Assembly (NCBI GenBank): GCA_045648305.1
Contig: JAZRNR010000163.1
Coordinates: forward strand, 45,929-109,928
Length of the DNA: 64,000 bases
From: Acutalibacteraceae bacterium
GTDB taxonomy: Bacteria > Bacillota > Clostridia > Oscillospirales > Acutalibacteraceae
Direction of reading: 5' to 3'
The translations under genes and the position numbers were made by a program. The stretch's first letter is position 1; each line of letters opens with the position of its first letter. The notes under the pieces were generated by a model. The model saw only the letters and a list, made by a program, of their open reading frames with translations, did not search any database and was not told the origin of the DNA. This document shows, piece by piece, positions 1 to 64,000 of the stretch.

Positions 1-1131
1 GATAAAACTAAGCTGAACGGTGTTTATGCCATAGCCGCAAAGTCAACGATTGTTGTAGACGGATACACCTTTACAGTACCGAATACAAGAACAGTAAGTA
101 TATGGGGCGGTGTGTATCTTGAAGGTATGGGTATATATAACACGGAATATGAATCGGACGGAACAAATAACGCTTTGACACTTGTGTGCCAAGTAAAGCA
201 TCCGCTGACTCTTGAACCTATTGCACAGAATGCCGATTACAGAGAAAACACTGAGGTTATTACAAGTTTCTGGCTTAAAAACAGTTATTCCGATAACTAT
301 ACACCGACAGAAGATGTTTCAGTAAAGTTCTGTGTGTATAAGGGTTCAACACTCATACACTCTTATACGAAAGCAAAAGTTGTTGTACCCGGCAACCTTC
401 ATAATCTGCTGTATTTCAAATGGAAAGTTCCGACAGGACTGAACGGTGCAAATGTCAGAATTACAGGCGAAATCGTTGATGACGGTGTTTCGTACAACAA
501 GGTTTCTGCAACCTATTCGACAACACCGTATGTAAAGGTGATTACTCCCGACACACAGTTTGAAAAGAAAGCTCCTGCAGGATTTACAATTCCCGAGAAT
601 ACAGGTGTTCAGGGAACAATATCAACTTGGTGGGAATACACTTATTCCGGAGGTAAGTATATTAAGACGGATTATTGTATCGGTCATATAAAAAATGCAA
701 TGACCATAACACCGTCGAATTTACAGACAGCGACCAAGAACGGCAGTGTATGGTATATGAATTCGGGTTACGGTATCAGGTTAGCTCTTGATAACGGTAC
801 TGATTCAGCAAAGGGCGGTTTCCCTGCAGCACCAAGTTCATCGTATACTCTTCCGCAGTATGCAGAATCATATTTTCCTGAATACGGTTATGCTGTGACA
901 ACGGGTACAGTCTCTACTCTGTCTCTTTCGGGCGGTAAATGGATATTCCCGAGTAACGGAAATTACGGCAATGTTCATTTCACTCCTCTGTGGTATCCTG
1001 ACGGAAGCTATACCGTAAGGGCAAAACTCAGTGATTTATGGACACCTGCAGGTATGATACATCAGGAGTATAAGTCAAACACAATCAATATCCAATACTC
1101 TGCTTATGACGATTGGTATGTAGGCAGATAA
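1..1131 (+). CDS. hypothetical protein, 5'-partial (runs off left edge)
   Basis: Frame 1 is open from base 1, so the ORF-track start at 112 is an internal GTG. Stop at 1129-1131. No motif recognised. Confidence 0.6.
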   Translation, partial: DKTKLNGVYAIAAKSTIVVDGYTFTVPNTRTVSIWGGVYLEGMGIYNTEYESDGTNNALTLVCQVKHPLTLEPIAQNADYRENTEVITSFWLKNSYSDNYTPTEDVSVKFCVYKGSTLIHSYTKAKVVVPGNLHNLLYFKWKVPTGLNGANVRITGEIVDDGVSYNKVSATYSTTPYVKVITPDTQFEKKAPAGFTIPENTGVQGTISTWWEYTYSGGKYIKTDYCIGHIKNAMTITPSNLQTATKNGSVWYMNSGYGIRLALDNGTDSAKGGFPAAPSSSYTLPQYAESYFPEYGYAVTTGTVSTLSLSGGKWIFPSNGNYGNVHFTPLWYPDGSYTVRAKLSDLWTPAGMIHQEYKSNTINIQYSAYDDWYVGR

Positions 1132-1187
1132 ATATGTTTAAGGGTGGCATTTTGTCACCTTTATGTTTTTATGAGGAGAATTACAGA

Positions 1188-1514
1188 ATGATATGTAACT
1201 ACAGTAATGTGTTAGCCACAAAACACGGCATCAATGCTGCTCTTATTGCAGGATATATCAACTACTGTCTTGAATCTTGCAGATTTACAGTAGAAGAAAA
1301 CGGTTGCCGTTGGGTAAGGCTTTCGCAGAAATCAATAACAGGTGTTTTTCCCTTTATGGGTGTTTTTGCAGTAAGACACGCCGTCAGAAAACTCAAAAAC
1401 GCAGACATTGTTGTTGTAGAACAGCTAAAAAAGAAACGCTTTGACAGCACAAATCATTACACACTCACGGAATACGGCAGAACCGTAATAAAAGGAGCTG
1501 GTGATATTGAATGA
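1188..1514 (+). CDS. small hypothetical protein, possibly winged-helix DNA-binding (ICE accessory)
   Basis: ATG at 1188 is preceded by GAGGAG (1173-1178). The ORF-track start at 1113 overlaps the upstream gene. The fold guess rests on length and basic helices only. Confidence 0.55.
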   Translation: MICNYSNVLATKHGINAALIAGYINYCLESCRFTVEENGCRWVRLSQKSITGVFPFMGVFAVRHAVRKLKNADIVVVEQLKKKRFDSTNHYTLTEYGRTVIKGAGDIE

Positions 1515-2109
1515 TAAAAAGCGTATGGCGGGTGCTTATGAAGTAACCCATTCATTTGAAATCGGTAAGAAAGAAATCATAATCGGAAAAGATGAAAACG
1601 CATCTCCCGAAGAAAGGTTTGTCGTTGCTGATTACGAAAACAACGGAATCTTTGAGAGATATGTAAACGCACTTGTCGGAAATGACTTTGCCGAAATTGC
1701 AAAGATATTTGCAGAGAGAATCAAAAATGAAGCTGAACGTGTAATGGATGAAATCTCAAAAATTGAGGTTGATACTACACCTATTTATGCTGACGGATGT
1801 ACCGTTATCAGTGCAGAAGATTCTATCAAAAACAAAGTTGTAGTAATCAGAGCCGATGTTTTTAAACCCGAATATCAGATTGCGACAATGCAGTTGCAGC
1901 TTTGTACGGGTGGTTTTGGCTGTGTGCCGCATTCAAGAGGTTCAGCCTGCTTCTGTACTAATCTTTACAGCGGTAAAGAGTCAAGATATGAACGCAGAGA
2001 TATTCTCGGTGTTATTGAAAAAGACAAACTCCCTGATTGGGCAAAAGAAAGACTGGAGGCAGTTCAGAAGGAACGAGCCGCAAGAAGAAAGGAAAATGAT
2101 GCAAGATGA
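1501..2109 (+). CDS. conserved ICE-associated hypothetical protein
   Basis: Long ORF tightly packed with neighbours. AAGGAG at 1493-1498 favours TTG 1507 (or ATG 1525) as the true start. Cys-rich stretch CTGGFGCVPHSRGSACFC. Confidence 0.6.
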   Translation: MILNDKKRMAGAYEVTHSFEIGKKEIIIGKDENASPEERFVVADYENNGIFERYVNALVGNDFAEIAKIFAERIKNEAERVMDEISKIEVDTTPIYADGCTVISAEDSIKNKVVVIRADVFKPEYQIATMQLQLCTGGFGCVPHSRGSACFCTNLYSGKESRYERRDILGVIEKDKLPDWAKERLEAVQKERAARRKENDAR

Positions 2110-3059
2110 CAGATTTATTTATTAATCCCATTACAGAAGACCTTGAAAAATACACATTCAAACAGAGCAATCAGTTATATCAGCAGACAGGATGTATAGG
2201 TTATCTCCGTGCAGATCTCGGAGCGAGCGGAACTGAGTTCTTTTCAACATGGAATGATACCTGCACATTCTTTAAAACAGACGAGTTCAAGAAGGAATTT
2301 GATGACTTAATCAATGCCCTTCGTCTTGATGAAAAGTACGGCAGATTGCTTGGAGACAGAACCAAACTTGCTGAGTATTGCAAAAGAAAAGCAAAGCAGT
2401 ACAGCGGTATGGATAATGAGTATTACGGAGTAACAATAAACACTGAAAATTACACGTATCTGTTAAGACTCAATCCGAAAATCGGTCAGTATAATCTTTA
2501 CTGTTATTGCTTTGTAAAGCAGTATCTTGAAACACATCTTGTTGCTGCAAGCAGGGGCATAAGGTTCATAACCCCTTCATATAAACCTGTGTTCACGATT
2601 CCGGACGGTGACAAAATAAGGATCATCCATTCTAATGGCGAAAAGTATGATAAGAGCTGCAGATATATAGACGATTACCATACAGAGGTTGGTGACAGAC
2701 TCTATCATATCTGCGAGTTTGCGGAGCTGATGAAGAATAACGGAAGCAAGGTCATTCCGCTTCGTTCATCACTTCCCGAAAGAGCATACAATGTACACCC
2801 GACTGACGGCAGCCTCATAATCATCACAAAGGGCGAATCCGGTTATACAGAATCAAATAACGGTGAAATAGACTCGGAAAAGAACAGAAAACTCGCTGAC
2901 GGTCATAATTCCGAAATGGGTGTTACCAAGGCACAGGCAGAAGCAATGCTTGCAGGTTCTATGTTCGGCTGGCACGTACAGGGAGCTGACCCTAAAAGCT
3001 ATGATGAAAACGGTAAGTTAATTCAGCAGAATCATCATATGCGAGGTGAAGCACGATGA
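2106..3059 (+). CDS. conserved ICE-associated hypothetical protein
   Basis: ATGA overlap with the upstream stop indicates translational coupling. No catalytic motif recognised. Confidence 0.6.
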   Translation: MTDLFINPITEDLEKYTFKQSNQLYQQTGCIGYLRADLGASGTEFFSTWNDTCTFFKTDEFKKEFDDLINALRLDEKYGRLLGDRTKLAEYCKRKAKQYSGMDNEYYGVTINTENYTYLLRLNPKIGQYNLYCYCFVKQYLETHLVAASRGIRFITPSYKPVFTIPDGDKIRIIHSNGEKYDKSCRYIDDYHTEVGDRLYHICEFAELMKNNGSKVIPLRSSLPERAYNVHPTDGSLIIITKGESGYTESNNGEIDSEKNRKLADGHNSEMGVTKAQAEAMLAGSMFGWHVQGADPKSYDENGKLIQQNHHMRGEAR

Positions 3060-3192
3060 GATTCATCGTCAGAAATGAAGGTTAATGAAAGAAAATTAGG
3101 TTGCAAAAGATGCAGATTCAGGGACGGATATGTGTGTAATATCTGTTGGAAAAAGGTATACAAAGAATTTTACGAAAGAAAGGAGAAGGGCA

Positions 3193-3495
3193 ATGCCAAA
3201 AAGAGCAAAAACGAGTAAGATACAATCCAAGTTTGAAATAATTGAAAAGTTTGCTTTGCATGGAATCACTACGGAAGAACAGATAAAAAACCTCACACCG
3301 ACAGAGGCATTGAGTATGAAAGATATATCCTTTGATGATATTTCTCTTATTCATAAAATTCAGGAATGTGTGAAAGAAAACAAAATATTTTCCTTTCTTA
3401 CCGCAGAAATAACCGACACTGTTGAGATTAAAAGCACAGAAAAGCCGCCGAGAAAGGCTAAATCAAACAGTGAGGTGAAACCTGATGGCGAGTAA
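3193..3495 (+). CDS. small hypothetical protein
   Basis: ATG 3193 is preceded by AAAGGAGAAGG. The 3' end overlaps the start of the giant gene. Confidence 0.5.
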   Translation: MPKRAKTSKIQSKFEIIEKFALHGITTEEQIKNLTPTEALSMKDISFDDISLIHKIQECVKENKIFSFLTAEITDTVEIKSTEKPPRKAKSNSEVKPDGE

Positions 3496-6400
3496 ATTAC
3501 AGATTATCAACGCTATGTTCGATGATGAAGTGAGCAAGGTTACGGACAGTTATGACAGGTGGACATCATTTCTCAGAACTGCATCCAATAACTATAAGTA
3601 TAACTTCCACGAACAGATTTTGATTTACAGCCAAAGACCTGATGCAACGGCCTGTGCAGAGATAGGTTTTTGGAATGATAAAATGAACCGTTGGGTCAAT
3701 CGAGGTGCATCGGGTATTGCATTGTTTGATTACTCAGGTAATTATCAGAGATTACGATATGTTTTTGATGTTTCGGATACAAATTCATTTTACGGTTATG
3801 AGGTTCCACGATGGGAAGTAAAAGACCGTTATCACAGTGAAATTGCCGAAGCTTTGACCAATGCTTTCGGTGATACAGCCGAGGGAGGTCTTGAAAGTGT
3901 AATTGACGATACTGCGAGAAATATGGCTGAAGATAATGCCATTGACTATATCTCAACCTTGAAAGACAGTGCAGACGGCAGTTTCCTCGAAGAGCTTGAT
4001 GAAGATAATATTTCGGTTGTTTTAAAGAACACTCTTGCTTCAAGTATCGGATATATGATGATGACAAGGTGTGGTATCAATGCAGATGAATTTTATGACC
4101 GTGAAGATTTTAAAGACCTGTTTAATTTCAACACTCCGTCAACAGTTATTGCAATGGGCGTAGCAGTAAGTGATATTGCGGAAATGGGTCTTCGTGAAAT
4201 CGAGAGTACGGTAAAAAATATTCAGAAACTTGAGAAAAAACAAAATCGCACATTTGTCAATGTAAAAGAAACCGAGTATGATGAGGGTGCAATAAACCAA
4301 ACTGAAAGGAGAAATGAAAATGTCACAGATGAGTTACAGACAGGTAGGGGATTATCAGATTCCGAATCTCACATTGCCTCCCGAGGAGAACGTTACACTT
4401 GGGAAGTACGGTATGATGAGGAAGAAATACCTGATGGAACACAGGAAGGTCTATTTCACTCAGTTGATAGCGAAGGGCGAACTGATGCGAACCGTCAAAC
4501 AGACGGAAACCGAAGCTTTACAGATGACGGAGCAGCTGACCGGACAGCTGATGAAATCTTGGGGAGTGACGGAGGAACTCAAAGCATCAGACCCGATGAA
4601 GTGGGTAGGCTTGATGAACAACATCAGGATGACAGTCGAGGAAATCGTGATGAAGGAACTGATTTACAGTTAAGCGGACACGACTTTGATGCCCGTTGGA
4701 ATGGTGTCGAATATTTCCACCAAGACAAACAAAAAAGTGAGTTAATAAGGTCTTTTTTAACTCCGCATACAGAAGAAATCGCTATGTTCTATGAAAGTCA
4801 TTCAGACAAACAGGAACGTAGCGATTTTATTAAGTCTTTCTTTAATTCAATACCTTATGAAACAACACTCACAAACGGGGTAAAAGCAGGTTTTGAAGCA
4901 TATTCCGATGCTATCAGATTATGGCGTGATGACGGAACCGAACTCCGGGAAGCTTGGTCAAAATGGTTTCAGATTGAGCGTTCTGTTTTCGGTATGATAC
5001 TCATTGAAGAATGGACAGAGCCGCAGGCTTTGTTGTTACCCGGTGTGGAAACACAACTTGAATTCATCGGCACCAAAGTAAAGGATGCTGTTCTTCCGTT
5101 ACCGCAGGGTGCTATTGACTATGTGCTTGGCAGTGGCAGTGGTTTTAGTGAAGGTAAAATGCGTGTGTACCGACAGTTTACCGAAAGTCTTTCAAAAGAA
5201 GATAATATCAAGTTTTTGAAAAATGAGTATGGTACAGGCGGCGGTACAAGTGTTATCCCCGGTACGGGTTATTGGGAAAACCACGATGCTAAAGGTATTG
5301 AAATATCTGACCATTACAGTGTTCCTGAAAGACGAACTCTGCTTAAATGGAATTATGTTGAAAAGCGTATTTCCGAACTCATAAGGCTCGACAGATATCT
5401 GAGTCAGAAAGAAAAGGAAATGTATCCTCAGTGGCTTGAAGAAAGAATTGCAAAGGAAGCAGCGTGGAAAAAGACAAATGAAATTCGTCAGATAATCCGT
5501 GATGCTCCTGAAAAGCAGGGTCCACCGAAGGAATACAGATTTGAATATAACCTCGGTGATACGGTGTATATCGGTGCTGATGAATACACCATACTTTCTC
5601 TTGAAGACCCCGTCATTCTTAATGACAGCCAATATCCGTTATTCAGCAAGGAACTTTCTAAGGCTGATTTTGAACAAAAGATAAAAGAAAACCCTGCCAA
5701 CAACCATTTAAGAGTTGAAGTTGCAGTTGAAATACCTGTAATTAATAACGAACTCGAAACAGAGGTTGATGACAGTAATAAACCGGATTTCTTGGTTCAG
5801 TATGAGCAGGTAAAAAAGGAAAATCCCGATGGTGTACTTCTTATGCATACAGGTGGGTTCTATATTGCATTTGGCAAGGATGCTCAAACACTTTCAAAGT
5901 ACACACATTATACTGCTCCGGGAAAAAATTTCTACGGAAATGTCTTTACTCCTTGTTGTGAAGTTCTCGACTTCAATCTCAGCTATTGTCAGAAAGAGCT
6001 TTACGCAAACAATAACATTAATATTGTTATTATGGAGGTTGACAAAGGTGTTGTTGACAGATTCCCGACACCTTCAGTTGAAATAACTGAAACCTTTGAT
6101 GTTGAATATACCGATGCTTTCTTCGTAAATGACGGCAGTAATAATGTTGAGTGGATATATTACAATCCTGACGGCAATGACGGTAAGGGACAGTTTGTTA
6201 ATAACCTTATAACTTTCGAGGATATTTTAAAGGCAGCAGAGCTTCATACGGATGAAAAAGAGTTCTTTGATTATCTCGGTTCTGTTGCTAAACAGACACT
6301 TTCTGATTACGGCACAAAAGAATATAAGGAAGATTATGAGTATTTCCATTCTGCTGTTGATTTGACCGATTGCACAAATGAAACTATGCAGGCTCTTATT

Positions 6401-9400
6401 GAAGAAGCAAAGACTATTGAAAGAGATGCTCCTGCGAATCCTGAAAACAGCCGTGACTCCTATTGGGATGCTTACAATGATATAAAGCACGACAATCCTT
6501 CTTCTTTGGTGCTTTATCAGGTGGGAGATTTCTTTGAAGCATACGGTGAAGAGGCAAAACAGATAGCAAAGGCTCTTGATATTCACCTTACCGAAAGAAC
6601 GGTTTACGGTAATACAAGAGTAGATATGTGCGGTGTTCCGAAACACAGACTTGAAACGTATCTTGATATGCTTACAGACAGAGGTTTTGATGTTACTGTT
6701 TCTGCCTTTGAAAACGGAGAAAGAAAAACATTTTCTCTTATTTCCACCAACAAGGAAGACCCGGTTGAGTCCAGACCCGTAGGCAGAATTGATTATCTTC
6801 ATACAGACGGCACGGTTCGTGAAAGTATAGAATATACAAGCGAATATCAGTTCGTAAAGGATATTAAGGATGAGAATTACTACGGTACTCCGATGTCAGT
6901 CGTTGCTTATGCAGATAACGACGGTAATACCGTTTCACTTGACTTTATATCTGAACTTGACCCGCAGTTACAGAGCTTTCAGGTAGTCCGCAGTCCTTAT
7001 CTTGAAAAATCACTGTCTGAAAGACTTGTTGATTTTTATGAAAGCTTCGATTTTTACGGATTCAGAGATACTCTTGAAATCGGTGAGTCAAAAGAGGATG
7101 CGGCAGATAAGCTTGCCCTTGATTTGCAGAACCCGCAGTCCATTGATGCTGCTATTGCAGAGTTGGAAAGTCTTGTTGCTGAGGCAGACCCCGAAGATAA
7201 AGCAACAGCACAGCAGTTGATAGCTGAACTGAAAGAAGAAAAAGACAAGCTGACTGTTATTCCCGATGCGGAGCTTATAGGCAAAGAGGTCATTATTGAC
7301 GGTACCGCATTTGTTATCGAAAAGATTGACCCTGTGTTCGGTCAGGTTTCAATGCGTGACACTTCTTCACTGTATCCGATTAACCGTGTAGAAAATATCA
7401 ATGTTGTACGTGAGTATATAAATCAGCAGAACACACCGAGCTATTTAATAGAAAAGGTTGATGAAATATCTGCAGAAGAAAGCGGACTCCCGTTTGATGT
7501 AACCATTCAGACGCTTCGCACAGAAGCACCTACCTTAACTCCGCCTGTCTGGGAAGAAAAGAAAGAGAAGGTAACAACACTTTATCCTACTATTCCCGAC
7601 AGTGAAAAGCACAATTTCAGAATAACAGATGATAATTTAGGTGTAGGCGGTCCGAAAGAAAAATTCCGTAATAATATGGCTGCTATCAACCTCTTGCACG
7701 ATCTCGAATTTGAAAACCGTCTTGCAACTCCCGAAGAACAGGAAATACTTTCAAAGTATGTAGGCTTCGGTGGTCTTGCGGATGCTTTTGATGAAAGCAA
7801 AGCAAATTGGGCAGATGAATACAAGGAACTAATTGTTACACTCTCTCCCGAAGAATATGCTGCAGCACGAGAAAGCACACTTACTGCTTTCTATACACCT
7901 CCCGGAGTTATCCGTGCTATGTATGAAGCACTTGGTAATATGGGATTCAGCGAAGGTAATATTCTTGAACCGTCTTGTGGTACGGGTAACTTTATAGGTA
8001 TGCTTCCTGACAATATGCAGAAGAGTAATTTCTTCGGTGTTGAGCTTGATAGCTTAACAGGTCGTATTGCACAGCAGTTATATCAGAAATCAGGTATCAC
8101 AGTACAGGGTTATGAAAACGCATCACTCCCCGACAGTTTCTTTGATGTTGCCATAGGTAATGTGCCTTTCGGTCAGTTTAAAGTAATTGATAAAAAGTAC
8201 GACAAGAATAATTGGCTCATACACGATTACTTTTTCGGAAAGACACTTGATAAGGTTCGCCCCGGTGGTGTAATTGCATTTATTACTTCTTCGGGTACTT
8301 TGGACAAGAGAAATTCAAATGTAAGAAAATATATCGCACAAAGAGCCGAGCTTCTCGGCGCCATTCGTTTGCCGAATAACACATTTAAGGCTAATGCAGG
8401 TACCGAGGTAACTTCAGATATTCTCTTCTTGCAGAAAAGAGATACTCTTGTAAATGATGAACCCGATTGGGTTCACCTTGACCGAGATGAGAACGGTAAC
8501 GAATACAACAAGTATTTTGTTGACCACCCTGAAATGGTACTCGGTGAAATGGTTATGGAGTCCTCACAGTTCGGTTATTCCTTGACTTGTAAGCCGTATG
8601 AGGACAGAAACCTTACTGACCTTTTAAGCGAAGCAGTACAGAATATTCATGCAGAGATTACAGAGTTTGATATTTCAGAAATCGGTGAGGTTGAAGATAA
8701 TTCAGTTCCTGCCGACCCGAATGTTAAGAATTTCAGTTTTACTGTTGTCGAGGATAAGATTTATTATCGTCAGAACAGCAGAATGAATCCTGTTGATGTT
8801 TCTGCAACTGCTGAAAGCAGAATTAAGGGTATGATTAAAATCCGTGATTGTGTTCGTGAGCTTATACGACTTCAGACGGACGATTATACCGATTCTGCTA
8901 TTCTTTCTGCTCAGGAAAGATTAAACACCTTATATGATGATTTTACAAAGAAATACGGACTTCTAAATGCAAGAGCTAATAGATTAGCTTTTGCTGATGA
9001 CAGTTCATATTGCTTACTTTGTTCTCTCGAAATCGTTGGTGAAAACGGTGAACTTAAACGCAAGGCGGATATGTTTACCAAGAGAACCATCAAACCTCAT
9101 ATTAAGGTAACATCTGTTTCAACTGCAAGTGAAGCACTCGCTGTTTCAATCGGTGAAAAAGCAAAGGTTGATATGGACTTTATGTGTGAGCTTACGGGTA
9201 AAACGGAACAGGAACTCTTTGAAGAACTCAAAGGTGTAATCTTTCTTAACCCGGAATACACAAATGAGTATAGCAACGATGAAAGGTATCTCCCTGCAGA
9301 TGAATACTTGTCAGGCAATGTACGAAAGAAACTTGAACTTGCAAGACGAACTGCAGAGATTTACCCCGATGATTACAACATCAATGTTGAAATGCTTGAA

Positions 9401-12394
9401 AAGGTACAACCTCAAGATTTGACAGCAAGTGAAATCTCTGTTCGTTTGGGTGCAACTTGGCTTCCACCTGAAGATGTTGAGAGATTTGTATATGAAATTT
9501 TACAGACACCTCGTTATGCACAGTGGAATATTAAGGTTAAATATACCGAACTTACGGGTGAATGGACTATCGTAAATAAGACTTATGACCGAACCAATGT
9601 TGTTTCTAATACAACCTACGGTACAAGTAGAATCAATGGTTATAGAATTATTGAAGATACTCTCAATCTTAAAGATGTTCGTATTTTCGATTATGTCGAA
9701 GATGAACATGGAAATAAAAAGCCTGTTCTCAATAAAAAAGAAACTGCTATTGCTCAGGGTAAGCAAGAAATGATAAAACAAGCCTTTCAGGATTGGATTT
9801 GGAAAGACCCGGAACGAAGAGTAAGACTTGTTAGAATTTATAACGATTTGTTCAATTCAATGCGAGCTCGTGAGTATGATGGTAGTCATATCACATTTTC
9901 GGGTATGAACCCTGAAATATCTTTACGGCCACATCAAATAAATGCTGTTGCCCGTATTATGTACGGTGGTAATTCCTTACTTGCTCATGTTGTTGGTGCA
10001 GGCAAGACCTTTGAAATTGTTGCTGCAGCACAGGAAAGCAAAAGGCTGGGACTTTGCAATAAATCCCTTATTGTAGTTCCTAACCACCTTACAGAACAGT
10101 GGGCATCCGAATACCTCCAACTTTATCCTTCAGCAAACATTCTTGTTTCTACGAAGAAAGACTTTGAAACAAAGAACCGTAAGAAGTTCTGTGCTCGTAT
10201 TGCCACGGGTGATTATGATGCTATTATCATAGGTCATTCACAGTTTGAAAAAATTCCTATCAGTATTGAAAGACAAAAAGAAATGCTTCAGCGACAGATT
10301 GATGAAATAACTCTCGGTGTGCAACAAATCAAGTATGACAGAGGTGAGAAAATCACCGTTAAACAGCTTGAAAAAACGAAGAAATCGTTACAGACGAAAC
10401 TCGATAAGCTCAATGACCAAAGCCGTAAAGACGATGTTGTTACCTTTGAAGAATTAGGTGTTGACAGACTCTTTGTTGACGAAGCTCACAATTTCAAGAA
10501 CCTCTTTCTATATACAAAAATGAGAAACGTGGGCGGTATCGCACAGACGGAAGCACAGAAATCTTCCGACCTTTATATGAAGTGCAGATACCTTGACGAA
10601 GTGACTGGAAACAAAGGTGTTATCTTTGCTACGGGTACTCCCGTTTCAAACTCAATGGTAGAGCTTTATACAATGCAGAGATACCTTCAGTATGATGCAC
10701 TTGAAGATAAGCATTTACAGCATTTCGACTCTTGGGCATCAACATTTGGTGAAACTGTTACAGCTATTGAACTTGCCCCCGAAGGTACAGGTTATCGTGC
10801 GAAAACACGATTTGCAAAGTTCTATAACCTACCCGAACTTATGATGATGTTCAGGCAAGTTGCTGATATTCAAACGGCAGATATGCTCAATCTTCCCGTT
10901 CCTAAAGCAAACTTTCATAATATTGCAGTTAAGCCGACAGAACATCAGAAACAGATTGTTGAATCTCTTTCAGAACGAGCCGAAAAGGTAAGAAACAAGA
11001 TGGTTGATTCAAGTGTTGATAATATGCTTCTCATTACCAATGACGGCAGAAAGTTAGCACTTGACCAAAGACTCTTCAATGAACTGTTACCTGATGACCC
11101 TGACAGTAAGGTTGCAGCTTGTGTTGATAATGTTTATGGCATTTGGGAGAAAACAACTCCTCAAAAATCAACACAGCTTATTTTCTGTGATTTATCTACT
11201 CCGCATAATGACGGTAAGTTTAATGTTTATGATGACATTAAGAAGAAGCTTATTGCAAAAGGTGTCCCGGAAAGTGAAATAGCCTTTATTCATAATGCAG
11301 ATAGTGAAGCAAAGAAAAAAGACCTTTTCGGAAAAGTCCGTTCAGGTCAAGTTCGTGTTCTTATAGGTTCAACCGCCAAAATGGGTGCAGGAACTAATGT
11401 TCAGCAGAAGCTCATAGCAATTCATCATACTGACTGTCCGTGGCGTCCTGCAGATTTGCATCAGCGTGAAGGTAGAATTATCCGACAAGGTAATGAAAAC
11501 CCCGAAGTTGAAATTTACAGTTATGTAACAGAGCAGACCTTTGATGCATACCTTTATCAGCTCGTTGAGAATAAGCAAAAGTTTATAGGTCAGATTATGA
11601 CTTCCAAATCGCCTGTGCGTTCAGCAGAAGATGTTGACGAGCAGGCGTTATCTTATGCCGAAATCAAAGCTCTTGCAACAGGTAATCCGTATATCAAGGA
11701 AAAGATGGATTTGGATGTTGCCGTTTCAAAGCTCAAACTTTTGAAGCAGAACCATTTGAGTCAGAGATATAGCCTTGAGGACAGAATTATTAAGTTCTAT
11801 CCTCAACAGATAAAGCAAGGTGAAGAAAGAATTGCCGGGTACAATGCAGATATTGAAAGAGCAAAAGAAAACACCTTCCCGAGTGTTGATAACTTCTCAC
11901 CTATGGTGGTTGAAGATGTTACCTATGACGAAAAGAAAGGTGCAGGTTCAGCACTTTTGGTGGCTTGTAAGGCGATGACTTCACCTGAACCGAAAGCAAT
12001 AGGTTCATACCGTGGCTTTAATATGGAGATGTCATTCAATTCTTTTGAAAAAGAATATGTATTAACTCTTGTAGGTTCACTCAGACATTCTGTATCTCTC
12101 GGTGCTGATATTTACGGTAATATTACCCGTCTTGATAACCTTATATCTTCAATGCCTGACAAATTAAAGGCTTGTGAAGAAAGACTTGCTGATACAAAGG
12201 TTCAGCTTGAAAATGCAAAAGCAGAGGTTGAAAGACCGTTTCCGCAGGAAGAAGAACTCTCACAAAAAATGGAGAGATTAGCAGAGCTTAATGCTTTGCT
12301 TGATATGGACCATCGTGAAAATGAAATTGTCGATGGAGAAGTAGAGCAAGAAGGAACAGAAAGACCTGTTATTGATAAATCGATTTCAAGATAA
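3485..12394 (+). CDS. polyvalent conjugative-element protein: ArdC-N-like ssDNA-binding + 2x MutS-domain-I-like + N6-adenine DNA methyltransferase + SNF2/DEAH helicase
   Basis: Uninterrupted 2969-codon ORF. Domain motifs, N- to C-terminal:
- ArdC-N-like: ILIYSQRPDATACAEIGFWN.
- MutS-I-like: LLMHTGGFYIAFGKDA and LVLYQVGDFFEAYGEEAKQIAKALDI.
- Methyltransferase motif I ILEPSCGTGNFIG and motif IV GNVPFG.
- Helicase: GAGKTFE, DEAHNFKN, HQREGRIIRQGN. Confidence 0.9.
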   Translation: MASKLQIINAMFDDEVSKVTDSYDRWTSFLRTASNNYKYNFHEQILIYSQRPDATACAEIGFWNDKMNRWVNRGASGIALFDYSGNYQRLRYVFDVSDTNSFYGYEVPRWEVKDRYHSEIAEALTNAFGDTAEGGLESVIDDTARNMAEDNAIDYISTLKDSADGSFLEELDEDNISVVLKNTLASSIGYMMMTRCGINADEFYDREDFKDLFNFNTPSTVIAMGVAVSDIAEMGLREIESTVKNIQKLEKKQNRTFVNVKETEYDEGAINQTERRNENVTDELQTGRGLSDSESHIASRGERYTWEVRYDEEEIPDGTQEGLFHSVDSEGRTDANRQTDGNRSFTDDGAADRTADEILGSDGGTQSIRPDEVGRLDEQHQDDSRGNRDEGTDLQLSGHDFDARWNGVEYFHQDKQKSELIRSFLTPHTEEIAMFYESHSDKQERSDFIKSFFNSIPYETTLTNGVKAGFEAYSDAIRLWRDDGTELREAWSKWFQIERSVFGMILIEEWTEPQALLLPGVETQLEFIGTKVKDAVLPLPQGAIDYVLGSGSGFSEGKMRVYRQFTESLSKEDNIKFLKNEYGTGGGTSVIPGTGYWENHDAKGIEISDHYSVPERRTLLKWNYVEKRISELIRLDRYLSQKEKEMYPQWLEERIAKEAAWKKTNEIRQIIRDAPEKQGPPKEYRFEYNLGDTVYIGADEYTILSLEDPVILNDSQYPLFSKELSKADFEQKIKENPANNHLRVEVAVEIPVINNELETEVDDSNKPDFLVQYEQVKKENPDGVLLMHTGGFYIAFGKDAQTLSKYTHYTAPGKNFYGNVFTPCCEVLDFNLSYCQKELYANNNINIVIMEVDKGVVDRFPTPSVEITETFDVEYTDAFFVNDGSNNVEWIYYNPDGNDGKGQFVNNLITFEDILKAAELHTDEKEFFDYLGSVAKQTLSDYGTKEYKEDYEYFHSAVDLTDCTNETMQALIEEAKTIERDAPANPENSRDSYWDAYNDIKHDNPSSLVLYQVGDFFEAYGEEAKQIAKALDIHLTERTVYGNTRVDMCGVPKHRLETYLDMLTDRGFDVTVSAFENGERKTFSLISTNKEDPVESRPVGRIDYLHTDGTVRESIEYTSEYQFVKDIKDENYYGTPMSVVAYADNDGNTVSLDFISELDPQLQSFQVVRSPYLEKSLSERLVDFYESFDFYGFRDTLEIGESKEDAADKLALDLQNPQSIDAAIAELESLVAEADPEDKATAQQLIAELKEEKDKLTVIPDAELIGKEVIIDGTAFVIEKIDPVFGQVSMRDTSSLYPINRVENINVVREYINQQNTPSYLIEKVDEISAEESGLPFDVTIQTLRTEAPTLTPPVWEEKKEKVTTLYPTIPDSEKHNFRITDDNLGVGGPKEKFRNNMAAINLLHDLEFENRLATPEEQEILSKYVGFGGLADAFDESKANWADEYKELIVTLSPEEYAAARESTLTAFYTPPGVIRAMYEALGNMGFSEGNILEPSCGTGNFIGMLPDNMQKSNFFGVELDSLTGRIAQQLYQKSGITVQGYENASLPDSFFDVAIGNVPFGQFKVIDKKYDKNNWLIHDYFFGKTLDKVRPGGVIAFITSSGTLDKRNSNVRKYIAQRAELLGAIRLPNNTFKANAGTEVTSDILFLQKRDTLVNDEPDWVHLDRDENGNEYNKYFVDHPEMVLGEMVMESSQFGYSLTCKPYEDRNLTDLLSEAVQNIHAEITEFDISEIGEVEDNSVPADPNVKNFSFTVVEDKIYYRQNSRMNPVDVSATAESRIKGMIKIRDCVRELIRLQTDDYTDSAILSAQERLNTLYDDFTKKYGLLNARANRLAFADDSSYCLLCSLEIVGENGELKRKADMFTKRTIKPHIKVTSVSTASEALAVSIGEKAKVDMDFMCELTGKTEQELFEELKGVIFLNPEYTNEYSNDERYLPADEYLSGNVRKKLELARRTAEIYPDDYNINVEMLEKVQPQDLTASEISVRLGATWLPPEDVERFVYEILQTPRYAQWNIKVKYTELTGEWTIVNKTYDRTNVVSNTTYGTSRINGYRIIEDTLNLKDVRIFDYVEDEHGNKKPVLNKKETAIAQGKQEMIKQAFQDWIWKDPERRVRLVRIYNDLFNSMRAREYDGSHITFSGMNPEISLRPHQINAVARIMYGGNSLLAHVVGAGKTFEIVAAAQESKRLGLCNKSLIVVPNHLTEQWASEYLQLYPSANILVSTKKDFETKNRKKFCARIATGDYDAIIIGHSQFEKIPISIERQKEMLQRQIDEITLGVQQIKYDRGEKITVKQLEKTKKSLQTKLDKLNDQSRKDDVVTFEELGVDRLFVDEAHNFKNLFLYTKMRNVGGIAQTEAQKSSDLYMKCRYLDEVTGNKGVIFATGTPVSNSMVELYTMQRYLQYDALEDKHLQHFDSWASTFGETVTAIELAPEGTGYRAKTRFAKFYNLPELMMMFRQVADIQTADMLNLPVPKANFHNIAVKPTEHQKQIVESLSERAEKVRNKMVDSSVDNMLLITNDGRKLALDQRLFNELLPDDPDSKVAACVDNVYGIWEKTTPQKSTQLIFCDLSTPHNDGKFNVYDDIKKKLIAKGVPESEIAFIHNADSEAKKKDLFGKVRSGQVRVLIGSTAKMGAGTNVQQKLIAIHHTDCPWRPADLHQREGRIIRQGNENPEVEIYSYVTEQTFDAYLYQLVENKQKFIGQIMTSKSPVRSAEDVDEQALSYAEIKALATGNPYIKEKMDLDVAVSKLKLLKQNHLSQRYSLEDRIIKFYPQQIKQGEERIAGYNADIERAKENTFPSVDNFSPMVVEDVTYDEKKGAGSALLVACKAMTSPEPKAIGSYRGFNMEMSFNSFEKEYVLTLVGSLRHSVSLGADIYGNITRLDNLISSMPDKLKACEERLADTKVQLENAKAEVERPFPQEEELSQKMERLAELNALLDMDHRENEIVDGEVEQEGTERPVIDKSISR
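4320..4673 (+). CDS. tnpV: TnpV-family small protein, nested in +1 frame inside the giant gene
   Basis: The frame opens just after TAA 4293-4295. AAAGGAG sits at 4305-4311, ATG codons at 4314 and 4320, and TAA at 4671-4673. The product YRQVGDYQIPNLTLPPEE..LGKYGMMRKKYLMEHRK....GVTEELKASDPMKWVGLMNNIR..VEEIVMKELIYS matches my memory of the TnpV family pattern. Confidence 0.6.
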   Translation: MSQMSYRQVGDYQIPNLTLPPEENVTLGKYGMMRKKYLMEHRKVYFTQLIAKGELMRTVKQTETEALQMTEQLTGQLMKSWGVTEELKASDPMKWVGLMNNIRMTVEEIVMKELIYS

Positions 12395-12397
12395 TTT

Positions 12398-12904
12398 TTA
12401 CTCCTGATGCCTTTCATTTCGATGGGAGGCATCATATTCTGCCCATACTTTTTCTGCTTCGTCAGTAGTTTCAAAATATAGGTGTTTTTCCAAATATTCG
12501 CCGATTAATATAACAAGGTAGGGGTTATGGTTTTTTGTGCCATAAAATTGCCAATCAAGCATTTCTTCAAGTTCTTCTTTTGTGAAATAAAGACCTTTGC
12601 TATAAAAATCTTTAACTTCTTCAATAGTGTAATCAGGAGGAGAAGTAACAATTCCCATATGTAACGTAACAAATATTTCCGAAATTAATTTCTCTTCTGT
12701 TTCAGTAAGTAAATTTCTTTTTTGTTTGTATTTCTTTAATTCCTCTGGAGTAAAAAGTTCAGGGCGATTTTTGACAAGCAAAAATAAGCGGCACAAGTTA
12801 TCGTAATGTCTTATTAATCTTTTCTTTTCTTCCATTGACTCAATATGCCATAAACCTCTTATTGACATTGCAAGTTTATCTGTAATTTTAACTTCTTTTT
12901 TCAT
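12398..12904 (-). CDS. hypothetical protein (AT-rich cargo)
   Basis: ATG at 12904 lies 8 nt after AAGGAG; the ORF-track GTG at 12913 abuts the RBS. Reverse strand relative to the ICE backbone. No motif recognised. Confidence 0.6.
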   Translation of the reverse strand: MKKEVKITDKLAMSIRGLWHIESMEEKKRLIRHYDNLCRLFLLVKNRPELFTPEELKKYKQKRNLLTETEEKLISEIFVTLHMGIVTSPPDYTIEEVKDFYSKGLYFTKEELEEMLDWQFYGTKNHNPYLVILIGEYLEKHLYFETTDEAEKVWAEYDASHRNERHQE

Positions 12905-13150
12905 TTTGAACACTCCTTACATTTTGGGTTTCATATATATATGACAAAAAAGCAAAATACTTCACATTTTTTTGAAGAGTTCACAAAATGTTTACTATTT
13001 AATAAGTATAGGTAGGAGTCGCAAATTGGTAAACAACCCAATATATCGTGAAAGTTGCATAAAATTGAATAAAAGTACAATTAGTTTACATATTAATTAT
13101 AGATTAACTTGAATTAAAAAAAATATAATGATATAATAAGGAGAAATAAT

Positions 13151-14479
13151 ATGAGATTTAGAGGTGTTTTTATGGACAAAGCTAAAAATCTTGCTGAGAT
13201 TCGTCGAACATGTGCGAATTATGCCTTGGATAGAGATGAATTAACACATTTCTATGTAGATACATCAAAAGCACGTGGGGTTGATATGCTTACACGCCTA
13301 ACGAAACATTTTGACTATGTTCCTAATATTTATCAACAAGTTTTGTATTTGGGTCATCGTGGTTCAGGAAAATCAACGATTTTATATCAGTTAGAGCAGA
13401 AACTTAATAGTGTATATGAAATTATACGGTATTCTGTACAAGAAATGTTGGATATTAAAAATCTCACTTTGGTTGACCTTTTGTTTTCTATGTATGAGAG
13501 AATTTTCTTTATATATGCAAACATCATAAAGGATGATGACAGTGATTATGAAATCATAAACACGATTTATGAAAAATGGTATTCAGCCACAAAAATAGAA
13601 GAAGAAACTCACAAAAAAAGTACAATTAGTGTGGATTTTGGAGGGGAAGTTAAGCCGTCAATAAAGATTGCTAAATTGTTTGCAAAATTAAATACGGCTT
13701 TTCGTTTTAACACTTCTGAAAAAGAGATAGTACTCACAAATGTGAAAAATAGTATCCCAGACTATATATTATATCTCAACGAATTAATAGAACTTATATC
13801 AAAAAAAGTAGGCAAACCCCTTTTGTTTATGTTTGAAGACCTTGAAAAAATTTCACGCACATCTGCAGAAATACTGTTTTTAGATCAGGCAAAGTATATT
13901 CCTATGATAAAGGCACATATGCTACTTACAACACCTATATATTTTAAGTATTCTATGGAATTTAGAAGAGATACTATGCAGTATTTTCCAGACACAGAAC
14001 GATGTCCGATGATTTCATTGACAGATGCACAAAAAAATAAAAATGAATATGGCTATAAAACAATGAAAGATATTGTTTATGCGCGTGTTCAGGAGAATTT
14101 AATTGATGAAGATACACTCGAATTAGCGATTACGTACTCTGGTGGAGTAATAAGAGATTTGTTTGCTATTATACGTGAAGCATCATTAAGTAGTGAAATT
14201 AATGGTAAATTAAATATTTCTAAAGAAGATATAGAAAACGCATTTGTTACTTTTCAGGAAACTTTTTCGGATATTGTTCATGATGTTCATATTCCGGTAA
14301 TTGAAAATGTGTATCAAAATCCTCAAGGACCTATTTGCACTTCAGATTTGTTAATTGAACTTATGTGTGCTGAAGTTATTATTGAGTATAATGGCGAACA
14401 GTGGCGAGGTGTTCATCCTGCAGTTTCTGCTTATTTGGAAAAAAGGGGTATCTTGAATTGTAAAAAAGAGGATAAGTAA
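13151..14479 (+). CDS. P-loop NTPase (AAA/Orc1-Cdc6- or STAND-like ATPase)
   Basis: AAGGAG lies upstream of ATG 13151. Walker A is LGHRGSGKSTILYQL and Walker B-like is LLFMFEDLEKI. Confidence 0.75.
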   Translation: MRFRGVFMDKAKNLAEIRRTCANYALDRDELTHFYVDTSKARGVDMLTRLTKHFDYVPNIYQQVLYLGHRGSGKSTILYQLEQKLNSVYEIIRYSVQEMLDIKNLTLVDLLFSMYERIFFIYANIIKDDDSDYEIINTIYEKWYSATKIEEETHKKSTISVDFGGEVKPSIKIAKLFAKLNTAFRFNTSEKEIVLTNVKNSIPDYILYLNELIELISKKVGKPLLFMFEDLEKISRTSAEILFLDQAKYIPMIKAHMLLTTPIYFKYSMEFRRDTMQYFPDTERCPMISLTDAQKNKNEYGYKTMKDIVYARVQENLIDEDTLELAITYSGGVIRDLFAIIREASLSSEINGKLNISKEDIENAFVTFQETFSDIVHDVHIPVIENVYQNPQGPICTSDLLIELMCAEVIIEYNGEQWRGVHPAVSAYLEKRGILNCKKEDK

Positions 14480-14481
14480 TT

Positions 14482-15966
14482 ATGATTGATAAACTGAGAA
14501 GAATCGAAGATTTTATTCAGGAAACCGAAAGAAATCTTGAAGGATTAAATAGGGTGATGTTATCTTCGGAAAGGAATTTGATTCTGGTCAATATTAATTC
14601 TACTTTTATAACCAAATATATTTTAAAATGGTTGAAAAAAAACAATGTTGATATACAAATTCCGACAGAAGCAGATATTATGGAATGTGGTTCTCTTGGT
14701 GGTTTTTTAAGGTATCAAAAAGAGTTGTGCGATTTTTCAAATAGTTGTTTGATTTTGGACTTTTACGAAGAGTTGTCAGGTTTGTATAGTAATTCACAGG
14801 ATTTGTCAGACGATATAAATATAAACAGAGATTTGTTTAGAAACGCCTTCAATAATGTGATAATATTAACATCCCCTTACAATACATATTCAATAATGCG
14901 ATATTCTATTGATTTCAAAAGTTGCATTAGTTACTATGCTGATATGACAAAATGGTTTTGTAGTATAGTTCCAATCCCACTTGTTAAAATTAGAACGTTT
15001 TCTAACTTGTCTTCAATACTCGTAGATTCTTATCAAAAAAACAAAGAACTTTTTTTAGATTTTATGGATTTAAAAGATAGTATTTCAAAGGTAACAACTT
15101 ATACGCATGAAGTTTTTGTGAATTATTTGAATGAAATTAATAAGTTCAATAATTACTTATATCATTGTGATTTGTTGAATGATCTTATAGATAGGATAGT
15201 TAATATAGAAGCTAAAAAGGGTACTAATGAAAGTAGGATTAAAGATCTTCGAAATATTGCGCATAGCGTGACATTGTCTATTGAAACGGTTGATATTTTA
15301 ATAGTGTTAGCAGAATTTTTTTATAAAGAGAATTGTTTCTCAGAGTCAATATTTTGTTATCAAAAATCAAATCAAATACTAATTGAAAATGGTAATAAAG
15401 ATAAAAACAATCAGGCGGTAATATCATACATACAATGCAATATTGTTGTTTGTAATTATCTTTTGAAAAATAAACATTCGCCAGAAGATTTAATGGAAGA
15501 GTTAAAGTTTCGGTTGATATGTGGTGAAAATATGTGTTCATCTGACCAAATTGAGTTTATGAAAACATATTTGTTATTGGTAAGTTGTTCCATTCAACAT
15601 TACTCATTTTCACAACATATAGACCTTTTTAAAAATTTAACAATGACTAAAAAAACATCTTTTGAAATAATGGATTTATCTGAATCTTATGATGTGGCAT
15701 ATTCGTGGAGTTGCTTTATTGATAATTACTTTTTTCCAGCGGTAATGAATAGAAAAAAATCTGATTTAACAGAAATAATATATTATGTACAAAAGATGAT
15801 ATATTTTTTTTCTAAAGGTGATTATGTAAGAGCAAGGAATTCGTGTAAAACAGCTAGAAGTAAAGCAAAACTTTATGGATACATACAAGTGTATGAAATT
15901 ATTGATAGAATATGGAAAAATATGAAATATTTATATAAAGAATCAATGATGATTGACATTGAATAG
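14482..15966 (+). CDS. large hypothetical protein, degenerate P-loop-like N-domain plus helical-repeat C-region; partner of the ATPase
   Basis: Starts 2 nt after the ATPase stop. N-terminal beta-strand-like blocks NLILVNINSTF, CLILDFYEEL and VIILTSP have no Walker A Lys. The C-terminal half is helical and repeat-like. Confidence 0.6.
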   Translation: MIDKLRRIEDFIQETERNLEGLNRVMLSSERNLILVNINSTFITKYILKWLKKNNVDIQIPTEADIMECGSLGGFLRYQKELCDFSNSCLILDFYEELSGLYSNSQDLSDDININRDLFRNAFNNVIILTSPYNTYSIMRYSIDFKSCISYYADMTKWFCSIVPIPLVKIRTFSNLSSILVDSYQKNKELFLDFMDLKDSISKVTTYTHEVFVNYLNEINKFNNYLYHCDLLNDLIDRIVNIEAKKGTNESRIKDLRNIAHSVTLSIETVDILIVLAEFFYKENCFSESIFCYQKSNQILIENGNKDKNNQAVISYIQCNIVVCNYLLKNKHSPEDLMEELKFRLICGENMCSSDQIEFMKTYLLLVSCSIQHYSFSQHIDLFKNLTMTKKTSFEIMDLSESYDVAYSWSCFIDNYFFPAVMNRKKSDLTEIIYYVQKMIYFFSKGDYVRARNSCKTARSKAKLYGYIQVYEIIDRIWKNMKYLYKESMMIDIE

Positions 15967-16000
15967 TTTTCTTTCTAGTGTAATTTTGTGCTCTATAAAA

Positions 16001-16034
16001 AACATCCATCCAATTAGGGGTGGATGTTTTTATT
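16001..16034 (+). terminator. intrinsic terminator closing the ATPase cassette
   Basis: Stem ACATCCA (16002-16008) pairs with TGGATGT (16021-16027), followed by TTTTTATT. Confidence 0.7.
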
Positions 16035-16045
16035 ATAAAAAGGAG

Positions 16046-16393
16046 ATGATTGATTTAACAAGAGAGAAATTAAATATCGAACTTTACGAAAAGATATACG
16101 CAGAGCAACAGGAGTTCATAAGTTCATTAAAAACTATGACTCCTGAAAGTATTATTCAGCACGCATACGAACTTGTTATCCGCGAAGATATATTATTATC
16201 ACTCGATGATAACGACCTTGATACAAGACAGAGTAAAGCTCTTTTGAATAAAAAGAAACCTCTTGATACACTATTCCTTGCTTGGGAAAAACACGAAGGT
16301 GACCATATGAATGAAATACGTGATTGTATTGAAAACAAGGCTAATGACCTTATTAAACTGGCAAGAATTAAAGCGGGTAGGGACAGCAGATAG
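16046..16393 (+). CDS. DUF3848-like ICE protein
   Basis: ATG 16046 follows AAGGAG. The part of the ORF-track ORF upstream of it spans the terminator. The family call is from memory of ICE gene sets. Confidence 0.6.
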   Translation: MIDLTREKLNIELYEKIYAEQQEFISSLKTMTPESIIQHAYELVIREDILLSLDDNDLDTRQSKALLNKKKPLDTLFLAWEKHEGDHMNEIRDCIENKANDLIKLARIKAGRDSR

Positions 16394-16394
16394 T

Positions 16395-17353
16395 ATGGCA
16401 TATTATTCTCAAAGTGCTATTAACAGAGCAAGGGAAATGGATCTTCTCACTTATCTGCAAACTTATGAACCTAACGAGCTTGTGAGGATTTCAGGTAACA
16501 CTTACACCACAAAAACACACGATAGTTTAAAAATTTCAAACGGGATGTGGATGTGGTGGTCGAGAGGTATCGGCGGAAGAAGTGCTGTTGATTATCTTAT
16601 GAGGGTGCGTGATATGACTTTCATTGAAGCGGTATCACAAATTGCAAATGATGAAAGTGCTCTAAGGAAACAGTATGAAAAACCAAAAACGAGAACGGAA
16701 AGAAATCTAATACTTCCTACAAAAGCAGATAATAATAACATTGCAATCGAGTATTTGAAACAAAGAGGAATTAATGAAGAGGTTATTTCTTACTTCATTG
16801 AAAACGATATGCTCTATCAAAGTGTGCCGATGAATAACATTGTATTTGTCGGTTACGATGAAAATAACAAACCTAAATATGCAGGTATGCGTGGTACAGA
16901 AAAGTACAGATATATCGGTGATGCTTACGGAAGTGATAAGTCATTTCCTTTTCGGTTAGTAAATAAAGACAATACAAATATTCATATTTTTGAAGGTGCA
17001 ATAGATTTATTATCTTATGCAACACTTCTTTATGAGCAAGGTTCTGATTTCAAAAGTCAGAACCTTGTTTCTTTATCCGGAGTATATAAGCCGACAAAAA
17101 ATATGAATAATGCACAGATACCACTTTCATTACAGACTGTACTCAAAGATAATCCGCAACTTAAAACTGTTTATCTTCATTTGGATAATGACTCTGCAGG
17201 CCGTAAAGCTGCAGAGGTAATAAGCAATTTATTGAAAGATAAATACACTGTAAAAAACATTTTGTACCTGTAGGTAAAGATGTAAATGACTATTTATGTT
17301 ATTCAAAAAATTTACCATACAGAACTTTTGAAAAGGAGGTTGCATGTAGATAA
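16395..17353 (+). CDS. DUF3991/Toprim-domain protein (primase-like), interrupted by an apparent 1-nt deletion in an A6 run
   Basis: Toprim DxD motif in YLHLDNDSAGRKAAE. The annotated frame stops at 17271-17273. The +1 frame from 17264 reads PVGKDVNDYL... and ends at TAA 17351-17353, overlapping the next ATG as TAATG. Confidence 0.75.
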
Positions 17354-17913
17354 TGAAAAAATTTGAAGTAATTATAACCGAAACTTTGAAAAAGAAAGTT
17401 GAAGTTGAAGCAGAAACTCAGGAAGAAGCAGAACAGATTGTAACCGATGATTGGTACAGAGGTGAACATATTCTTGATGCTGATAACTTTACCGAAATTA
17501 ACTTTGAAGCAAAGGAATGTATTCCTGAAAAGATAAAAGTTGTTTTGGTTGAACCCGGCAAGATTGCAAAAGTTCAGGAGATTGATTCTTCTCTTGAGAG
17601 TATGCAAAACATTGTCGGAGGTAATGTTGATGTTCGTTATTTATCAGACGGTCTAATTATTCATAACCGTGAAGGTAAACTTCTTTCTTTACCATTAAAC
17701 AGAGGACTGTGTGATGGTGAAGGCAGAGTTAATGATATCATTTTCGGAACATTTTTTATCTGTGACAGTAAAGAAGATGAGTTTACAAGTCTTTCTGATA
17801 AACAGATAACCGAACACTTAAAAAGGTTTAAGTACCCTGAAAAGTTTTTTAAGGTCGATGACCGTATAACTAAAGTACCATATAACCCGATAAAAAAAGA
17901 ACATGAAAGATAA
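17353..17913 (+). CDS. DpnD/PcfM-like N-domain + DUF3846-domain protein
   Basis: VVLVEPGKIAKVQEIDSSLESMQNIVGG....FGTFFICD matches the remembered DUF3846 pattern. The gene is translationally coupled on both sides. Confidence 0.65.
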   Translation: MKKFEVIITETLKKKVEVEAETQEEAEQIVTDDWYRGEHILDADNFTEINFEAKECIPEKIKVVLVEPGKIAKVQEIDSSLESMQNIVGGNVDVRYLSDGLIIHNREGKLLSLPLNRGLCDGEGRVNDIIFGTFFICDSKEDEFTSLSDKQITEHLKRFKYPEKFFKVDDRITKVPYNPIKKEHER

Positions 17914-17927
17914 TGGAGGAATATATA

Positions 17928-18164
17928 ATGAAAAGATTTAAAGCAGTCGTAATTCATTGCTTAGCCAATGTGGTTGAAGTAATTGCAAACTCAAAAGAGG
18001 AAGCTGAAGCAAAGATAAAAGATATTGACAATTCAACTGACGTAATTTCGCAGCTTGAAAACACGAAAATGTTTCCGGTATATAAGGTGTTTGAAGCTGA
18101 CAGCGAGTCAGAGGACTGTGATACAGATGATACTCAGAACGTTTCTGACGACGAAGAAGTCTGA
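17928..18164 (+). CDS. small DpnD/PcfM-like protein with acidic tail
   Basis: GGAGGA lies 7 nt upstream of ATG 17928. The N-terminus resembles that of the previous gene (KRFKAVVIHCLANVVEV vs KKFEVIITETLKKKVEV). Confidence 0.55.
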   Translation: MKRFKAVVIHCLANVVEVIANSKEEAEAKIKDIDNSTDVISQLENTKMFPVYKVFEADSESEDCDTDDTQNVSDDEEV

Positions 18165-18204
18165 TTGATGAGCTGTATTAACAGAAAAAATGCGTGGCAT
18201 CAGT

Positions 18205-18249
18205 CTTAACAAGCATTGGGTAAAAGGGACATTTTACCCGCTTGTTAAG
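18205..18249 (+). other. candidate oriT hairpin
   Basis: Nested perfect inverted repeats: CTTAACAAGC/GCTTGTTAAG enclose GGGTAAAA/TTTTACCC. The hairpin lies about 150 nt upstream of mobC and the relaxase gene. Confidence 0.5.
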
Positions 18250-18291
18250 GGTTTTCACCCCTAACACCCCCGAAGAAAGGAGATGATTCCA

Positions 18292-18402
18292 ATGGACACA
18301 TTGGCTTATGTTGTGTTGATAGCATTGGCGTTTGCCTCTAATATTACTGCAACAGTATTGGTAGAAAAATTCAAAAGAAAAGGATTGATTTGTTGTGAGT
18401 GA
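18292..18402 (+). CDS. 36-aa hydrophobic micro-ORF upstream of mobC
   Basis: AAGGAG lies upstream of ATG 18292. The product is MDTLAYVVLIALAFASNITATVLVEKFKRKGLICCE. Its stop overlaps the GTG start of mobC. Confidence 0.35.
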   Translation: MDTLAYVVLIALAFASNITATVLVEKFKRKGLICCE

Positions 18403-18721
18403 GAGAAAATATGAATTTCATATCTATCTTAACGAAGAGGAAAAAGATGCTTTATGCAAACTTTCTGAAATTATAAAACTTTCAAAGTCGCAACTTATAA
18501 GAGAAATTATTTTAGGTTATTCTCCACCCGAAGGACCTCCTGCAAATTATGACGAATTGATTTATCAGTTACGGTGTATCGGTAATAACATCAATCAGAT
18601 TCTTCGCATTGCAAGAACGAATGGTATATTAAATCCTGTTGAGTTGGAAAAGCATTTGTCTGAGCTTAAAGATGTTGAACAGGAAATGCATGATGCTTTC
18701 AGGATAAACAGAAAAAATTAA
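18395..18721 (+). CDS. mobC: MobC-like relaxosome accessory protein
   Basis: Motif LRCIGNNINQILRIAR, and position immediately 5' of the relaxase gene. Confidence 0.8.
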   Translation: MSERKYEFHIYLNEEEKDALCKLSEIIKLSKSQLIREIILGYSPPEGPPANYDELIYQLRCIGNNINQILRIARTNGILNPVELEKHLSELKDVEQEMHDAFRINRKN

Positions 18722-18722
18722 A

Positions 18723-20111
18723 ATGGCAATAGTATATATCATTCCTATTCGTACACATCTTGACAGAACACTTGCTTATGTCGGTAACAAAAATAAAACT
18801 GAAAACGAAAACTACGAAAAAATGTTTCTGAATTTGCATAGTGTACTTGATTACAGTATTAATGATTTAAAAACAGAAGAACAGTTTTATGTTACTCCGA
18901 CTCAAAACCTGACATCAGTTGAAAACGCATTTCAGGAAATGAAGCGAACAAAGAAACGTCATCGCAAGACAGACGGAATTCTCGGTTATCACATTATTCA
19001 ATCGTTTGCACCCAATGAAGGAACACCGGATAAGATTCACGATTTGGGAATTGAATTTTTAAACAGAGCTTTTAACGGTTATGAAGGAGTCGTTGCAACA
19101 CATCTTAATACAGACTGTTTGCACAATCATCTTGTAGTGAACTCTGTTCAAGCAAAATCAGGATTGAAGTTCAACGATTGTCTTGAAAGCTATTATAACC
19201 TTCGTGAAATTTCTGATGACCTTTGTCGCGAATACGGGTTGTCTGTTATTAACAATCCGAAAAAGCGTGGTCATAAAAGTTATGATTTATATATGGCAGA
19301 AAAAAACGGAGAGTGGACAAAGGATGCAATCATCAGAAGAGATATTGATGAATGTATTCTGACAACAACAAATCGAAAAGCATTCTTTATTGAAATGCAA
19401 AGACTCGGATACACTTTTAATTTCAATCGTAAGTATCCGACTATTTCACATCCGAACTTTGAAAGACCGAGAAGATTAAAAACTCTCGGAGATGATTATA
19501 CAATTGAAAGCATAGACAACAGAATAAAATCAAAATGGCAGAGATACAGAATAGATATTCCTCAACAAGATAATCTTGTTGGGGATTTTTTTGTTCCTCT
19601 CGTTGAACAAACTTATCAACAGATTTATGTTTCGTTTGTAACCGTTGTTCAGTATGTAAAGAAAAATCCTAACAAGAACAGAGGTCTTGATAAATATCTC
19701 ATTGATGAAATGCGAAAGCTTGATAAACTGATTGAACAACAAAATCTTTTGTGTGATAACAACATCGATACTTCCGAACAACTTTCAGAATACAGACAGT
19801 CTTGCGAAAAAGAACTTCAGGAATGTGATGAAGGAAGAAAACGTCTTCGCAATATGTTAAAGGTTGCGGTTAGAAGTAATGATGAAAAAGAAATAGCTGA
19901 AATCAAAAATTCAATTTCGGTGTTAAGTCAGAGGATGAATACTTTAAGAAAAGATATTCGTATCTGTGACAGAATACAAAACGATGAACCTAAAATCGAA
20001 AACAAGATAAATAAAATTATGAACGATAAAGAAAGAAGGGAGATGAGTACAGATGAACGCTTCAGGCGACGCAGCAGAACAAATCGTGAGGATGACACTA
20101 CAGGGCGTTGA
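18723..20111 (+). CDS. relaxase/mobilisation nuclease (MobA/VirD2 superfamily)
   Basis: His-rich motif HLNTDCLHNHLVVNSV. N-terminal relaxase domain followed by a coiled-coil tail. Confidence 0.85.
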   Translation: MAIVYIIPIRTHLDRTLAYVGNKNKTENENYEKMFLNLHSVLDYSINDLKTEEQFYVTPTQNLTSVENAFQEMKRTKKRHRKTDGILGYHIIQSFAPNEGTPDKIHDLGIEFLNRAFNGYEGVVATHLNTDCLHNHLVVNSVQAKSGLKFNDCLESYYNLREISDDLCREYGLSVINNPKKRGHKSYDLYMAEKNGEWTKDAIIRRDIDECILTTTNRKAFFIEMQRLGYTFNFNRKYPTISHPNFERPRRLKTLGDDYTIESIDNRIKSKWQRYRIDIPQQDNLVGDFFVPLVEQTYQQIYVSFVTVVQYVKKNPNKNRGLDKYLIDEMRKLDKLIEQQNLLCDNNIDTSEQLSEYRQSCEKELQECDEGRKRLRNMLKVAVRSNDEKEIAEIKNSISVLSQRMNTLRKDIRICDRIQNDEPKIENKINKIMNDKERREMSTDERFRRRSRTNREDDTTGR

Positions 20112-20808
20112 AGTTGCAGGTAAGATGTCAATGGACGGAGCTGAACGTCTTATTAAGCTTATCCTTGCATCTCGTAAAGATACAACAAGAACAAAAGGCA
20201 GAGCTTCACTTAACACAATGCTTAAATCTCAGAAGCCTATTAAGGTTTTTGAAATCGATCAGAAGGATTTATATAAGTTTTGTAAAGAAGCAAAAAAGTA
20301 CGGTGTTATGTATCACGTGCTTAAAGATAAATCTAATGAAAATAATAAGTGCGATATTATGATACGTGCTGAAGACTCACCAAAGGTAAACCGCATATTC
20401 CAAAGATTCAAACTCGGATATATCGATAAAGCTGATGTTCGGAGCAGTCTTGAAAGATCCAAGAACGGTAACAAACAACCGAAAGAAAAACAGAGACCGG
20501 AGAAGAGCATGGAGGATAAATTCATTGATGAGCTCTTTGAGAAACCTCAGCAGAAAGAAACTTCGCATATCGAAAACCCCACTATGGCGAAGGCGGGAAA
20601 ATCCCGTCCGTCCGAGCCTACCTCCGGAATCAACGAAATCCGACGTTATACACGGGATGATGCTTCTTCCAGACCCTCAGTCAGGGCAGAGCTTAACAGG
20701 CTTAAGGAAGAGAAACAAAAGGCGGCAGTCGGAAAGACAACTCCGCAGAAATCAAAAACAACAAAAACAAAAACGAAAGGAACTAAAAAACATGACAGAA
20801 GCAGATAA
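20053..20808 (+). CDS. PcfB/DUF3801-like protein
   Basis: N-terminus MNASGDAAEQIVRMTLQGVEVAGK, then KVFEIDQKDLYKFCKEAKKYGVMYHVLKD. The C-terminal tail is Lys/Thr-rich. Confidence 0.65.
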   Translation: MNASGDAAEQIVRMTLQGVEVAGKMSMDGAERLIKLILASRKDTTRTKGRASLNTMLKSQKPIKVFEIDQKDLYKFCKEAKKYGVMYHVLKDKSNENNKCDIMIRAEDSPKVNRIFQRFKLGYIDKADVRSSLERSKNGNKQPKEKQRPEKSMEDKFIDELFEKPQQKETSHIENPTMAKAGKSRPSEPTSGINEIRRYTRDDASSRPSVRAELNRLKEEKQKAAVGKTTPQKSKTTKTKTKGTKKHDRSR

Positions 20809-21655
20809 TATTATCGGTAATGAACCGACAAATGAAACAGAACTTTATTCAAAAGAAGATTGGATAAAGCAGAAAAATGAGAACCGCGCATTAGCTTATG
20901 AAATGCTCGAAACAGCAACAGAAGAACTTAACAATCCCGATACCGTAATGGCGTATCTTGATGTTCAGAGCAGATTCGACAGATACTCGGTAAGCAATGC
21001 ACTTCTGGTCGCATATCAGAACCCTGATGCAACAAGACTTTGCGATTCAAAGACGTGGCAGAAGAATCATGTGTTTATCAACAAGGGTGAAACAGGTATT
21101 GTTATCCTTGAACCCGGCAAGGAATATACAAGAGATGACGGCAAAAAGGTCATTCCGTATAACGCAAAGAAGGTCTTTGATATTTCACAGACCAATGCAA
21201 AGCTGAGACCGCAGAGAACCAAAACTCCCGATGTCCGTGTGGTAATAAAGGCTATGATTACCACATCTCCCGTTCCTGTTGAAATAAACAATGAACTTCC
21301 CGAAAACGTGAATGCTGTATATCAGCCCGAAAATAAAAAGATTCTTATCAGTCAGGGAATGAACGGTGATGAAATTGTCCGTGCACTCTCAAAAGAAATT
21401 GCATTTGCAAAACTTGATAAGGGTGATTTCAACAGAGAAAATCTTGAGTTCTCCGCACAGGCTATTTCATATATTGCAACATCAAGAGCAGGCTATGAGC
21501 CTGAACCAATTACCGGTGTAAGCGAAAAGTTCCTTTCTCTTGAAGCAAAAGAAAAGAGAGCTGAGCTTTCACAGATTCGTGACCATGCGAATAGTATTGC
21601 AAACACAATTACCAAGGCACTTGAACCTAAGCACAGAGAACACAGTGACAGATAA
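20792..21655 (+). CDS. ArdC-N-like (DUF1738-like) ssDNA-binding protein
   Basis: Internal ATG 20792 was chosen because the upstream part of the ORF is an alternate frame of the PcfB-like gene. Motif YSVSNALLVAYQNPDATRLCDSKTWQKNHVFINKGETGIVILEPG. Confidence 0.6.
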   Translation: MTEADNIIGNEPTNETELYSKEDWIKQKNENRALAYEMLETATEELNNPDTVMAYLDVQSRFDRYSVSNALLVAYQNPDATRLCDSKTWQKNHVFINKGETGIVILEPGKEYTRDDGKKVIPYNAKKVFDISQTNAKLRPQRTKTPDVRVVIKAMITTSPVPVEINNELPENVNAVYQPENKKILISQGMNGDEIVRALSKEIAFAKLDKGDFNRENLEFSAQAISYIATSRAGYEPEPITGVSEKFLSLEAKEKRAELSQIRDHANSIANTITKALEPKHREHSDR

Positions 21656-21667
21656 GGCGGTGTTCAT

Positions 21668-21856
21668 ATGAAGGATGAAAAAAGATTAATAACAGTTGAT
21701 TCCTTTGAACACAATCTGTTGATTAACGGTTTCAATGAATTCAGAAACAGTTTACTTGAACAGGAACAACCTACGGAAGATGTTGACAAGCTTCTTTTGA
21801 AAATCATTGATGCTCCGCCTCTGAGAAGGAGGAGATTTGACCGTGCGGACAGATAA
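21668..21856 (+). CDS. small hypothetical conjugation-operon protein
   Basis: 62-codon ORF tightly packed ahead of the coupling protein gene. Confidence 0.45.
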   Translation: MKDEKRLITVDSFEHNLLINGFNEFRNSLLEQEQPTEDVDKLLLKIIDAPPLRRRRFDRADR

Positions 21857-23696
21857 ACTATCCCAAACAAATCTCATACTTTATTCCTGCGGACTTATAC
21901 CTGTTATATGGCTCGGACTGTTGGTTGCACCGTATGTTGATGGCGGACTTGTAGATATCATCGAGAATCTGTCAGTTGCTTTCAGTAATCCTTTTAATAT
22001 TTCTTTTTGTGAGGACAGCTTAAAAACTGTCCTCATTTTTATTGTCGGATATGCTCTCGGTATCGGTATATATATATCTAATGATAAGAATTACCGAAGG
22101 AGAGAAGAGCACGGCTCGGCTAAATGGGGAAAGCCGGATACTATTAAAAAGAAATATATGGATAAGGATGTTACCGAAAACAAGGTTCTCACTCAAAATA
22201 CTGCAATCGGTCTTGACGGCAGACAGCACAGAAGAAATCTTAATGTTTTGGTCTGTGGTGGGTCGGGTTCAGGTAAGACCCGATTTTATGCGAAGCCAAA
22301 TATTATGCAGGCCAACTCCTCTTTTATAGTTCTTGATCCAAAAGGCGAATTGCTTCGTGATACCGGAAATATGTTAGAAAAGCGTGGCTATGACATTAAG
22401 GTGCTTGACCTTATTAACATGGATAAGAGTGATTGCTATAATCCGTTTGTATACATTAATAATGATAATGATATACAGCGACTTGTTACCAATCTGTTTA
22501 AGAATACCACTCCGAAAGGAAGTCAGAGCAATGACCCGTTCTGGGACCAAGCGGCAAGTATGCTGTTAAAAGCACTTGTATCATATCTTCATTATGAAGC
22601 ACCGCCCGAAGAACAGAACTTCTCAATGGTTCTTGAACTTATCCGTGCAGGTGAAATACCTGATGAACAGATGGATACTATTATAACGAGTCAGCTTGAT
22701 GATGTGTTCAACAAACTGGAAAATGATAACCCTGACCATATTGCACTTAAGTATTACCGTTCATATCGCAGCGGTTCAGCGAAAACTTTGAAATCAATTC
22801 AGATTACCTTGCTTGCAAGGCTTGAAAAATTTAATCTTGATTCCCTTGCGAATATGACCTGTACAGACGAGCTTGAACTTGACCAAATCGGAGAAAAGAA
22901 AACGGCAGTATTTGCACTTATTCCCGAAAACGATACAAGTTTTAATTTTATTGTCGGTATGCTCTACACACAGCTTTTCCAACAGTTATATTATCAGGCA
23001 GATTTTGTACACGGAGGCAGGCTTCCCGTTCACGTTCATTTCGTAATGGACGAGTTTGCTAATATTGCCTTGCCCGATGACTTTGATAAGCTGCTTTCAA
23101 CGATGCGTTCCCGTGAAATATCTGTTTCAATCATCATTCAGAATATGGCACAGCTTAAAGCATTGTTTGAAAAACAGTGGGAATCGATTGTAGGTAACTG
23201 TGATGAGTTTTTGTATCTTGGCGGTAACGAGCAGTCAACACACGAATACGTTTCAAAACTGTTGGGCAAAGAAACGATTGATACAAACACTTACGGACAG
23301 TCAAGAGGCAGAAACGGTAGTTATTCAACTAACTATCAGATTGCAGGACGAGAACTTCTCACCCCTGATGAAGTGCGTATGCTTGACAACAAGTACGCAC
23401 TTCTTTTTATTCGCGGTGAAAGACCGGTGCAGGACTTAAAGTATGATATTTTAAAACACCCCAACGTCAAAGACACAACAGACGGAAAGGGTGAAAACTA
23501 TGTTCACGGCTTTGATGATTATTCAAGCTTTGAACTTCTTTTTAAGAATCCTGAAGATATTGATAATAAAGATATAAAGGATTCAGATATTATCGTTTAT
23601 TCAAATGAAGAAATAGAAGCATATTTATATGCTATGGAGGTACAAAATGGACAAGAAAACAATCAGCAAAACAAAGAAAATCCCGATGAAGGGTAA
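21837..23696 (+). CDS. type IV coupling protein (VirD4/TraG family)
   Basis: N-terminal TM helices. Walker A VLVCGGSGSGKTRF and Walker B-like HFVMDEFANI. Confidence 0.85.
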   Translation: MTVRTDKLSQTNLILYSCGLIPVIWLGLLVAPYVDGGLVDIIENLSVAFSNPFNISFCEDSLKTVLIFIVGYALGIGIYISNDKNYRRREEHGSAKWGKPDTIKKKYMDKDVTENKVLTQNTAIGLDGRQHRRNLNVLVCGGSGSGKTRFYAKPNIMQANSSFIVLDPKGELLRDTGNMLEKRGYDIKVLDLINMDKSDCYNPFVYINNDNDIQRLVTNLFKNTTPKGSQSNDPFWDQAASMLLKALVSYLHYEAPPEEQNFSMVLELIRAGEIPDEQMDTIITSQLDDVFNKLENDNPDHIALKYYRSYRSGSAKTLKSIQITLLARLEKFNLDSLANMTCTDELELDQIGEKKTAVFALIPENDTSFNFIVGMLYTQLFQQLYYQADFVHGGRLPVHVHFVMDEFANIALPDDFDKLLSTMRSREISVSIIIQNMAQLKALFEKQWESIVGNCDEFLYLGGNEQSTHEYVSKLLGKETIDTNTYGQSRGRNGSYSTNYQIAGRELLTPDEVRMLDNKYALLFIRGERPVQDLKYDILKHPNVKDTTDGKGENYVHGFDDYSSFELLFKNPEDIDNKDIKDSDIIVYSNEEIEAYLYAMEVQNGQENNQQNKENPDEG

Positions 23697-23994
23697 CGTA
23701 AGAAAAGGTTTCAAGGCTTATGTGGGTATTATCCTTTGCCTTGTAATGCTTTTCACTTTCAGTGTAACAGCACTGGCAGCAGATGATCCTGTTGCAGTTG
23801 TAAACAATCTTTCGACATTCATATTCGGACTTATCAGAGCAATCGGTCTTATTATCCTCGGTTTCGGTATCGTGCAGGTCGGTCTTTCTCTTAAATCGCA
23901 CGACCCGTCACAGAGGGCCAACGGGTTCCTTACAGTAGCCGGTGGTATTGTAATCACATTTGCAAAGGAAATTCTTGACCTTATTGTCGGATAA
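23647..23994 (+). CDS. small membrane protein, Maff2-like
   Basis: GGAGG lies 7 nt upstream of ATG 23647. The protein has a signal or TM segment plus two further hydrophobic helices. The family call is tentative. Confidence 0.55.
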   Translation: MDKKTISKTKKIPMKGNVRKGFKAYVGIILCLVMLFTFSVTALAADDPVAVVNNLSTFIFGLIRAIGLIILGFGIVQVGLSLKSHDPSQRANGFLTVAGGIVITFAKEILDLIVG

Positions 23995-24098
23995 GTAATG
24001 GTATTTAGGGAAAGTTCAATTATAGTTTGTTCTATTATGCTTTAACTTTTGTTACACTCTTAATGAATTTTATTCACTAAAGGGAAGGAAAAATTAAT

Positions 24099-24605
24099 AT
24101 GATTGATCTGCCTTATAAGACTGCAAGTTTCACAGGACACAGACCGCAATCCATAACATATCTGTGGGATGAAGATTCTGTTCAGAGTTTGAACCTGAGA
24201 AAAAGAATCCGATCTGCAGTTATATATTTAATTGAAACATATGATGTCAGACATTTTATATCGGGTATGGCGATAGGTGTTGATATGATTGCTGCCGAAG
24301 TTGTACTTGAAGTAAAAAGTCAGTATTCCGACATTACTTTGGAATGTGCAATTCCCTGTGAGGTTCAACCCTTAAAGTGGAGTGATAAGTATAAGAGCAG
24401 ATATTACCGTATTCTAGAGTTAGCTGACACAAAAACCATTCTGCAACCAAACTATACTGCTGATTGTATGCATAAAAGAAATTGTTATATGGTTGATAAA
24501 TCCGATTTTGTGATAGCAGTATGGAACGGTTCGCCTTCAGGAACCGGGAAGACGGTATTGTATGCAAAAGAGCGTGATAAAAGGATAATTAAAATCAATC
24601 CATAA
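24099..24605 (+). CDS. DUF1273/YpsA-like SLOG-family protein
   Basis: N-terminal ASFTGHRPQ motif. Rossmann-like strands FISGMAIGVD and FVIAVWNG. Confidence 0.65.
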   Translation: MIDLPYKTASFTGHRPQSITYLWDEDSVQSLNLRKRIRSAVIYLIETYDVRHFISGMAIGVDMIAAEVVLEVKSQYSDITLECAIPCEVQPLKWSDKYKSRYYRILELADTKTILQPNYTADCMHKRNCYMVDKSDFVIAVWNGSPSGTGKTVLYAKERDKRIIKINP

Positions 24606-24609
24606 GATA

Positions 24610-24642
24610 AGAGTGTGCGAATAATCGCACACTCTTTGTTTT
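24610..24642 (+). terminator. intrinsic terminator
   Basis: Stem AGAGTGTGCGA / TCGCACACTCT with loop ATAA, followed by TTGTTTT. Confidence 0.75.
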
Positions 24643-24800
24643 ATGGAGTATTCGAATCCTGCGTTTGAATGTAAAAATGCAAATTTAACAGAAAAAGTGT
24701 TTATAAAAAGCCTTGGAAGTTTTTGCTTCTATATATATAAACAACCGAAATGCGAAAATGTAACACTTTTTTTAAAAAATTTTTTCAAAGGAGGTTTTTG

Positions 24801-25643
24801 ATGGAAGATTCAAGTAATTGGGTAGTGCAAAATCTACAGAATGCACTTTCCACTTGGAACGATAAGTTAAGTGAAATATGGCTTCTCATCACTCAATCCC
24901 CCGAAGAATTTAAAGACGGTACGATATGGAACGTCATAACCAATATCCACGGAGCACTTCAAGCGATAGGCTATTCGCTTTTGGTGCTCTTTTTCGTTGT
25001 AGGCGTAATGAAAACCTGCGGTAATTTCGCAGAAATGAAGCGACCCGAAATTGCCGTTAAGATGTTCATCCGCTTTATACTTTCTAAAGCAACCATTGAC
25101 TACGGTCTTGAATTGATGATGGCTCTGTTTGATATTGTGCAGGGCATTGTTGCGAAGATTATGGCAACGTCAGGTCTTGCATCTATTGAACAAACAGTGT
25201 TGCCCGACTCAATCATACAGTCAATAGAAGACAGCGGATTTTGGGAAAGCGTACCCTTGTGGGCAGTCACCCTTATAGGTAGTCTGTTCATAACGGTTCT
25301 TTCCTTCATTATGATTATGACGGTTTATGGACGTTTCTTCAGAATCTATCTATACACAGCCATTGCCCCGGTGCCTTTAGCCGCATTTGCAGGTGAATCT
25401 TCATCCTCAGTCGGTAAGAGCTTTATTAAATCTTATGCGGCAGTTTGTCTTGAAGGTGCAATTATTGTACTTGGTTGTATAATCTTCTCGCTGTTTGCCA
25501 CTTCACCTCCGGTCGTTGATGAAACGGCAGAAGCGGTAAATCAGGTATGGAGTTATGTAGGTGAATTGATATTCAATATGATTGTACTCGTCGGAACAGT
25601 AAAAATGAGTGATAGAGTTGTTAAGGAAATGATGGGACTTTAA
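24801..25643 (+). CDS. polytopic membrane protein, VirB6/TrbL-like
   Basis: AAGGAGG lies upstream of ATG 24801. Multiple hydrophobic helices, and position within the T4SS operon. Confidence 0.65.
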   Translation: MEDSSNWVVQNLQNALSTWNDKLSEIWLLITQSPEEFKDGTIWNVITNIHGALQAIGYSLLVLFFVVGVMKTCGNFAEMKRPEIAVKMFIRFILSKATIDYGLELMMALFDIVQGIVAKIMATSGLASIEQTVLPDSIIQSIEDSGFWESVPLWAVTLIGSLFITVLSFIMIMTVYGRFFRIYLYTAIAPVPLAAFAGESSSSVGKSFIKSYAAVCLEGAIIVLGCIIFSLFATSPPVVDETAEAVNQVWSYVGELIFNMIVLVGTVKMSDRVVKEMMGL

Positions 25644-25661
25644 TTATGAAAGGAGATTCAG

Positions 25662-25892
25662 ATGTTTGAACAGATATATAACCTGCATTTGATTGACGGC
25701 GGTGTGGTGTCAATTAAAGAAGAACAGGATGCTTCAGGTGAAAGCTCTTTTATGAATGAATTTATGAGTTGTAAGTCTGAACACGTTTTCTGCATTGGTG
25801 ATGAAATAAGCGGGTTTACCTATGTACCTAAAAGAAGCATAGTTTATGTGACAACAGGGGATGTGGATGAGGTGAACGACCTTGGAAGTTAA
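25662..25892 (+). CDS. small hypothetical protein
   Basis: 76-codon ORF inside the T4SS operon. Confidence 0.45.
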   Translation: MFEQIYNLHLIDGGVVSIKEEQDASGESSFMNEFMSCKSEHVFCIGDEISGFTYVPKRSIVYVTTGDVDEVNDLGS

Positions 25893-26256
25893 AATCAACA
25901 GAGAAATACGAGATTACAGTGAAGCTGTGTATTTCGGTCTTAATCTGAGACAGTTCATCTTTTCGATTCTTGCCTGCGGTGTTGCAGTAGGACTGTACTT
26001 TCTTTTAAAACCGTTCTTCGGTATTGAAACACTCAGTTGGGTGTGCATTGTAGGTGCAGCTCCCTTTGCAGCACTCGGCTTCTTCAAATATCACGGAATG
26101 ACAGCAGAAAAGGTTTTGTTCGCTTACCTTAAAAGTGAAATTCTTATGCCTAAAGAATTGAAGTTTATTGCAGTAAACTATTATGACAAAATGGAAGGGG
26201 AGAGTGACGATGTTCGACCTCATAGGCACAATAAAAAAGAAATCCGGACTCGATGA
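25882..26256 (+). CDS. PrgI/TcpE-like small membrane protein
   Basis: TTG start follows GAGGTG. Motif EVKINREIRDYSEAVYFGLNLRQFIF is followed by two TM helices. Confidence 0.65.
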   Translation: MEVKINREIRDYSEAVYFGLNLRQFIFSILACGVAVGLYFLLKPFFGIETLSWVCIVGAAPFAALGFFKYHGMTAEKVLFAYLKSEILMPKELKFIAVNYYDKMEGESDDVRPHRHNKKEIRTR

Positions 26257-28561
26257 GTTGTTCGGGGACGGAATGTCAGTCCCGAAGTCCGTTCAGGATG
26301 TCATTAAAATTGATGCCGTGTATGCAGACGGTATCTTTTTGACAGGTAGGGACAGATATTCTAAAACATTTAAGTTTACCGATATAAATTATGCGGTATC
26401 AAGTAAGGAAGATAAAGAAGCAAACTTCCTGCGTTACAGTGAAATCCTGAACTCACTTGAAAACGGTATTTCAAGTCAGATTACCATTATCAACAGAAAG
26501 CTCAAAAAGGCAGAGCTTAAAGAAATTGCACTTCTTGAAAGAGCTAATGATGATAAGGATAAATACCGCAAAGAAATCAATGATATGCTCACAATGATAG
26601 CAAACGGAGCGAATGCCATTGTTCAGGACAAATATGTAACGCTCACAATTCAGAAAAAGACGGTAGAAGAAGCACGAAGTCACTTCAACCGTGTAGGTGC
26701 AGATTTGACTGCACACTTTTCAAGACTCGGTTCAAAGTGTACAGAACTTGATTTAACGGAAAGACTTCGTATCATTCACGATTTCTGCAGACCTAAAGAG
26801 TCAGCAGATTATCATTTTGATTTGAGAGATACGATGCAGAAGGGACAGCATTTCAAAGACTATATCACACCTGACGGTTTTGAATTTAAATCAGACTATT
26901 TTAAAATCGGTGAAAGATTCGGCAGAGTTTTGTTTATACGTGATTATCCCTCATATATCAAAGACAGTGTTGTGTGGGAGCTCACTGACACAAACAGAAA
27001 TATGATTTTTAACTTTGATATTGTCCCGGTATCAACAGAAGAGGCTCAGAAATTCGGTGAAAAGCAAGCACTCGGCATTGAAACCAATATCGCAAACTAT
27101 CAGCGAAAGCAGAATGCTAATAACAACTATACGGCTGTTATACCATATGACCTTGAACAGCAGAGAAAGGAAGTCAGAGAATTCCTCGATGACCTTACAA
27201 CCCGTGACCAAAAAATGTTCAAAGTTGTTATCACAGTTATGCATACAGCAGATACTCTTGAAGAGCTCAACAGTGATACAGAAGCAATTCAGGCAACAGG
27301 CAGAAAGCATATGTGTCAGCTCGGTGTTCTTAAATATCAGCAGTTGGATGGCTTTAATGCTACATTGCCGATAGGAATAAATAAGATTGAAGCAAGGCGT
27401 ACTCTTACAACAGAAAGCCTTGCTGTTTTTATGCCCTTTAAAGTACAGGAGATTCAGCACGATGGCGGTGTATTCCAAGGTGTTAATGTTATCTCTAAAA
27501 ATATGATTATTGTAAACCGTAAGTTCCTGCTTAACGGTAACTGCTTCATTCTCGGTGTTTCGGGTTCGGGTAAATCCTTTACTGCAAAGGAAGAAATGGT
27601 AAACCTTCTTCTTTCAACTGATGCAGACGTTATGATTATTGACCCTGAAAGAGAATACTCAGCTCTTGTTGAGGCAATGGGCGGACAGGTTATCGAGCTT
27701 TCAGCAAAGAGTAAGAATCATATCAACTGTCTTGATATAAACAAGGAGTATGCAGACGGTGCAAGCCCTATTGCATTTAAGGCTGAATTTGTACTTTCTC
27801 TCTTTGAACAGGTTATGGGCAAAGACGGTATTGATGCTATTCAGAAATCTATTGTTGACCGTTGCCTTACAAATGTGTATTCAAGCTATATCAAGAGAGA
27901 ATACACCGGAAAGGTACCTACACTTGTTGATCTTTGCAACAATCTGAGAAAGCAGCCTGAACCGGAAGCTCTTGAGCTTGCAACTGCTATGGAATTGTTT
28001 GCATCAGGTTCACACAGTACCTTTGCACAGAAAACAAATGTAAACATTGAAAACAGACTTATCTGTTATGACATTCTTGAACTCGGCAGTCAGTTAATGC
28101 CTATCGGTATGCTTGTAGTTCTTGACAGTATTCTTAACCGCATCACAAAGAACAGAGCTGAAGGCAGAGAAACGTATATTTTCATTGACGAGATATATCT
28201 TCTTTTCCAACACGAATATTCTGCGAACTTCCTTTTCACACTTTGGAAACGAGTTCGTAAGTACGGTGCATATTGTACGGGTATCACTCAGAATGTTGAT
28301 GACCTTTTACAGAGCCACACAGCACGAACAATGCTCGCAAACTCCGAGTTCATTATAATGCTCAATCAGGGCGGTACTGACAGAGAAGACCTTGCTAATC
28401 TCTTGCAGATTAGCGAAACACAGATGACCCACATTACAAATGTTGAAGTCGGTCACGGTCTTGTTAAGGTCGGTTCTGCCCTTGTTCCCTTTGAAAGAAA
28501 GTTCCCGAAGAATACGGAACTGTATAAACTTATGACCACTAAGGTCGGCGAATTAAATTAA
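26210..28561 (+). CDS. VirB4-like conjugation ATPase
   Basis: ATG 26210 follows a GGAAGGGGAG purine tract. Walker A ILGVSGSGKSFTAKEE and Walker B-like YIFIDEIYLLF. Confidence 0.85.
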   Translation: MFDLIGTIKKKSGLDELFGDGMSVPKSVQDVIKIDAVYADGIFLTGRDRYSKTFKFTDINYAVSSKEDKEANFLRYSEILNSLENGISSQITIINRKLKKAELKEIALLERANDDKDKYRKEINDMLTMIANGANAIVQDKYVTLTIQKKTVEEARSHFNRVGADLTAHFSRLGSKCTELDLTERLRIIHDFCRPKESADYHFDLRDTMQKGQHFKDYITPDGFEFKSDYFKIGERFGRVLFIRDYPSYIKDSVVWELTDTNRNMIFNFDIVPVSTEEAQKFGEKQALGIETNIANYQRKQNANNNYTAVIPYDLEQQRKEVREFLDDLTTRDQKMFKVVITVMHTADTLEELNSDTEAIQATGRKHMCQLGVLKYQQLDGFNATLPIGINKIEARRTLTTESLAVFMPFKVQEIQHDGGVFQGVNVISKNMIIVNRKFLLNGNCFILGVSGSGKSFTAKEEMVNLLLSTDADVMIIDPEREYSALVEAMGGQVIELSAKSKNHINCLDINKEYADGASPIAFKAEFVLSLFEQVMGKDGIDAIQKSIVDRCLTNVYSSYIKREYTGKVPTLVDLCNNLRKQPEPEALELATAMELFASGSHSTFAQKTNVNIENRLICYDILELGSQLMPIGMLVVLDSILNRITKNRAEGRETYIFIDEIYLLFQHEYSANFLFTLWKRVRKYGAYCTGITQNVDDLLQSHTARTMLANSEFIIMLNQGGTDREDLANLLQISETQMTHITNVEVGHGLVKVGSALVPFERKFPKNTELYKLMTTKVGELN

Positions 28562-28582
28562 AGAAAGTAGAGGTTTTTATTT

Positions 28583-29368
28583 ATGTATAAGATTAATAAT
28601 TTTCAGAATAACGACGATGTAAGGATTCTCGATGAAAGAGGACCCTTTACCATTATTGAATACAAGAAAGATTTGAGTGTTACACCTTCAACGGCAATGC
28701 TCGCTTTCTTCTGTAACGAGATGAACGTAAGAAAACGTCAGCTCATCTGCAACCTTGCGGAAGCTGATGTCACAGTGCAGGCAGGAGCAATGCAGTGGTC
28801 TGTCGGTAATGTAAATGCAACAACAGGCATTAAGGGTGTAGGTGACCTTTTCGGCAAGGCAATCCGTGGCAAGGTTACGGGTGAAAGTGCAATCAAGCCC
28901 GAATACACAGGTAACGGTACACTTGTTCTTGAACCCACCTATAAGCATATTATTCTTATGAATACAGCCGACTGGAACGGCGCAGTTGTCCTTGATGACG
29001 GTCTTTTCCTTGCCTGCGATTCTGCACTTGAACAGAAAGCAGTAATGCGTACAAACCTTTCTTCAGCGGCTCTCGGTGGTGAAGGTCTTTTCAATCTCGG
29101 ACTTACAGGCAACGGTATGTTTGCCATTGAATCAAGATGTCCGAAAGAAGAACTCATTGAAATTGAACTCAATAACGATGTTCTCAAGGTTGACGGCAAT
29201 CTTGCTCTTGCCTGGAGTAAGTCACTCGATTTCACGGTTGAGCGTTCAGGCAAAACACTTGTAGGCTCTGCCGCATCCGGCGAAGGTCTTGTAAATGTTT
29301 ACAGAGGTACCGGTAAGGTTCTTCTTGCTCCTATTGATAAGACGATGCTTTACAACACTATCAACTGA
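28583..29368 (+). CDS. AIM24/DUF124-like protein
   Basis: Pattern QAGAMQWSVGNVNATTG....GESAIKPEYTGNGTLVLEP....GGEGLFNLGLTGNGMFAIES....GEGLVNVYRGTGKVLLAP. Confidence 0.6.
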   Translation: MYKINNFQNNDDVRILDERGPFTIIEYKKDLSVTPSTAMLAFFCNEMNVRKRQLICNLAEADVTVQAGAMQWSVGNVNATTGIKGVGDLFGKAIRGKVTGESAIKPEYTGNGTLVLEPTYKHIILMNTADWNGAVVLDDGLFLACDSALEQKAVMRTNLSSAALGGEGLFNLGLTGNGMFAIESRCPKEELIEIELNNDVLKVDGNLALAWSKSLDFTVERSGKTLVGSAASGEGLVNVYRGTGKVLLAPIDKTMLYNTIN

Positions 29369-29403
29369 ACCAATCAAATCTGAATTTAATTTAGGAGGTG
29401 ACT

Positions 29404-31356
29404 ATGGGTAAAGGTATTAAGACTCGTGAAGTAGTCAAAAATATTAAGGTTCACGATACTGCTGTGAATGTCGGTGACAGAATGAAAAACATCGGTGTCA
29501 AAACAAAAGACACCGTTAATGAAAACATCAATCAGGCTGATAATGTCACACCTGAACAGTATGCAACAGATAAAGTATCTGAAACAATGCGAACAGGCAG
29601 TGAAAGTGTTGCTGTCGGCACAGAAAAAGCAATCCGCAAGGGTGCAAGTAAAGCGAAAGATAAAATCAAAGAGAAAAGAGCCGAGAAGAAAGCAGCAAAA
29701 GAAACGGAGAAAAAAACCGATAATCCACCTGATGAAGAAGCTCCTGAAGGCGAAAAACCAAAAGGGGAGAGCGAATCTTCTCCTAAAGAGAAATCATCTG
29801 AAACCGGAAAACAGCAGAACAGTCAGAAAACCACTAAATCTAAAACAGACAAAGGCGATGCCAACGTTGTTAAAGAAAAGCAGGATAAACCCGTAATCAA
29901 AGAAAAAACTCAGGCACCGCCTAAAACAAAGACACAGCCTGAAACAACAGTTGAGGAAATAAAGAAACCCCGACAAAGAAAGCAAACTGCACCTAAAACC
30001 AAAGGTAAAGCCAATATTAAAAAGCTCAGTGCCGAAAAACAAACAGTTAAGACGGTCAATAACGGAACCCGTAAGATAAAGCAGTCACAGAGAAGTCTTA
30101 ACAATACCGCCAAAGGTATTAAGAAAGCAGATAAAACTGTAAAAACAGCAAAGAGCGTAGCCAAGAAAACTGCATCGGCAACAAAGAAAAGTGCAGAAAC
30201 AGCAAGAAGAACAAAACAGGCTGCACAAGCAACTGCAAAAGCGACAGTTAAAACCGTTAAGGTTGTGTCAAAAGTAGTTGTTGAAGCGGGCAAGGCTGTT
30301 GTTGCAGGAGTTAAAAGCATAGGTGCTGCTATTGCTGCTGGCGGAGCACCTGCCGTTATTGTTATCATTGTTATCTGCTTAATCGGCGCTATCGGAGGTA
30401 CTTGTTTCGGTATCTTTCTTGCAAACGATGAAACAACCGGCACGAACAAAACAATGTCACAGGCTATATCAGAACTCACATCCGAACACTATGCAAATCT
30501 TACTGCGATGAAAGCATCCTACACTTATGATTTACTTGAAGTGCAAGGAGACACTTCGATAAATTGGAAGGATGTTCTTGCAGTTTATGCAGTAAAAACA
30601 ACCTCAGGCGAAAATCCGCTTGAGGTTGTGACTTTAGATGATGCTAAAATGGAGCTTCTTCGTGAAATTATGAAGGATATGAACACAATGACGGGTGTTG
30701 TTACACCTAAAGTTGTTGCGGAAACTACCGTTACAACAGATGAAAACGGTAACTCAATCAAAACAACAACCTATGTCACAAAGAAGGTTCTTACAGTATC
30801 AATTATTCAGTTGAGTGTAGATGAAATCTCTGCTCTTTACAATTTCAATGACGAGCAAAAAGCATTGTTGGAGGAATTGATGAGTGATGAATATTCCGAC
30901 TTGTGGGGAGAGCTTCTCGGAGCAAGCGGACAGATTATTCAAAGCGGCAGTTCTTATGTCGGCACAGGTATGTTTACTTGGCCGTTTGAAAGTACACAGA
31001 CCGTTACTTCTCGTTTCGGAACTCGTGTTGACCCGATTTCAGGTGAAGTAAAAACTCACGGTGGTACAGATATTGCAGCTCCGCTCGGAACACCTATTCT
31101 TGCAGCGGCTGATGGAACAGTAGTAACTGCAACTTGGCATAATTCTTACGGATATTATGTAAAGATTAAACACGATAACACTTATTCAACGCTTTACGGA
31201 CATTGTTCAGCTCTCCATGTATCTGCCGGACAGACAGTAAAACAAGGACAGGTAATTGCAGATTGCGGTTCAACAGGTTACTCAACAGGACCTCATTGCC
31301 ATTTTGAGGTTATTCAGAATGGTGTCAGAGTTGATGCGTTGAGGTTTTATAAGTAG
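29404..31356 (+). CDS. conjugation cell-wall hydrolase: Lys-rich region, TM segment, C-terminal M23 peptidase
   Basis: AGGAGG lies 6 nt upstream of ATG 29404. M23 motifs HGGTDIAAPLGTPILAAADG and GSTGYSTGPHCHFEV. Confidence 0.85.
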   Translation: MGKGIKTREVVKNIKVHDTAVNVGDRMKNIGVKTKDTVNENINQADNVTPEQYATDKVSETMRTGSESVAVGTEKAIRKGASKAKDKIKEKRAEKKAAKETEKKTDNPPDEEAPEGEKPKGESESSPKEKSSETGKQQNSQKTTKSKTDKGDANVVKEKQDKPVIKEKTQAPPKTKTQPETTVEEIKKPRQRKQTAPKTKGKANIKKLSAEKQTVKTVNNGTRKIKQSQRSLNNTAKGIKKADKTVKTAKSVAKKTASATKKSAETARRTKQAAQATAKATVKTVKVVSKVVVEAGKAVVAGVKSIGAAIAAGGAPAVIVIIVICLIGAIGGTCFGIFLANDETTGTNKTMSQAISELTSEHYANLTAMKASYTYDLLEVQGDTSINWKDVLAVYAVKTTSGENPLEVVTLDDAKMELLREIMKDMNTMTGVVTPKVVAETTVTTDENGNSIKTTTYVTKKVLTVSIIQLSVDEISALYNFNDEQKALLEELMSDEYSDLWGELLGASGQIIQSGSSYVGTGMFTWPFESTQTVTSRFGTRVDPISGEVKTHGGTDIAAPLGTPILAAADGTVVTATWHNSYGYYVKIKHDNTYSTLYGHCSALHVSAGQTVKQGQVIADCGSTGYSTGPHCHFEVIQNGVRVDALRFYK

Positions 31357-31609
31357 ATATCAGTTGAATAAGTGCAGATAAAAATACTCTACCGTAGTTT
31401 GACCGAGAGGGATAGGTACTTCTCTGGGTGGTAAGATAAGGTTTAGGATGAGATAATCGCTAACCTAACGATATTGAGTTGCATTTTTGTTTGACATAAT
31501 AATATTTTTCTTTCCATAAAAACATCCTGTTATTTGGTAGCTTAATTTTACCTAATAGCAGGAGGTTAGTCTAATGTGTAGATAAAATAATATTCAAACT
31601 TCAAATCAC

Positions 31610-31643
31610 AACGTTTTTGCAGTAAACCGGAGCGTTTTTGCAG
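31610..31643 (+). promoter_or_regulatory. direct repeat AACGTTTTTGCAG / AGCGTTTTTGCAG with 21-bp period (LytTR-type site candidate)
   Basis: Copies at 31610-31622 and 31631-31643, about 295 nt upstream of the RHS1 start. Confidence 0.4.
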
Positions 31644-31904
31644 GATGCATTGCAGTAAACATCTTCACATAATATTGTATATGTATAGATATAAATACAA
31701 TTATTTACAAAGCTATATTGCCAAAGACTAAATCAAGCACTCAAAACAAGCTGAATATTCATACGCAGCAATAAAAATCTCATATCGATTAAGAATAAGC
31801 TGCGGTTTCCGTAGCTTATTTTGCTTTAAATAACAAGGGAAGTGGTCAAAATGCAGATGTAATTGTGTTCTTAAACTCAAAAGAAATACAAGGAGGATAA
31901 ATTT

Positions 31905-34900
31905 ATGAAAACAAAAATGTGGATAAGAATCATATCAACAATTCTTTCAATTCTTTTTGTGCTTGAAATTCTGCCAATTTCTGTAATGGCGGAAGAGTAC
32001 AACAAATACAAAGATTTATCAAACGCAGAACTGTTTACTCAGCAGGAAGAAAAATCGCCTATCGTTTCCGAAGTGGTTTCTGAACGCGATGCCTTCAAGA
32101 AGGTTTTTGAACGCGAAGACGGTTCGTTTACAGCAATCATTTCATCCGGTCCCGTTCACTATTTCGAAGACGGTGAATGGCTTGAAATTGACAATACACT
32201 TACAGAAACAAACGGTACAATCACAAACGAAAGTAATGGCTTTTCCGTTGACTTGCCGTCAGAGATAACATCAGACAAAAATGTAACCATAGCAACTGAA
32301 AAGGCAGAACTTTCATTTACTATGGAAAACATATCATCATCTGTAGCAGAGATCGCAGAGATTGAACCTGTTAATGATGAAACATCGCTTATGATGGGTC
32401 TTGACAACATCGCTTCATCTGTTGAATACACATCTGTTATGACAAATACTGATCTTGTGTATGATATCGGTGCAGACTCTGTTAAGGAAAGCATAATTCT
32501 TTCATCTTGCCCATCTCAGGTAACTGACTATTCATATACAATTAATACAAATGGTGCTACTCTCTATCTTAATGAAGATAACAGCATCAATGTTGTTAAG
32601 AACGGACAGATTGAGTTTGTTATCGAAGCTCCGTATATGTTTGATTCAAACGGTATTTCGACAGATTATATTGATGTATCACTTGAAAACATCGGTGAAT
32701 CTACATATACCCTTACATACTCTCCTGATTATGATTGGCTTTCATCAGACGAGAGAGTATACCCCGTAACAATCGACCCGACAACTACAGTTTATTCTGC
32801 GACTGCTATTTCGGAGGCATTTATCGGAACGGTTGATTCAACTGCAACTGATCTCGATAAGTTTCACTATTTAAAGAATGCAAATAGACTTTATTTTAAA
32901 TATTCAGATTCTGTTTCAAATGGTTTTGGTAAGAATGCAGTTATCACAAATGCTGAGTTTTCTCTTTACTGCGAGGCTTTGACGGACGATGATACTCTTG
33001 CTGTTTTTCCGATTTCTTCAGAGTGGACCGAAGAAACTGTAACTCCTGTCACAGAAACTGCAGACTTGCTTGATTATAATATCATCAAATATGGTGAATC
33101 AGCAAAACGTTATGTTTGGGATATTACTGAAATAGCGGCAAAATGGCAGATGAATCAGTTTGATAACAACGGTATATCTATAAGACAGCTTAGCGATACA
33201 ATCAACACAAAAATTTACCGTTCTACAACTGCTAATCTTACTTCGCGCAGACCTTGGTTCCAGATTGACTATGTAACAATCGATAATATGGCAGAATATG
33301 ATACTGAAACTGTCGATATGGGTAGAGCGGGTACATTCTATCTCAATAAATATACCGGCACATATTATGTCAAAAGATCAGACCTTAGTCTCAACGGTAA
33401 TGTTTCTCCTGTAGAAATGAGCTTTACATATGATCCGTGGAGTGCAAGTATTACACGAGGTTCATCCTACGGTGCTTATTGGATTACAGATTACTACAAC
33501 AAAATATTCTATAGTCAGACTGTAACAGAGAATGATATTACAAGACATCAGTATACATTCAGAGACAATGGAGGTATCAAAACACGTTTTGTCGAGGTTG
33601 TATCAACAGATGAAGATTACAGTACAGTGCCTGAAGGATTCACTGAATCATACCTCACAGATTATACAAGATACAAGGCGGTTTCAGGTGATTTAAACAA
33701 ATGTCTTTGGGTTCCTAAGTCGGATACAACTTACAAAGATTTCGCTAATATGATTATCGAGGACTCTACTTATCGTTACACGATTGACAGCATCAATAGA
33801 GTAACATCACGAGTACATAAGACAAGTGGTGCGGTAATAGCTATCGAACACAGAACAGCATCATCTGATGCAATTCGTTCTGTAACTGATGGTGTCGGAA
33901 GAAAATATGATCTTCCATCAGCAAAAGATACTAATGGCAAGACAATTACAGATAAGTTGGTAATGTACAATTCTTCAGGTAATGTGATTAAAGTTTCAAC
34001 TCTTACAGGGGATGTCGCAATCGGAGTAGATTATGGTTATACCGCAATTGATGATGCAACATCGCATCTTACAACAGTAACCTACGCTGACGGCGAAGCA
34101 ATTACTTACGAATACAACACAGACGGACTTATGACATCTGTCACTAATGTTGACGGTTCTCGTCTTGAACTTCGTTACAGCGGTGACAGAGTAATCGGCT
34201 ATACAAAGTATGCTTATTATGTATCAGCCGGCAATTCACAGAACTGCTTTGAAAGTCAGCTTGATATTAGCTTTGACGGACCGAAACAAAGAACATTTAC
34301 ATATTATGAATATGATAAAACCACTCCGTCAATTGTTACTAAGCAGCGTTATGATTCAACACTGCAGGCAACTGATTATATAAACAGTGACGGAGAATAC
34401 AGTTATACAAAAACAATAACAACCGATACAACTGAAATTGCAAGTTATTCAACAAATGACGATGAGGCAACCAACCTCATTGCAAATGGTAATTTTGAAA
34501 GTGGTAAAACAGGTTGGATAAGTGTACCGGATAATGCAAGTATCGGATTGCCTGTGCTTAGTGAAACGTTTGCTTTTGATGGAGTTTCCGGTAAAATGAT
34601 TTCGCTTAACTCAGGTTTAAGAAAGAATCTTCGTGTAGGTCAGACTATTTCAAGTTTACCCGCAAATGAAGATACAGTTTACACTTTGAGTGCTTGGGCA
34701 AAAACGTATCGTTCTGTGGCGACAAGCTATGTTAATGACCACGCACATCTCGATAAAACTTTTGCGATTTGTGTAACAGATAACGAAGGCAATGTTCTTG
34801 CACAGTATGATTTTGACACAACGACCGATGAATGGCAGTTCGGTGCTGTTTCATTCGAAACAGATGTCACTCTTGAAAATATCAAAGTAATTCTTATGGC

Positions 34901-37814
34901 AGACGGTCAAATGGCATATACAAGATTTGATGATGTCAGGTTGATTGAAAGTTCCACAAGTAGTGTGGAAATATTGTTAGATGAGGTAGAAACTTTTGAT
35001 ACTCAATCGACAGAAATCGATGAAGCTTCACATTGTTCTTGTAGTGATTGCTCAGATGGTACTTGCAATTGCCACGAGTGCTTAAACGAAGAATGTGATT
35101 GCATAGGCGAATGCACGCATCAGACCTGTGTCGGATGTTCAAAGTCTAAAGACATAGAAAAGAATGAACATGGTAGCATAACCAGTCAAAGCACAACGGT
35201 TGGAGATAAATCTTCCACAACCTCAATAACATACACCGAGAACGGCAACTATGTTTCCGATGGAATTGACCCTAACGGAACAACTACAACCTTGAATTAT
35301 AACGAAGACAACGGTTATCTAGATTCAGTTGTCGATGGAAATGGTAATCAGATTTCATACAAGTATACAGCTTATGGTGCTTTAGCTCAGGTTTCACAGG
35401 TTGTATCAGGTTTATCAAACGGTTCGTTTGTAAGTAAGGAATATACTTATCTTCACGATAGATTAACCGCAGTTACGCATAATGGTTTTTCATACACCTT
35501 TGACTATGACGGTTATGGAAATAAAACATCTGTAAAAGTTGAAAATCAAGCACTTGTAAACTATTCTTATAATACTGATCGTTCACTTAACACGATCGAG
35601 TATTCTAACGGTCAAAAAATACATTATAACTATACTGATTACGGTTTTATTACGGGTATATGGTTTGATGATGACACCAACTGTAAGTACACCTACAATT
35701 ACGACAGTGCAGGCAGATTGGTTTCAAGTATTGATAACATCAACTCTACAATCACCAATTATGCTGAAGACAACAGCTTTAGCGTATATGAATATTCAAA
35801 TGGAACAACTGGCGAATTGATTTATTCAACGTCATTTACTGATGAAGGTTCCACGATAAATAATGTTTATGGTAACTCCTACGAGCATTACGAAGCTGAC
35901 ACAGATTATAATCACGATACAGGGACTTCTGTTGTCACGAACAGAATAGAAAACGGTGATGAAGTTTTATTTGATGTCATTGAAACAACAGACTATTTTG
36001 ACAGAGAAATAAGTCAAAAAATTAAGATTTCTGATAATATGTACTATAACTATGAGTACAGTTACGGTGATACCCCTGACACAGCAAAAACACAATTGGA
36101 TTCTTGTGTTTATTCTGCTTTGGTCCCATCGGGTACATTAAGCAGTGTTACTTGGTCTTGGGATTACGATAATAACGGTAATCTTACTCACGTTATGGAG
36201 TATAACCCCGAAACGCAGGTTGAACGTGAAATTTACACTTATTTGTATGATGAAGCGGGACAACTTATCAGGTGTAACGATTTTTGTGAAGAAGCTACTT
36301 ATACATACACCTATGATATCGGTGGCAATCTCGTAACAAAGAAAATTTTTGCATACACTACAGGTGAACTGGGAGAGCCTTTGGATACAATTAATTATAC
36401 TTACGATTCCATATGGAAAGATCAGTTGACAAGTTTTGATGGTAAGACTATAATTTATGATAGTGTTGGCAACCCTTTATCTTATGATGGTTGGTCATTC
36501 ACTTGGAGTGCAGGCAGACAGTTATCTTCTGTTTCAAATGCAGATAAATCTTTGGCATTCAAATATAACGACAGAGGTTTAAGAACTGAAAAAACGTTAA
36601 CTGTAAACGGAATAACAACTGTTATTGAGTATGTCTGGAACGAAGATAAACTCATAAGTCAGAGTGACGGCATAAATCAACTGTATTTTATTTACGACAG
36701 CGAGGATCGCCCGATAGCCTTTGTACTTAACGGAAATCAAACTTTCTACTATATGAAAAGTCCGTTAGGCGATGTTGTTGCAATCTATGACAAAAACGGT
36801 GTTTATGCCGGTGGATATCAGTATGATTCTTGGGGTAATTGTACTTCTAATATGTCTGATGATTATCCTAACTTGATTTATCTCAATCCGTTTAGATATC
36901 GTGGTTATGTTTATGATTCGGAAACAAAACTGTATTATCTCCAGTCACGTTATTATAATCCAGAATGGGGCAGGTTTATCAATGCGGATGATGTGGATGA
37001 AGTTATTGGTGTTATTCCAAATAGTATATCAATAATTGATAATATATGTACTGTTAATCTTTTTGCATATGCATTAAATAATTCTGTAATGTGTGTTGAT
37101 TATACAGGTAAAGCATCTACAACTAAAATGAATGCTGCGGAAAAAACTGTAATGCAGGTGTTTTTTATTGTAATAGCATACAACTTCACCACAATAAAAG
37201 GGTGTTCATATAATGGTTTGATTACTACAAAAGGAGCAATTAGTATCAATTTTCTTTCAACAACCTTTTATTATAAGGGGCAAGTTGGTTATGATAAAGT
37301 TTATATTAGAGCGTCAAACGAAAGCGATAATTTTTATTCTGTAATTGATTCATACAAAAAGGCGTTTGGTGAAGAAGTATATAGCCTTTTAGCAGATGTT
37401 GCATTAGAAAAATTTAAACAAGAGTATTATTATCCATCCAAAAAGAATAATAATGAAAAAATTTTCCCTAATAGAGATTTTTTGTTTTCAAAAAAATGTT
37501 TAACCAAAGAAATTAAATTGCATTTTGAAGGATATATGTGGTCAATTAACAAAAAGGGATATTATTGTCCATTGGTATTTACTCTTTATAAAATTGTAAA
37601 AGTAAAAACGAAAGCTAATATTGGAGAAGCTTGTAGAGCTGCTGATATATTAGAAAGAGGGGTTCACGACGAAATATTGGAATCCATTGGATTTGATTAT
37701 TACAATGGAATAAACAATAAATATCAAAAAACCAAAGAGGATCCGTATTTCAATACGGTTACGAAAAAACGAAGTCGTACTGTATATGAAGATTGGAAAT
37801 ATTTATTATTTTAG
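31905..37814 (+). CDS. secreted WapA-like RHS/YD-repeat polymorphic toxin 1
   Basis: Signal peptide MKTKMWIRIISTILSILFVLEILPISVMA. Many YD repeats and a CBM-like NGNFESGKTGW segment. The core ends at RYRGYVYDSETKLYYLQSRYYNPEWGRFINAD, followed by an unrelated AT-rich tail of about 270 aa. Confidence 0.9.
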   Translation: MKTKMWIRIISTILSILFVLEILPISVMAEEYNKYKDLSNAELFTQQEEKSPIVSEVVSERDAFKKVFEREDGSFTAIISSGPVHYFEDGEWLEIDNTLTETNGTITNESNGFSVDLPSEITSDKNVTIATEKAELSFTMENISSSVAEIAEIEPVNDETSLMMGLDNIASSVEYTSVMTNTDLVYDIGADSVKESIILSSCPSQVTDYSYTINTNGATLYLNEDNSINVVKNGQIEFVIEAPYMFDSNGISTDYIDVSLENIGESTYTLTYSPDYDWLSSDERVYPVTIDPTTTVYSATAISEAFIGTVDSTATDLDKFHYLKNANRLYFKYSDSVSNGFGKNAVITNAEFSLYCEALTDDDTLAVFPISSEWTEETVTPVTETADLLDYNIIKYGESAKRYVWDITEIAAKWQMNQFDNNGISIRQLSDTINTKIYRSTTANLTSRRPWFQIDYVTIDNMAEYDTETVDMGRAGTFYLNKYTGTYYVKRSDLSLNGNVSPVEMSFTYDPWSASITRGSSYGAYWITDYYNKIFYSQTVTENDITRHQYTFRDNGGIKTRFVEVVSTDEDYSTVPEGFTESYLTDYTRYKAVSGDLNKCLWVPKSDTTYKDFANMIIEDSTYRYTIDSINRVTSRVHKTSGAVIAIEHRTASSDAIRSVTDGVGRKYDLPSAKDTNGKTITDKLVMYNSSGNVIKVSTLTGDVAIGVDYGYTAIDDATSHLTTVTYADGEAITYEYNTDGLMTSVTNVDGSRLELRYSGDRVIGYTKYAYYVSAGNSQNCFESQLDISFDGPKQRTFTYYEYDKTTPSIVTKQRYDSTLQATDYINSDGEYSYTKTITTDTTEIASYSTNDDEATNLIANGNFESGKTGWISVPDNASIGLPVLSETFAFDGVSGKMISLNSGLRKNLRVGQTISSLPANEDTVYTLSAWAKTYRSVATSYVNDHAHLDKTFAICVTDNEGNVLAQYDFDTTTDEWQFGAVSFETDVTLENIKVILMADGQMAYTRFDDVRLIESSTSSVEILLDEVETFDTQSTEIDEASHCSCSDCSDGTCNCHECLNEECDCIGECTHQTCVGCSKSKDIEKNEHGSITSQSTTVGDKSSTTSITYTENGNYVSDGIDPNGTTTTLNYNEDNGYLDSVVDGNGNQISYKYTAYGALAQVSQVVSGLSNGSFVSKEYTYLHDRLTAVTHNGFSYTFDYDGYGNKTSVKVENQALVNYSYNTDRSLNTIEYSNGQKIHYNYTDYGFITGIWFDDDTNCKYTYNYDSAGRLVSSIDNINSTITNYAEDNSFSVYEYSNGTTGELIYSTSFTDEGSTINNVYGNSYEHYEADTDYNHDTGTSVVTNRIENGDEVLFDVIETTDYFDREISQKIKISDNMYYNYEYSYGDTPDTAKTQLDSCVYSALVPSGTLSSVTWSWDYDNNGNLTHVMEYNPETQVEREIYTYLYDEAGQLIRCNDFCEEATYTYTYDIGGNLVTKKIFAYTTGELGEPLDTINYTYDSIWKDQLTSFDGKTIIYDSVGNPLSYDGWSFTWSAGRQLSSVSNADKSLAFKYNDRGLRTEKTLTVNGITTVIEYVWNEDKLISQSDGINQLYFIYDSEDRPIAFVLNGNQTFYYMKSPLGDVVAIYDKNGVYAGGYQYDSWGNCTSNMSDDYPNLIYLNPFRYRGYVYDSETKLYYLQSRYYNPEWGRFINADDVDEVIGVIPNSISIIDNICTVNLFAYALNNSVMCVDYTGKASTTKMNAAEKTVMQVFFIVIAYNFTTIKGCSYNGLITTKGAISINFLSTTFYYKGQVGYDKVYIRASNESDNFYSVIDSYKKAFGEEVYSLLADVALEKFKQEYYYPSKKNNNEKIFPNRDFLFSKKCLTKEIKLHFEGYMWSINKKGYYCPLVFTLYKIVKVKTKANIGEACRAADILERGVHDEILESIGFDYYNGINNKYQKTKEDPYFNTVTKKRSRTVYEDWKYLLF

Positions 37815-37826
37815 GGTGAAAATCAT

Positions 37827-38576
37827 ATGAAAAAATTTTTGAGAATTTTGGTTATTGTGTTAACAAGTGTGATTGTACTAATTTTAGGAATAATAAATTT
37901 TCCTATTGGAATAAATACATCGGATTCTATTATTAAACCCATAGTAAAGGAAGTAGAAAATAAAAAAATGCTTTGCTATGCTTACGGTGAGAATGTTTTC
38001 GCTGAAGATTATTATAGTTTAAAGTTACCTTACGCGCATGTAAACCTTGTTTACAAAAATGAAATTATTGTGAAAGAAGTTTATACATCAAGATTCAAAA
38101 AACTTTTTCCGACAATTTTAAAAGAAAAGTTTTTGATTATAGGTAATGAAAAAATAGTTGAACATACAGGCTTTTTATATGACCCGGTGTATTATAATAT
38201 TGGCATTAATGTACCGGAAATAGTTGCTGAAAACATAAAAGAAATTTCTTTGTGTGAGGGAACTTATCATTATTATTGGTATAAGCCAACGGATGATGTT
38301 GAAACAATACATGATGTTGTCCAATCATTATATTCAGAAGAAGTCAATAATGAAGTAAAGTACAAAGAGTGCGATGTTAAGGTTGTCGAATCTCATTCTG
38401 ATCTTGAATACATAGAAAACTTTGTAGAAAATATAAAAAATTCTACAAAAATTCTTAATCAGGACGGGTATTATACTATGGATTTTGAAGACCAAAAAGT
38501 AATGTATCGTATAGAGTTCAAAGACGAGGAATTCCCTTTTTATTTAATTGTTGCTATAGTAGGGGGGATGTATTAA
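37827..38576 (+). CDS. candidate immunity protein for RHS toxin 1 (N-terminal TM anchor)
   Basis: Starts 12 nt after the toxin stop. It has the same AT-rich composition as the toxin tail. Confidence 0.55.
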   Translation: MKKFLRILVIVLTSVIVLILGIINFPIGINTSDSIIKPIVKEVENKKMLCYAYGENVFAEDYYSLKLPYAHVNLVYKNEIIVKEVYTSRFKKLFPTILKEKFLIIGNEKIVEHTGFLYDPVYYNIGINVPEIVAENIKEISLCEGTYHYYWYKPTDDVETIHDVVQSLYSEEVNNEVKYKECDVKVVESHSDLEYIENFVENIKNSTKILNQDGYYTMDFEDQKVMYRIEFKDEEFPFYLIVAIVGGMY

Positions 38577-38700
38577 GACAGGATTAGCGCAGGGGACGAT
38601 TAGCGTGAAAACCTAAAAGTGTAGACCCTGCAAAAAGACAATACTAAACCAAGGCTGTTGCAAAAATGTGACAGCCTTAGGTGCAGAAAAATATTTAAAA

Positions 38701-38743
38701 CACAAAGGGACGGTTCTTGTAGCACAGGGGACGGTTCTCTGTG
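38701..38743 (+). repeat. tandem copies of a 21-22-nt motif (CACAAAGGGACGGTTCTTGTAG, CACAGGGGACGGTTCTCTGTG)
   Basis: The second copy is identical to 41756-41776. A looser copy, GCAGGGGACGATTAGCGTG, lies at about 38589-38607. Confidence 0.7.
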
Positions 38744-38817
38744 TTAGTTAAAAATCAAAATCCCATGGGGTAACCACTCCCCATGGGTAAACCAAAATCA
38801 AATATCTTTCAACGCGG

Positions 38818-38855
38818 AAGCACCCATTAATTTGGGTGCTTTCTGCTTTGTGTTT
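38818..38855 (+). terminator. hairpin with U-rich tail (copy A of the duplicated junction)
   Basis: AAGCACCCA / TGGGTGCTT stem followed by CTGCTTTGTGTTT. Homologous to 41813-41849. Confidence 0.55.
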
Positions 38856-38883
38856 ACAAGCTTGCAAAACTTGACGAAAATCT

Positions 38884-38914
38884 AACGTTTTTGTCGAAAA
38901 ATGAGACTTTTATG
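38884..38914 (+). promoter_or_regulatory. AACGTTTTTG half-site with a degenerate second repeat
   Basis: AACGTTTTTG at 38884-38893. The segment 21 nt downstream (AGACTTTTAT) matches only weakly. About 245 nt upstream of 39129. Confidence 0.25.
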
Positions 38915-39128
38915 CATAGTAACTTGACTTAGTTCTATATAGAAGTAAATTAATAGTAAAAATGTGTTTCTATTAACAATGCCCAAAATGATTTCAAGGT
39001 GGGGTGTGACGATTCTATAATATTATATTTCTTGATATAAACATATAATTAATTTATCCGTTTGATATATTTAATTATATAAATTGTGCAGATAATATTT
39101 TATATAATAATTTAAAGGTGGGAGTCAA

Positions 39129-39665
39129 ATGTCAATAAAGTATACCGGAGAACTATTATTAATGCCTTGTCCGACAGTTTTAGTTACATCCAAAAAAGAT
39201 AATATTGAAAACATTGTAACGGTTTCATGGGCAGGAATTGCATCTTCTCATCCTGAATATATTACCATTTCTATAAATCCTAAACGTTATTCATACGATA
39301 TTATAGCTAAAACCAAAAAATTTTGCATTAACATTCCTGAAGTCGACTTAATAAATGAAATTGATTTTTGTGGGAACCACTCTGGTAGAGATATAGATAA
39401 ATTCTCGGTTTGCCATTTTACTAAGAAGTATATCAATGATTATGTGTTAATTGAACAGTGTAAATTGCATATTCTTTGTGAGGTTGAAAAAATTGTAAAA
39501 TTGGGAAGTCATCACTTGTTTATTGCAAAAGTAATAGAAAAATATCTTAATGTTGACAATACAAATAACATTCATGAATACTTAAAACCAGTTGCTTATT
39601 ATAGGCCTTATTATTATAAGCTTGAAGAGAATAATATAGGTATATATGGCTTTACAAAAAAATAA
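39129..39665 (+). CDS. flavin reductase-like (FMN-binding split-barrel) protein
   Basis: Pattern LMPCPTVLVTSKKDNIENIVTVSWAGIASSHPEYITISINPKRYSYDII, then FCGNHSGRDIDKF. Confidence 0.7.
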   Translation: MSIKYTGELLLMPCPTVLVTSKKDNIENIVTVSWAGIASSHPEYITISINPKRYSYDIIAKTKKFCINIPEVDLINEIDFCGNHSGRDIDKFSVCHFTKKYINDYVLIEQCKLHILCEVEKIVKLGSHHLFIAKVIEKYLNVDNTNNIHEYLKPVAYYRPYYYKLEENNIGIYGFTKK

Positions 39666-39727
39666 TATGATGTTTATCGTAGTTTAATTTCTAAATATGA
39701 TTATCAAAACATTCAGAAGGTGAAAGT

Positions 39728-40606
39728 ATGATATGTGGTAAGGATTTAATTATCAAGTTTTTAGATGAAACAAATACAGCTAAAGAAAGTATAACAATCA
39801 CAACATCTGAAGAAGATGCTTCTCCTTTTGATAGAAATGTGCAAGTAGGTCGAGATTCTATTGACTTAAGAATAGCAAGTTCTGGCTATAAAATAAAATG
39901 TAATTATGATTTCATTAATACATTAGATTCAAAGGTTGATGAGTATTTTTATGATATCTCACTTGAGAAAGACGGATATATTATTCAGCCTGGGGAAACA
40001 ATAATTGTCAACACAGTGGAAAGAATAAAACTAACAGGAAATATAACTGGAGAATTAACGGGACGAACTCGTTTTGCTAGAATGGGTCTATCCGTTTGTA
40101 GTGCTACAAAATTCCAAAGTTATTCTGACGCTATTATTGTTTTGCAAATATGCAATCATAATAAAGTTCCTTTAAAGATATTTCCATATCAAAAATTAGT
40201 TCAATTGGTTATTCACCAAGTAGATGGAATCCCAAATGAAAAACGAGGCAATTACCATAACGAAATAAAACTTATGAAACCGATAATTGGCGATGAAGAA
40301 TTAACAGGTTTGTCTCCTGAAAGAAAAAAGTCTATAAGTCGTCAAATGCCACAAAAATCCTCTTTTGTTACAGAAGATGGTAACATTGATAATAAAAAGA
40401 GATTGAAGCAAAACAACAAAATTATGAATATATTTTCAAAAATATTTAGTTCCATATCCGCCATTCTTGGATTAATAATAGGTATATTATGCTCTTTACC
40501 TACTTTTAATACTACGCCAATAATAGTAATGTCAATTTCATCAGTATTATTGATAGTTATGTCGGTTGTGTTAGACACAATTAAAGATAACAATTTTATT
40601 GATTAA
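39728..40606 (+). CDS. dCTP deaminase (Dcd/dUTPase)-fold protein with C-terminal two-TM anchor; catalytic Glu position is Gln
   Basis: YIIQPGETIIVNTVERIKLTGNITGELTGRTRFARMGLSV aligns with E. coli Dcd [40 protein letters not shown]. The VLEF motif reads VLQI. C-terminal hydrophobic segments are ISAILGLIIGILCSL and IIVMSISSVLLIVMSVVL. Confidence 0.65.
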   Translation: MICGKDLIIKFLDETNTAKESITITTSEEDASPFDRNVQVGRDSIDLRIASSGYKIKCNYDFINTLDSKVDEYFYDISLEKDGYIIQPGETIIVNTVERIKLTGNITGELTGRTRFARMGLSVCSATKFQSYSDAIIVLQICNHNKVPLKIFPYQKLVQLVIHQVDGIPNEKRGNYHNEIKLMKPIIGDEELTGLSPERKKSISRQMPQKSSFVTEDGNIDNKKRLKQNNKIMNIFSKIFSSISAILGLIIGILCSLPTFNTTPIIVMSISSVLLIVMSVVLDTIKDNNFID

Positions 40607-40617
40607 AGGTGATTACA

Positions 40618-41529
40618 ATGATAAAAACATTGAGGATACAACTTACAGAAGAATGCAATTTAAATTGTGTATATTGTTGCCACGAAGGAACTAAAAATGA
40701 TTTTAGCATTTTAAAAAATAGAAATTTGGCTTCTTTTATACGTGCTACATATGACGTTCTTGACATAAAAAGAGTTAAATTTACTGGTGGAGAACCGCTA
40801 GAATATGATGAAAATATCTGCGATATAATCAAAAACATAAATCGTGCTGACATACAATATTCAATAGTAACCAATGCAACAAACTACGATACTTTTATAA
40901 ATTTAGTAGAAAACACCCCCAACATTGAGGTAACCATCTCACTTCCAGTACCTCCCGACGAAACATATCTGAAAGCCTTTAAAACTATAACAGGAGCAAT
41001 TAATGAAAAAAAAGCGTTTTTGTCTGTTGTGGATTGTGTCGAGTATATGGTAGAGACCAAAAAATTTTTTAAAATAAATTATGTCTTATGTAAAGACATG
41101 AACACAACAAATACGCAAATAAAAAGCATGATTAAATATGCACAAAATCATCCTACGATACAATTAAGATTTTTGGAGACAGCAGTAAACAGTACTAATA
41201 ATAAAAACGGAAGAATGTCGAAGTTCGTGTTTACACAAAATGAGTTTGAAAAAGTTCTTATAGATTTAGGGTACGAAGAATCAGTCGCAAACAAATTATC
41301 TGACAAAAGATCGTCGTGTTTATATAATTTGGATGGTTGCATAATTAAATTTATCAAATTTTTTTGTAATAATAATTGTTATAATTGTCCAGAAGATAAA
41401 ACTTCTTTATGGTTAACTTCCACCGGTTATATAAAAAGATGTTCATACAGAAGTAGAGCAATACCTGTTGATAATTGGCAATATAATAAAATTACCAAAC
41501 AATTAGAAGAAAGTATATTTGAGACTTAA
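40618..41529 (+). CDS. radical SAM enzyme, MoaA-like
   Basis: LRIQLTEECNLNCVYCCHEG carries the CX3CX2C motif, followed by FTGGEPL. The C-terminal Cys cluster FCNNNCYNC...LWLTSTGYIKRC resembles the MoaA auxiliary-cluster region. Confidence 0.75.
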   Translation: MIKTLRIQLTEECNLNCVYCCHEGTKNDFSILKNRNLASFIRATYDVLDIKRVKFTGGEPLEYDENICDIIKNINRADIQYSIVTNATNYDTFINLVENTPNIEVTISLPVPPDETYLKAFKTITGAINEKKAFLSVVDCVEYMVETKKFFKINYVLCKDMNTTNTQIKSMIKYAQNHPTIQLRFLETAVNSTNNKNGRMSKFVFTQNEFEKVLIDLGYEESVANKLSDKRSSCLYNLDGCIIKFIKFFCNNNCYNCPEDKTSLWLTSTGYIKRCSYRSRAIPVDNWQYNKITKQLEESIFET

Positions 41530-41755
41530 ATGTTTAATCAATATATCATTAATATTGGATGCGTTTGTTACTGTGACCGATTTTTATTGTACATATCATA
41601 CTAATAAATCATCGCAAATTGCGGTGCCTTCTTGTTATTGGTGCATTTATGCATGAAAATTAACCCTCTGTTCTACTGGTGGCAAATAACGAGTAGTGCT
41701 ACAATAAAAACGGCGAGTTTTATGCAAGCAGAATGTTGTTAGTAGCAAATATAAA

Positions 41756-41776
41756 CACAGGGGACGGTTCTCTGTG
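41756..41776 (+). repeat. CACAGGGGACGGTTCTCTGTG motif, copy B
   Basis: Exact 21-mer match to 38723-38743. Confidence 0.7.
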
Positions 41777-41812
41777 CTCGATTGAAAATGAAAATCAAAT
41801 ATTATTCAAAAA

Positions 41813-41849
41813 GGAAGCACTCATTAATTTGGGTGCTTCCTTTGTATTT
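41813..41849 (+). terminator. hairpin with U-rich tail (copy B)
   Basis: GGAAGCAC / GTGCTTCC stem followed by TTTGTATTT. Confidence 0.55.
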
Positions 41850-41870
41850 ACGCCTTCGATAACGAAATTA

Positions 41871-41901
41871 AACGTTTTTGTATAAAATCGATACGTTTTT
41901 A
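41871..41901 (+). promoter_or_regulatory. direct repeat AACGTTTTTG / TACGTTTTTA with 21-bp period (LytTR-type site candidate)
   Basis: Copies at 41871-41880 and 41892-41901, about 205 nt upstream of the RHS2 start. Confidence 0.4.
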
Positions 41902-42076
41902 CTTTGTACAAATTTTTGGGTCGTTTATATGTTAATATCAAAACAGGCTAATTCTTTCGCTAATATTGATAAATCTACATGTGTTACATAGTGCAACTCG
42001 ATGTTTTTGAAAATGGTGTTAGCTTTTAAAAGCTATAAATGCTTTTTATATTTATAAAAGAAAGCGAGGAAACAAT

Positions 42077-45000
42077 ATGCAAAAATTCATCAAAATCTTA
42101 TCTATCGTTTTAGTTGTTGTTTTTTGTGCGCAAATAATTGCACCCGGAGCAACAGCTATCACAGCAACTCCTTTTGTAGGAAACAATGTTGCAAAAAGTG
42201 CATCAAAAGGAATTACATTACCTTCTCTAAACGATGATTTAGGGAAGATAGAAGCTGATTCCATTGTGCAAAACATTGACAGCTCGGACAATGAAATCAT
42301 AACTCCGATAATGGGCGAAATTACGGAATTACGAACCGAGAATGCAAAACACTATCGCCACGAAGACGGCACCTATACGGCTGCTGTCTATCCTGAGCCT
42401 ATTCATTATATGGATTCAAGTGGTGCGTGGAAGGATATCGACAACACTCTCACTCTTAAAAGTGTTGCCGGAAAAGCTACTTATACTCCTGCCACAGCAG
42501 CTCTTGATATCCGAATTCCTCAGGATTTTTCAAACAACCAAATGTTAACCATCGGTAAAGACGGCTATACAGTTGGTATGAGAATTAAGTCATCAGATAA
42601 TTTGGAAACAATGAGCCGAGAATCTGCAACTGCATCCACAACAATCAATTCTGCTAAAGCTGTGATTAACAACAACTTTGAAAGTTTACAGGCAGTTAAC
42701 ACATCGCCCGTTATAGATGCGACTGCTTCTAATAACTTGAAAGTTGAAGCAGAAAACAAACAGTTTATGAAACTTGAAAAGAAGGTTTCTGCTGTTAATT
42801 ATAACGGTGTTTTAGACGGTGCAAACTTACAGTATGTTATCACACCAAGCAGAGTTAAAGAAAACATCATTGTTACTAAAACACAGGATTCATATGTTTA
42901 TCAGTTTGAACTCGCTTTAGACGGTCTTACTCCTGTTGCTCAGGAGAACGGTTCAATAAATCTCTACGAAAACATAGACGATGAAGAACCTCTGTTTGTC
43001 ATTGAAGCTCCTTATATGTATGATGCAACAGAGGAAACCAGTTTCGATGTTGCAATGAGTTTAAATGGTAATACCCTTACTGTCACAGCTGATGCTGAGT
43101 GGATTAATGACGAAAATCGAGAGTTCCCTGTTGTTATCGACCCCACATTTTCTGCAAACACTACAACTTTTTATGATGCAACTGCAAACCAAAACACTCC
43201 CGATATGAATTTTCCGTCCTTTACTACATTATATGCAGGTAACGGAACACTTAATCTCAGACGAACATACATTAAATTCACACTTCCTCAACTCCCGGAA
43301 GGTAGTGTGGTTACAGAATCAAAATTAACTTTAATCCAACACGATGTAACTTTGGGAAACAGTGACCGAAAACTTATGGCTTTCGATTTAACGCAAAAGG
43401 GTTCTTGGACAGAAGGTTCTATTACTTGGAACAATCAGCCTGTTTCGAACAGCCCTAACGCTGCTGTTTACGATAATGCAGTTAAAACCCTAGACTATGC
43501 ATCTTTCCAAACAACAAATGTTGACGGACAGTCATACTCTTTTTATATCACAAAAGCCGTTAAGAATTGGTACGAAGGAAGTGCTAATAACGGCATTATG
43601 ATAACAAGTGATGATGAAAGTGCAAACAGTCAGGCAATTTTATATTCAAGCGAACACGAAGACACAACTCTTCATCCATCAGTTACTATACGATATAACA
43701 ACAATATCGGACTTGAAGATTATTGGTCTTATGAAACAGTTGATATGGGACGTGCGGGCGCGCTGTATGCTAATCCGTATAACGGTAGTGTTACGTATGT
43801 TCATAGCGATTTGAATATGACAGGCAACCGTCTTCCTATCAATATTTCTCATGTTTTCAACAACAACACTTCCGATATATATAGTTCCGTATATAGAGGA
43901 ATGCTCGTAGGAAAAAAGTTTCACCTGAGTATTCAGGAAGTATTAGTTCAAGAGAATCCCAGAAAATATAAGCATTACGATGGAGACGGTACTCTTCATT
44001 ACTACATTTTAAAAAGTAACGATAAAATTGAACACGAATATGACCCTACCAAAACACTTACATTAAACGACTCCGAATATATAATAAGTGATGCACAAGG
44101 CAACAAGAAGTATTTCAATTCAGCGGGTCAGCTCTATAAACTTGTTGACAACAACGGCAATACACAGACGTTTACTTTTAATGGCAATTTAATCACAAAG
44201 GTAACGGATCCGGTTGGCAGATCAGCAATTTTATCATATAATTCTGACGGACAGCTTATCTCCATCACTGATCCCGCGGGTCGCGTAACCACTTATACTT
44301 ATAGAGGTTTGACTGAACCTGCGCCTCTTATAAAAATAACTTATCCTAACAGCGATACAACTAGTCTTCAGTATGCAACAGATAACCTTGCATGCATTAG
44401 ATCTAATAACCGTACGAATTGTATAATAACTTATCACAATTCAACTTACAGAGGATATCGAGTTTCAACTATAAGACAGTATGACAAAACACCACAGGTA
44501 GTTAACTTATCAACATTCAGATATGTCGAAAATAATGAATCTGGTATTGCATCGGAAAATACGGTTGTAAGTCGTTATTTTGACGCAGATAAAACCAATT
44601 TTGATGGCTCGAACACCTATTTGTTTGATACTTACGGACGTGTAACCAGTATAACAAACGAAAACCATCAAACTCGATACGCTGTATACGGAACGTCCGC
44701 AAACTATGCTACTTTTAATAAAATTCAGGACTCTTCAGAGCTTTTAACTATTTCAACAAACACTATTAATAACCATGGATTTGAAAATGGTAATGATGGT
44801 TGGTCTGCACTACAAACAGCAAGCGGAAATTGGGGCGTTGTTGAAGATACCGCATCCAGTTCTTTGGGACGCAAGTATATGCAACTCGAACTGACAGGTA
44901 ACTCAGGAGCGTTTGAAGTTGGACAAGACTTCACCGCAACAGCAGGAGAGACATATACTGTTTCTGTAGATATCAACATTCCAAATGCACTTGAACTGAA

Positions 45001-48000
45001 TAACAACAATGGTGTTGCATTCGGCTTGGTATATTGTATCAATGGCACATGGTACAACTCTTCGTCAAGATGGCTTGGTTCGACAAGCGGATGGGAGCGT
45101 TTCAGTCATACTGTGACATTGCCAAGCGGCAATATAACCAACTGCCATGTTTTCCTTGAACTTGTCAACGCTGAAGGCATTGTTCGCTTTGATAATGTTC
45201 AGGTTGAAAAAAGCGGCGGTTCTCGTAGCTATAATCTTGTTGAAAATAGTGATTTTTCAACAGGTACGGGCAGTGATGTGTATGGTTGGACAAGTTCTGA
45301 TATGCAGACCGGTGATGGTGTAAAATACGACGTAGGTGCAGGGCGTAATTGTTATATGATGATGGGTTCTGTTTCCAAAGCTAAATCTATATGCCAAAAA
45401 GTATATGTAAATGCAAACGCCGGAGATTCCCTTATAATAGGTGGTAAGGTAGCTGCATATGTAACAGATGGTACTAGCAATTCCAGAAAATTTGAAATAC
45501 GTGCTGCTTTATATAATGCTAATGGAACATGTATAAAGATTGTAACAGTTCCTTTTGATAAAAAAATAAATCAGGAGAGACAAGTAAAGGCTGCCTATGT
45601 ACCGGTCGAACAAGATTGTGAATACATAAACTTCTATTTTAATTATCATTATCAGGCTGATGCTTTCACCATTGATAATGCCTTTGTTTATGTAGACAAC
45701 TATGGTGAGCACTACTCCTACGATGAAACCAGCGGTTTGACAACAGCAGTTTATAACGACGAAGGAACTAAAACTGAATACATACACGGTGATAATACTG
45801 ATGTTGATGAGGTTACTCAGACTGTAAGCGGTGTTGAACAAACTGTTGCGACATATACCTATGATAACAATCATAATGTTTTAACCGCAACTAATAATGT
45901 CGGCAGTAAAATTGAATATAAATATAATACAACCGGTCAGGTAACTAAACAAACTACTATATCTGTAGATGAAAATGGCCGTGAAACAAGATCCTCTGAA
46001 ACCTTTTTGTATGGTCAGAATGGTAACTATTTATATGAACACGTTGACGCTAATGGTATTCGTACACGGTATGCTTATGATAATACTACCGCTGCAAATC
46101 AAATAAAGAAAGGTTTGCTGACAAGCGTAACAGATGCTTACGATTGTGTTACAACCTATACCTATGACCCAGACACAGATGAATTGCTTTCGGTAAGCGG
46201 CTCTGCAGACTCAACTGTTCCTGAACTTACATCGACAACAACTTTTTCCTACGAGGATTATTTACCGAAAACAATATCTCGAAACGGAACAACATATTCG
46301 TATGAATATGACTCTCAGAATCGTGTTACTTCAAGCAAAGTCGGCACCCAAACATTGGTAACCAATTCATATGACAACAGGCAAAGATTATCAGGTGTAG
46401 AATATGGAAATAACGACATATACACTCCGATTTATGACAATCGTGATCGCTTGGTAGGTGATTCCTGGAATAATACGCAAATTTCACAGTATTATTATAA
46501 CGACAATGATAGATTGTCAAAGGTTGTGGATAACGTTACAAATACATCTTACCAGTACGATTATGCTTTCTATGATTTGCCTCTCAGAGTTACCGGAAGC
46601 GATGGAACAGTGACAGCATATGATTATGATATGTCCGGTAATCTTGCTAGATTGACTTTTAGTGATGATAATGCAAATATATATTCAGGTAAGTACTATA
46701 CCAACGAAAAAGGTATGCCTGAAGATATTGTTATCGACACTCTCAATAACACATTGATTCACTATAACTATGACGATTTAGGCAGAGTTGAAAGTTATTC
46801 CTACGGTCCGGTTATAAGAACAATCACGTACAGGGATACTGTCGGAAGCACAAGAACAACTGCCAGAAATCAGATTAAAGAAATTGTTGACGAAACCAAA
46901 GACGGTGAAATTCTTCAGTCATATTCATTTGAATACGAAAGTACCGGTTATTTATATGAAATTACTGAAACTGTAGATAATCAAACAGTCAATTACTACT
47001 ATGATGAATTAGGCAGACTTGTAGATTGTACAGAATCTGCAGATAATTTCCATACGTTTACTTATGATGTAGACGGCAATATCACTTCGATCGGTTTCGG
47101 TTACGACCTGATTCACACATTCACTTACGGTAATGCGAATTGGAAAGACCAGTTAACTGCTTTCGATGGTAAGCCAATTACATACGATGATATCGGTAAC
47201 CCGCTTACTTACGACGGATATACTTATACTTGGGAACGAGGCACTAAGCTTGCCGGTATAACAGGAAACGGTAAAAACATCAGTTATGTATATGACTCGC
47301 AGGGCAATCGAGTTCAGAAAACAGTTAACGGAGTAACAACCAATTATCTTTATTCGGGTAATTTGCTTATGCGTCAGACTGACGGTACAAATACCATTGA
47401 TTTCCAGTATGATGTAAGCGGTGATGTGGTTGGGTTTATTTACAACGGAACACCGTATTACTATTTAAGAACATTGCTGAATGACGTTTCCGGTATTGTT
47501 GACGGAGAAGGCAATGTCGTTGCCGAATACAAATATGGCGCATACGGTAACATCATTTATGCTACAGGTGATTTAGCCGCAATTAATCCTATTCGTTACA
47601 GAGGCTATTATTATGATACCGAAACGAGTTGGTATTATCTTCAGTCAAGATATTACAACCCTGAATGGTGCAGATTTATCAGTCCTGACTGTCTCTTTAT
47701 CGCAGGTGATGCAATTAACGGAAGTAACATGTATGCTTATTGTAATAATAATCCAGTTAAATACATCGACACGTCCGGTGCAGCTTCTGAAACAAATAAG
47801 ATTGATCTTACACCCGTGGCAGATGGTATACGAATAATTAGCGGCAAACTATCTCAAACATTATCTGAACACGCAAGGGACCTTTTTGCCGGTACCACCG
47901 ACAGAATCCTGAACGAGTTAAAAAGTGTCTGTGAGTATAAGCTTCCTGGCCAAAAGGAAGGATTTGCTTACTCTTATCCGATGATATTTATTGGAACACC

Positions 48001-48823
48001 AATTTTATGTATCGGTTCGCTCACAGTATTACCTCTTCTTGATTTAATAATAAATCCTGACCAAAAATTCCCTGAAAGTCCTGAATTCAAATTGCCTACA
48101 GGAATTAGACACTTCACACCATGGAGTATGGAATTCTTAACAGGATATGCGACATATTTTCTTGGCTTTGAAAGTGACGGTGGAGGAAAAACCTATACAA
48201 CAAATCCGGATAATTTTATGTGGCAAAGTATGGTAGGTTATAATTGGTTTTATGATTACTTTTTCAGCTTGGGTGGACCAATAACAAAAATAGTTCTTCC
48301 CTTTGATGCTCCCGCGACAAGCCTGTTTCCTGATGCTTCTTATGCAGTATGGTGTTGGAAAGCGGACTATTGGAACTTAGGTGCTGGCGCTGAAATAGGA
48401 ATATATTGGCAACCAATAAAAGCTCTTGCTGAGCGTGGATTCTACCGTATTGACCAAGAAAACCTTCTTGTTGATGTCAATATGCAGGTTACTTATGATC
48501 ATTCAAAAGACGAGCTTTCTTCATACAATCACATAGAGGTTTTGCATGGTAACGGTGAACCTCATTCATCTCTCAAGCAAACAAGTTGGTGGATTACTAA
48601 TTTTACACCGCATATACAATTTGTGGATTTAGAAGCATTGAATGTATGTCAGGCTGTTAATTTTGCTGAAAGTGGCATTCATAGTAATTTGTATGAGGCT
48701 TTTTATGAAAAATATAGTAACGACGATACACATCCTGAATTATCCTGGTCTGTTTCCGAACCTCAGTGGGAATACTTAAATTTTGATAGTGAATATCCTT
48801 ATGAATTCTACATTCAGTACTAA
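42077..48823 (+). CDS. secreted WapA-like RHS/YD-repeat polymorphic toxin 2
   Basis: Signal peptide MQKFIKILSIVLVVVFCAQIIAPGATA. DNRLRE-like N-domain (LNLRRTYIKFTLPQLPEGSVV) and a CBM-like NHGFENGNDGW segment. The core ends at RYRGYYYDTETSWYYLQSRYYNPEWCRFISPD and NMYAYCNNNPVKYIDTSG. A distinct C-terminal domain of about 345 aa follows. Confidence 0.9.
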   Translation: MQKFIKILSIVLVVVFCAQIIAPGATAITATPFVGNNVAKSASKGITLPSLNDDLGKIEADSIVQNIDSSDNEIITPIMGEITELRTENAKHYRHEDGTYTAAVYPEPIHYMDSSGAWKDIDNTLTLKSVAGKATYTPATAALDIRIPQDFSNNQMLTIGKDGYTVGMRIKSSDNLETMSRESATASTTINSAKAVINNNFESLQAVNTSPVIDATASNNLKVEAENKQFMKLEKKVSAVNYNGVLDGANLQYVITPSRVKENIIVTKTQDSYVYQFELALDGLTPVAQENGSINLYENIDDEEPLFVIEAPYMYDATEETSFDVAMSLNGNTLTVTADAEWINDENREFPVVIDPTFSANTTTFYDATANQNTPDMNFPSFTTLYAGNGTLNLRRTYIKFTLPQLPEGSVVTESKLTLIQHDVTLGNSDRKLMAFDLTQKGSWTEGSITWNNQPVSNSPNAAVYDNAVKTLDYASFQTTNVDGQSYSFYITKAVKNWYEGSANNGIMITSDDESANSQAILYSSEHEDTTLHPSVTIRYNNNIGLEDYWSYETVDMGRAGALYANPYNGSVTYVHSDLNMTGNRLPINISHVFNNNTSDIYSSVYRGMLVGKKFHLSIQEVLVQENPRKYKHYDGDGTLHYYILKSNDKIEHEYDPTKTLTLNDSEYIISDAQGNKKYFNSAGQLYKLVDNNGNTQTFTFNGNLITKVTDPVGRSAILSYNSDGQLISITDPAGRVTTYTYRGLTEPAPLIKITYPNSDTTSLQYATDNLACIRSNNRTNCIITYHNSTYRGYRVSTIRQYDKTPQVVNLSTFRYVENNESGIASENTVVSRYFDADKTNFDGSNTYLFDTYGRVTSITNENHQTRYAVYGTSANYATFNKIQDSSELLTISTNTINNHGFENGNDGWSALQTASGNWGVVEDTASSSLGRKYMQLELTGNSGAFEVGQDFTATAGETYTVSVDINIPNALELNNNNGVAFGLVYCINGTWYNSSSRWLGSTSGWERFSHTVTLPSGNITNCHVFLELVNAEGIVRFDNVQVEKSGGSRSYNLVENSDFSTGTGSDVYGWTSSDMQTGDGVKYDVGAGRNCYMMMGSVSKAKSICQKVYVNANAGDSLIIGGKVAAYVTDGTSNSRKFEIRAALYNANGTCIKIVTVPFDKKINQERQVKAAYVPVEQDCEYINFYFNYHYQADAFTIDNAFVYVDNYGEHYSYDETSGLTTAVYNDEGTKTEYIHGDNTDVDEVTQTVSGVEQTVATYTYDNNHNVLTATNNVGSKIEYKYNTTGQVTKQTTISVDENGRETRSSETFLYGQNGNYLYEHVDANGIRTRYAYDNTTAANQIKKGLLTSVTDAYDCVTTYTYDPDTDELLSVSGSADSTVPELTSTTTFSYEDYLPKTISRNGTTYSYEYDSQNRVTSSKVGTQTLVTNSYDNRQRLSGVEYGNNDIYTPIYDNRDRLVGDSWNNTQISQYYYNDNDRLSKVVDNVTNTSYQYDYAFYDLPLRVTGSDGTVTAYDYDMSGNLARLTFSDDNANIYSGKYYTNEKGMPEDIVIDTLNNTLIHYNYDDLGRVESYSYGPVIRTITYRDTVGSTRTTARNQIKEIVDETKDGEILQSYSFEYESTGYLYEITETVDNQTVNYYYDELGRLVDCTESADNFHTFTYDVDGNITSIGFGYDLIHTFTYGNANWKDQLTAFDGKPITYDDIGNPLTYDGYTYTWERGTKLAGITGNGKNISYVYDSQGNRVQKTVNGVTTNYLYSGNLLMRQTDGTNTIDFQYDVSGDVVGFIYNGTPYYYLRTLLNDVSGIVDGEGNVVAEYKYGAYGNIIYATGDLAAINPIRYRGYYYDTETSWYYLQSRYYNPEWCRFISPDCLFIAGDAINGSNMYAYCNNNPVKYIDTSGAASETNKIDLTPVADGIRIISGKLSQTLSEHARDLFAGTTDRILNELKSVCEYKLPGQKEGFAYSYPMIFIGTPILCIGSLTVLPLLDLIINPDQKFPESPEFKLPTGIRHFTPWSMEFLTGYATYFLGFESDGGGKTYTTNPDNFMWQSMVGYNWFYDYFFSLGGPITKIVLPFDAPATSLFPDASYAVWCWKADYWNLGAGAEIGIYWQPIKALAERGFYRIDQENLLVDVNMQVTYDHSKDELSSYNHIEVLHGNGEPHSSLKQTSWWITNFTPHIQFVDLEALNVCQAVNFAESGIHSNLYEAFYEKYSNDDTHPELSWSVSEPQWEYLNFDSEYPYEFYIQY

Positions 48824-48976
48824 TTCACATTGTGATTTTAAAACTATCATCATAACCAACTATAAGCCAACGGTTTTAATTAGAAACAAACCTTAACTGG
48901 TTTAAATTATATGTTCATACACAGCCCTATTTCAATAGGGGGTGTATGAACGTCAATTAATTAGGAGGTTTTTATT

Positions 48977-49714
48977 ATGACAAGATTTCTCAGTATGCTT
49001 TTCTCGATTTTTATGTTCTTTTTTTCTTGGATGATACCTGCTGAGACACCTGGTGAGAAGCCTTTTGATCCGTACACTATTGAAATAAATGGTGTAACAT
49101 ATCAGAATGGATTTGTTCCTCAGGATATGCATTTTACAAAGGAATATGATGTTGACAAAGAAAACCCTTTGTATAGTAAGTTTGCTTTACCGGAAACTAT
49201 TAATTATTATCGATTTGAGGATAATTGGATTATCAGACATGAAAGCACAACATGGGCTACTAATGTTCAGGATGTTTTATATTGTCCGATTGGTGAATGG
49301 GAGGAGCTTCACGCGTATTACGCCGACCCCAACAACTATCATTATTATTTTAAAATTCAGCTTGATTTTGGAAACCTTACAACATACGAAATTCCGAATG
49401 TTGATATGGAAATGTTTGAAAGAATAATTCAGTTTGATGAAGATAATAGTTACGGAACAAACAGTTCAAACAAAGCGGAAACCATCAAACTTCCGATTAG
49501 TCATGCTGATAATGTCCGTTTTCAGAAAGAAAGTAAAGACGGATTATTTTATAACCATACTACGGAGTTTACCATATACGAAGGTCGTGTATATTATTAC
49601 AGATATTCCAATATGGCGACTGGTCAGGATGAAGTGGCCGTTCTTCCAAAAGAAATGGAAGACTATATTATTTCATTGCTCAAAACAACTGATTTAAATG
49701 AATATTTTCAATAA
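48977..49714 (+). CDS. candidate immunity protein A for RHS toxin 2
   Basis: N-terminal hydrophobic segment. Paralogous to the next ORF: INGVTYQNGF vs VNGIIYRNKF, and YYYRYSNM...VLPKEMEDYIISLL vs LVYRYYEV...EVPQDLSEYFVSVI. Confidence 0.55.
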   Translation: MTRFLSMLFSIFMFFFSWMIPAETPGEKPFDPYTIEINGVTYQNGFVPQDMHFTKEYDVDKENPLYSKFALPETINYYRFEDNWIIRHESTTWATNVQDVLYCPIGEWEELHAYYADPNNYHYYFKIQLDFGNLTTYEIPNVDMEMFERIIQFDEDNSYGTNSSNKAETIKLPISHADNVRFQKESKDGLFYNHTTEFTIYEGRVYYYRYSNMATGQDEVAVLPKEMEDYIISLLKTTDLNEYFQ

Positions 49715-49741
49715 TCTAAAATTAATAAAGGACAAAAGTAA

Positions 49742-50521
49742 GTGAAAAAAATTAAATATAGTTTAGTTTGCATAGTTACTTTACTTATGTTATCCTCTTG
49801 CACCATAAATCTTTCTGATTCTGATACAACCAATTCTACAACAACTGGTGCAAACGACTCGATTGTTGTGGAAGAGTATAACGAAGACACAGCAGATACA
49901 ACTGCAATTAAGGTTAACGGTATTATCTACCGTAACAAGTTTCAAGGTGATTTGATACTTCAAAACCTAAAGTACAGCGAAGAAGTTGTTCTCCAAAACA
50001 CTGTCGGGAAATTTCACCGCATTGAAGGAACAAAATATGATTTGCTTTACAATGCAAATTCCGAAGTTACAGGTGCATCAGAAAGTGTTTACTGCCGCAA
50101 TGACCAATGGCAGGAGCTTAAAAAGTACTATTCTAACTCGAACAATTTCACATATCAATGCATTGTTAAAGCTGATAACAATTCATCTGAAACCATCGAT
50201 GTGAACAAAATTGATATAGTCAAGCTTAATGAACTTTTAGTTTTCTGCAACGAGAACAAATATGAGCCAAACAGCTTCGCTGAAACGTCCAACAGAACAG
50301 CGTTTTTAACATCAAGTCTTGGTGACAAAACATATCGCTTCAAAATGTCCAGCAAAGACGGGTTATTTTCTGCAGATGCTAAATCATTCAGCATCGTCGA
50401 TAATACTCTTGTTTACAGGTATTATGAAGTGATGTCAGAAAACAAGACCTTGATTATTGAGGTTCCACAGGATTTGAGTGAATATTTTGTATCAGTAATC
50501 AGTAATTTGGATACTAAGTAA
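49742..50521 (+). CDS. candidate immunity protein B (lipoprotein paralogue)
   Basis: Lipobox LLMLSSC. Paralogous to 48977-49714. Confidence 0.55.
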   Translation: MKKIKYSLVCIVTLLMLSSCTINLSDSDTTNSTTTGANDSIVVEEYNEDTADTTAIKVNGIIYRNKFQGDLILQNLKYSEEVVLQNTVGKFHRIEGTKYDLLYNANSEVTGASESVYCRNDQWQELKKYYSNSNNFTYQCIVKADNNSSETIDVNKIDIVKLNELLVFCNENKYEPNSFAETSNRTAFLTSSLGDKTYRFKMSSKDGLFSADAKSFSIVDNTLVYRYYEVMSENKTLIIEVPQDLSEYFVSVISNLDTK

Positions 50522-50543
50522 AACGCAACCCAATATCATAATT

Positions 50544-50590
50544 AAAAAAGCCGATGCTTATTCTTTCGAATAGGCATCGGTTATTTTTTA
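50544..50590. terminator. bidirectional intrinsic terminator
   Basis: A-run, then CCGATGCTTATTC / GAATAGGCATCGG stem, then T-run. It lies between convergent genes. Confidence 0.8.
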
Positions 50591-50634
50591 TTGTATTATC
50601 TGTATGTGTGAGGCTTTTTCCTTGCTTGCTGTCA

Positions 50635-51135
50635 TCAACTTTTAAAATTCAAAAACGCCTTCTTAAACGCACTGATTTTTCTGGATGAAGTATAAACCGA
50701 GTATTCTTTATCACCATATTTCACCTTAGCAAAATCCTTGGTAACCTCGTAAACATAGTTAAGATTAACGATGAAGCTGTGATGAGGCTGCGCAAACACA
50801 TTAAGGTCAAGCAGATTTAACCAATAGTCAATGTTATAATTTGTCTCAACTCTTCTGTCTTTCAGATAGAGCACGGACTTCCTTTTTTCTATCGCAATGT
50901 AAAGAATCTCATGCGGACAAATCCGGAGTATGTCTTTGCTGCTTGTATGTATAATGATGCCTGAATTACAGCAGTACTTCTCACAAGTATTTTCTTCGTC
51001 CTTTAAATCAATGCAGATTCTTTCACATCCGCAACATTCAACCAGATTATATTTTATGCCGTTATCTTCCATAAAACCCAATAGTTTTGATTTTATTTCC
51101 TCTTTTGTAGTAACTTTGTATGCCGTTGAATCCAT
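50635..51135 (-). CDS. stand-alone LytTR-domain DNA-binding protein with Cys-rich N-terminal region
   Basis: The C-terminal half ILRICPHEILYIAIEKRKSVLYLKDRRVETNYNIDYWL....FAQPHHSFIVNLNYV fits LytTR. The N-terminal region is VECCGCERICIDLKDEENTCEKYCC. No receiver domain is present. Confidence 0.7.
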   Translation of the reverse strand: MDSTAYKVTTKEEIKSKLLGFMEDNGIKYNLVECCGCERICIDLKDEENTCEKYCCNSGIIIHTSSKDILRICPHEILYIAIEKRKSVLYLKDRRVETNYNIDYWLNLLDLNVFAQPHHSFIVNLNYVYEVTKDFAKVKYGDKEYSVYTSSRKISAFKKAFLNFKS

Positions 51136-51467
51136 AAAAATACCATCCTCAATTTAGATACAGAAATAAATTTCTATATATAAATGAAGAAAATGACAAA
51201 ATGTCCCACGAAAATTTCACTTTTTTCAAACTTTCGCTGTTTTCGACAAATGCGGATGATTATAATTGTGCATAATTATATTATGTAAAACAGGTTAATA
51301 TCATAATTTTCTGCAGCATTTTTATTAATAAGAAATTTAACCGCAAAAAGCATCTTCTACAACACTTGTTAAAAAAGTTTTCTGACTTAACTTTTTTGAC
51401 ATAATTTCACAAAACTGTTATAATTATCCAGGTTTATAAATTATTTGAGGAAGAGGACTGGTATAGG

Positions 51468-52016
51468 TTGATTAGCGCAGAAAGGGCAAAAGAAATTGCT
51501 GATTTATACTATGATGACGTATATCATCTTTGTTATTCAAGGCTTAAAAAGGAAACGGATGCATCCGATGTTACTCAGGAGGTTTTCCTTTTCTTTCAGG
51601 AGAACTGTAACGAACTCGAAGATAGTTTTATCAAAGCGTGGCTTTATAAGGTTGCTGACAATAAAATAAAGGAAGAGTTCAGAAGCATAGCCAAGCGTGA
51701 GAAGGAGCTCATCTTCGGAACTGTATTCGGAACACAGACAAGTGCGGATATTCTCTACGAAATGGAAGAGGATAATAAGATAACCGACGAAGAGCTTGAA
51801 GAAAAGAAGCAAGGAATACTTTCTTCGCTGAGTGAAAAGGAGCTTGAACTCTTTGAAATGGTTTACACAAAGCGTATGGAATATGCTGAACTTGCAAAGG
51901 CACTTGATACTACTGAACATGCGGTAAGGTCGAGAGTTTACAGATTGAGACTGAAAATCAAAGATAAAGCAGCATTTGTATTTATGGCACTTTTACTTCT
52001 TTTTATGAAATTATAA
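51468..52016 (+). CDS. ECF-type RNA polymerase sigma factor
   Basis: Region 2-like DVTQEVFLFF and region 4-like MEYAELAKALDTTEHAVRSRVYRLRLKI. The start codon is TTG. Confidence 0.75.
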   Translation: MISAERAKEIADLYYDDVYHLCYSRLKKETDASDVTQEVFLFFQENCNELEDSFIKAWLYKVADNKIKEEFRSIAKREKELIFGTVFGTQTSADILYEMEEDNKITDEELEEKKQGILSSLSEKELELFEMVYTKRMEYAELAKALDTTEHAVRSRVYRLRLKIKDKAAFVFMALLLLFMKL

Positions 52017-52129
52017 AAATTTTTCAAAAAAATATAAATTTTTTGCGTGACAAATTGCATTTTCTTTCATATATATTTGAAGGAGGTTTTACATTTATTG
52101 AAGCATAAATACGGGAGGTGAACAAATCC

Positions 52130-52933
52130 ATGGAAAACGAACACAATAAGGCGACTGAGAATCAGACCTTAAAGGACAAGCTTATGGCAATCATTTTGCT
52201 TGAAACTGCAAAGGATTATAAGAAAATGGACAGTGACCTTGTGACGGAATGTGTTGATTTTCTTATGGAGCTGGAAGGAATACCAAGACTTACTAAAGAA
52301 GAAATTGAACAAAGAGTAAATGAAATACCGTTTAAAGGCAAGGTAATGGCTCTGAACTCTTATGCTAAGAAAAAGCTGAGAGCTAAGCGTATTGCTATCA
52401 TAGCCGCTGTGCTCGCGGTACTTATTGCACTCTTGGGTATATTTGCTATCAGTTCGGGCGGTGTTATTGAAGAATTTTTCAGAAAAGTGGGTGACTCCAT
52501 TAGCGAAATCCTTGATGACGGTCCGAAAGAACATAGCGGTATAACATTTTATAAAAATGACAAAACAATAACATATTCCTCACTAGAAGAATTCAAAGAA
52601 AGTGAAGGAGTAGATATTTTATATCCGACATGGTTGCCGGAAGATGAAAAGATTATTGAAATCAGTTATTTAGTTGAAGGGGAAACAGAAATATACTTGT
52701 TGTGTTCAAGTGAACCAGATCACAGTATTGCTATAGACGTTGATACTGAATTGGCCGATGACTTTAAGTTGAATTGTGAAGAAAAAGAAGTTTTAGATTA
52801 TTTGGTATATTACGAGAGCACACCTTTGTTTGTACAAGGCAACTTTGTCCATGATAATAACGTTTATCGTGTGAAAGCTGATACAGAAGATAATCTTTTC
52901 AGAATTATTGAAAATCTGAAGGAGATTAACTGA
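52130..52933 (+). CDS. putative anti-sigma factor (single TM)
   Basis: Follows the sigma gene. Central TM segment IAIIAAVLAVLIALLGIFAI. The start could be GTG 52118 or ATG 52130. Confidence 0.55.
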   Translation: MENEHNKATENQTLKDKLMAIILLETAKDYKKMDSDLVTECVDFLMELEGIPRLTKEEIEQRVNEIPFKGKVMALNSYAKKKLRAKRIAIIAAVLAVLIALLGIFAISSGGVIEEFFRKVGDSISEILDDGPKEHSGITFYKNDKTITYSSLEEFKESEGVDILYPTWLPEDEKIIEISYLVEGETEIYLLCSSEPDHSIAIDVDTELADDFKLNCEEKEVLDYLVYYESTPLFVQGNFVHDNNVYRVKADTEDNLFRIIENLKEIN

Positions 52934-52935
52934 TT

Positions 52936-53328
52936 ATGAAAAGAATAATTGCACTTATTATGGTAGTTGTTTCACTCTTTTGTATGATGTCTGTTTCAGC
53001 AGGTGCTCAGGGAGTGGACGAAGATACGGTTATTATTACCGCAAACGAAACAGTATTTATTTTTGATGCAGACACAACTGTAGATTTTCGCGAGAAATTT
53101 ATTGCAAATTACTTTAACGGTGAAGACGACGGTGTAACAACTTACGGTCTTACGTGTACGCTTTTCGGACACAAGATTGAAACAACATCTGTTACTACTG
53201 TAACACACAAAGCTAAAGCAACATCACCTCGTTGTCTGCGTGAAATATATGATGTTGATAATTGCACACGGTGTGACTATACGAAATCAACAAAGAAGGA
53301 TGCTACATACATCGTTTGCTGTGCATAA
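52936..53328 (+). CDS. small secreted Cys-rich protein
   Basis: Signal peptide MKRIIALIMVVVSLFCMMSVSAGA. C-terminal cysteines in CLREIYDVDNCTRCDY....YIVCCA. Confidence 0.55.
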   Translation: MKRIIALIMVVVSLFCMMSVSAGAQGVDEDTVIITANETVFIFDADTTVDFREKFIANYFNGEDDGVTTYGLTCTLFGHKIETTSVTTVTHKAKATSPRCLREIYDVDNCTRCDYTKSTKKDATYIVCCA

Positions 53329-53391
53329 ACTAATCATTGCCGATGTGCTTAACTGCATATCGGCAATAACCTTTGAATAGGGTGAGAGAAT

Positions 53392-53877
53392 ATGAAAGAA
53401 AAACTAATCGTCAGCTTTTTCGGCCATAGGTTCATTGACGATTCTCAGACAGTTGAACAAAAGCTCTATGAACTCCTCCGCATTATAATGAGCAGGGGAG
53501 ACAGAGAGGTCGAGTTCCTAGTCGGCAGAAATGGCGACTTTGACCTGATGACAGCGTCCGTTGTGCGAAGACTTAAAAAGGAATTAAACGCTGAAAATGT
53601 TTTTCTCACCCTCGTTCTGCCCTATGAAACCGCTGAATTGAGAAACAACGCTGAAGCTTTTGAAAACTATTACGATTCAATAGAAATCAGCGAAGCATCT
53701 GCCGATAAGAATTTTAAATATGCTATTACAGCAAGAAACAGAGATATGATCGACAGGTCAGATGTGGTTGTTGTTTACGTCAAAAATCAATCAGGCGGTG
53801 CGTATCAGTCTCTCAGATATGCAGAGAAAAATGATAAACGAATTATAATTTTATATAGCGAACAAAATGAAAACTAA
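53392..53877 (+). CDS. DUF1273/YpsA-like SLOG-family protein (second copy)
   Basis: N-terminal VSFFGHR motif and VVVVYVKNQSGGAY. Same architecture as 24099-24605. Confidence 0.55.
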   Translation: MKEKLIVSFFGHRFIDDSQTVEQKLYELLRIIMSRGDREVEFLVGRNGDFDLMTASVVRRLKKELNAENVFLTLVLPYETAELRNNAEAFENYYDSIEISEASADKNFKYAITARNRDMIDRSDVVVVYVKNQSGGAYQSLRYAEKNDKRIIILYSEQNEN

Positions 53878-53912
53878 CCGAATTTGCTTATGCAGATTCG
53901 GTTAGTTTTTTT
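53875..53912 (+). terminator. intrinsic terminator
   Basis: TAACCGAAT / ATTCGGTTA stem followed by a T7 run. Confidence 0.75.
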
Positions 53913-53970
53913 CGTGACAAACCTCGAATTCGGTCATATATAGTTATATGACAATTTCAGAGGTGATATT

Positions 53971-54168
53971 TTGAAAGAGTACAAACGCTGTATTAGTGTG
54001 ATAAGAACATATCTAAATGACACAACACTTAAACTTAATGTGAAGAAATTGGATACACTTATCAGCCAAGAACTCGAAAAGCCTGCAAATGAAATGGACA
54101 CACAATTAATTGACCTCTGCCTCAATGCACTTGTAGCATACCGAATATATATGTCAGACAGACAATGA
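53971..54168 (+). CDS. short ORF resembling an anti-sigma N-terminal fragment
   Basis: TTG start follows GAGGTG. MDTQLIDLCLNALVA resembles MDSDLVTECVDFLME of 52130-52933. May be a remnant. Confidence 0.3.
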   Translation: MKEYKRCISVIRTYLNDTTLKLNVKKLDTLISQELEKPANEMDTQLIDLCLNALVAYRIYMSDRQ

Positions 54169-54275
54169 TAGAGTGTATAGGTGGATTAAAATAAATAATG
54201 GGATTATATATTAGTATTTTAACATTACAAATTTCTATATTAGGTTTTATAGCACAACTAACCGGCTGAACAATA

Positions 54276-54668
54276 TTATTCTATTATTGCCTTTACTATG
54301 GATGATGTTTGCCACTTTACAATTTTAGTTGCATTGTTCTTTACAATGGTTGATGTTCTTTCAGATCCCCAAGGTTCTATGGCGATGATTTTTTTACCCA
54401 TTTCTTGTGCTAGTTCAATTTCAATGTTTATCCATTTGCTGTATGTAGAATAAACACCTGCTAATATTAGAATACAACTAGCATGTTTTATTTGATTTCG
54501 AATTGCTTCTTTTAATTGATAATCGTACTTTGCATTGTGTATAGGATCATCTTTAGGAACTGAATAGTTTTTATAAGAAAAATTATCAGCAGAATCTAAA
54601 AGATTAATCAATTTTTCATATGCATCGGAATAAGCCCATGAATGGCTAATAAAAAGATTATATGTCAT
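54276..54668 (-). CDS. TIR-like protein (DUF1863 / ThsB-like)
   Basis: N-terminal NLFISHSW. ILILAGVYSTYSKWINIEIELAQEMGKKIIAIEPWG carries a conserved Glu in the S.W...E context. Confidence 0.7.
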   Translation of the reverse strand: MTYNLFISHSWAYSDAYEKLINLLDSADNFSYKNYSVPKDDPIHNAKYDYQLKEAIRNQIKHASCILILAGVYSTYSKWINIEIELAQEMGKKIIAIEPWGSERTSTIVKNNATKIVKWQTSSIVKAIIE

Positions 54669-54676
54669 AATGTAAA

Positions 54677-55141
54677 TTACCTCAACTTTCGTTTTAATTC
54701 TTGATAAAAAGCATGTGTATCGATCTTTTTTGCACTTGATAATCCGTAATGTTCTAATATGTAGCTTTCTTCATAAGACTGTCTAACATCAACATACGTA
54801 GCAATATCATCTGAATTTTTCAATCTTGGCCAATAACTTAAGTAATCAGGTAGCTCTACATCTGATGACAAAAAGCTTGCCGTTGGCATATCTTTTTGAG
54901 CGGACATGCCTATTTCAAACGGAACCCACCAAGATTTCTTGGTAGACTCAGTCATTACGACAATTACGTCAGTGCAGGAGTTTAAATTTTTCTTGATGTG
55001 TTCAGTGAGTGCCTTACCGTCATTTGCTATTTCATTATCTAATACATCAAGGTATGACGAAACTCCGTTTTCATCTAATGTACGTTTCACCCATAATGCA
55101 CGTAGCTCGTCTTCTTTTTTATGAGAAATAAAAACCTTCAT
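54677..55141 (-). CDS. TIR-domain protein
   Basis: N-terminal MKVFISHKKEDE. VIVVMTESTKKSWWVPFEIGMS provides the candidate catalytic Glu. Its start overlaps the upstream stop as TAATG. Confidence 0.7.
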   Translation of the reverse strand: MKVFISHKKEDELRALWVKRTLDENGVSSYLDVLDNEIANDGKALTEHIKKNLNSCTDVIVVMTESTKKSWWVPFEIGMSAQKDMPTASFLSSDVELPDYLSYWPRLKNSDDIATYVDVRQSYEESYILEHYGLSSAKKIDTHAFYQELKRKLR

Positions 55142-55629
55142 TATGCTCCACCTCCTTTGCAATTACAAATTATTTCCAACAGTTTTTTACCAATAGGAAC
55201 AAGAATCGAAATTGAATATAGGACAATGAATAAAATCGGAATAATTTTTTCTATAGTAGTTAGTCTTATATATTTCTTATTGTTGTTCAGCTTTTCCCAT
55301 TCATATGAAAAGGGAGAGAGTGGTAATTGCTGTTCTATTTCGTTTATAATGTCATATTTTACTTTGCTAAGCCTGCTGTAACTATTAAGTGTGTATAACC
55401 ATAAAAAACAAATGCACATACCCGCCAACGACAACAGTAAACTTTTATATTCAATGGAAAAACTGATTACTGCTAATATGGCAACATTAATTGTTATAAA
55501 AATATTATTAGAATTGTTTCTTTTTTCAGAATTGCAATTTGCCATTTCGACACATGTTTTCCACTGTTCTAAAACAGTTGGCTTGTATTTTTCTCCATAT
55601 GTTGTTTTATCAGTTGAGTATAAAGTCAT
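55141..55629 (-). CDS. small multi-TM protein (SLATT/DUF4231-like candidate effector)
   Basis: First gene of the operon, with AGGAG RBS. Amphipathic N-helix LEQWKTCVEMANCNSEKR. TM segments IFITINVAILAVISFSI, LLLSLAGMCICFLWLYTL and IIPILFIVLYSISILVPIG. Confidence 0.55.
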   Translation of the reverse strand: MTLYSTDKTTYGEKYKPTVLEQWKTCVEMANCNSEKRNNSNNIFITINVAILAVISFSIEYKSLLLSLAGMCICFLWLYTLNSYSRLSKVKYDIINEIEQQLPLSPFSYEWEKLNNNKKYIRLTTIEKIIPILFIVLYSISILVPIGKKLLEIICNCKGGGA

Positions 55630-56067
55630 AAATATCTACTCCTATGTAATTTTTGATACTTCTTTATGATTTTAACTGGTTCTAATGCCCAATTTATTAG
55701 TACACTTTTAGATTATACAAAACTAAATTATGTATTCAATATTGTTTGCAAAAATGCTTCATTTTTTGACAAAAATGATCGATTTTTGTATGAGTTATAC
55801 ATTAAATTTCAATGTTGCTTTATAATGTACAATATTTACCAGGGAGTATAAATATTATGTTTTTGCGTCGTTTTTGAGTGTTTATTAAGTTGAAAAACCA
55901 TAAAAGCTTACTTTTTTGCAATATTTCAATGCATTTTTGCAAATTTAATGAATATTTGATCGAAAGAGTCTAGAATATGCATATAAACATATAGAAAAAT
56001 AGAAATTTATGGTTTAAGTGTTACTTTTCTTGATTTCATTTGTTTTAAATAATTGTAAGGATGTAGA

Positions 56068-56979
56068 TTACAATTTATTTCGATAATTATATTTATTTAA
56101 AACTTGTTTTTTTCGCTTGGTGGAGACCTCGGTATATATTTCAGTTGTTGCCACGCTACTATGACCAAGAATTTCTTGAACAGAACGTAAATCCGCTCCA
56201 TTTGAGAGAAGATTTGTCGCAAATGTGTGTCGCAAATAATGTGGTGTTGAATTTTCATTAATTCCACAGGCTCTTTTTGCCGAATTATATATGTATTCTA
56301 TACCATGAATACTCAGTTGCTCACCAAAACGGTTTACAAATATCTTGTCTGTATTTACCGGTCTGTTATTGCGGATTTTCAGCCATCGTGTAAGGTTGGT
56401 CCAAGTGTCGTTACAGGATATATAAATGAGCCTTTGTTTTCGACCTTTACCGTGGATAAGAATTGTCCGTTCAGAAAAAATCACATCACTAAGTGCGATG
56501 TTTGACGCCTCGGCGATTCTTATGCCGGTACTAATTAAAATATCAATTAATGCAAGGTTGCGGGAATTCTTCCATGAATCAAAAAATGTTGTTTTCTTTT
56601 CAGCACGGTTAGAAAGATAGGTTAGCAACTTTGATGTTTCTCTGACTGCCAACGTTTTTGGAAGCCTCCGCTCTTTCTTGTAGCGGAAATGATGATTCTG
56701 GTAATAATTGACATCAGTATAACCTTGCTCACAAAGAAAACTAAAAAACATTTTCAGCGTAATTAGCTTTCGGCAAATTGTGTTGTCTTTGAGGTCTCGC
56801 TCTTTGGATAACACCTGCACATATTTCAGGATAACCGTTTCATCAAGCTCATTGTCTTGTAGAAATACCTGAAAATCCTTTAAATCCGAACGATAAGCCG
56901 TTATCGTTTTATCGGATAAATTTTTTGTAGATTGGATGACTTGTATAAATTCATCACTTGCTGTTTTTATACTTCTCAT
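56068..56979 (-). CDS. tyrosine recombinase (XerC/XerD-like)
   Basis: SAM-like N-domain. Catalytic region GIRIAEA, HGKGRKQR, HYLRHTFATNLL and LGHSSVATTEIYTEV. Confidence 0.9.
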   Translation of the reverse strand: MRSIKTASDEFIQVIQSTKNLSDKTITAYRSDLKDFQVFLQDNELDETVILKYVQVLSKERDLKDNTICRKLITLKMFFSFLCEQGYTDVNYYQNHHFRYKKERRLPKTLAVRETSKLLTYLSNRAEKKTTFFDSWKNSRNLALIDILISTGIRIAEASNIALSDVIFSERTILIHGKGRKQRLIYISCNDTWTNLTRWLKIRNNRPVNTDKIFVNRFGEQLSIHGIEYIYNSAKRACGINENSTPHYLRHTFATNLLSNGADLRSVQEILGHSSVATTEIYTEVSTKRKKQVLNKYNYRNKL

Positions 56980-56986
56980 TTGATCG

Positions 56987-57042
56987 CTCCTCGAAATTTT
57001 GAAAATGTGTTCGCAAAATCATTTTAACAGAATTTCGAGGAG
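56987..57042 (-). promoter_or_regulatory. hairpin able to sequester the recombinase Shine-Dalgarno
   Basis: CTCCTCGAAATT (56987-56998) is the exact reverse complement of AATTTCGAGGAG (57031-57042). The proximal arm contains the GAGGAG RBS, 7 nt from the start codon. Confidence 0.5.
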
Positions 57043-57050
57043 ATTAAAAT

Positions 57051-57108
57051 TACTTACAATAACTATAAATTATTGTAAGAAAAATAAGATAGATAACTAT
57101 TTGTTATC
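57051..57108. repeat. left copy of 58-bp perfect inverted repeat
   Basis: Exact reverse complement of 59742-59799. Contains a 10-7-10 palindrome (CTTACAATAA CTATAAA TTATTGTAAG) and a 6-5-6 palindrome (GATAAC TATTT GTTATC). Confidence 0.95.
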
Positions 57109-57126
57109 CTAAACAGGAGAGAAAAT

Positions 57127-57924
57127 ATGTCAAATATTAAACACGAATATTTAATAGAAACAATTGAAGATTTATGTAGCACTATCGAAATAATTAAAAA
57201 TGAACTTTCCAAATACAATAGCGATAAAGTTAAATACAAAACTTTATGGTATAGGGGACAACAAAATTCCAGTTGGGAAATTGTGCCATCGATTCAAAGA
57301 AAAGATAATATGGTAAACGAACAAGTTTTTTCTCACTCGTTTTATCATAATGCAAGTCAAATTATGGCAACAAAAATACCCAAAGTAGCATATGATCAAT
57401 GGATTTCAATAATGCAACACTATGGCTTACCTACGCGTCTTTTGGATTGGTCATATTCACCTTTGGTGGCATTGTTTTTTGCTTTGTCCGATTCAGAAAA
57501 TACCACCAATGAGTATTCAAGCATTACAATTATTTGTCCTGAAATGATTAATTTCAAACAAGGTTTTGATCCATATATTTATCCCATGGATTCTGAATGT
57601 GCATTTAGTTTATTAAGACCAGCCTTCAGTACTCATTATGAAAGTTCGAATAAGATTTTAGCATGCTTTTCTACTAGTAATGATTTACGAATTTATGCAC
57701 AACGAGCAGCTTTCACAATTCATGATACAAATACAAAGTTATGTGATATCTGTGATGATCCCTGTATATTCACTATCTTAATTCCATCGGAAAGGAAAGC
57801 ATATTTTCAAAACATTTTAAAAAACTTTGAAATAAACGAGAAGTATATGTATCCAGATTTATCTCATATAGCAAAACAAGTGATTAAAAATCGAAGAGTT
57901 CAAAACCAGGAAGTGCCAATATGA
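57127..57924 (+). CDS. FRG-domain protein
   Basis: Motif LWYRGQQNSSWEIVPSIQR and HYGLPTRLLDWSYSPLVALFFAL. AGGAGAG RBS. Confidence 0.7.
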   Translation: MSNIKHEYLIETIEDLCSTIEIIKNELSKYNSDKVKYKTLWYRGQQNSSWEIVPSIQRKDNMVNEQVFSHSFYHNASQIMATKIPKVAYDQWISIMQHYGLPTRLLDWSYSPLVALFFALSDSENTTNEYSSITIICPEMINFKQGFDPYIYPMDSECAFSLLRPAFSTHYESSNKILACFSTSNDLRIYAQRAAFTIHDTNTKLCDICDDPCIFTILIPSERKAYFQNILKNFEINEKYMYPDLSHIAKQVIKNRRVQNQEVPI

Positions 57925-58478
57925 AAAACGACAAAATATTAGTTTTTTTTAGTAGACCAAATCCTTACATAGAGCAACAGCAAATTTTTATTGAAAAACT
58001 ACAAAGCATATTTGGTAAGTACGATTTAAAAACTGTCACCTTGGAAGCTGGTGAATATGATTTAACAGATTCAATTAATTATTTGAAAGGGATAATAAGG
58101 CAATGTTATGGCATCGTTATAGTAGGCTTCAAACAGATACATATAGAAAAAGGGATAAAGAAAAAAGGAGGAAAACCTAATGACTCTTTTTTTTATCCTG
58201 AAGAAATTGACATATCAGGTCAATCTCTTACTAGTCCGTTTTGTCATATTGAAGGAACTATTGGACTATTGTACGATTTGCCTTTATTAATCATAAACGA
58301 AGAAGGAATACGAGAAGAAGGAATTGTAAAAGGCGGTAGATTTAGTGTGAAAACAATTAATTTTGATTTATCTAATATAGATGATTTTTTCGCTGACAAC
58401 ACGTTTAATGAACAACTTTTAGTGTGGATAGGTAAAGTTACCGACTATTATTTGTTTTTAAATCTCAAAAAGGTTTAA
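57921..58478 (+). CDS. small Rossmann-like (TIR/nucleoside-deoxyribosyltransferase-like?) protein
   Basis: ATGA overlap with the FRG gene. Alternating strand-like blocks ILVFFSRP, GIVIVGF and PLLIINE. The fold call is tentative. Confidence 0.4.
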   Translation: MKNDKILVFFSRPNPYIEQQQIFIEKLQSIFGKYDLKTVTLEAGEYDLTDSINYLKGIIRQCYGIVIVGFKQIHIEKGIKKKGGKPNDSFFYPEEIDISGQSLTSPFCHIEGTIGLLYDLPLLIINEEGIREEGIVKGGRFSVKTINFDLSNIDDFFADNTFNEQLLVWIGKVTDYYLFLNLKKV

Positions 58479-59718
58479 GGATTTTTTGAATTTCGTCTAT
58501 ATCTTCTTTAAGTTTGGTTATGCCTTGTGTAATGACATTTTTCTGTAACACCGACATGTCGGTGTCATCTTTTAGTAATTGTGTCATTTTATCGTAGTCA
58601 ATATATTTGCCGTTTATAATAGATTTTAGATCGTGAAGATTATATCTATAATAAATTCTTTCATCATATTCCCCATTTTCGAGAGCAGTCATAGGTTTTT
58701 CCTGATATATCTTAGCAAAATGGATTGCAGTATAAAAATACTCTTTTATAACATTGGGATCTTCAGTTAATTCGTGTATTCTAAGAAGTGTTGCACAATA
58801 GTTTCTAGGGCAATATAAATTCGTTTTACAGAAAAAGGAACCGATTCTATAGTGTTTAAGTGCATTGTAATAATATTTTTCATCTCCGGTTAAATTGTAT
58901 ATCCTTAAGCTAATTGCTGCTATACGTCCAATCAAATATTCTGAATTGCAGTTTTCTACATCTATATTACTTTGCAAAAAGTTTAAACAATCGATTAAAC
59001 TTTTGTTACTCTTATTCTTTTCTGCAATTTTATATTTAGCTAGTGATAAAAGTAATAAATTTTCTTCTGATGGATCGTGTTCATATAATTCTGCAAATTG
59101 CAATTCTGCTTCTTCAAAATTATTTTCTTCTAGTGCTTTGTTCCCTTCCAAGTAATAACTGTACAATGACTTGTTTATAGAATTTGGAACGTTCTGGTTA
59201 TACATTTTTCTTTCAATTAGAGCTCTATGTATAGGATTATCTGGAAGATTATCAGTGCTAGTTATGGCGAAATCAATAAATTGATTTAATTTAGTCTTAG
59301 CTTCTGCTATAGCTTTTTTATTTAATGTTAACCCACTATGCTCATAGAAAATAATAGGAACATAATTAATATCAAAAAACTTAAAATCTTTTTCTTTATC
59401 TTTCGCACAAAGAATTATTGTAGATTTTGGTTTTAAAGCATGTCTTACACCTAATTCATATATTGCATTTGCATTCATAGTGCTAATATCTGCAATAACA
59501 ATATCCGAGTTGCTTAAACAGGTAATAAACTTGTAATCTATAGAAGTTGTTCCAATTATTTCATCACATCTAAATGCATTGAATTTATCATCATTATATA
59601 ATGAATATGGTCTCAAATTGTTTTCATTAATACAAGGCTTGATTATTTCATTATATGTTAAATCGAGATTAATGTTATTCTTAATTCCAAACCCCATAAT
59701 AACAAAACAACTTTTCAT
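58465..59718 (-). CDS. DUF4071-like Rossmannoid N-domain + TPR-repeat protein
   Basis: ATG 59718 lies 8 nt after GGGGAG. N-terminal CFVIMGFG....SDIVIADISTMNANAIYELGVRHALKPKSTIIL, with a helical-repeat C-terminal region. Its 3' end overlaps the convergent gene by 14 nt. Confidence 0.6.
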   Translation of the reverse strand: MKSCFVIMGFGIKNNINLDLTYNEIIKPCINENNLRPYSLYNDDKFNAFRCDEIIGTTSIDYKFITCLSNSDIVIADISTMNANAIYELGVRHALKPKSTIILCAKDKEKDFKFFDINYVPIIFYEHSGLTLNKKAIAEAKTKLNQFIDFAITSTDNLPDNPIHRALIERKMYNQNVPNSINKSLYSYYLEGNKALEENNFEEAELQFAELYEHDPSEENLLLLSLAKYKIAEKNKSNKSLIDCLNFLQSNIDVENCNSEYLIGRIAAISLRIYNLTGDEKYYYNALKHYRIGSFFCKTNLYCPRNYCATLLRIHELTEDPNVIKEYFYTAIHFAKIYQEKPMTALENGEYDERIYYRYNLHDLKSIINGKYIDYDKMTQLLKDDTDMSVLQKNVITQGITKLKEDIDEIQKILKPF

Positions 59719-59741
59719 ATTTAATATCTCCCCGAACATAA

Positions 59742-59799
59742 GATAACAAATAGTTATCTATCTTATTTTTCTTACAATAATTTATAGTTATTGTAAGTA
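59742..59799. repeat. right copy of 58-bp perfect inverted repeat
   Basis: Exact reverse complement of 57051-57108. Confidence 0.95.
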
Positions 59800-59831
59800 T
59801 TGCATGTTGATATTATGGAGCGTGATTTAAA

Positions 59832-60383
59832 TTGGATATTGAGAAATTAGTTCAAGAAGGTTTGGGTTTTAAATCCGGCTCGACAAATCAAAAATTTAGA
59901 ACCGATTTAAAAGACAAAGTTATAGAAACAAAACTCGACGCACTTCCTAATGGAATTGTGTCGAGTTTCATGAATGGTGAGTATAAAACATATATAACGG
60001 TTGAGGAGATAGTTTTATATCGCACATACGGTAGAGGATACAGCAAGAATAGGGGAGCTAGTTGGAACGGTAGTTATGCATCAACGGAGTTTGCTGAATC
60101 AAGAATTGATGTAAAGATAAGACTTGCGTTAAAACCTGAGTGGGTAAACACTAGATTGGTTGAGGAAAAAATACTTGTGCCGATTGGCACGAAAATTAAT
60201 GTAGGTGTAGTTGCTCCGGTTATACTTGATACGGGCACCGTATTAGATGGTGGAGCGGAACAAGTGTTGTTACCTATGAGTTGGCCCAAGGAATGGGTAA
60301 TAGGATACAGGGAAGTTACGTCAAAGCCATTAATGGACTATCCAGAATTTTGTCAAATGCCACCTAAAGATAATCGGGAATAG
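59832..60383 (+). CDS. stand-alone toxin-like domain protein (possible TNT/ART-like NAD-utilising fold)
   Basis: TTG start follows GGAGCG. Pattern VLYRTYGRG....YASTEF....VPIGTKINVGVVAPVILDTGTVLDGGAEQVLLP recalls R / S-T / GG.Q elements. The assignment is weak. Confidence 0.35.
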   Translation: MDIEKLVQEGLGFKSGSTNQKFRTDLKDKVIETKLDALPNGIVSSFMNGEYKTYITVEEIVLYRTYGRGYSKNRGASWNGSYASTEFAESRIDVKIRLALKPEWVNTRLVEEKILVPIGTKINVGVVAPVILDTGTVLDGGAEQVLLPMSWPKEWVIGYREVTSKPLMDYPEFCQMPPKDNRE

Positions 60384-60779
60384 TGCAAACAAAGTGTTTT
60401 AACAAAAAGATAGATCAAAGAGCAGAAAAAGAAAAAACAAAGAAAGAGAATAATGTAAGACGTAGAAATATTATAATTTACTATGATTTAAAATTGATTT
60501 TTGAAGGAATTTCACAATTGTATTCTTTAATGGCAGTTCTTACGGTTTCAGGAAAAAGGATATGAAAGAAAAGTTCTATGAATTTGCTGATAAACTCGAT
60601 ATTTACATAGATGATGGGATTATAAATGTAGCTTCATTACACGAAGTTTTTATAAAAAATTGATCAAATAATAATTTTTGATATATAGAGATATGTGTTC
60701 AATAGGAACTGTGTTAAAATTAAATACATTCGACTTTAACTCGAGTATGCGGAGCCAATTATTAGATTGCGACTACCCT

Positions 60780-60857
60780 AGCACCGTATGAAGCCAGAAT
60801 GGAATCAAGGTATAACTATACCTGTTTCTGTTCTGATTTCTACGGTGCTTTTTATTT
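60780..60857 (+). terminator. long three-tier stem-loop ending in a U-tract (terminator or small structured RNA)
   Basis: Outer stem AGCACCGTA / TACGGTGCT, middle CAGAA / TTCTG and inner AGGTAT / ATACCT, followed by TTTTATTT. Confidence 0.5.
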
Positions 60858-60886
60858 GCTCCATCAACTTGCTTCATAGATGTTAG

Positions 60887-60935
60887 AAGTTCCTTTCTGC
60901 GGTTATCCGCTACAGAAAGGAACTTTTATGCTTTT
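60887..60935 (+). terminator. strong intrinsic terminator
   Basis: AAGTTCCTTTCTG / CAGAAAGGAACTT 13-bp stem followed by TTTATGCTTTT. Confidence 0.75.
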
Positions 60936-61020
60936 CAGATGGCTTTGTTTTATAGCTGAATATCCGTAATCTCCCAATTTTGATTTCAACTGAATTTCAA
61001 AATTTAAAGGAGATTATAAA

Positions 61021-61563
61021 ATGACCAATAATGAAAGACTAGAACAATTTACCCGTGAGTGTAAGTTGATAAATCTCAGATATGAATACGAGGGATATAT
61101 GAATGAAATTCAATGGGCTATAGTAACTGAGCTTTCAGAAGAAGAGCTTTTTCAAAAATATTCCGAAGAAATAAAACCCTATACTCCATTTATCAGACTT
61201 TCTGTGTCTCAGGGTGAAGTGTTTGAAGAAGGCATAAGGTATGAAAACAAAAACAGAATGAGAGAGAAGAGATGCGGACATGTTTTTGATATTACCGATG
61301 ATGATTTTGGAAATTATCATCCTGAACTAATTGTAACCGATACAGAGGAGGAGCTAATTAGAAGAGATGAAGCAAAAACCTTACAAACCGCTTTGAACAC
61401 TCTGTCAAAACTAAACAGGGAAAGGGTTTATAAATTTTTCTTTCTTGGAATGAACTATTCCGAAATAGCCCGGGAAGAAGGTCTCTGTGAGTCGTCGATA
61501 AGACGCTCAATTGAAAACTCTGTTAAGAAATTGAAAACTTTTTATGAAAAGATGCCGAATTGA
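61021..61563 (+). CDS. sigma-70 region-4-like HTH regulator
   Basis: C-terminal RERVYKFFFLGMNYSEIAREEGLCESSIRRSIENSVKKLK. Confidence 0.65.
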   Translation: MTNNERLEQFTRECKLINLRYEYEGYMNEIQWAIVTELSEEELFQKYSEEIKPYTPFIRLSVSQGEVFEEGIRYENKNRMREKRCGHVFDITDDDFGNYHPELIVTDTEEELIRRDEAKTLQTALNTLSKLNRERVYKFFFLGMNYSEIAREEGLCESSIRRSIENSVKKLKTFYEKMPN

Positions 61564-61634
61564 GGTGTTCCCAGTGCAAACATAATGAAGGGTATTTTTC
61601 CCTTCAGAAAAATTTTTTTGAAAGGTAGATATTC

Positions 61635-62213
61635 ATGCAGAATGAAAAAATCCAAAAAGTAAAATGGGGAGACATTTTTTATTGTGATTTAGGTAAAGCG
61701 AACGGTTCGGTACAGTTCGGATATCGACCTGTCGTTGTTGTTCAGGCAAACTCCTTGAACAAGTCCAGTCCTACAATCGTGGTAGCTGTAATTACATCTG
61801 TTCGGAAAAACCAATCTATGACAACACATATTCTTCTTGATGAGAATTGTGGTTTGAGTGAACCTTCGATGATTGTTTTAGAACAACTGCGAACAATAGA
61901 TAGAGTGGAAGGGCTCGGAAGATACATAGGTACAATTTCAGATGAAATTAAGAGAAACGAAATAAAGCAAGGTCTCAAACATTTGGTAGGAATTCCTCGA
62001 AATCCTAGAAGAGAACGATTTGGTCGAATAGCAACGTTATGTATTAATTGTCAACAAGAGTTAATGAAAAAACCTGACAATATGATAAGAAGAATTGACC
62101 CTTTGCAGAGAGAAAAAGGACTTTGCGAAAAGTGTCAAACCTATTATGGATATGACTATCTTATTACAAAAAAGTATAAACATGCGGAAAACCGGGAGGT
62201 GAAAAAGATTTGA
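61635..62213 (+). CDS. MazF/PemK-family toxin domain with C-terminal Cys-rich (zinc-ribbon-like) extension
   Basis: N-terminal KWGDIFYCDLGKANGSVQFGYRPVVVVQAN....PTIVVAVITS....IVLEQLRTIDR. The C-terminus carries CINCQ...CEKCQ. Confidence 0.7.
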   Translation: MQNEKIQKVKWGDIFYCDLGKANGSVQFGYRPVVVVQANSLNKSSPTIVVAVITSVRKNQSMTTHILLDENCGLSEPSMIVLEQLRTIDRVEGLGRYIGTISDEIKRNEIKQGLKHLVGIPRNPRRERFGRIATLCINCQQELMKKPDNMIRRIDPLQREKGLCEKCQTYYGYDYLITKKYKHAENREVKKI

Positions 62214-62416
62214 CTGAAGAAAAAACTAAAAAAGGAGCCGTTTATGAAAAGCGAGTATATACTGTCGAAGAAATTATGAACATACTTAATATCGGTAAAA
62301 ACGCGGCGTATACTCTTGTTAATTCAGGCGTGTTCCGCTATGTCAAAATTGGCGGTCATTATCGCGTATCAAAAAAGAGTTTTGATGATTGGCTCGAGGC
62401 TGAAACCATAGAATAA
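62210..62416 (+). CDS. excisionase-type HTH (HTH_17-like) protein
   Basis: YTVEEIMNILNIGKNAAYTLVNSGVFRYVKIGGHYRVSKKSFDDWL. Confidence 0.7.
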   Translation: MTEEKTKKGAVYEKRVYTVEEIMNILNIGKNAAYTLVNSGVFRYVKIGGHYRVSKKSFDDWLEAETIE

Positions 62417-62509
62417 AAATCGCACATTTGTTGTTTCTCTTATATGTTGATATCATATAGTCAAGCCGCTTGGTTATATGATATCACCTGTTTAATAGGA
62501 GGAATTGTC

Positions 62510-62694
62510 ATGATAGAAGAAAGCAAAAAATCTACTCGGTTAATGAAATACAAGATATTTTAGGTATTTGTAAAACTAGTGCATATGCCCTTGTTAAAAG
62601 AAAAGAGTTTTACAGTATAAAAATCGGTGATACATATAGGATTTCGAAAATTAGTTTTGATGAATGGTTAAATAACAGAAAAGGGGAGTGCTGA
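62510..62694 (+). pseudogene. excisionase-type HTH gene broken by an apparent 1-nt deletion in an A6 run
   Basis: GGAGG RBS and ATG 62510. The frame stops after 17 codons. The +2 frame from 62533 reads YSVNEIQDILGICKTSAYALVKRKEFYSIKIGDTYRISKISFDEWL to TGA 62692-62694. Confidence 0.65.
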
Positions 62695-62696
62695 TT

Positions 62697-63398
62697 ATGG
62701 ATAAACAAATGTCTCTTGATGAAAGAATACTGTTATTTAATACTGAAAGTGATACTCGGTATCTTGAGGAAATATTAAGAAATGATAGGGGAAAGGAGGA
62801 AGAATTATGGCAATCCTATTCATCAGAGCAAATCCAAAAGATGTTTTCATTAACTGAAGATGAAGCACTTAAATTGTTGAAGTCAGGATTGTTCAAGGTT
62901 TACAGGGCCGGTAATGAATACCGAGCTTCAACAAAAAGCGTAGAGGAAAATCAACAAATCGTTAAAACAATGATGAATTATAGAGATAAAAAGACCATAT
63001 CCGTTCCCGATTTGAGAAGGATTTTAGGCCTTGGAAAAACAGCAGTGTATCGGTTGGTCAATCATCAGTATTTTAAAACTTTTGTGGTGTTTGGGAAAAT
63101 GAGAGTAGATGTCGAAAGTTTTGAAGAATGGTATGCCAATCAGTTTCATTATCGAAAGGTAAACGGTGAAAGACCCGGAAAAAACTATGGAAAAACAATT
63201 ACATCTACAACAATTGCAAAAGTTTTAGGCATTTCAAGACCATCGGCAAGAGAACTTATTGATAAGTACGATATGGATATGATATGGGTTGACGGCACAA
63301 GAAGAGTAAAGCAGGAAAGTTTTGAAAAGTGGTATGCTTCTCAAACTCATTATAAAAAAGTAGCCGAGATAGAGGAGGTTGAAAGATTTGTCAACTAA
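62697..63398 (+). CDS. protein with three tandem excisionase-type HTH domains
   Basis: Three repeats end in ...YRASTKSVEE, ...MRVDVESFEEWYANQ and ...RRVKQESFEKWYASQ. Confidence 0.65.
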   Translation: MDKQMSLDERILLFNTESDTRYLEEILRNDRGKEEELWQSYSSEQIQKMFSLTEDEALKLLKSGLFKVYRAGNEYRASTKSVEENQQIVKTMMNYRDKKTISVPDLRRILGLGKTAVYRLVNHQYFKTFVVFGKMRVDVESFEEWYANQFHYRKVNGERPGKNYGKTITSTTIAKVLGISRPSARELIDKYDMDMIWVDGTRRVKQESFEKWYASQTHYKKVAEIEEVERFVN

Positions 63399-63609
63399 AT
63401 TTGAATCTAAATCATTTTGTGGTAATGCGGCCTTTGAGAAAAAGAGTTACACAGTACCTGAAGTAATGAGAATCCTTGATACAACAAGACAGTCTGTTTA
63501 CAAACTAATAAAAAGCGGTTGTTTTCGGGCAGTAAAAGTAGAAAAAGGCTATCGAATTGTTAAGAAGAGCTTTGATGATTGGTTAAACGGTACGGAAGGG
63601 GTAGTATAA
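63379..63609 (+). CDS. excisionase-type HTH protein
   Basis: YTVPEVMRILDTTRQSVYKLIKSGCFRAVKVEKGYRIVKKSFDDWL. Confidence 0.7.
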   Translation: MKDLSTKFESKSFCGNAAFEKKSYTVPEVMRILDTTRQSVYKLIKSGCFRAVKVEKGYRIVKKSFDDWLNGTEGVV

Positions 63610-63610
63610 A

Positions 63611-64000
63611 ATGGCATCGATACAGAAAAGAAAAAACAATAAATATTCGGTAATTTATGATGTTGTTGATAAAGATGGCAAAAGAAAACAGAAGTGGGAA
63701 ACGTTTTCAACCAATGCAGAAGCGAAGAGACGAAAGAATGAAATTGAACATCAGCAGGATAACGGTATTTTCGTTATTCCGACAGTCACAACGGTTGCAG
63801 AACTGTTAGAAAAGTATTGTGCCATATATGGTGTTGCAAATTGGGCGATGAGTACATATAACTCTCGTAAAGGATTGATATATAATTATATAATTCCTCT
63901 TATCGGAGATTATAAATTGATTGATATAACGCCTTTGATGATGGATAACTTTTATCAAAGTTTATCAAAAGTTAAATCCAAAACAACAAACAATCGAAAA
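63611..64000 (+). CDS. int: tyrosine integrase, 3'-partial (runs off right edge)
   Basis: ATG 63611, with the frame open to base 64000. N-terminus MASIQKRKNNKYSVIYDVVDKDGKRKQKWETFSTNAEAKRRKNEIEHQ is typical of Tn916-like Int arm-binding and SAM-like domains. Confidence 0.75.
   Translation, partial: MASIQKRKNNKYSVIYDVVDKDGKRKQKWETFSTNAEAKRRKNEIEHQQDNGIFVIPTVTTVAELLEKYCAIYGVANWAMSTYNSRKGLIYNYIIPLIGDYKLIDITPLMMDNFYQSLSKVKSKTTNNRK

Follow-up and report, generated by a model that had tools for sequence, protein, structure and literature searches.

The window, a stretch of 64,000 nucleotides from a bacterium of the family Acutalibacteraceae, contains a recombinase gene beside a three-gene cassette bracketed by inverted repeats. 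The recombinase gene (56068..56979, minus strand) encodes a protein of 303 aa and diverges from the cassette. The outer flank on its side (56980..57051), which was studied by sequence reading, promoter scoring and alignment of the flanks of 46 loci, carries a 12-nt inverted repeat (56987-56998 / 57031-57042). The cassette consists of two convergent units. Unit A (57127..58478, plus strand) comprises an FRG-domain gene (57127-57924; Pfam FRG, 6e-26; PADLOC candidate defence family PDC-S15, 1.3e-40) and a second gene (57921-58478) whose 185-aa product gave no family or PDB match; a terminator-like hairpin for this unit (58548..58565, plus strand) lies within the 3' end of the convergent gene. 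Unit B (58465..59739, minus strand) encodes a protein of 417 aa from its likely start at 59718, or 424 aa if read from 59739. The 3' ends of the two units overlap by 14 nt, and about 98% of the 2.7-kb segment between the sites is coding sequence. A 183-aa gene (59832..60383, plus strand) reads away from the distal site; this outer neighbour is conserved in clade-1 loci, and tblastn finds homologues of 62-99% identity at the same position in 14 loci.

This layout is as given in the preliminary description, two functional labels of which need qualification. The name 'DUF4071-TPR' for the 417/424-aa protein is weakly supported: there is no Pfam match, and an AlphaFold model comprises a Rossmann-like N-terminal and a TPR-like C-terminal domain, with weak fold matches to TPR proteins, Csm6 and ASK1; a further weak match is to a PADLOC TIR effector (E 0.006). 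The label 'toxin-like' for the 183-aa protein, which also has no Pfam match, is based on weak fold matches of its AlphaFold model (pLDDT 83) to the NADase toxins Tne2 and Tse6.

Direct comparison confirms that positions 57051-57108 are the exact reverse complement of 59742-59799; a repeat finder extends the arms to 61 nt with 98% complementarity (57051-57111 / 59739-59799). Both palindromes previously described, one of 10-7-10 and one of 6-5-6 architecture, occur in each repeat. The first forms the type-1 core site ACTTACAATAA-CTATAAA-TTATTGTAAG, located on the left at 57052..57079 (plus strand; spacer 57063-57069), with its outer arm facing the recombinase, and on the right, inverted, at 59771..59798 (minus strand; spacer 59781-59787, TTTATAG on the plus strand). 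The 27-mer CTTACAATAA-CTATAAA-TTATTGTAAG has just two exact copies within the 64 kb, one on each strand (57053-57079, plus; 59771-59797, minus), against none expected in 100 dinucleotide shuffles with up to 3 mismatches allowed, and a relaxed scan of the window returned no further credible core site. The second palindrome, GATAAC-TATTT-GTTATC, is a cassette-borne type-2 site that lies 12 nt inward of the left core (57092..57108, plus strand) and recurs as its reverse complement on the right (59742..59758, minus strand). The inner start codons had been placed 18-21 nt from the repeats: the left distance is indeed 18 nt, to the ATG of the FRG gene, but the right one is 23 nt from the likely MKSCF start at 59718. 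Measured from the cores, start codons are about 48 to 53 nt away (the longest open reading frames give left and right gaps of 32 and 48 nt).

The enzyme beside the left repeat had been called XerC/D-like, and its domains bear this out: a catalytic domain (Phage_integrase PF00589, 1.6e-36) and an N-terminal SAM-like core-binding domain (Phage_int_SAM_1 PF02899, 3.7e-14), the architecture of the Xer-like branch of the tyrosine recombinase superfamily. The nearest solved structure is XerD (1a0p, E 1e-29), and alignment to this E. coli protein shows the catalytic positions R, K, HxxR, H and Y to be conserved, with GIRIAE, GKGRKQR, PHYLRHTF, LGHSS and EIYTEV matching GLRVSE, GKGNKER, PHVLRHAF, LGHSD and QIYTHV of XerD. 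A chromosomal XerC or XerD equivalog is rejected by scores below the NCBIfam cut-offs (228 bits against 335 for XerC, 220 against 330 for XerD), as is an IntI-type integrase (TIGR02249, 107.5 bits against 265, in two fragments). Nor do the sites fit the chromosomal dif of dimer resolution, a single terminus site present as direct repeats in dimers, since they form inverted pairs 1.6-7 kb apart around variable cassettes carried by an integrative conjugative element. The window encodes no other tyrosine recombinase, and the 303-aa enzyme probably catalyses exchange at the core sites.

Related loci, of which we compared about 135 (80 genome loci collected via the recombinase; nearly all are metagenome-assembled genomes and metagenome contigs), show that well over a hundred sequences from gut bacteria share the platform design. 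In nearly every locus the dif-like core ACTTACAATAA-N7-TTATTGTAAG lies about 75-100 bp upstream of the start of a recombinase of the 303-aa family, with an inverted partner 1.6-7 kb away. Type-1 sites are 11-7-10 near-perfect palindromic cores with near-identical arms (TTACAATAA / TTATTGTAA) and spacers that vary between loci (18 types). Among the 40 loci with at least two strict sites, the spacers of adjacent pairs are reverse complements in 41 of 41 cases and direct in none, 3 sites being unpaired; most remaining loci pair under relaxed matching, and inner arms co-vary within pairs. Far from being absent in homologous loci, the 10-7-10 element is thus kept beside the recombinase family in about 100 of them, with spacers matched within pairs, as expected of the tyrosine-recombinase core site it had been proposed to be. 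Most related loci repeat only this core of 25-31 nt, with an inner extension of 0-6 nt.

The cassettes are built alike: 46 of 47 are strictly convergent, as two promoterless units with a coding density of about 98% and a median core-to-start distance of 39 nt, and none encodes a transposase or a DNA-binding regulator. Judged by matches to known or candidate defence families, their cargo consists of predicted defence-type genes, including ThsA, TIR, SIR2, a viperin-like radical SAM protein and STAND-TPR elsewhere and, through its PDC-S15 match, the FRG protein of the window. Opposing units remain paired down to 25-38% identity, and in L059 a ThsA (E 1e-56) and a TIR/ThsB-like protein occupy opposite units.

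The inversion predicted from the inverted sites is borne out by flipped arrangements among relatives. L080 and L081 have recombinase and cassette proteins that are 100% identical; their outer flanks agree, whereas the flanks on the inner side have traded places. Five further pairs are flipped (L001/L020, L012/L029, L027/L044, L055/L077 and L025/L065). The cassette of the window itself, 99.89% identical over 2749 nt in L005, is there inverted relative to a right flank of 94% identity, with the junction at the outer edge of the repeat. Both junction types coexist in 3 assemblies, as single metagenomes containing both orientations; L093 and L095 both join the same end of the cassette contig L108, and in L111 and L048 an identical recombinase flank (119/119 and 95/95 nt) is found at both cassette ends. 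In addition, at least 14 contigs break off no more than 40 nt from a core. Such mixtures suggest frequent flipping, and by extension from these relatives the cassette probably also flips in the strain of the window.

Cassettes are also replaced. In the collinear element L006 the flanks are 97% (right) and 95% (left) identical to those of the window up to the sites, whereas the cassette is unrelated; this wholesale replacement indicates that the locus is also a cassette-exchange platform. Outer arm and spacer are kept and the inner arms differ, so that the replacement boundaries fall between spacer and inner arm. Similar cassettes moreover occur in distant recombinase clades: those of L055 and L077 are 90-97% identical beside recombinases of only 67% identity. 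Cassettes with this 90-97% identity are found with different spacers, which simple spacer-matched exchange does not explain. At the level of sequence comparison, these loci demonstrate the site and the rule by which it pairs, and they show that cassettes are flipped, replaced and present in mixed orientation within samples.

The repeats, with their inner palindrome, had alternatively been proposed as promoter/operator regions, and this did not hold. Loci L133, L134 and L137 differ from L135 and L136 by inversion of a segment whose encoded protein and flanks are otherwise identical in all five, and the L133/L135 breakpoints fall inside a homologous 17-bp palindrome, GATAAT-ATTTA-ATTATC. In the type-2 platform L139, the identical GATAAC-TATTT-GTTATC flanks a cassette homologous to that of the window. 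As read from these comparisons, the palindrome is a recombination site, not an operator, and belongs to a sister family of recombinases (306-312 aa, 30-33% identical to the 303-aa family). The presence of this type-2 site within the cassette ends implies that this cassette moves between platforms of two kinds.

Evidence on transcription differs between clades. In clade 2 a strong promoter, TTGAAT-17-(TG)TATAAT, faces the cassette at a fixed position, and promoter scores of at least 10 are reached by 35% of 46 proximal flanks, against 4% in the background and 2% of distal flanks, the latter often bearing an outward-facing terminator. In the type-2 platform the site takes in the stop codon of the upstream gene, and the start codon follows 15 nt beyond it; in a plasmid of Paenibacillus the repeat itself includes the ribosome-binding site, with the recombinase gene reading into the cassette. 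In the clade of the window the inward promoter is weak. Promoter scoring found no convincing one on either window flank, the best candidates being TTAACA-15-TAAAAT (plus strand, 57024-57029 and 57045-57050) and TTTCGA-16-TACAAT; the recombinase has an extended -10 (TG-n-TAAAAT, with the -10 at 57021-57026, minus strand). Given these unconvincing promoters, that flipping toggles expression is here conjectural.

We consider it likely that the repeats are paired sites of the neighbouring Xer-like recombinase, which flips and swaps a promoterless, two-sided cassette read from outside, with type-2 sites nested within. Each 58-bp repeat would be a composite of two dif-like sites. The outer (ACTTACAATAA, 7-nt spacer, TTATTGTAAG) would be the target of the adjacent 303-aa enzyme: since the two copies are inverted and have the spacer CTATAAA in common, strand exchange inside the spacers would flip the 2.7-kb segment between them, and a double exchange with another platform copy would replace it whole. 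The inner site would be owned by the cassette and targeted by the sister family (306-312 aa, about 31% identical). The convergent, overlapping units, one comprising the FRG and 185-aa proteins and the other the 417-aa protein, leave no room for promoters of their own, and orientation would set which unit faces which flank. Transcription may then enter from a fixed outside promoter or operon, a flip may move the cell from one defence-type module to its alternative, and the whole locus may serve an integrative conjugative element as an exchangeable slot. The splitting of ThsA/ThsB-like partners over two units, together with the pairing of units over deep divergence, argues against a strict either/or switch and is equally compatible with sites that serve mainly for cassette exchange.

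An alternative that seems rather unlikely is that sites and recombinase mainly acquire and replace cassettes, as a natural kind of recombinase-mediated cassette exchange at inverted sites, that inversion is an unavoidable but neutral by-product, and that low-level expression of both units comes from weak promoters built on the TACAAT of each outer arm. The replacement in L006, the sharing of cassettes by distant recombinase clades, the split Thoeris-like partners, the lack of a strong inward promoter in the window's clade and the presence of a TACAAT hexamer in each arm would all fit such a platform without a switch. Convergent genes that overlap at their 3' ends with no terminator between them are nevertheless better suited to a mode in which just one strand is transcribed at any time; clade 2, the type-2 platform and the Paenibacillus plasmid have a strong promoter or operon on a single side; and mixed orientations in single samples point to frequent flipping.

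Much less probable is the other reading offered by the preliminary description, in which the repeats are duplicated bidirectional promoter/operators where a regulator bound to the palindromes coordinates four transcription units with no recombination. It would account for a repeat in both divergent intergenic regions ending about 20 nt before the inner starts, for the dimeric-operator shape of the 17-bp palindrome, and for an outward promoter-like site overlapping the FRG start. Rearrangement breakpoints, however, map to the repeat elements, the reduced repeats of most loci keep only the core, a consensus scan detected no promoter inside the repeat and fewer promoter-like sites in the region than in shuffles (19 vs 29), and cassettes lack a regulator; with the palindrome reassigned to a second recombinase, this reading as sole explanation is already contradicted. 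The least probable is that the differences in orientation come from RecA-dependent homologous recombination between the repeats, or from independent insertions of a transposon-like cassette with terminal inverted repeats, beside an unrelated Xer/integrase gene: a perfect 58-bp repeat could sustain rare homologous inversion and cassettes do occur in different contexts, but in most loci flipping takes place with repeats no longer than 17-31 bp, the spacing between the recombinase gene and one site is constant across about 100 loci, transposases are missing, replacement boundaries lie between spacer and inner arm, and conserved arms with varying, co-varying spacers are the signature of a recombinase site.

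A full-text literature search found no published description of such a flip-and-swap platform and no natural counterpart of inverted-site cassette exchange. The closest analogues appear to be Acinetobacter dif modules, the G segment of phage Mu and integrons. Acinetobacter pdif modules lie between dif-like sites in inverse orientation, occur in either orientation and in different contexts, and on plasmids form arrays of alternating module types that are shuffled between replicons (PMC13141974, PMC6449649). The cassettes described here are likewise framed by inverted dif-like sites and turn up in several contexts and in both orientations, and they alternate with fixed modules (e.g. Kiwa in L005, L044 and L139). 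The arm ACTTACAATAA of these sites, which we take to resemble the XerD arm of dif, belongs to near-palindromic sites rather than to distinct XerC/XerD half-sites, which implies a single recombinase. Further differences are a spacer of 7 nt as written instead of 6 bp, a dedicated recombinase gene adjoining one site, whose product is the predicted acting enzyme, in place of host XerC/D, gut Bacillota hosts that carry the loci on integrative conjugative elements or chromosomes instead of Acinetobacter plasmids, and two convergent promoterless units of defence-type cargo where pdif modules carry resistance genes.

The G, C and P segments of phages Mu and P1 and of e14 (Gin, Cin, Pin), and the Hin segment of Salmonella, are multi-kb invertible segments with convergent alternative gene sets served by a fixed external promoter, so that populations are mixed. 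The cassettes compared here also consist of two convergent promoterless units; an outside promoter stands out in clade 2 and in the type-2 platform but is weak in the window's clade, and reading from outside is a tentative parallel. Those systems, of which PinQ is an example (PMC12529663), rely on small serine invertases that work together with an enhancer and Fis, and they leave a constant 5' coding part outside a segment of tail-fibre or flagellin cargo; here a tyrosine recombinase would act on lox/dif-like sites, and whole genes of very diverse cargo lie in an exchangeable segment. A serine-invertase switch is rejected, the sole recombinase at the locus being a tyrosine recombinase.

As in integrons, the gene of a Xer-related tyrosine recombinase adjoins the primary site, and the clade-2 promoter points at cassettes that lack promoters, vary widely and can be exchanged. 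Phage-defence genes are known among the cassettes of integrons, and one integron paper reportedly treats cassette dynamics. Instead of folded attC, the sites here are simple double-stranded palindromic cores, each cassette is made of two opposed units, and flanking sites are inverted rather than direct, so that cassettes would flip rather than excise as circles. Tyrosine-recombinase inversion switches encode the enzyme beside inverted repeats, invert reversibly and generate heterogeneous populations (PMC7096588, PMC7672463, PMC9286219). FimB/E, C. difficile RecV, Bacteroides invertible promoters, hsdS shufflons (PsrA/CreX) and R64 Rci have the same recombinase-beside-repeats arrangement as our loci, but those switches act on a short promoter-bearing segment or recombine within coding sequence, whereas complete promoterless genes or operons are carried here, replaceable at the same sites. 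The size, coding density and core-to-start distances of the window segment also exclude a short promoter-bearing inverton. Engineered inverted lox/FRT cassette exchange is similar in that identical inverted sites block excision while permitting flip and double-crossover replacement, with spacer identity setting site compatibility, but it is a laboratory method and not a natural platform.

More tentatively, it is quite possible that gut Bacillota harbour widespread, undescribed 'flip-and-swap' immune platforms served by at least two sister Xer-like families with dif-like sites of their own that frame two-faced cassettes without promoters, where inversion before one fixed promoter hedges bets between alternative defence modules, double crossover exchanges cassettes and nested ends link platforms. 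If so, these platforms would constitute a functionally integron-like system built on inversion rather than excision, and nested type-1 and type-2 ends, such as those of the window, would let cassettes pass between platform families.

The 58-bp inverted repeat of the preliminary description is real, and the main interpretation attached to it is supported. A repeat finder returned arms of 61 nt (57051-57111 and 59739-59799) with 98% complementarity, 58 nt of them perfect, and the sequence confirms 57051-57108 and 59742-59799 as exact reverse complements. Both contain a 27-nt element, CTTACAATAA-CTATAAA-TTATTGTAAG, present as two copies on opposite strands of the 64-kb window; none is expected by chance, even with 3 mismatches permitted. 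A second palindrome, GATAAC-TATTT-GTTATC, sits 12 nt inward of this element on both sides. Gene calls and Pfam matches likewise bear out a three-gene cassette with a tyrosine recombinase just outside: between the repeats lie an FRG-domain gene (57127-57924, + strand) and a 185-aa gene (57921-58478, + strand), which form unit A, and a convergent 417/424-aa gene (58465-59739, - strand), unit B, which shares 14 nt with the 185-aa gene; the 303-aa recombinase (56068-56979, - strand) and a 183-aa gene (59832-60383, + strand) flank the repeats on the outside. Unit A is followed by a terminator-like hairpin, and no homology was found between units A and B; the opposed units of phage Mu, S and S', are homologous to each other. 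At the reference junction the recombinase flank leads through the repeat into CTAAACAGGAGAG, and in the flipped orientation it is predicted to lead into TTATGTTCGGGGAG. The cassette has a G+C content of 29%, against 36% for the window, which carries conjugation genes (relaxase, coupling protein and VirB4-like ATPase) and is an integrative conjugative element. Rfam (54-62 kb) and tRNA (50-64 kb) scans returned no matches.

The recombinase belongs to a large family, in which 92%- and 89%-identical relatives adjoin gene pairs very different from the window's, one encoding TIR and radical SAM proteins, the other a decarboxylase-like protein and a 1,400-aa SIR2 protein. The inverted repeats around those two pairs have the same arms as the window's and different spacers. 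A one-genome-per-species scan yielded 80 loci, from MAGs of Acutalibacteraceae, Ruminococcus and other Clostridia, and in nearly all of them a core, TTACAATAA-N7-TTATTGTAA (type 1), stands ~75-100 bp upstream of the recombinase start, with a second copy 1.6-7 kb beyond the first. When sites were defined from the arms alone, 40 loci had at least two; spacers were reverse complements in 41/41 adjacent pairs and direct in 0, with 3 sites unpaired and 18 spacer types in this set. Under relaxed matching most remaining loci become paired, and deviant inner arms (e.g. TCCCAATAA) co-vary within a pair while outer arms keep the consensus. Conserved arms combined with free yet pair-matched spacers are the pattern of lox- or dif-type sites, and the proposed tyrosine-recombinase core site stands, given these arms, these spacers and a fixed distance from the recombinase. 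Read inward, the spacer has C or T as its first base and A as its last, which brings the effective geometry close to 11-6-11; the type-1 arm presumably resembles the XerD arm of dif. The enzyme itself is Xer-like, with XerD (1a0p) closest and a full set of catalytic residues, and its scores fall short of the thresholds set for XerC, XerD and integron integrases. Its position beside the site, its family and its intact catalytic residues suggest that the 303-aa protein performs the catalysis. An exact-sequence look-up of it found no record, and in plasmid and phage databases no relative exceeded 45% identity. A scan of viral contigs for the core gave 0 matches, and phages are not an evident carrier of the element.

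What lies between the sites follows a compact design. In 46/47 cassettes two convergent units read inward, often overlapping at their 3' ends; coding density is ~98%, start codons lie a median of 39 nt from the core, and lengths range from 1.6 to 7.0 kb. The contents are diverse (51 protein clusters from 111 ORFs) and seem, from their annotations, to be defence-flavoured: FRG / PDC-S15, ThsA opposite a TIR protein, TIR opposite a viperin-like radical SAM protein, SIR2, STAND-TPR opposite an ATP-grasp protein, pentapeptide-repeat proteins opposite ATP-grasp/radical-SAM plus nitroreductase, methyltransferases, and many proteins without any family.

Recurrent cassette types are commonly seen in both orientations relative to the recombinase; some (L052/L057/L074 and L067/L079) occur in one only. 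The cleanest flip is between loci L080 and L081, whose recombinase and cassette proteins are 100% identical and whose outer flanks are identical on both sides, with the inner flanks exchanged. The window has its own counterpart in contig L005, which carries a cassette 99.89% identical over 2,749 nt, inverted with respect to a homologous right-hand flank (94% identical), the junction falling at the outer edge of the repeat. Comparison of homologous loci, one of the checks that the preliminary description had proposed, thus did find flipped arrangements. Three assemblies contain both junction types. In JAEIGA01, two flank contigs (L093 and L095) each extend 112 nt into the same end of cassette contig L108, which has sites at its ends; the cassettes of L111 and of MAG contig L048 each have an identical recombinase-side flank at both ends (119/119 and 95/95 nt, respectively). 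At least 14 contigs stop no more than 40 nt from a core, and repeats of 25-31 nt would break an assembly at k = 141 only if the junctions truly differ among reads. Taken together, L080/L081, L005 and the mixed-junction assemblies argue that paired inverted sites do invert the cassette, as had been predicted.

Cassettes are also replaced. The element in L006 is that of the window, with flanks 97% (right) and 95% (left) identical up to the sites and the same spacer, and the DNA between its sites is unrelated. Since the outer arm and spacer are common to both and the inner arms differ, the exchanged unit starts within the core. Cassettes of the window and L005 are 99.9% alike, exceeding the 94% of their backbones, and loci L055 and L077 share cassettes 90-97% identical beside recombinases only 67% identical, with different spacers. 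Different spacers around related cassettes (72-97% protein identity) are found in L055/L077, L027/L044 and L012/L029. A simple spacer-matched crossover does not explain such cases, which would imply either rapid spacer turnover or an exchange tolerant of spacer heterology. Cassettes can also be combined: L065 has a tandem pair, and Kiwa (KwaA/KwaB) is a fixed module between two invertible cassettes in L005 (8699-10969), L044 and L139 (3330-4884). These arrays are like the dif-module arrays of Acinetobacter, in which module types alternate (PMC13141974).

Other cargo surrounds the locus. The 183-aa protein, which has no Pfam family, is a conserved neighbour of the distal site, reading outward, in loci of the window's recombinase clade (clade 1); its AlphaFold model (pLDDT 83) gives weak best fold matches to Tne2 and Tse6, which are NAD(P)+ glycohydrolase toxins, and to Rhs1-CT, and an immunity function is possible for the small ORF that follows its gene (60383-60565). 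The stretch 53392-55629, just downstream of the recombinase, encodes an 8xMP membrane protein, two ThsB-like TIR proteins and a 161-aa ORF, all missing from the otherwise collinear L006; this is a second variable cargo spot, with no type-1 site near it. Further cargo of the same conjugative element (31905-41529) includes an RHS-repeat protein of 1,969 aa and, side by side, a dCTP-deaminase-like gene and a radical SAM gene, possibly a further defence pair.

In most loci the repeat consists of the core only, with an inner extension of 0-6 nt. A motif GATAAY-N5-RTTATC is found 9-14 nt inside both cores in the window, L005, L019, L022, L023, L036, L038 and L049, a clade-1 subset with differing cargo; by eye, L003 and L054 have a similar imperfect element. 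Homologues of the window's 417-aa protein led to a platform with a sister recombinase family (type 2), where palindromes of this kind recur. Loci L133/L134/L137 and L135/L136 carry exactly the same protein between the same flanks, a 461- plus 432-aa operon on one side and a 308-aa tyrosine recombinase on the other, with the segment inverted; outer flanks match 69/69 nt after the swap, and the sole repeat at the breakpoints is a 17-bp palindrome, GATAAT-ATTTA-ATTATC. The suggestion that the repeats are duplicated promoter/operator regions is therefore not sustained: the second palindrome in them is a type-2 site, and inversion breakpoints in the type-2 platform fall inside its homologue. A Fur/PerR-type box and an RNA hairpin or terminator were dropped on the same ground.

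In L139, the order is a 312-aa recombinase, a cassette between palindromes, Kiwa, and then a second cassette, homologous to the window's (82% DNA identity). Copies of the identical palindrome, GATAACTATTTGTTATC, bound this second cassette, and its homology with the window begins right after the type-1 core. At L125 (5885-7877), a convergent 413-aa and 185-aa pair lies between 56-nt repeats holding the same kind of palindrome, adjoined by a 306-aa recombinase. This locus type (L125-L132) occurs in 505 blocks of a public collection, beside pyrimidine-biosynthesis genes; among the examples listed, 8/8 are metagenome assemblies (at least one labelled human gut) and 8/8 have the same orientation. 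Logan assemblies use a small k-mer (31), and ~1.94-kb Logan contigs were rejected as evidence of flipping: a 56-nt repeat exceeds that k-mer and would break contigs regardless. Type-2 recombinases are 47-58% identical among themselves and ~31% identical to the window's, and no type-2 recombinase gene is encoded in the window. Because the palindrome has homologues in type-2 platforms, we read the 58-bp repeat as a type-1 core, a 12-nt linker and a cassette-borne type-2 site. Re-parsed as GATAA-N7-TTATC, the palindrome shares its centre, ATAA-N7-TTAT, with the type-1 core. A metagenome scan with the window-specific inner repeat gave 0 matches in a collection without L005's contig, which carries the repeat.

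Whether flipping toggles expression is a separate question. The architecture, with no room for promoters within the units and with convergent overlap, would make expression depend on orientation. In loci of another recombinase clade (clade 2), an inward-facing TTGAAT-17-(TG)TATAAT lies ~15 nt beyond the core on the recombinase side, in divergent arrangement with the extended -10 of the recombinase gene itself, and distal flanks often have a terminator oriented for transcripts exiting the cassette. Promoter scores of at least 10 were reached in 35% of the 46 proximal flanks, compared with 4% of windows from the background and 2% of distal flanks. The type-2 platform has an upstream operon whose last stop codon falls in the site, with a start codon 15 nt beyond the site. 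The window's clade offers only weak inward candidates, TTAACA-15-TAAAAT or TTTCGA-16-TACAAT (the latter using the arm), and we claim no mapped promoter for the window locus, since scans of the repeat and flanks found no consensus promoter above AT-rich background. A real counter-argument to a strict either/or switch is that in some cassettes the two partners of a known two-gene system stand on opposite sides, as ThsA and a TIR protein do in L059, and that opposed units remain paired over deep divergence. In view of this counter-argument, we rate the chances that flipping toggles expression as about even, and consider a recombinase-driven flip-and-swap cassette highly probable.

Two further features may bear on transcription. 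A 12-nt perfect inverted repeat, CTCCTCGAAATT / AATTTCGAGGAG (56987-56998 and 57031-57042), lies on either side of the recombinase gene's promoter and overlies that gene's ribosome-binding site; conserved in clade-1 flanks but not in those of clade 2, it is a candidate operator or anti-Shine-Dalgarno element. A promoter-like TTGACA-16-TAGGAT (57106-57133, - strand) overlaps the FRG start codon and is directed outward, across the left repeat and at the recombinase; a real promoter here would mean that cassette orientation alters transcription outside the cassette too.

The best plasmid-database match, on Paenibacillus sp. IHBB 10380 plasmid NZ_CP010977 (L124, 7705-11300), has the same architecture and a recombinase 44% identical. 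A 30-nt perfect inverted repeat, CCTAATAA-CTATGAA-TTATTTGG plus a ribosome-binding site, encloses two convergent genes, and the recombinase gene is oriented so that it reads directly into this cassette. As a complete plasmid of a cultured isolate, it is a tractable candidate for experiments.

The comparisons thus show a defined site, a pairing rule, flipping, replacement and mixed populations, in a broad, apparently undescribed family of which the window locus is one member. Its kind is already known, and the locus is a variant of site-specific inversion with dif-module-like exchange; it lacks defining features of each closest analogue. Acinetobacter dif modules follow the same module logic but depend on host XerC/D, have asymmetric sites and carry other cargo; the G segment of Mu and related segments are likewise two-faced and invertible, but rely on serine invertases; integrons share the platform idea but work by excision and with attC sites; the enzyme class also recurs in promoter invertons and hsdS shufflons, where a different object is flipped; and engineered cassette exchange with inverted lox sites is among the closest analogues. 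Full-text literature searches of incomplete coverage found no description of the system, and an earlier one elsewhere is possible. A 2026 paper linked small serine recombinases to defence genes and reported tyrosine recombinases to be unreliable markers (PMC13552941).

In practical terms, such loci break assemblies and MAGs can fix either orientation, which calls for caution, and recombinases found in nature together with their sites, the spacer specificities numbering 18 or more, could serve for cassette exchange in Bacillota. Standard inverton searches target short promoter-bearing segments, and for this reason would be expected to miss multi-kb cassettes. Whatever DNA a pair of such sites encloses can be regarded as a candidate immune module, and many of the proteins encoded there have no known family. 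The system would provide a concrete mechanism for the assembly and reshuffling of defence islands on conjugative elements and, if the switch reading is true, whole defence systems of abundant gut Firmicutes would be phase-variable by multi-kb inversions.
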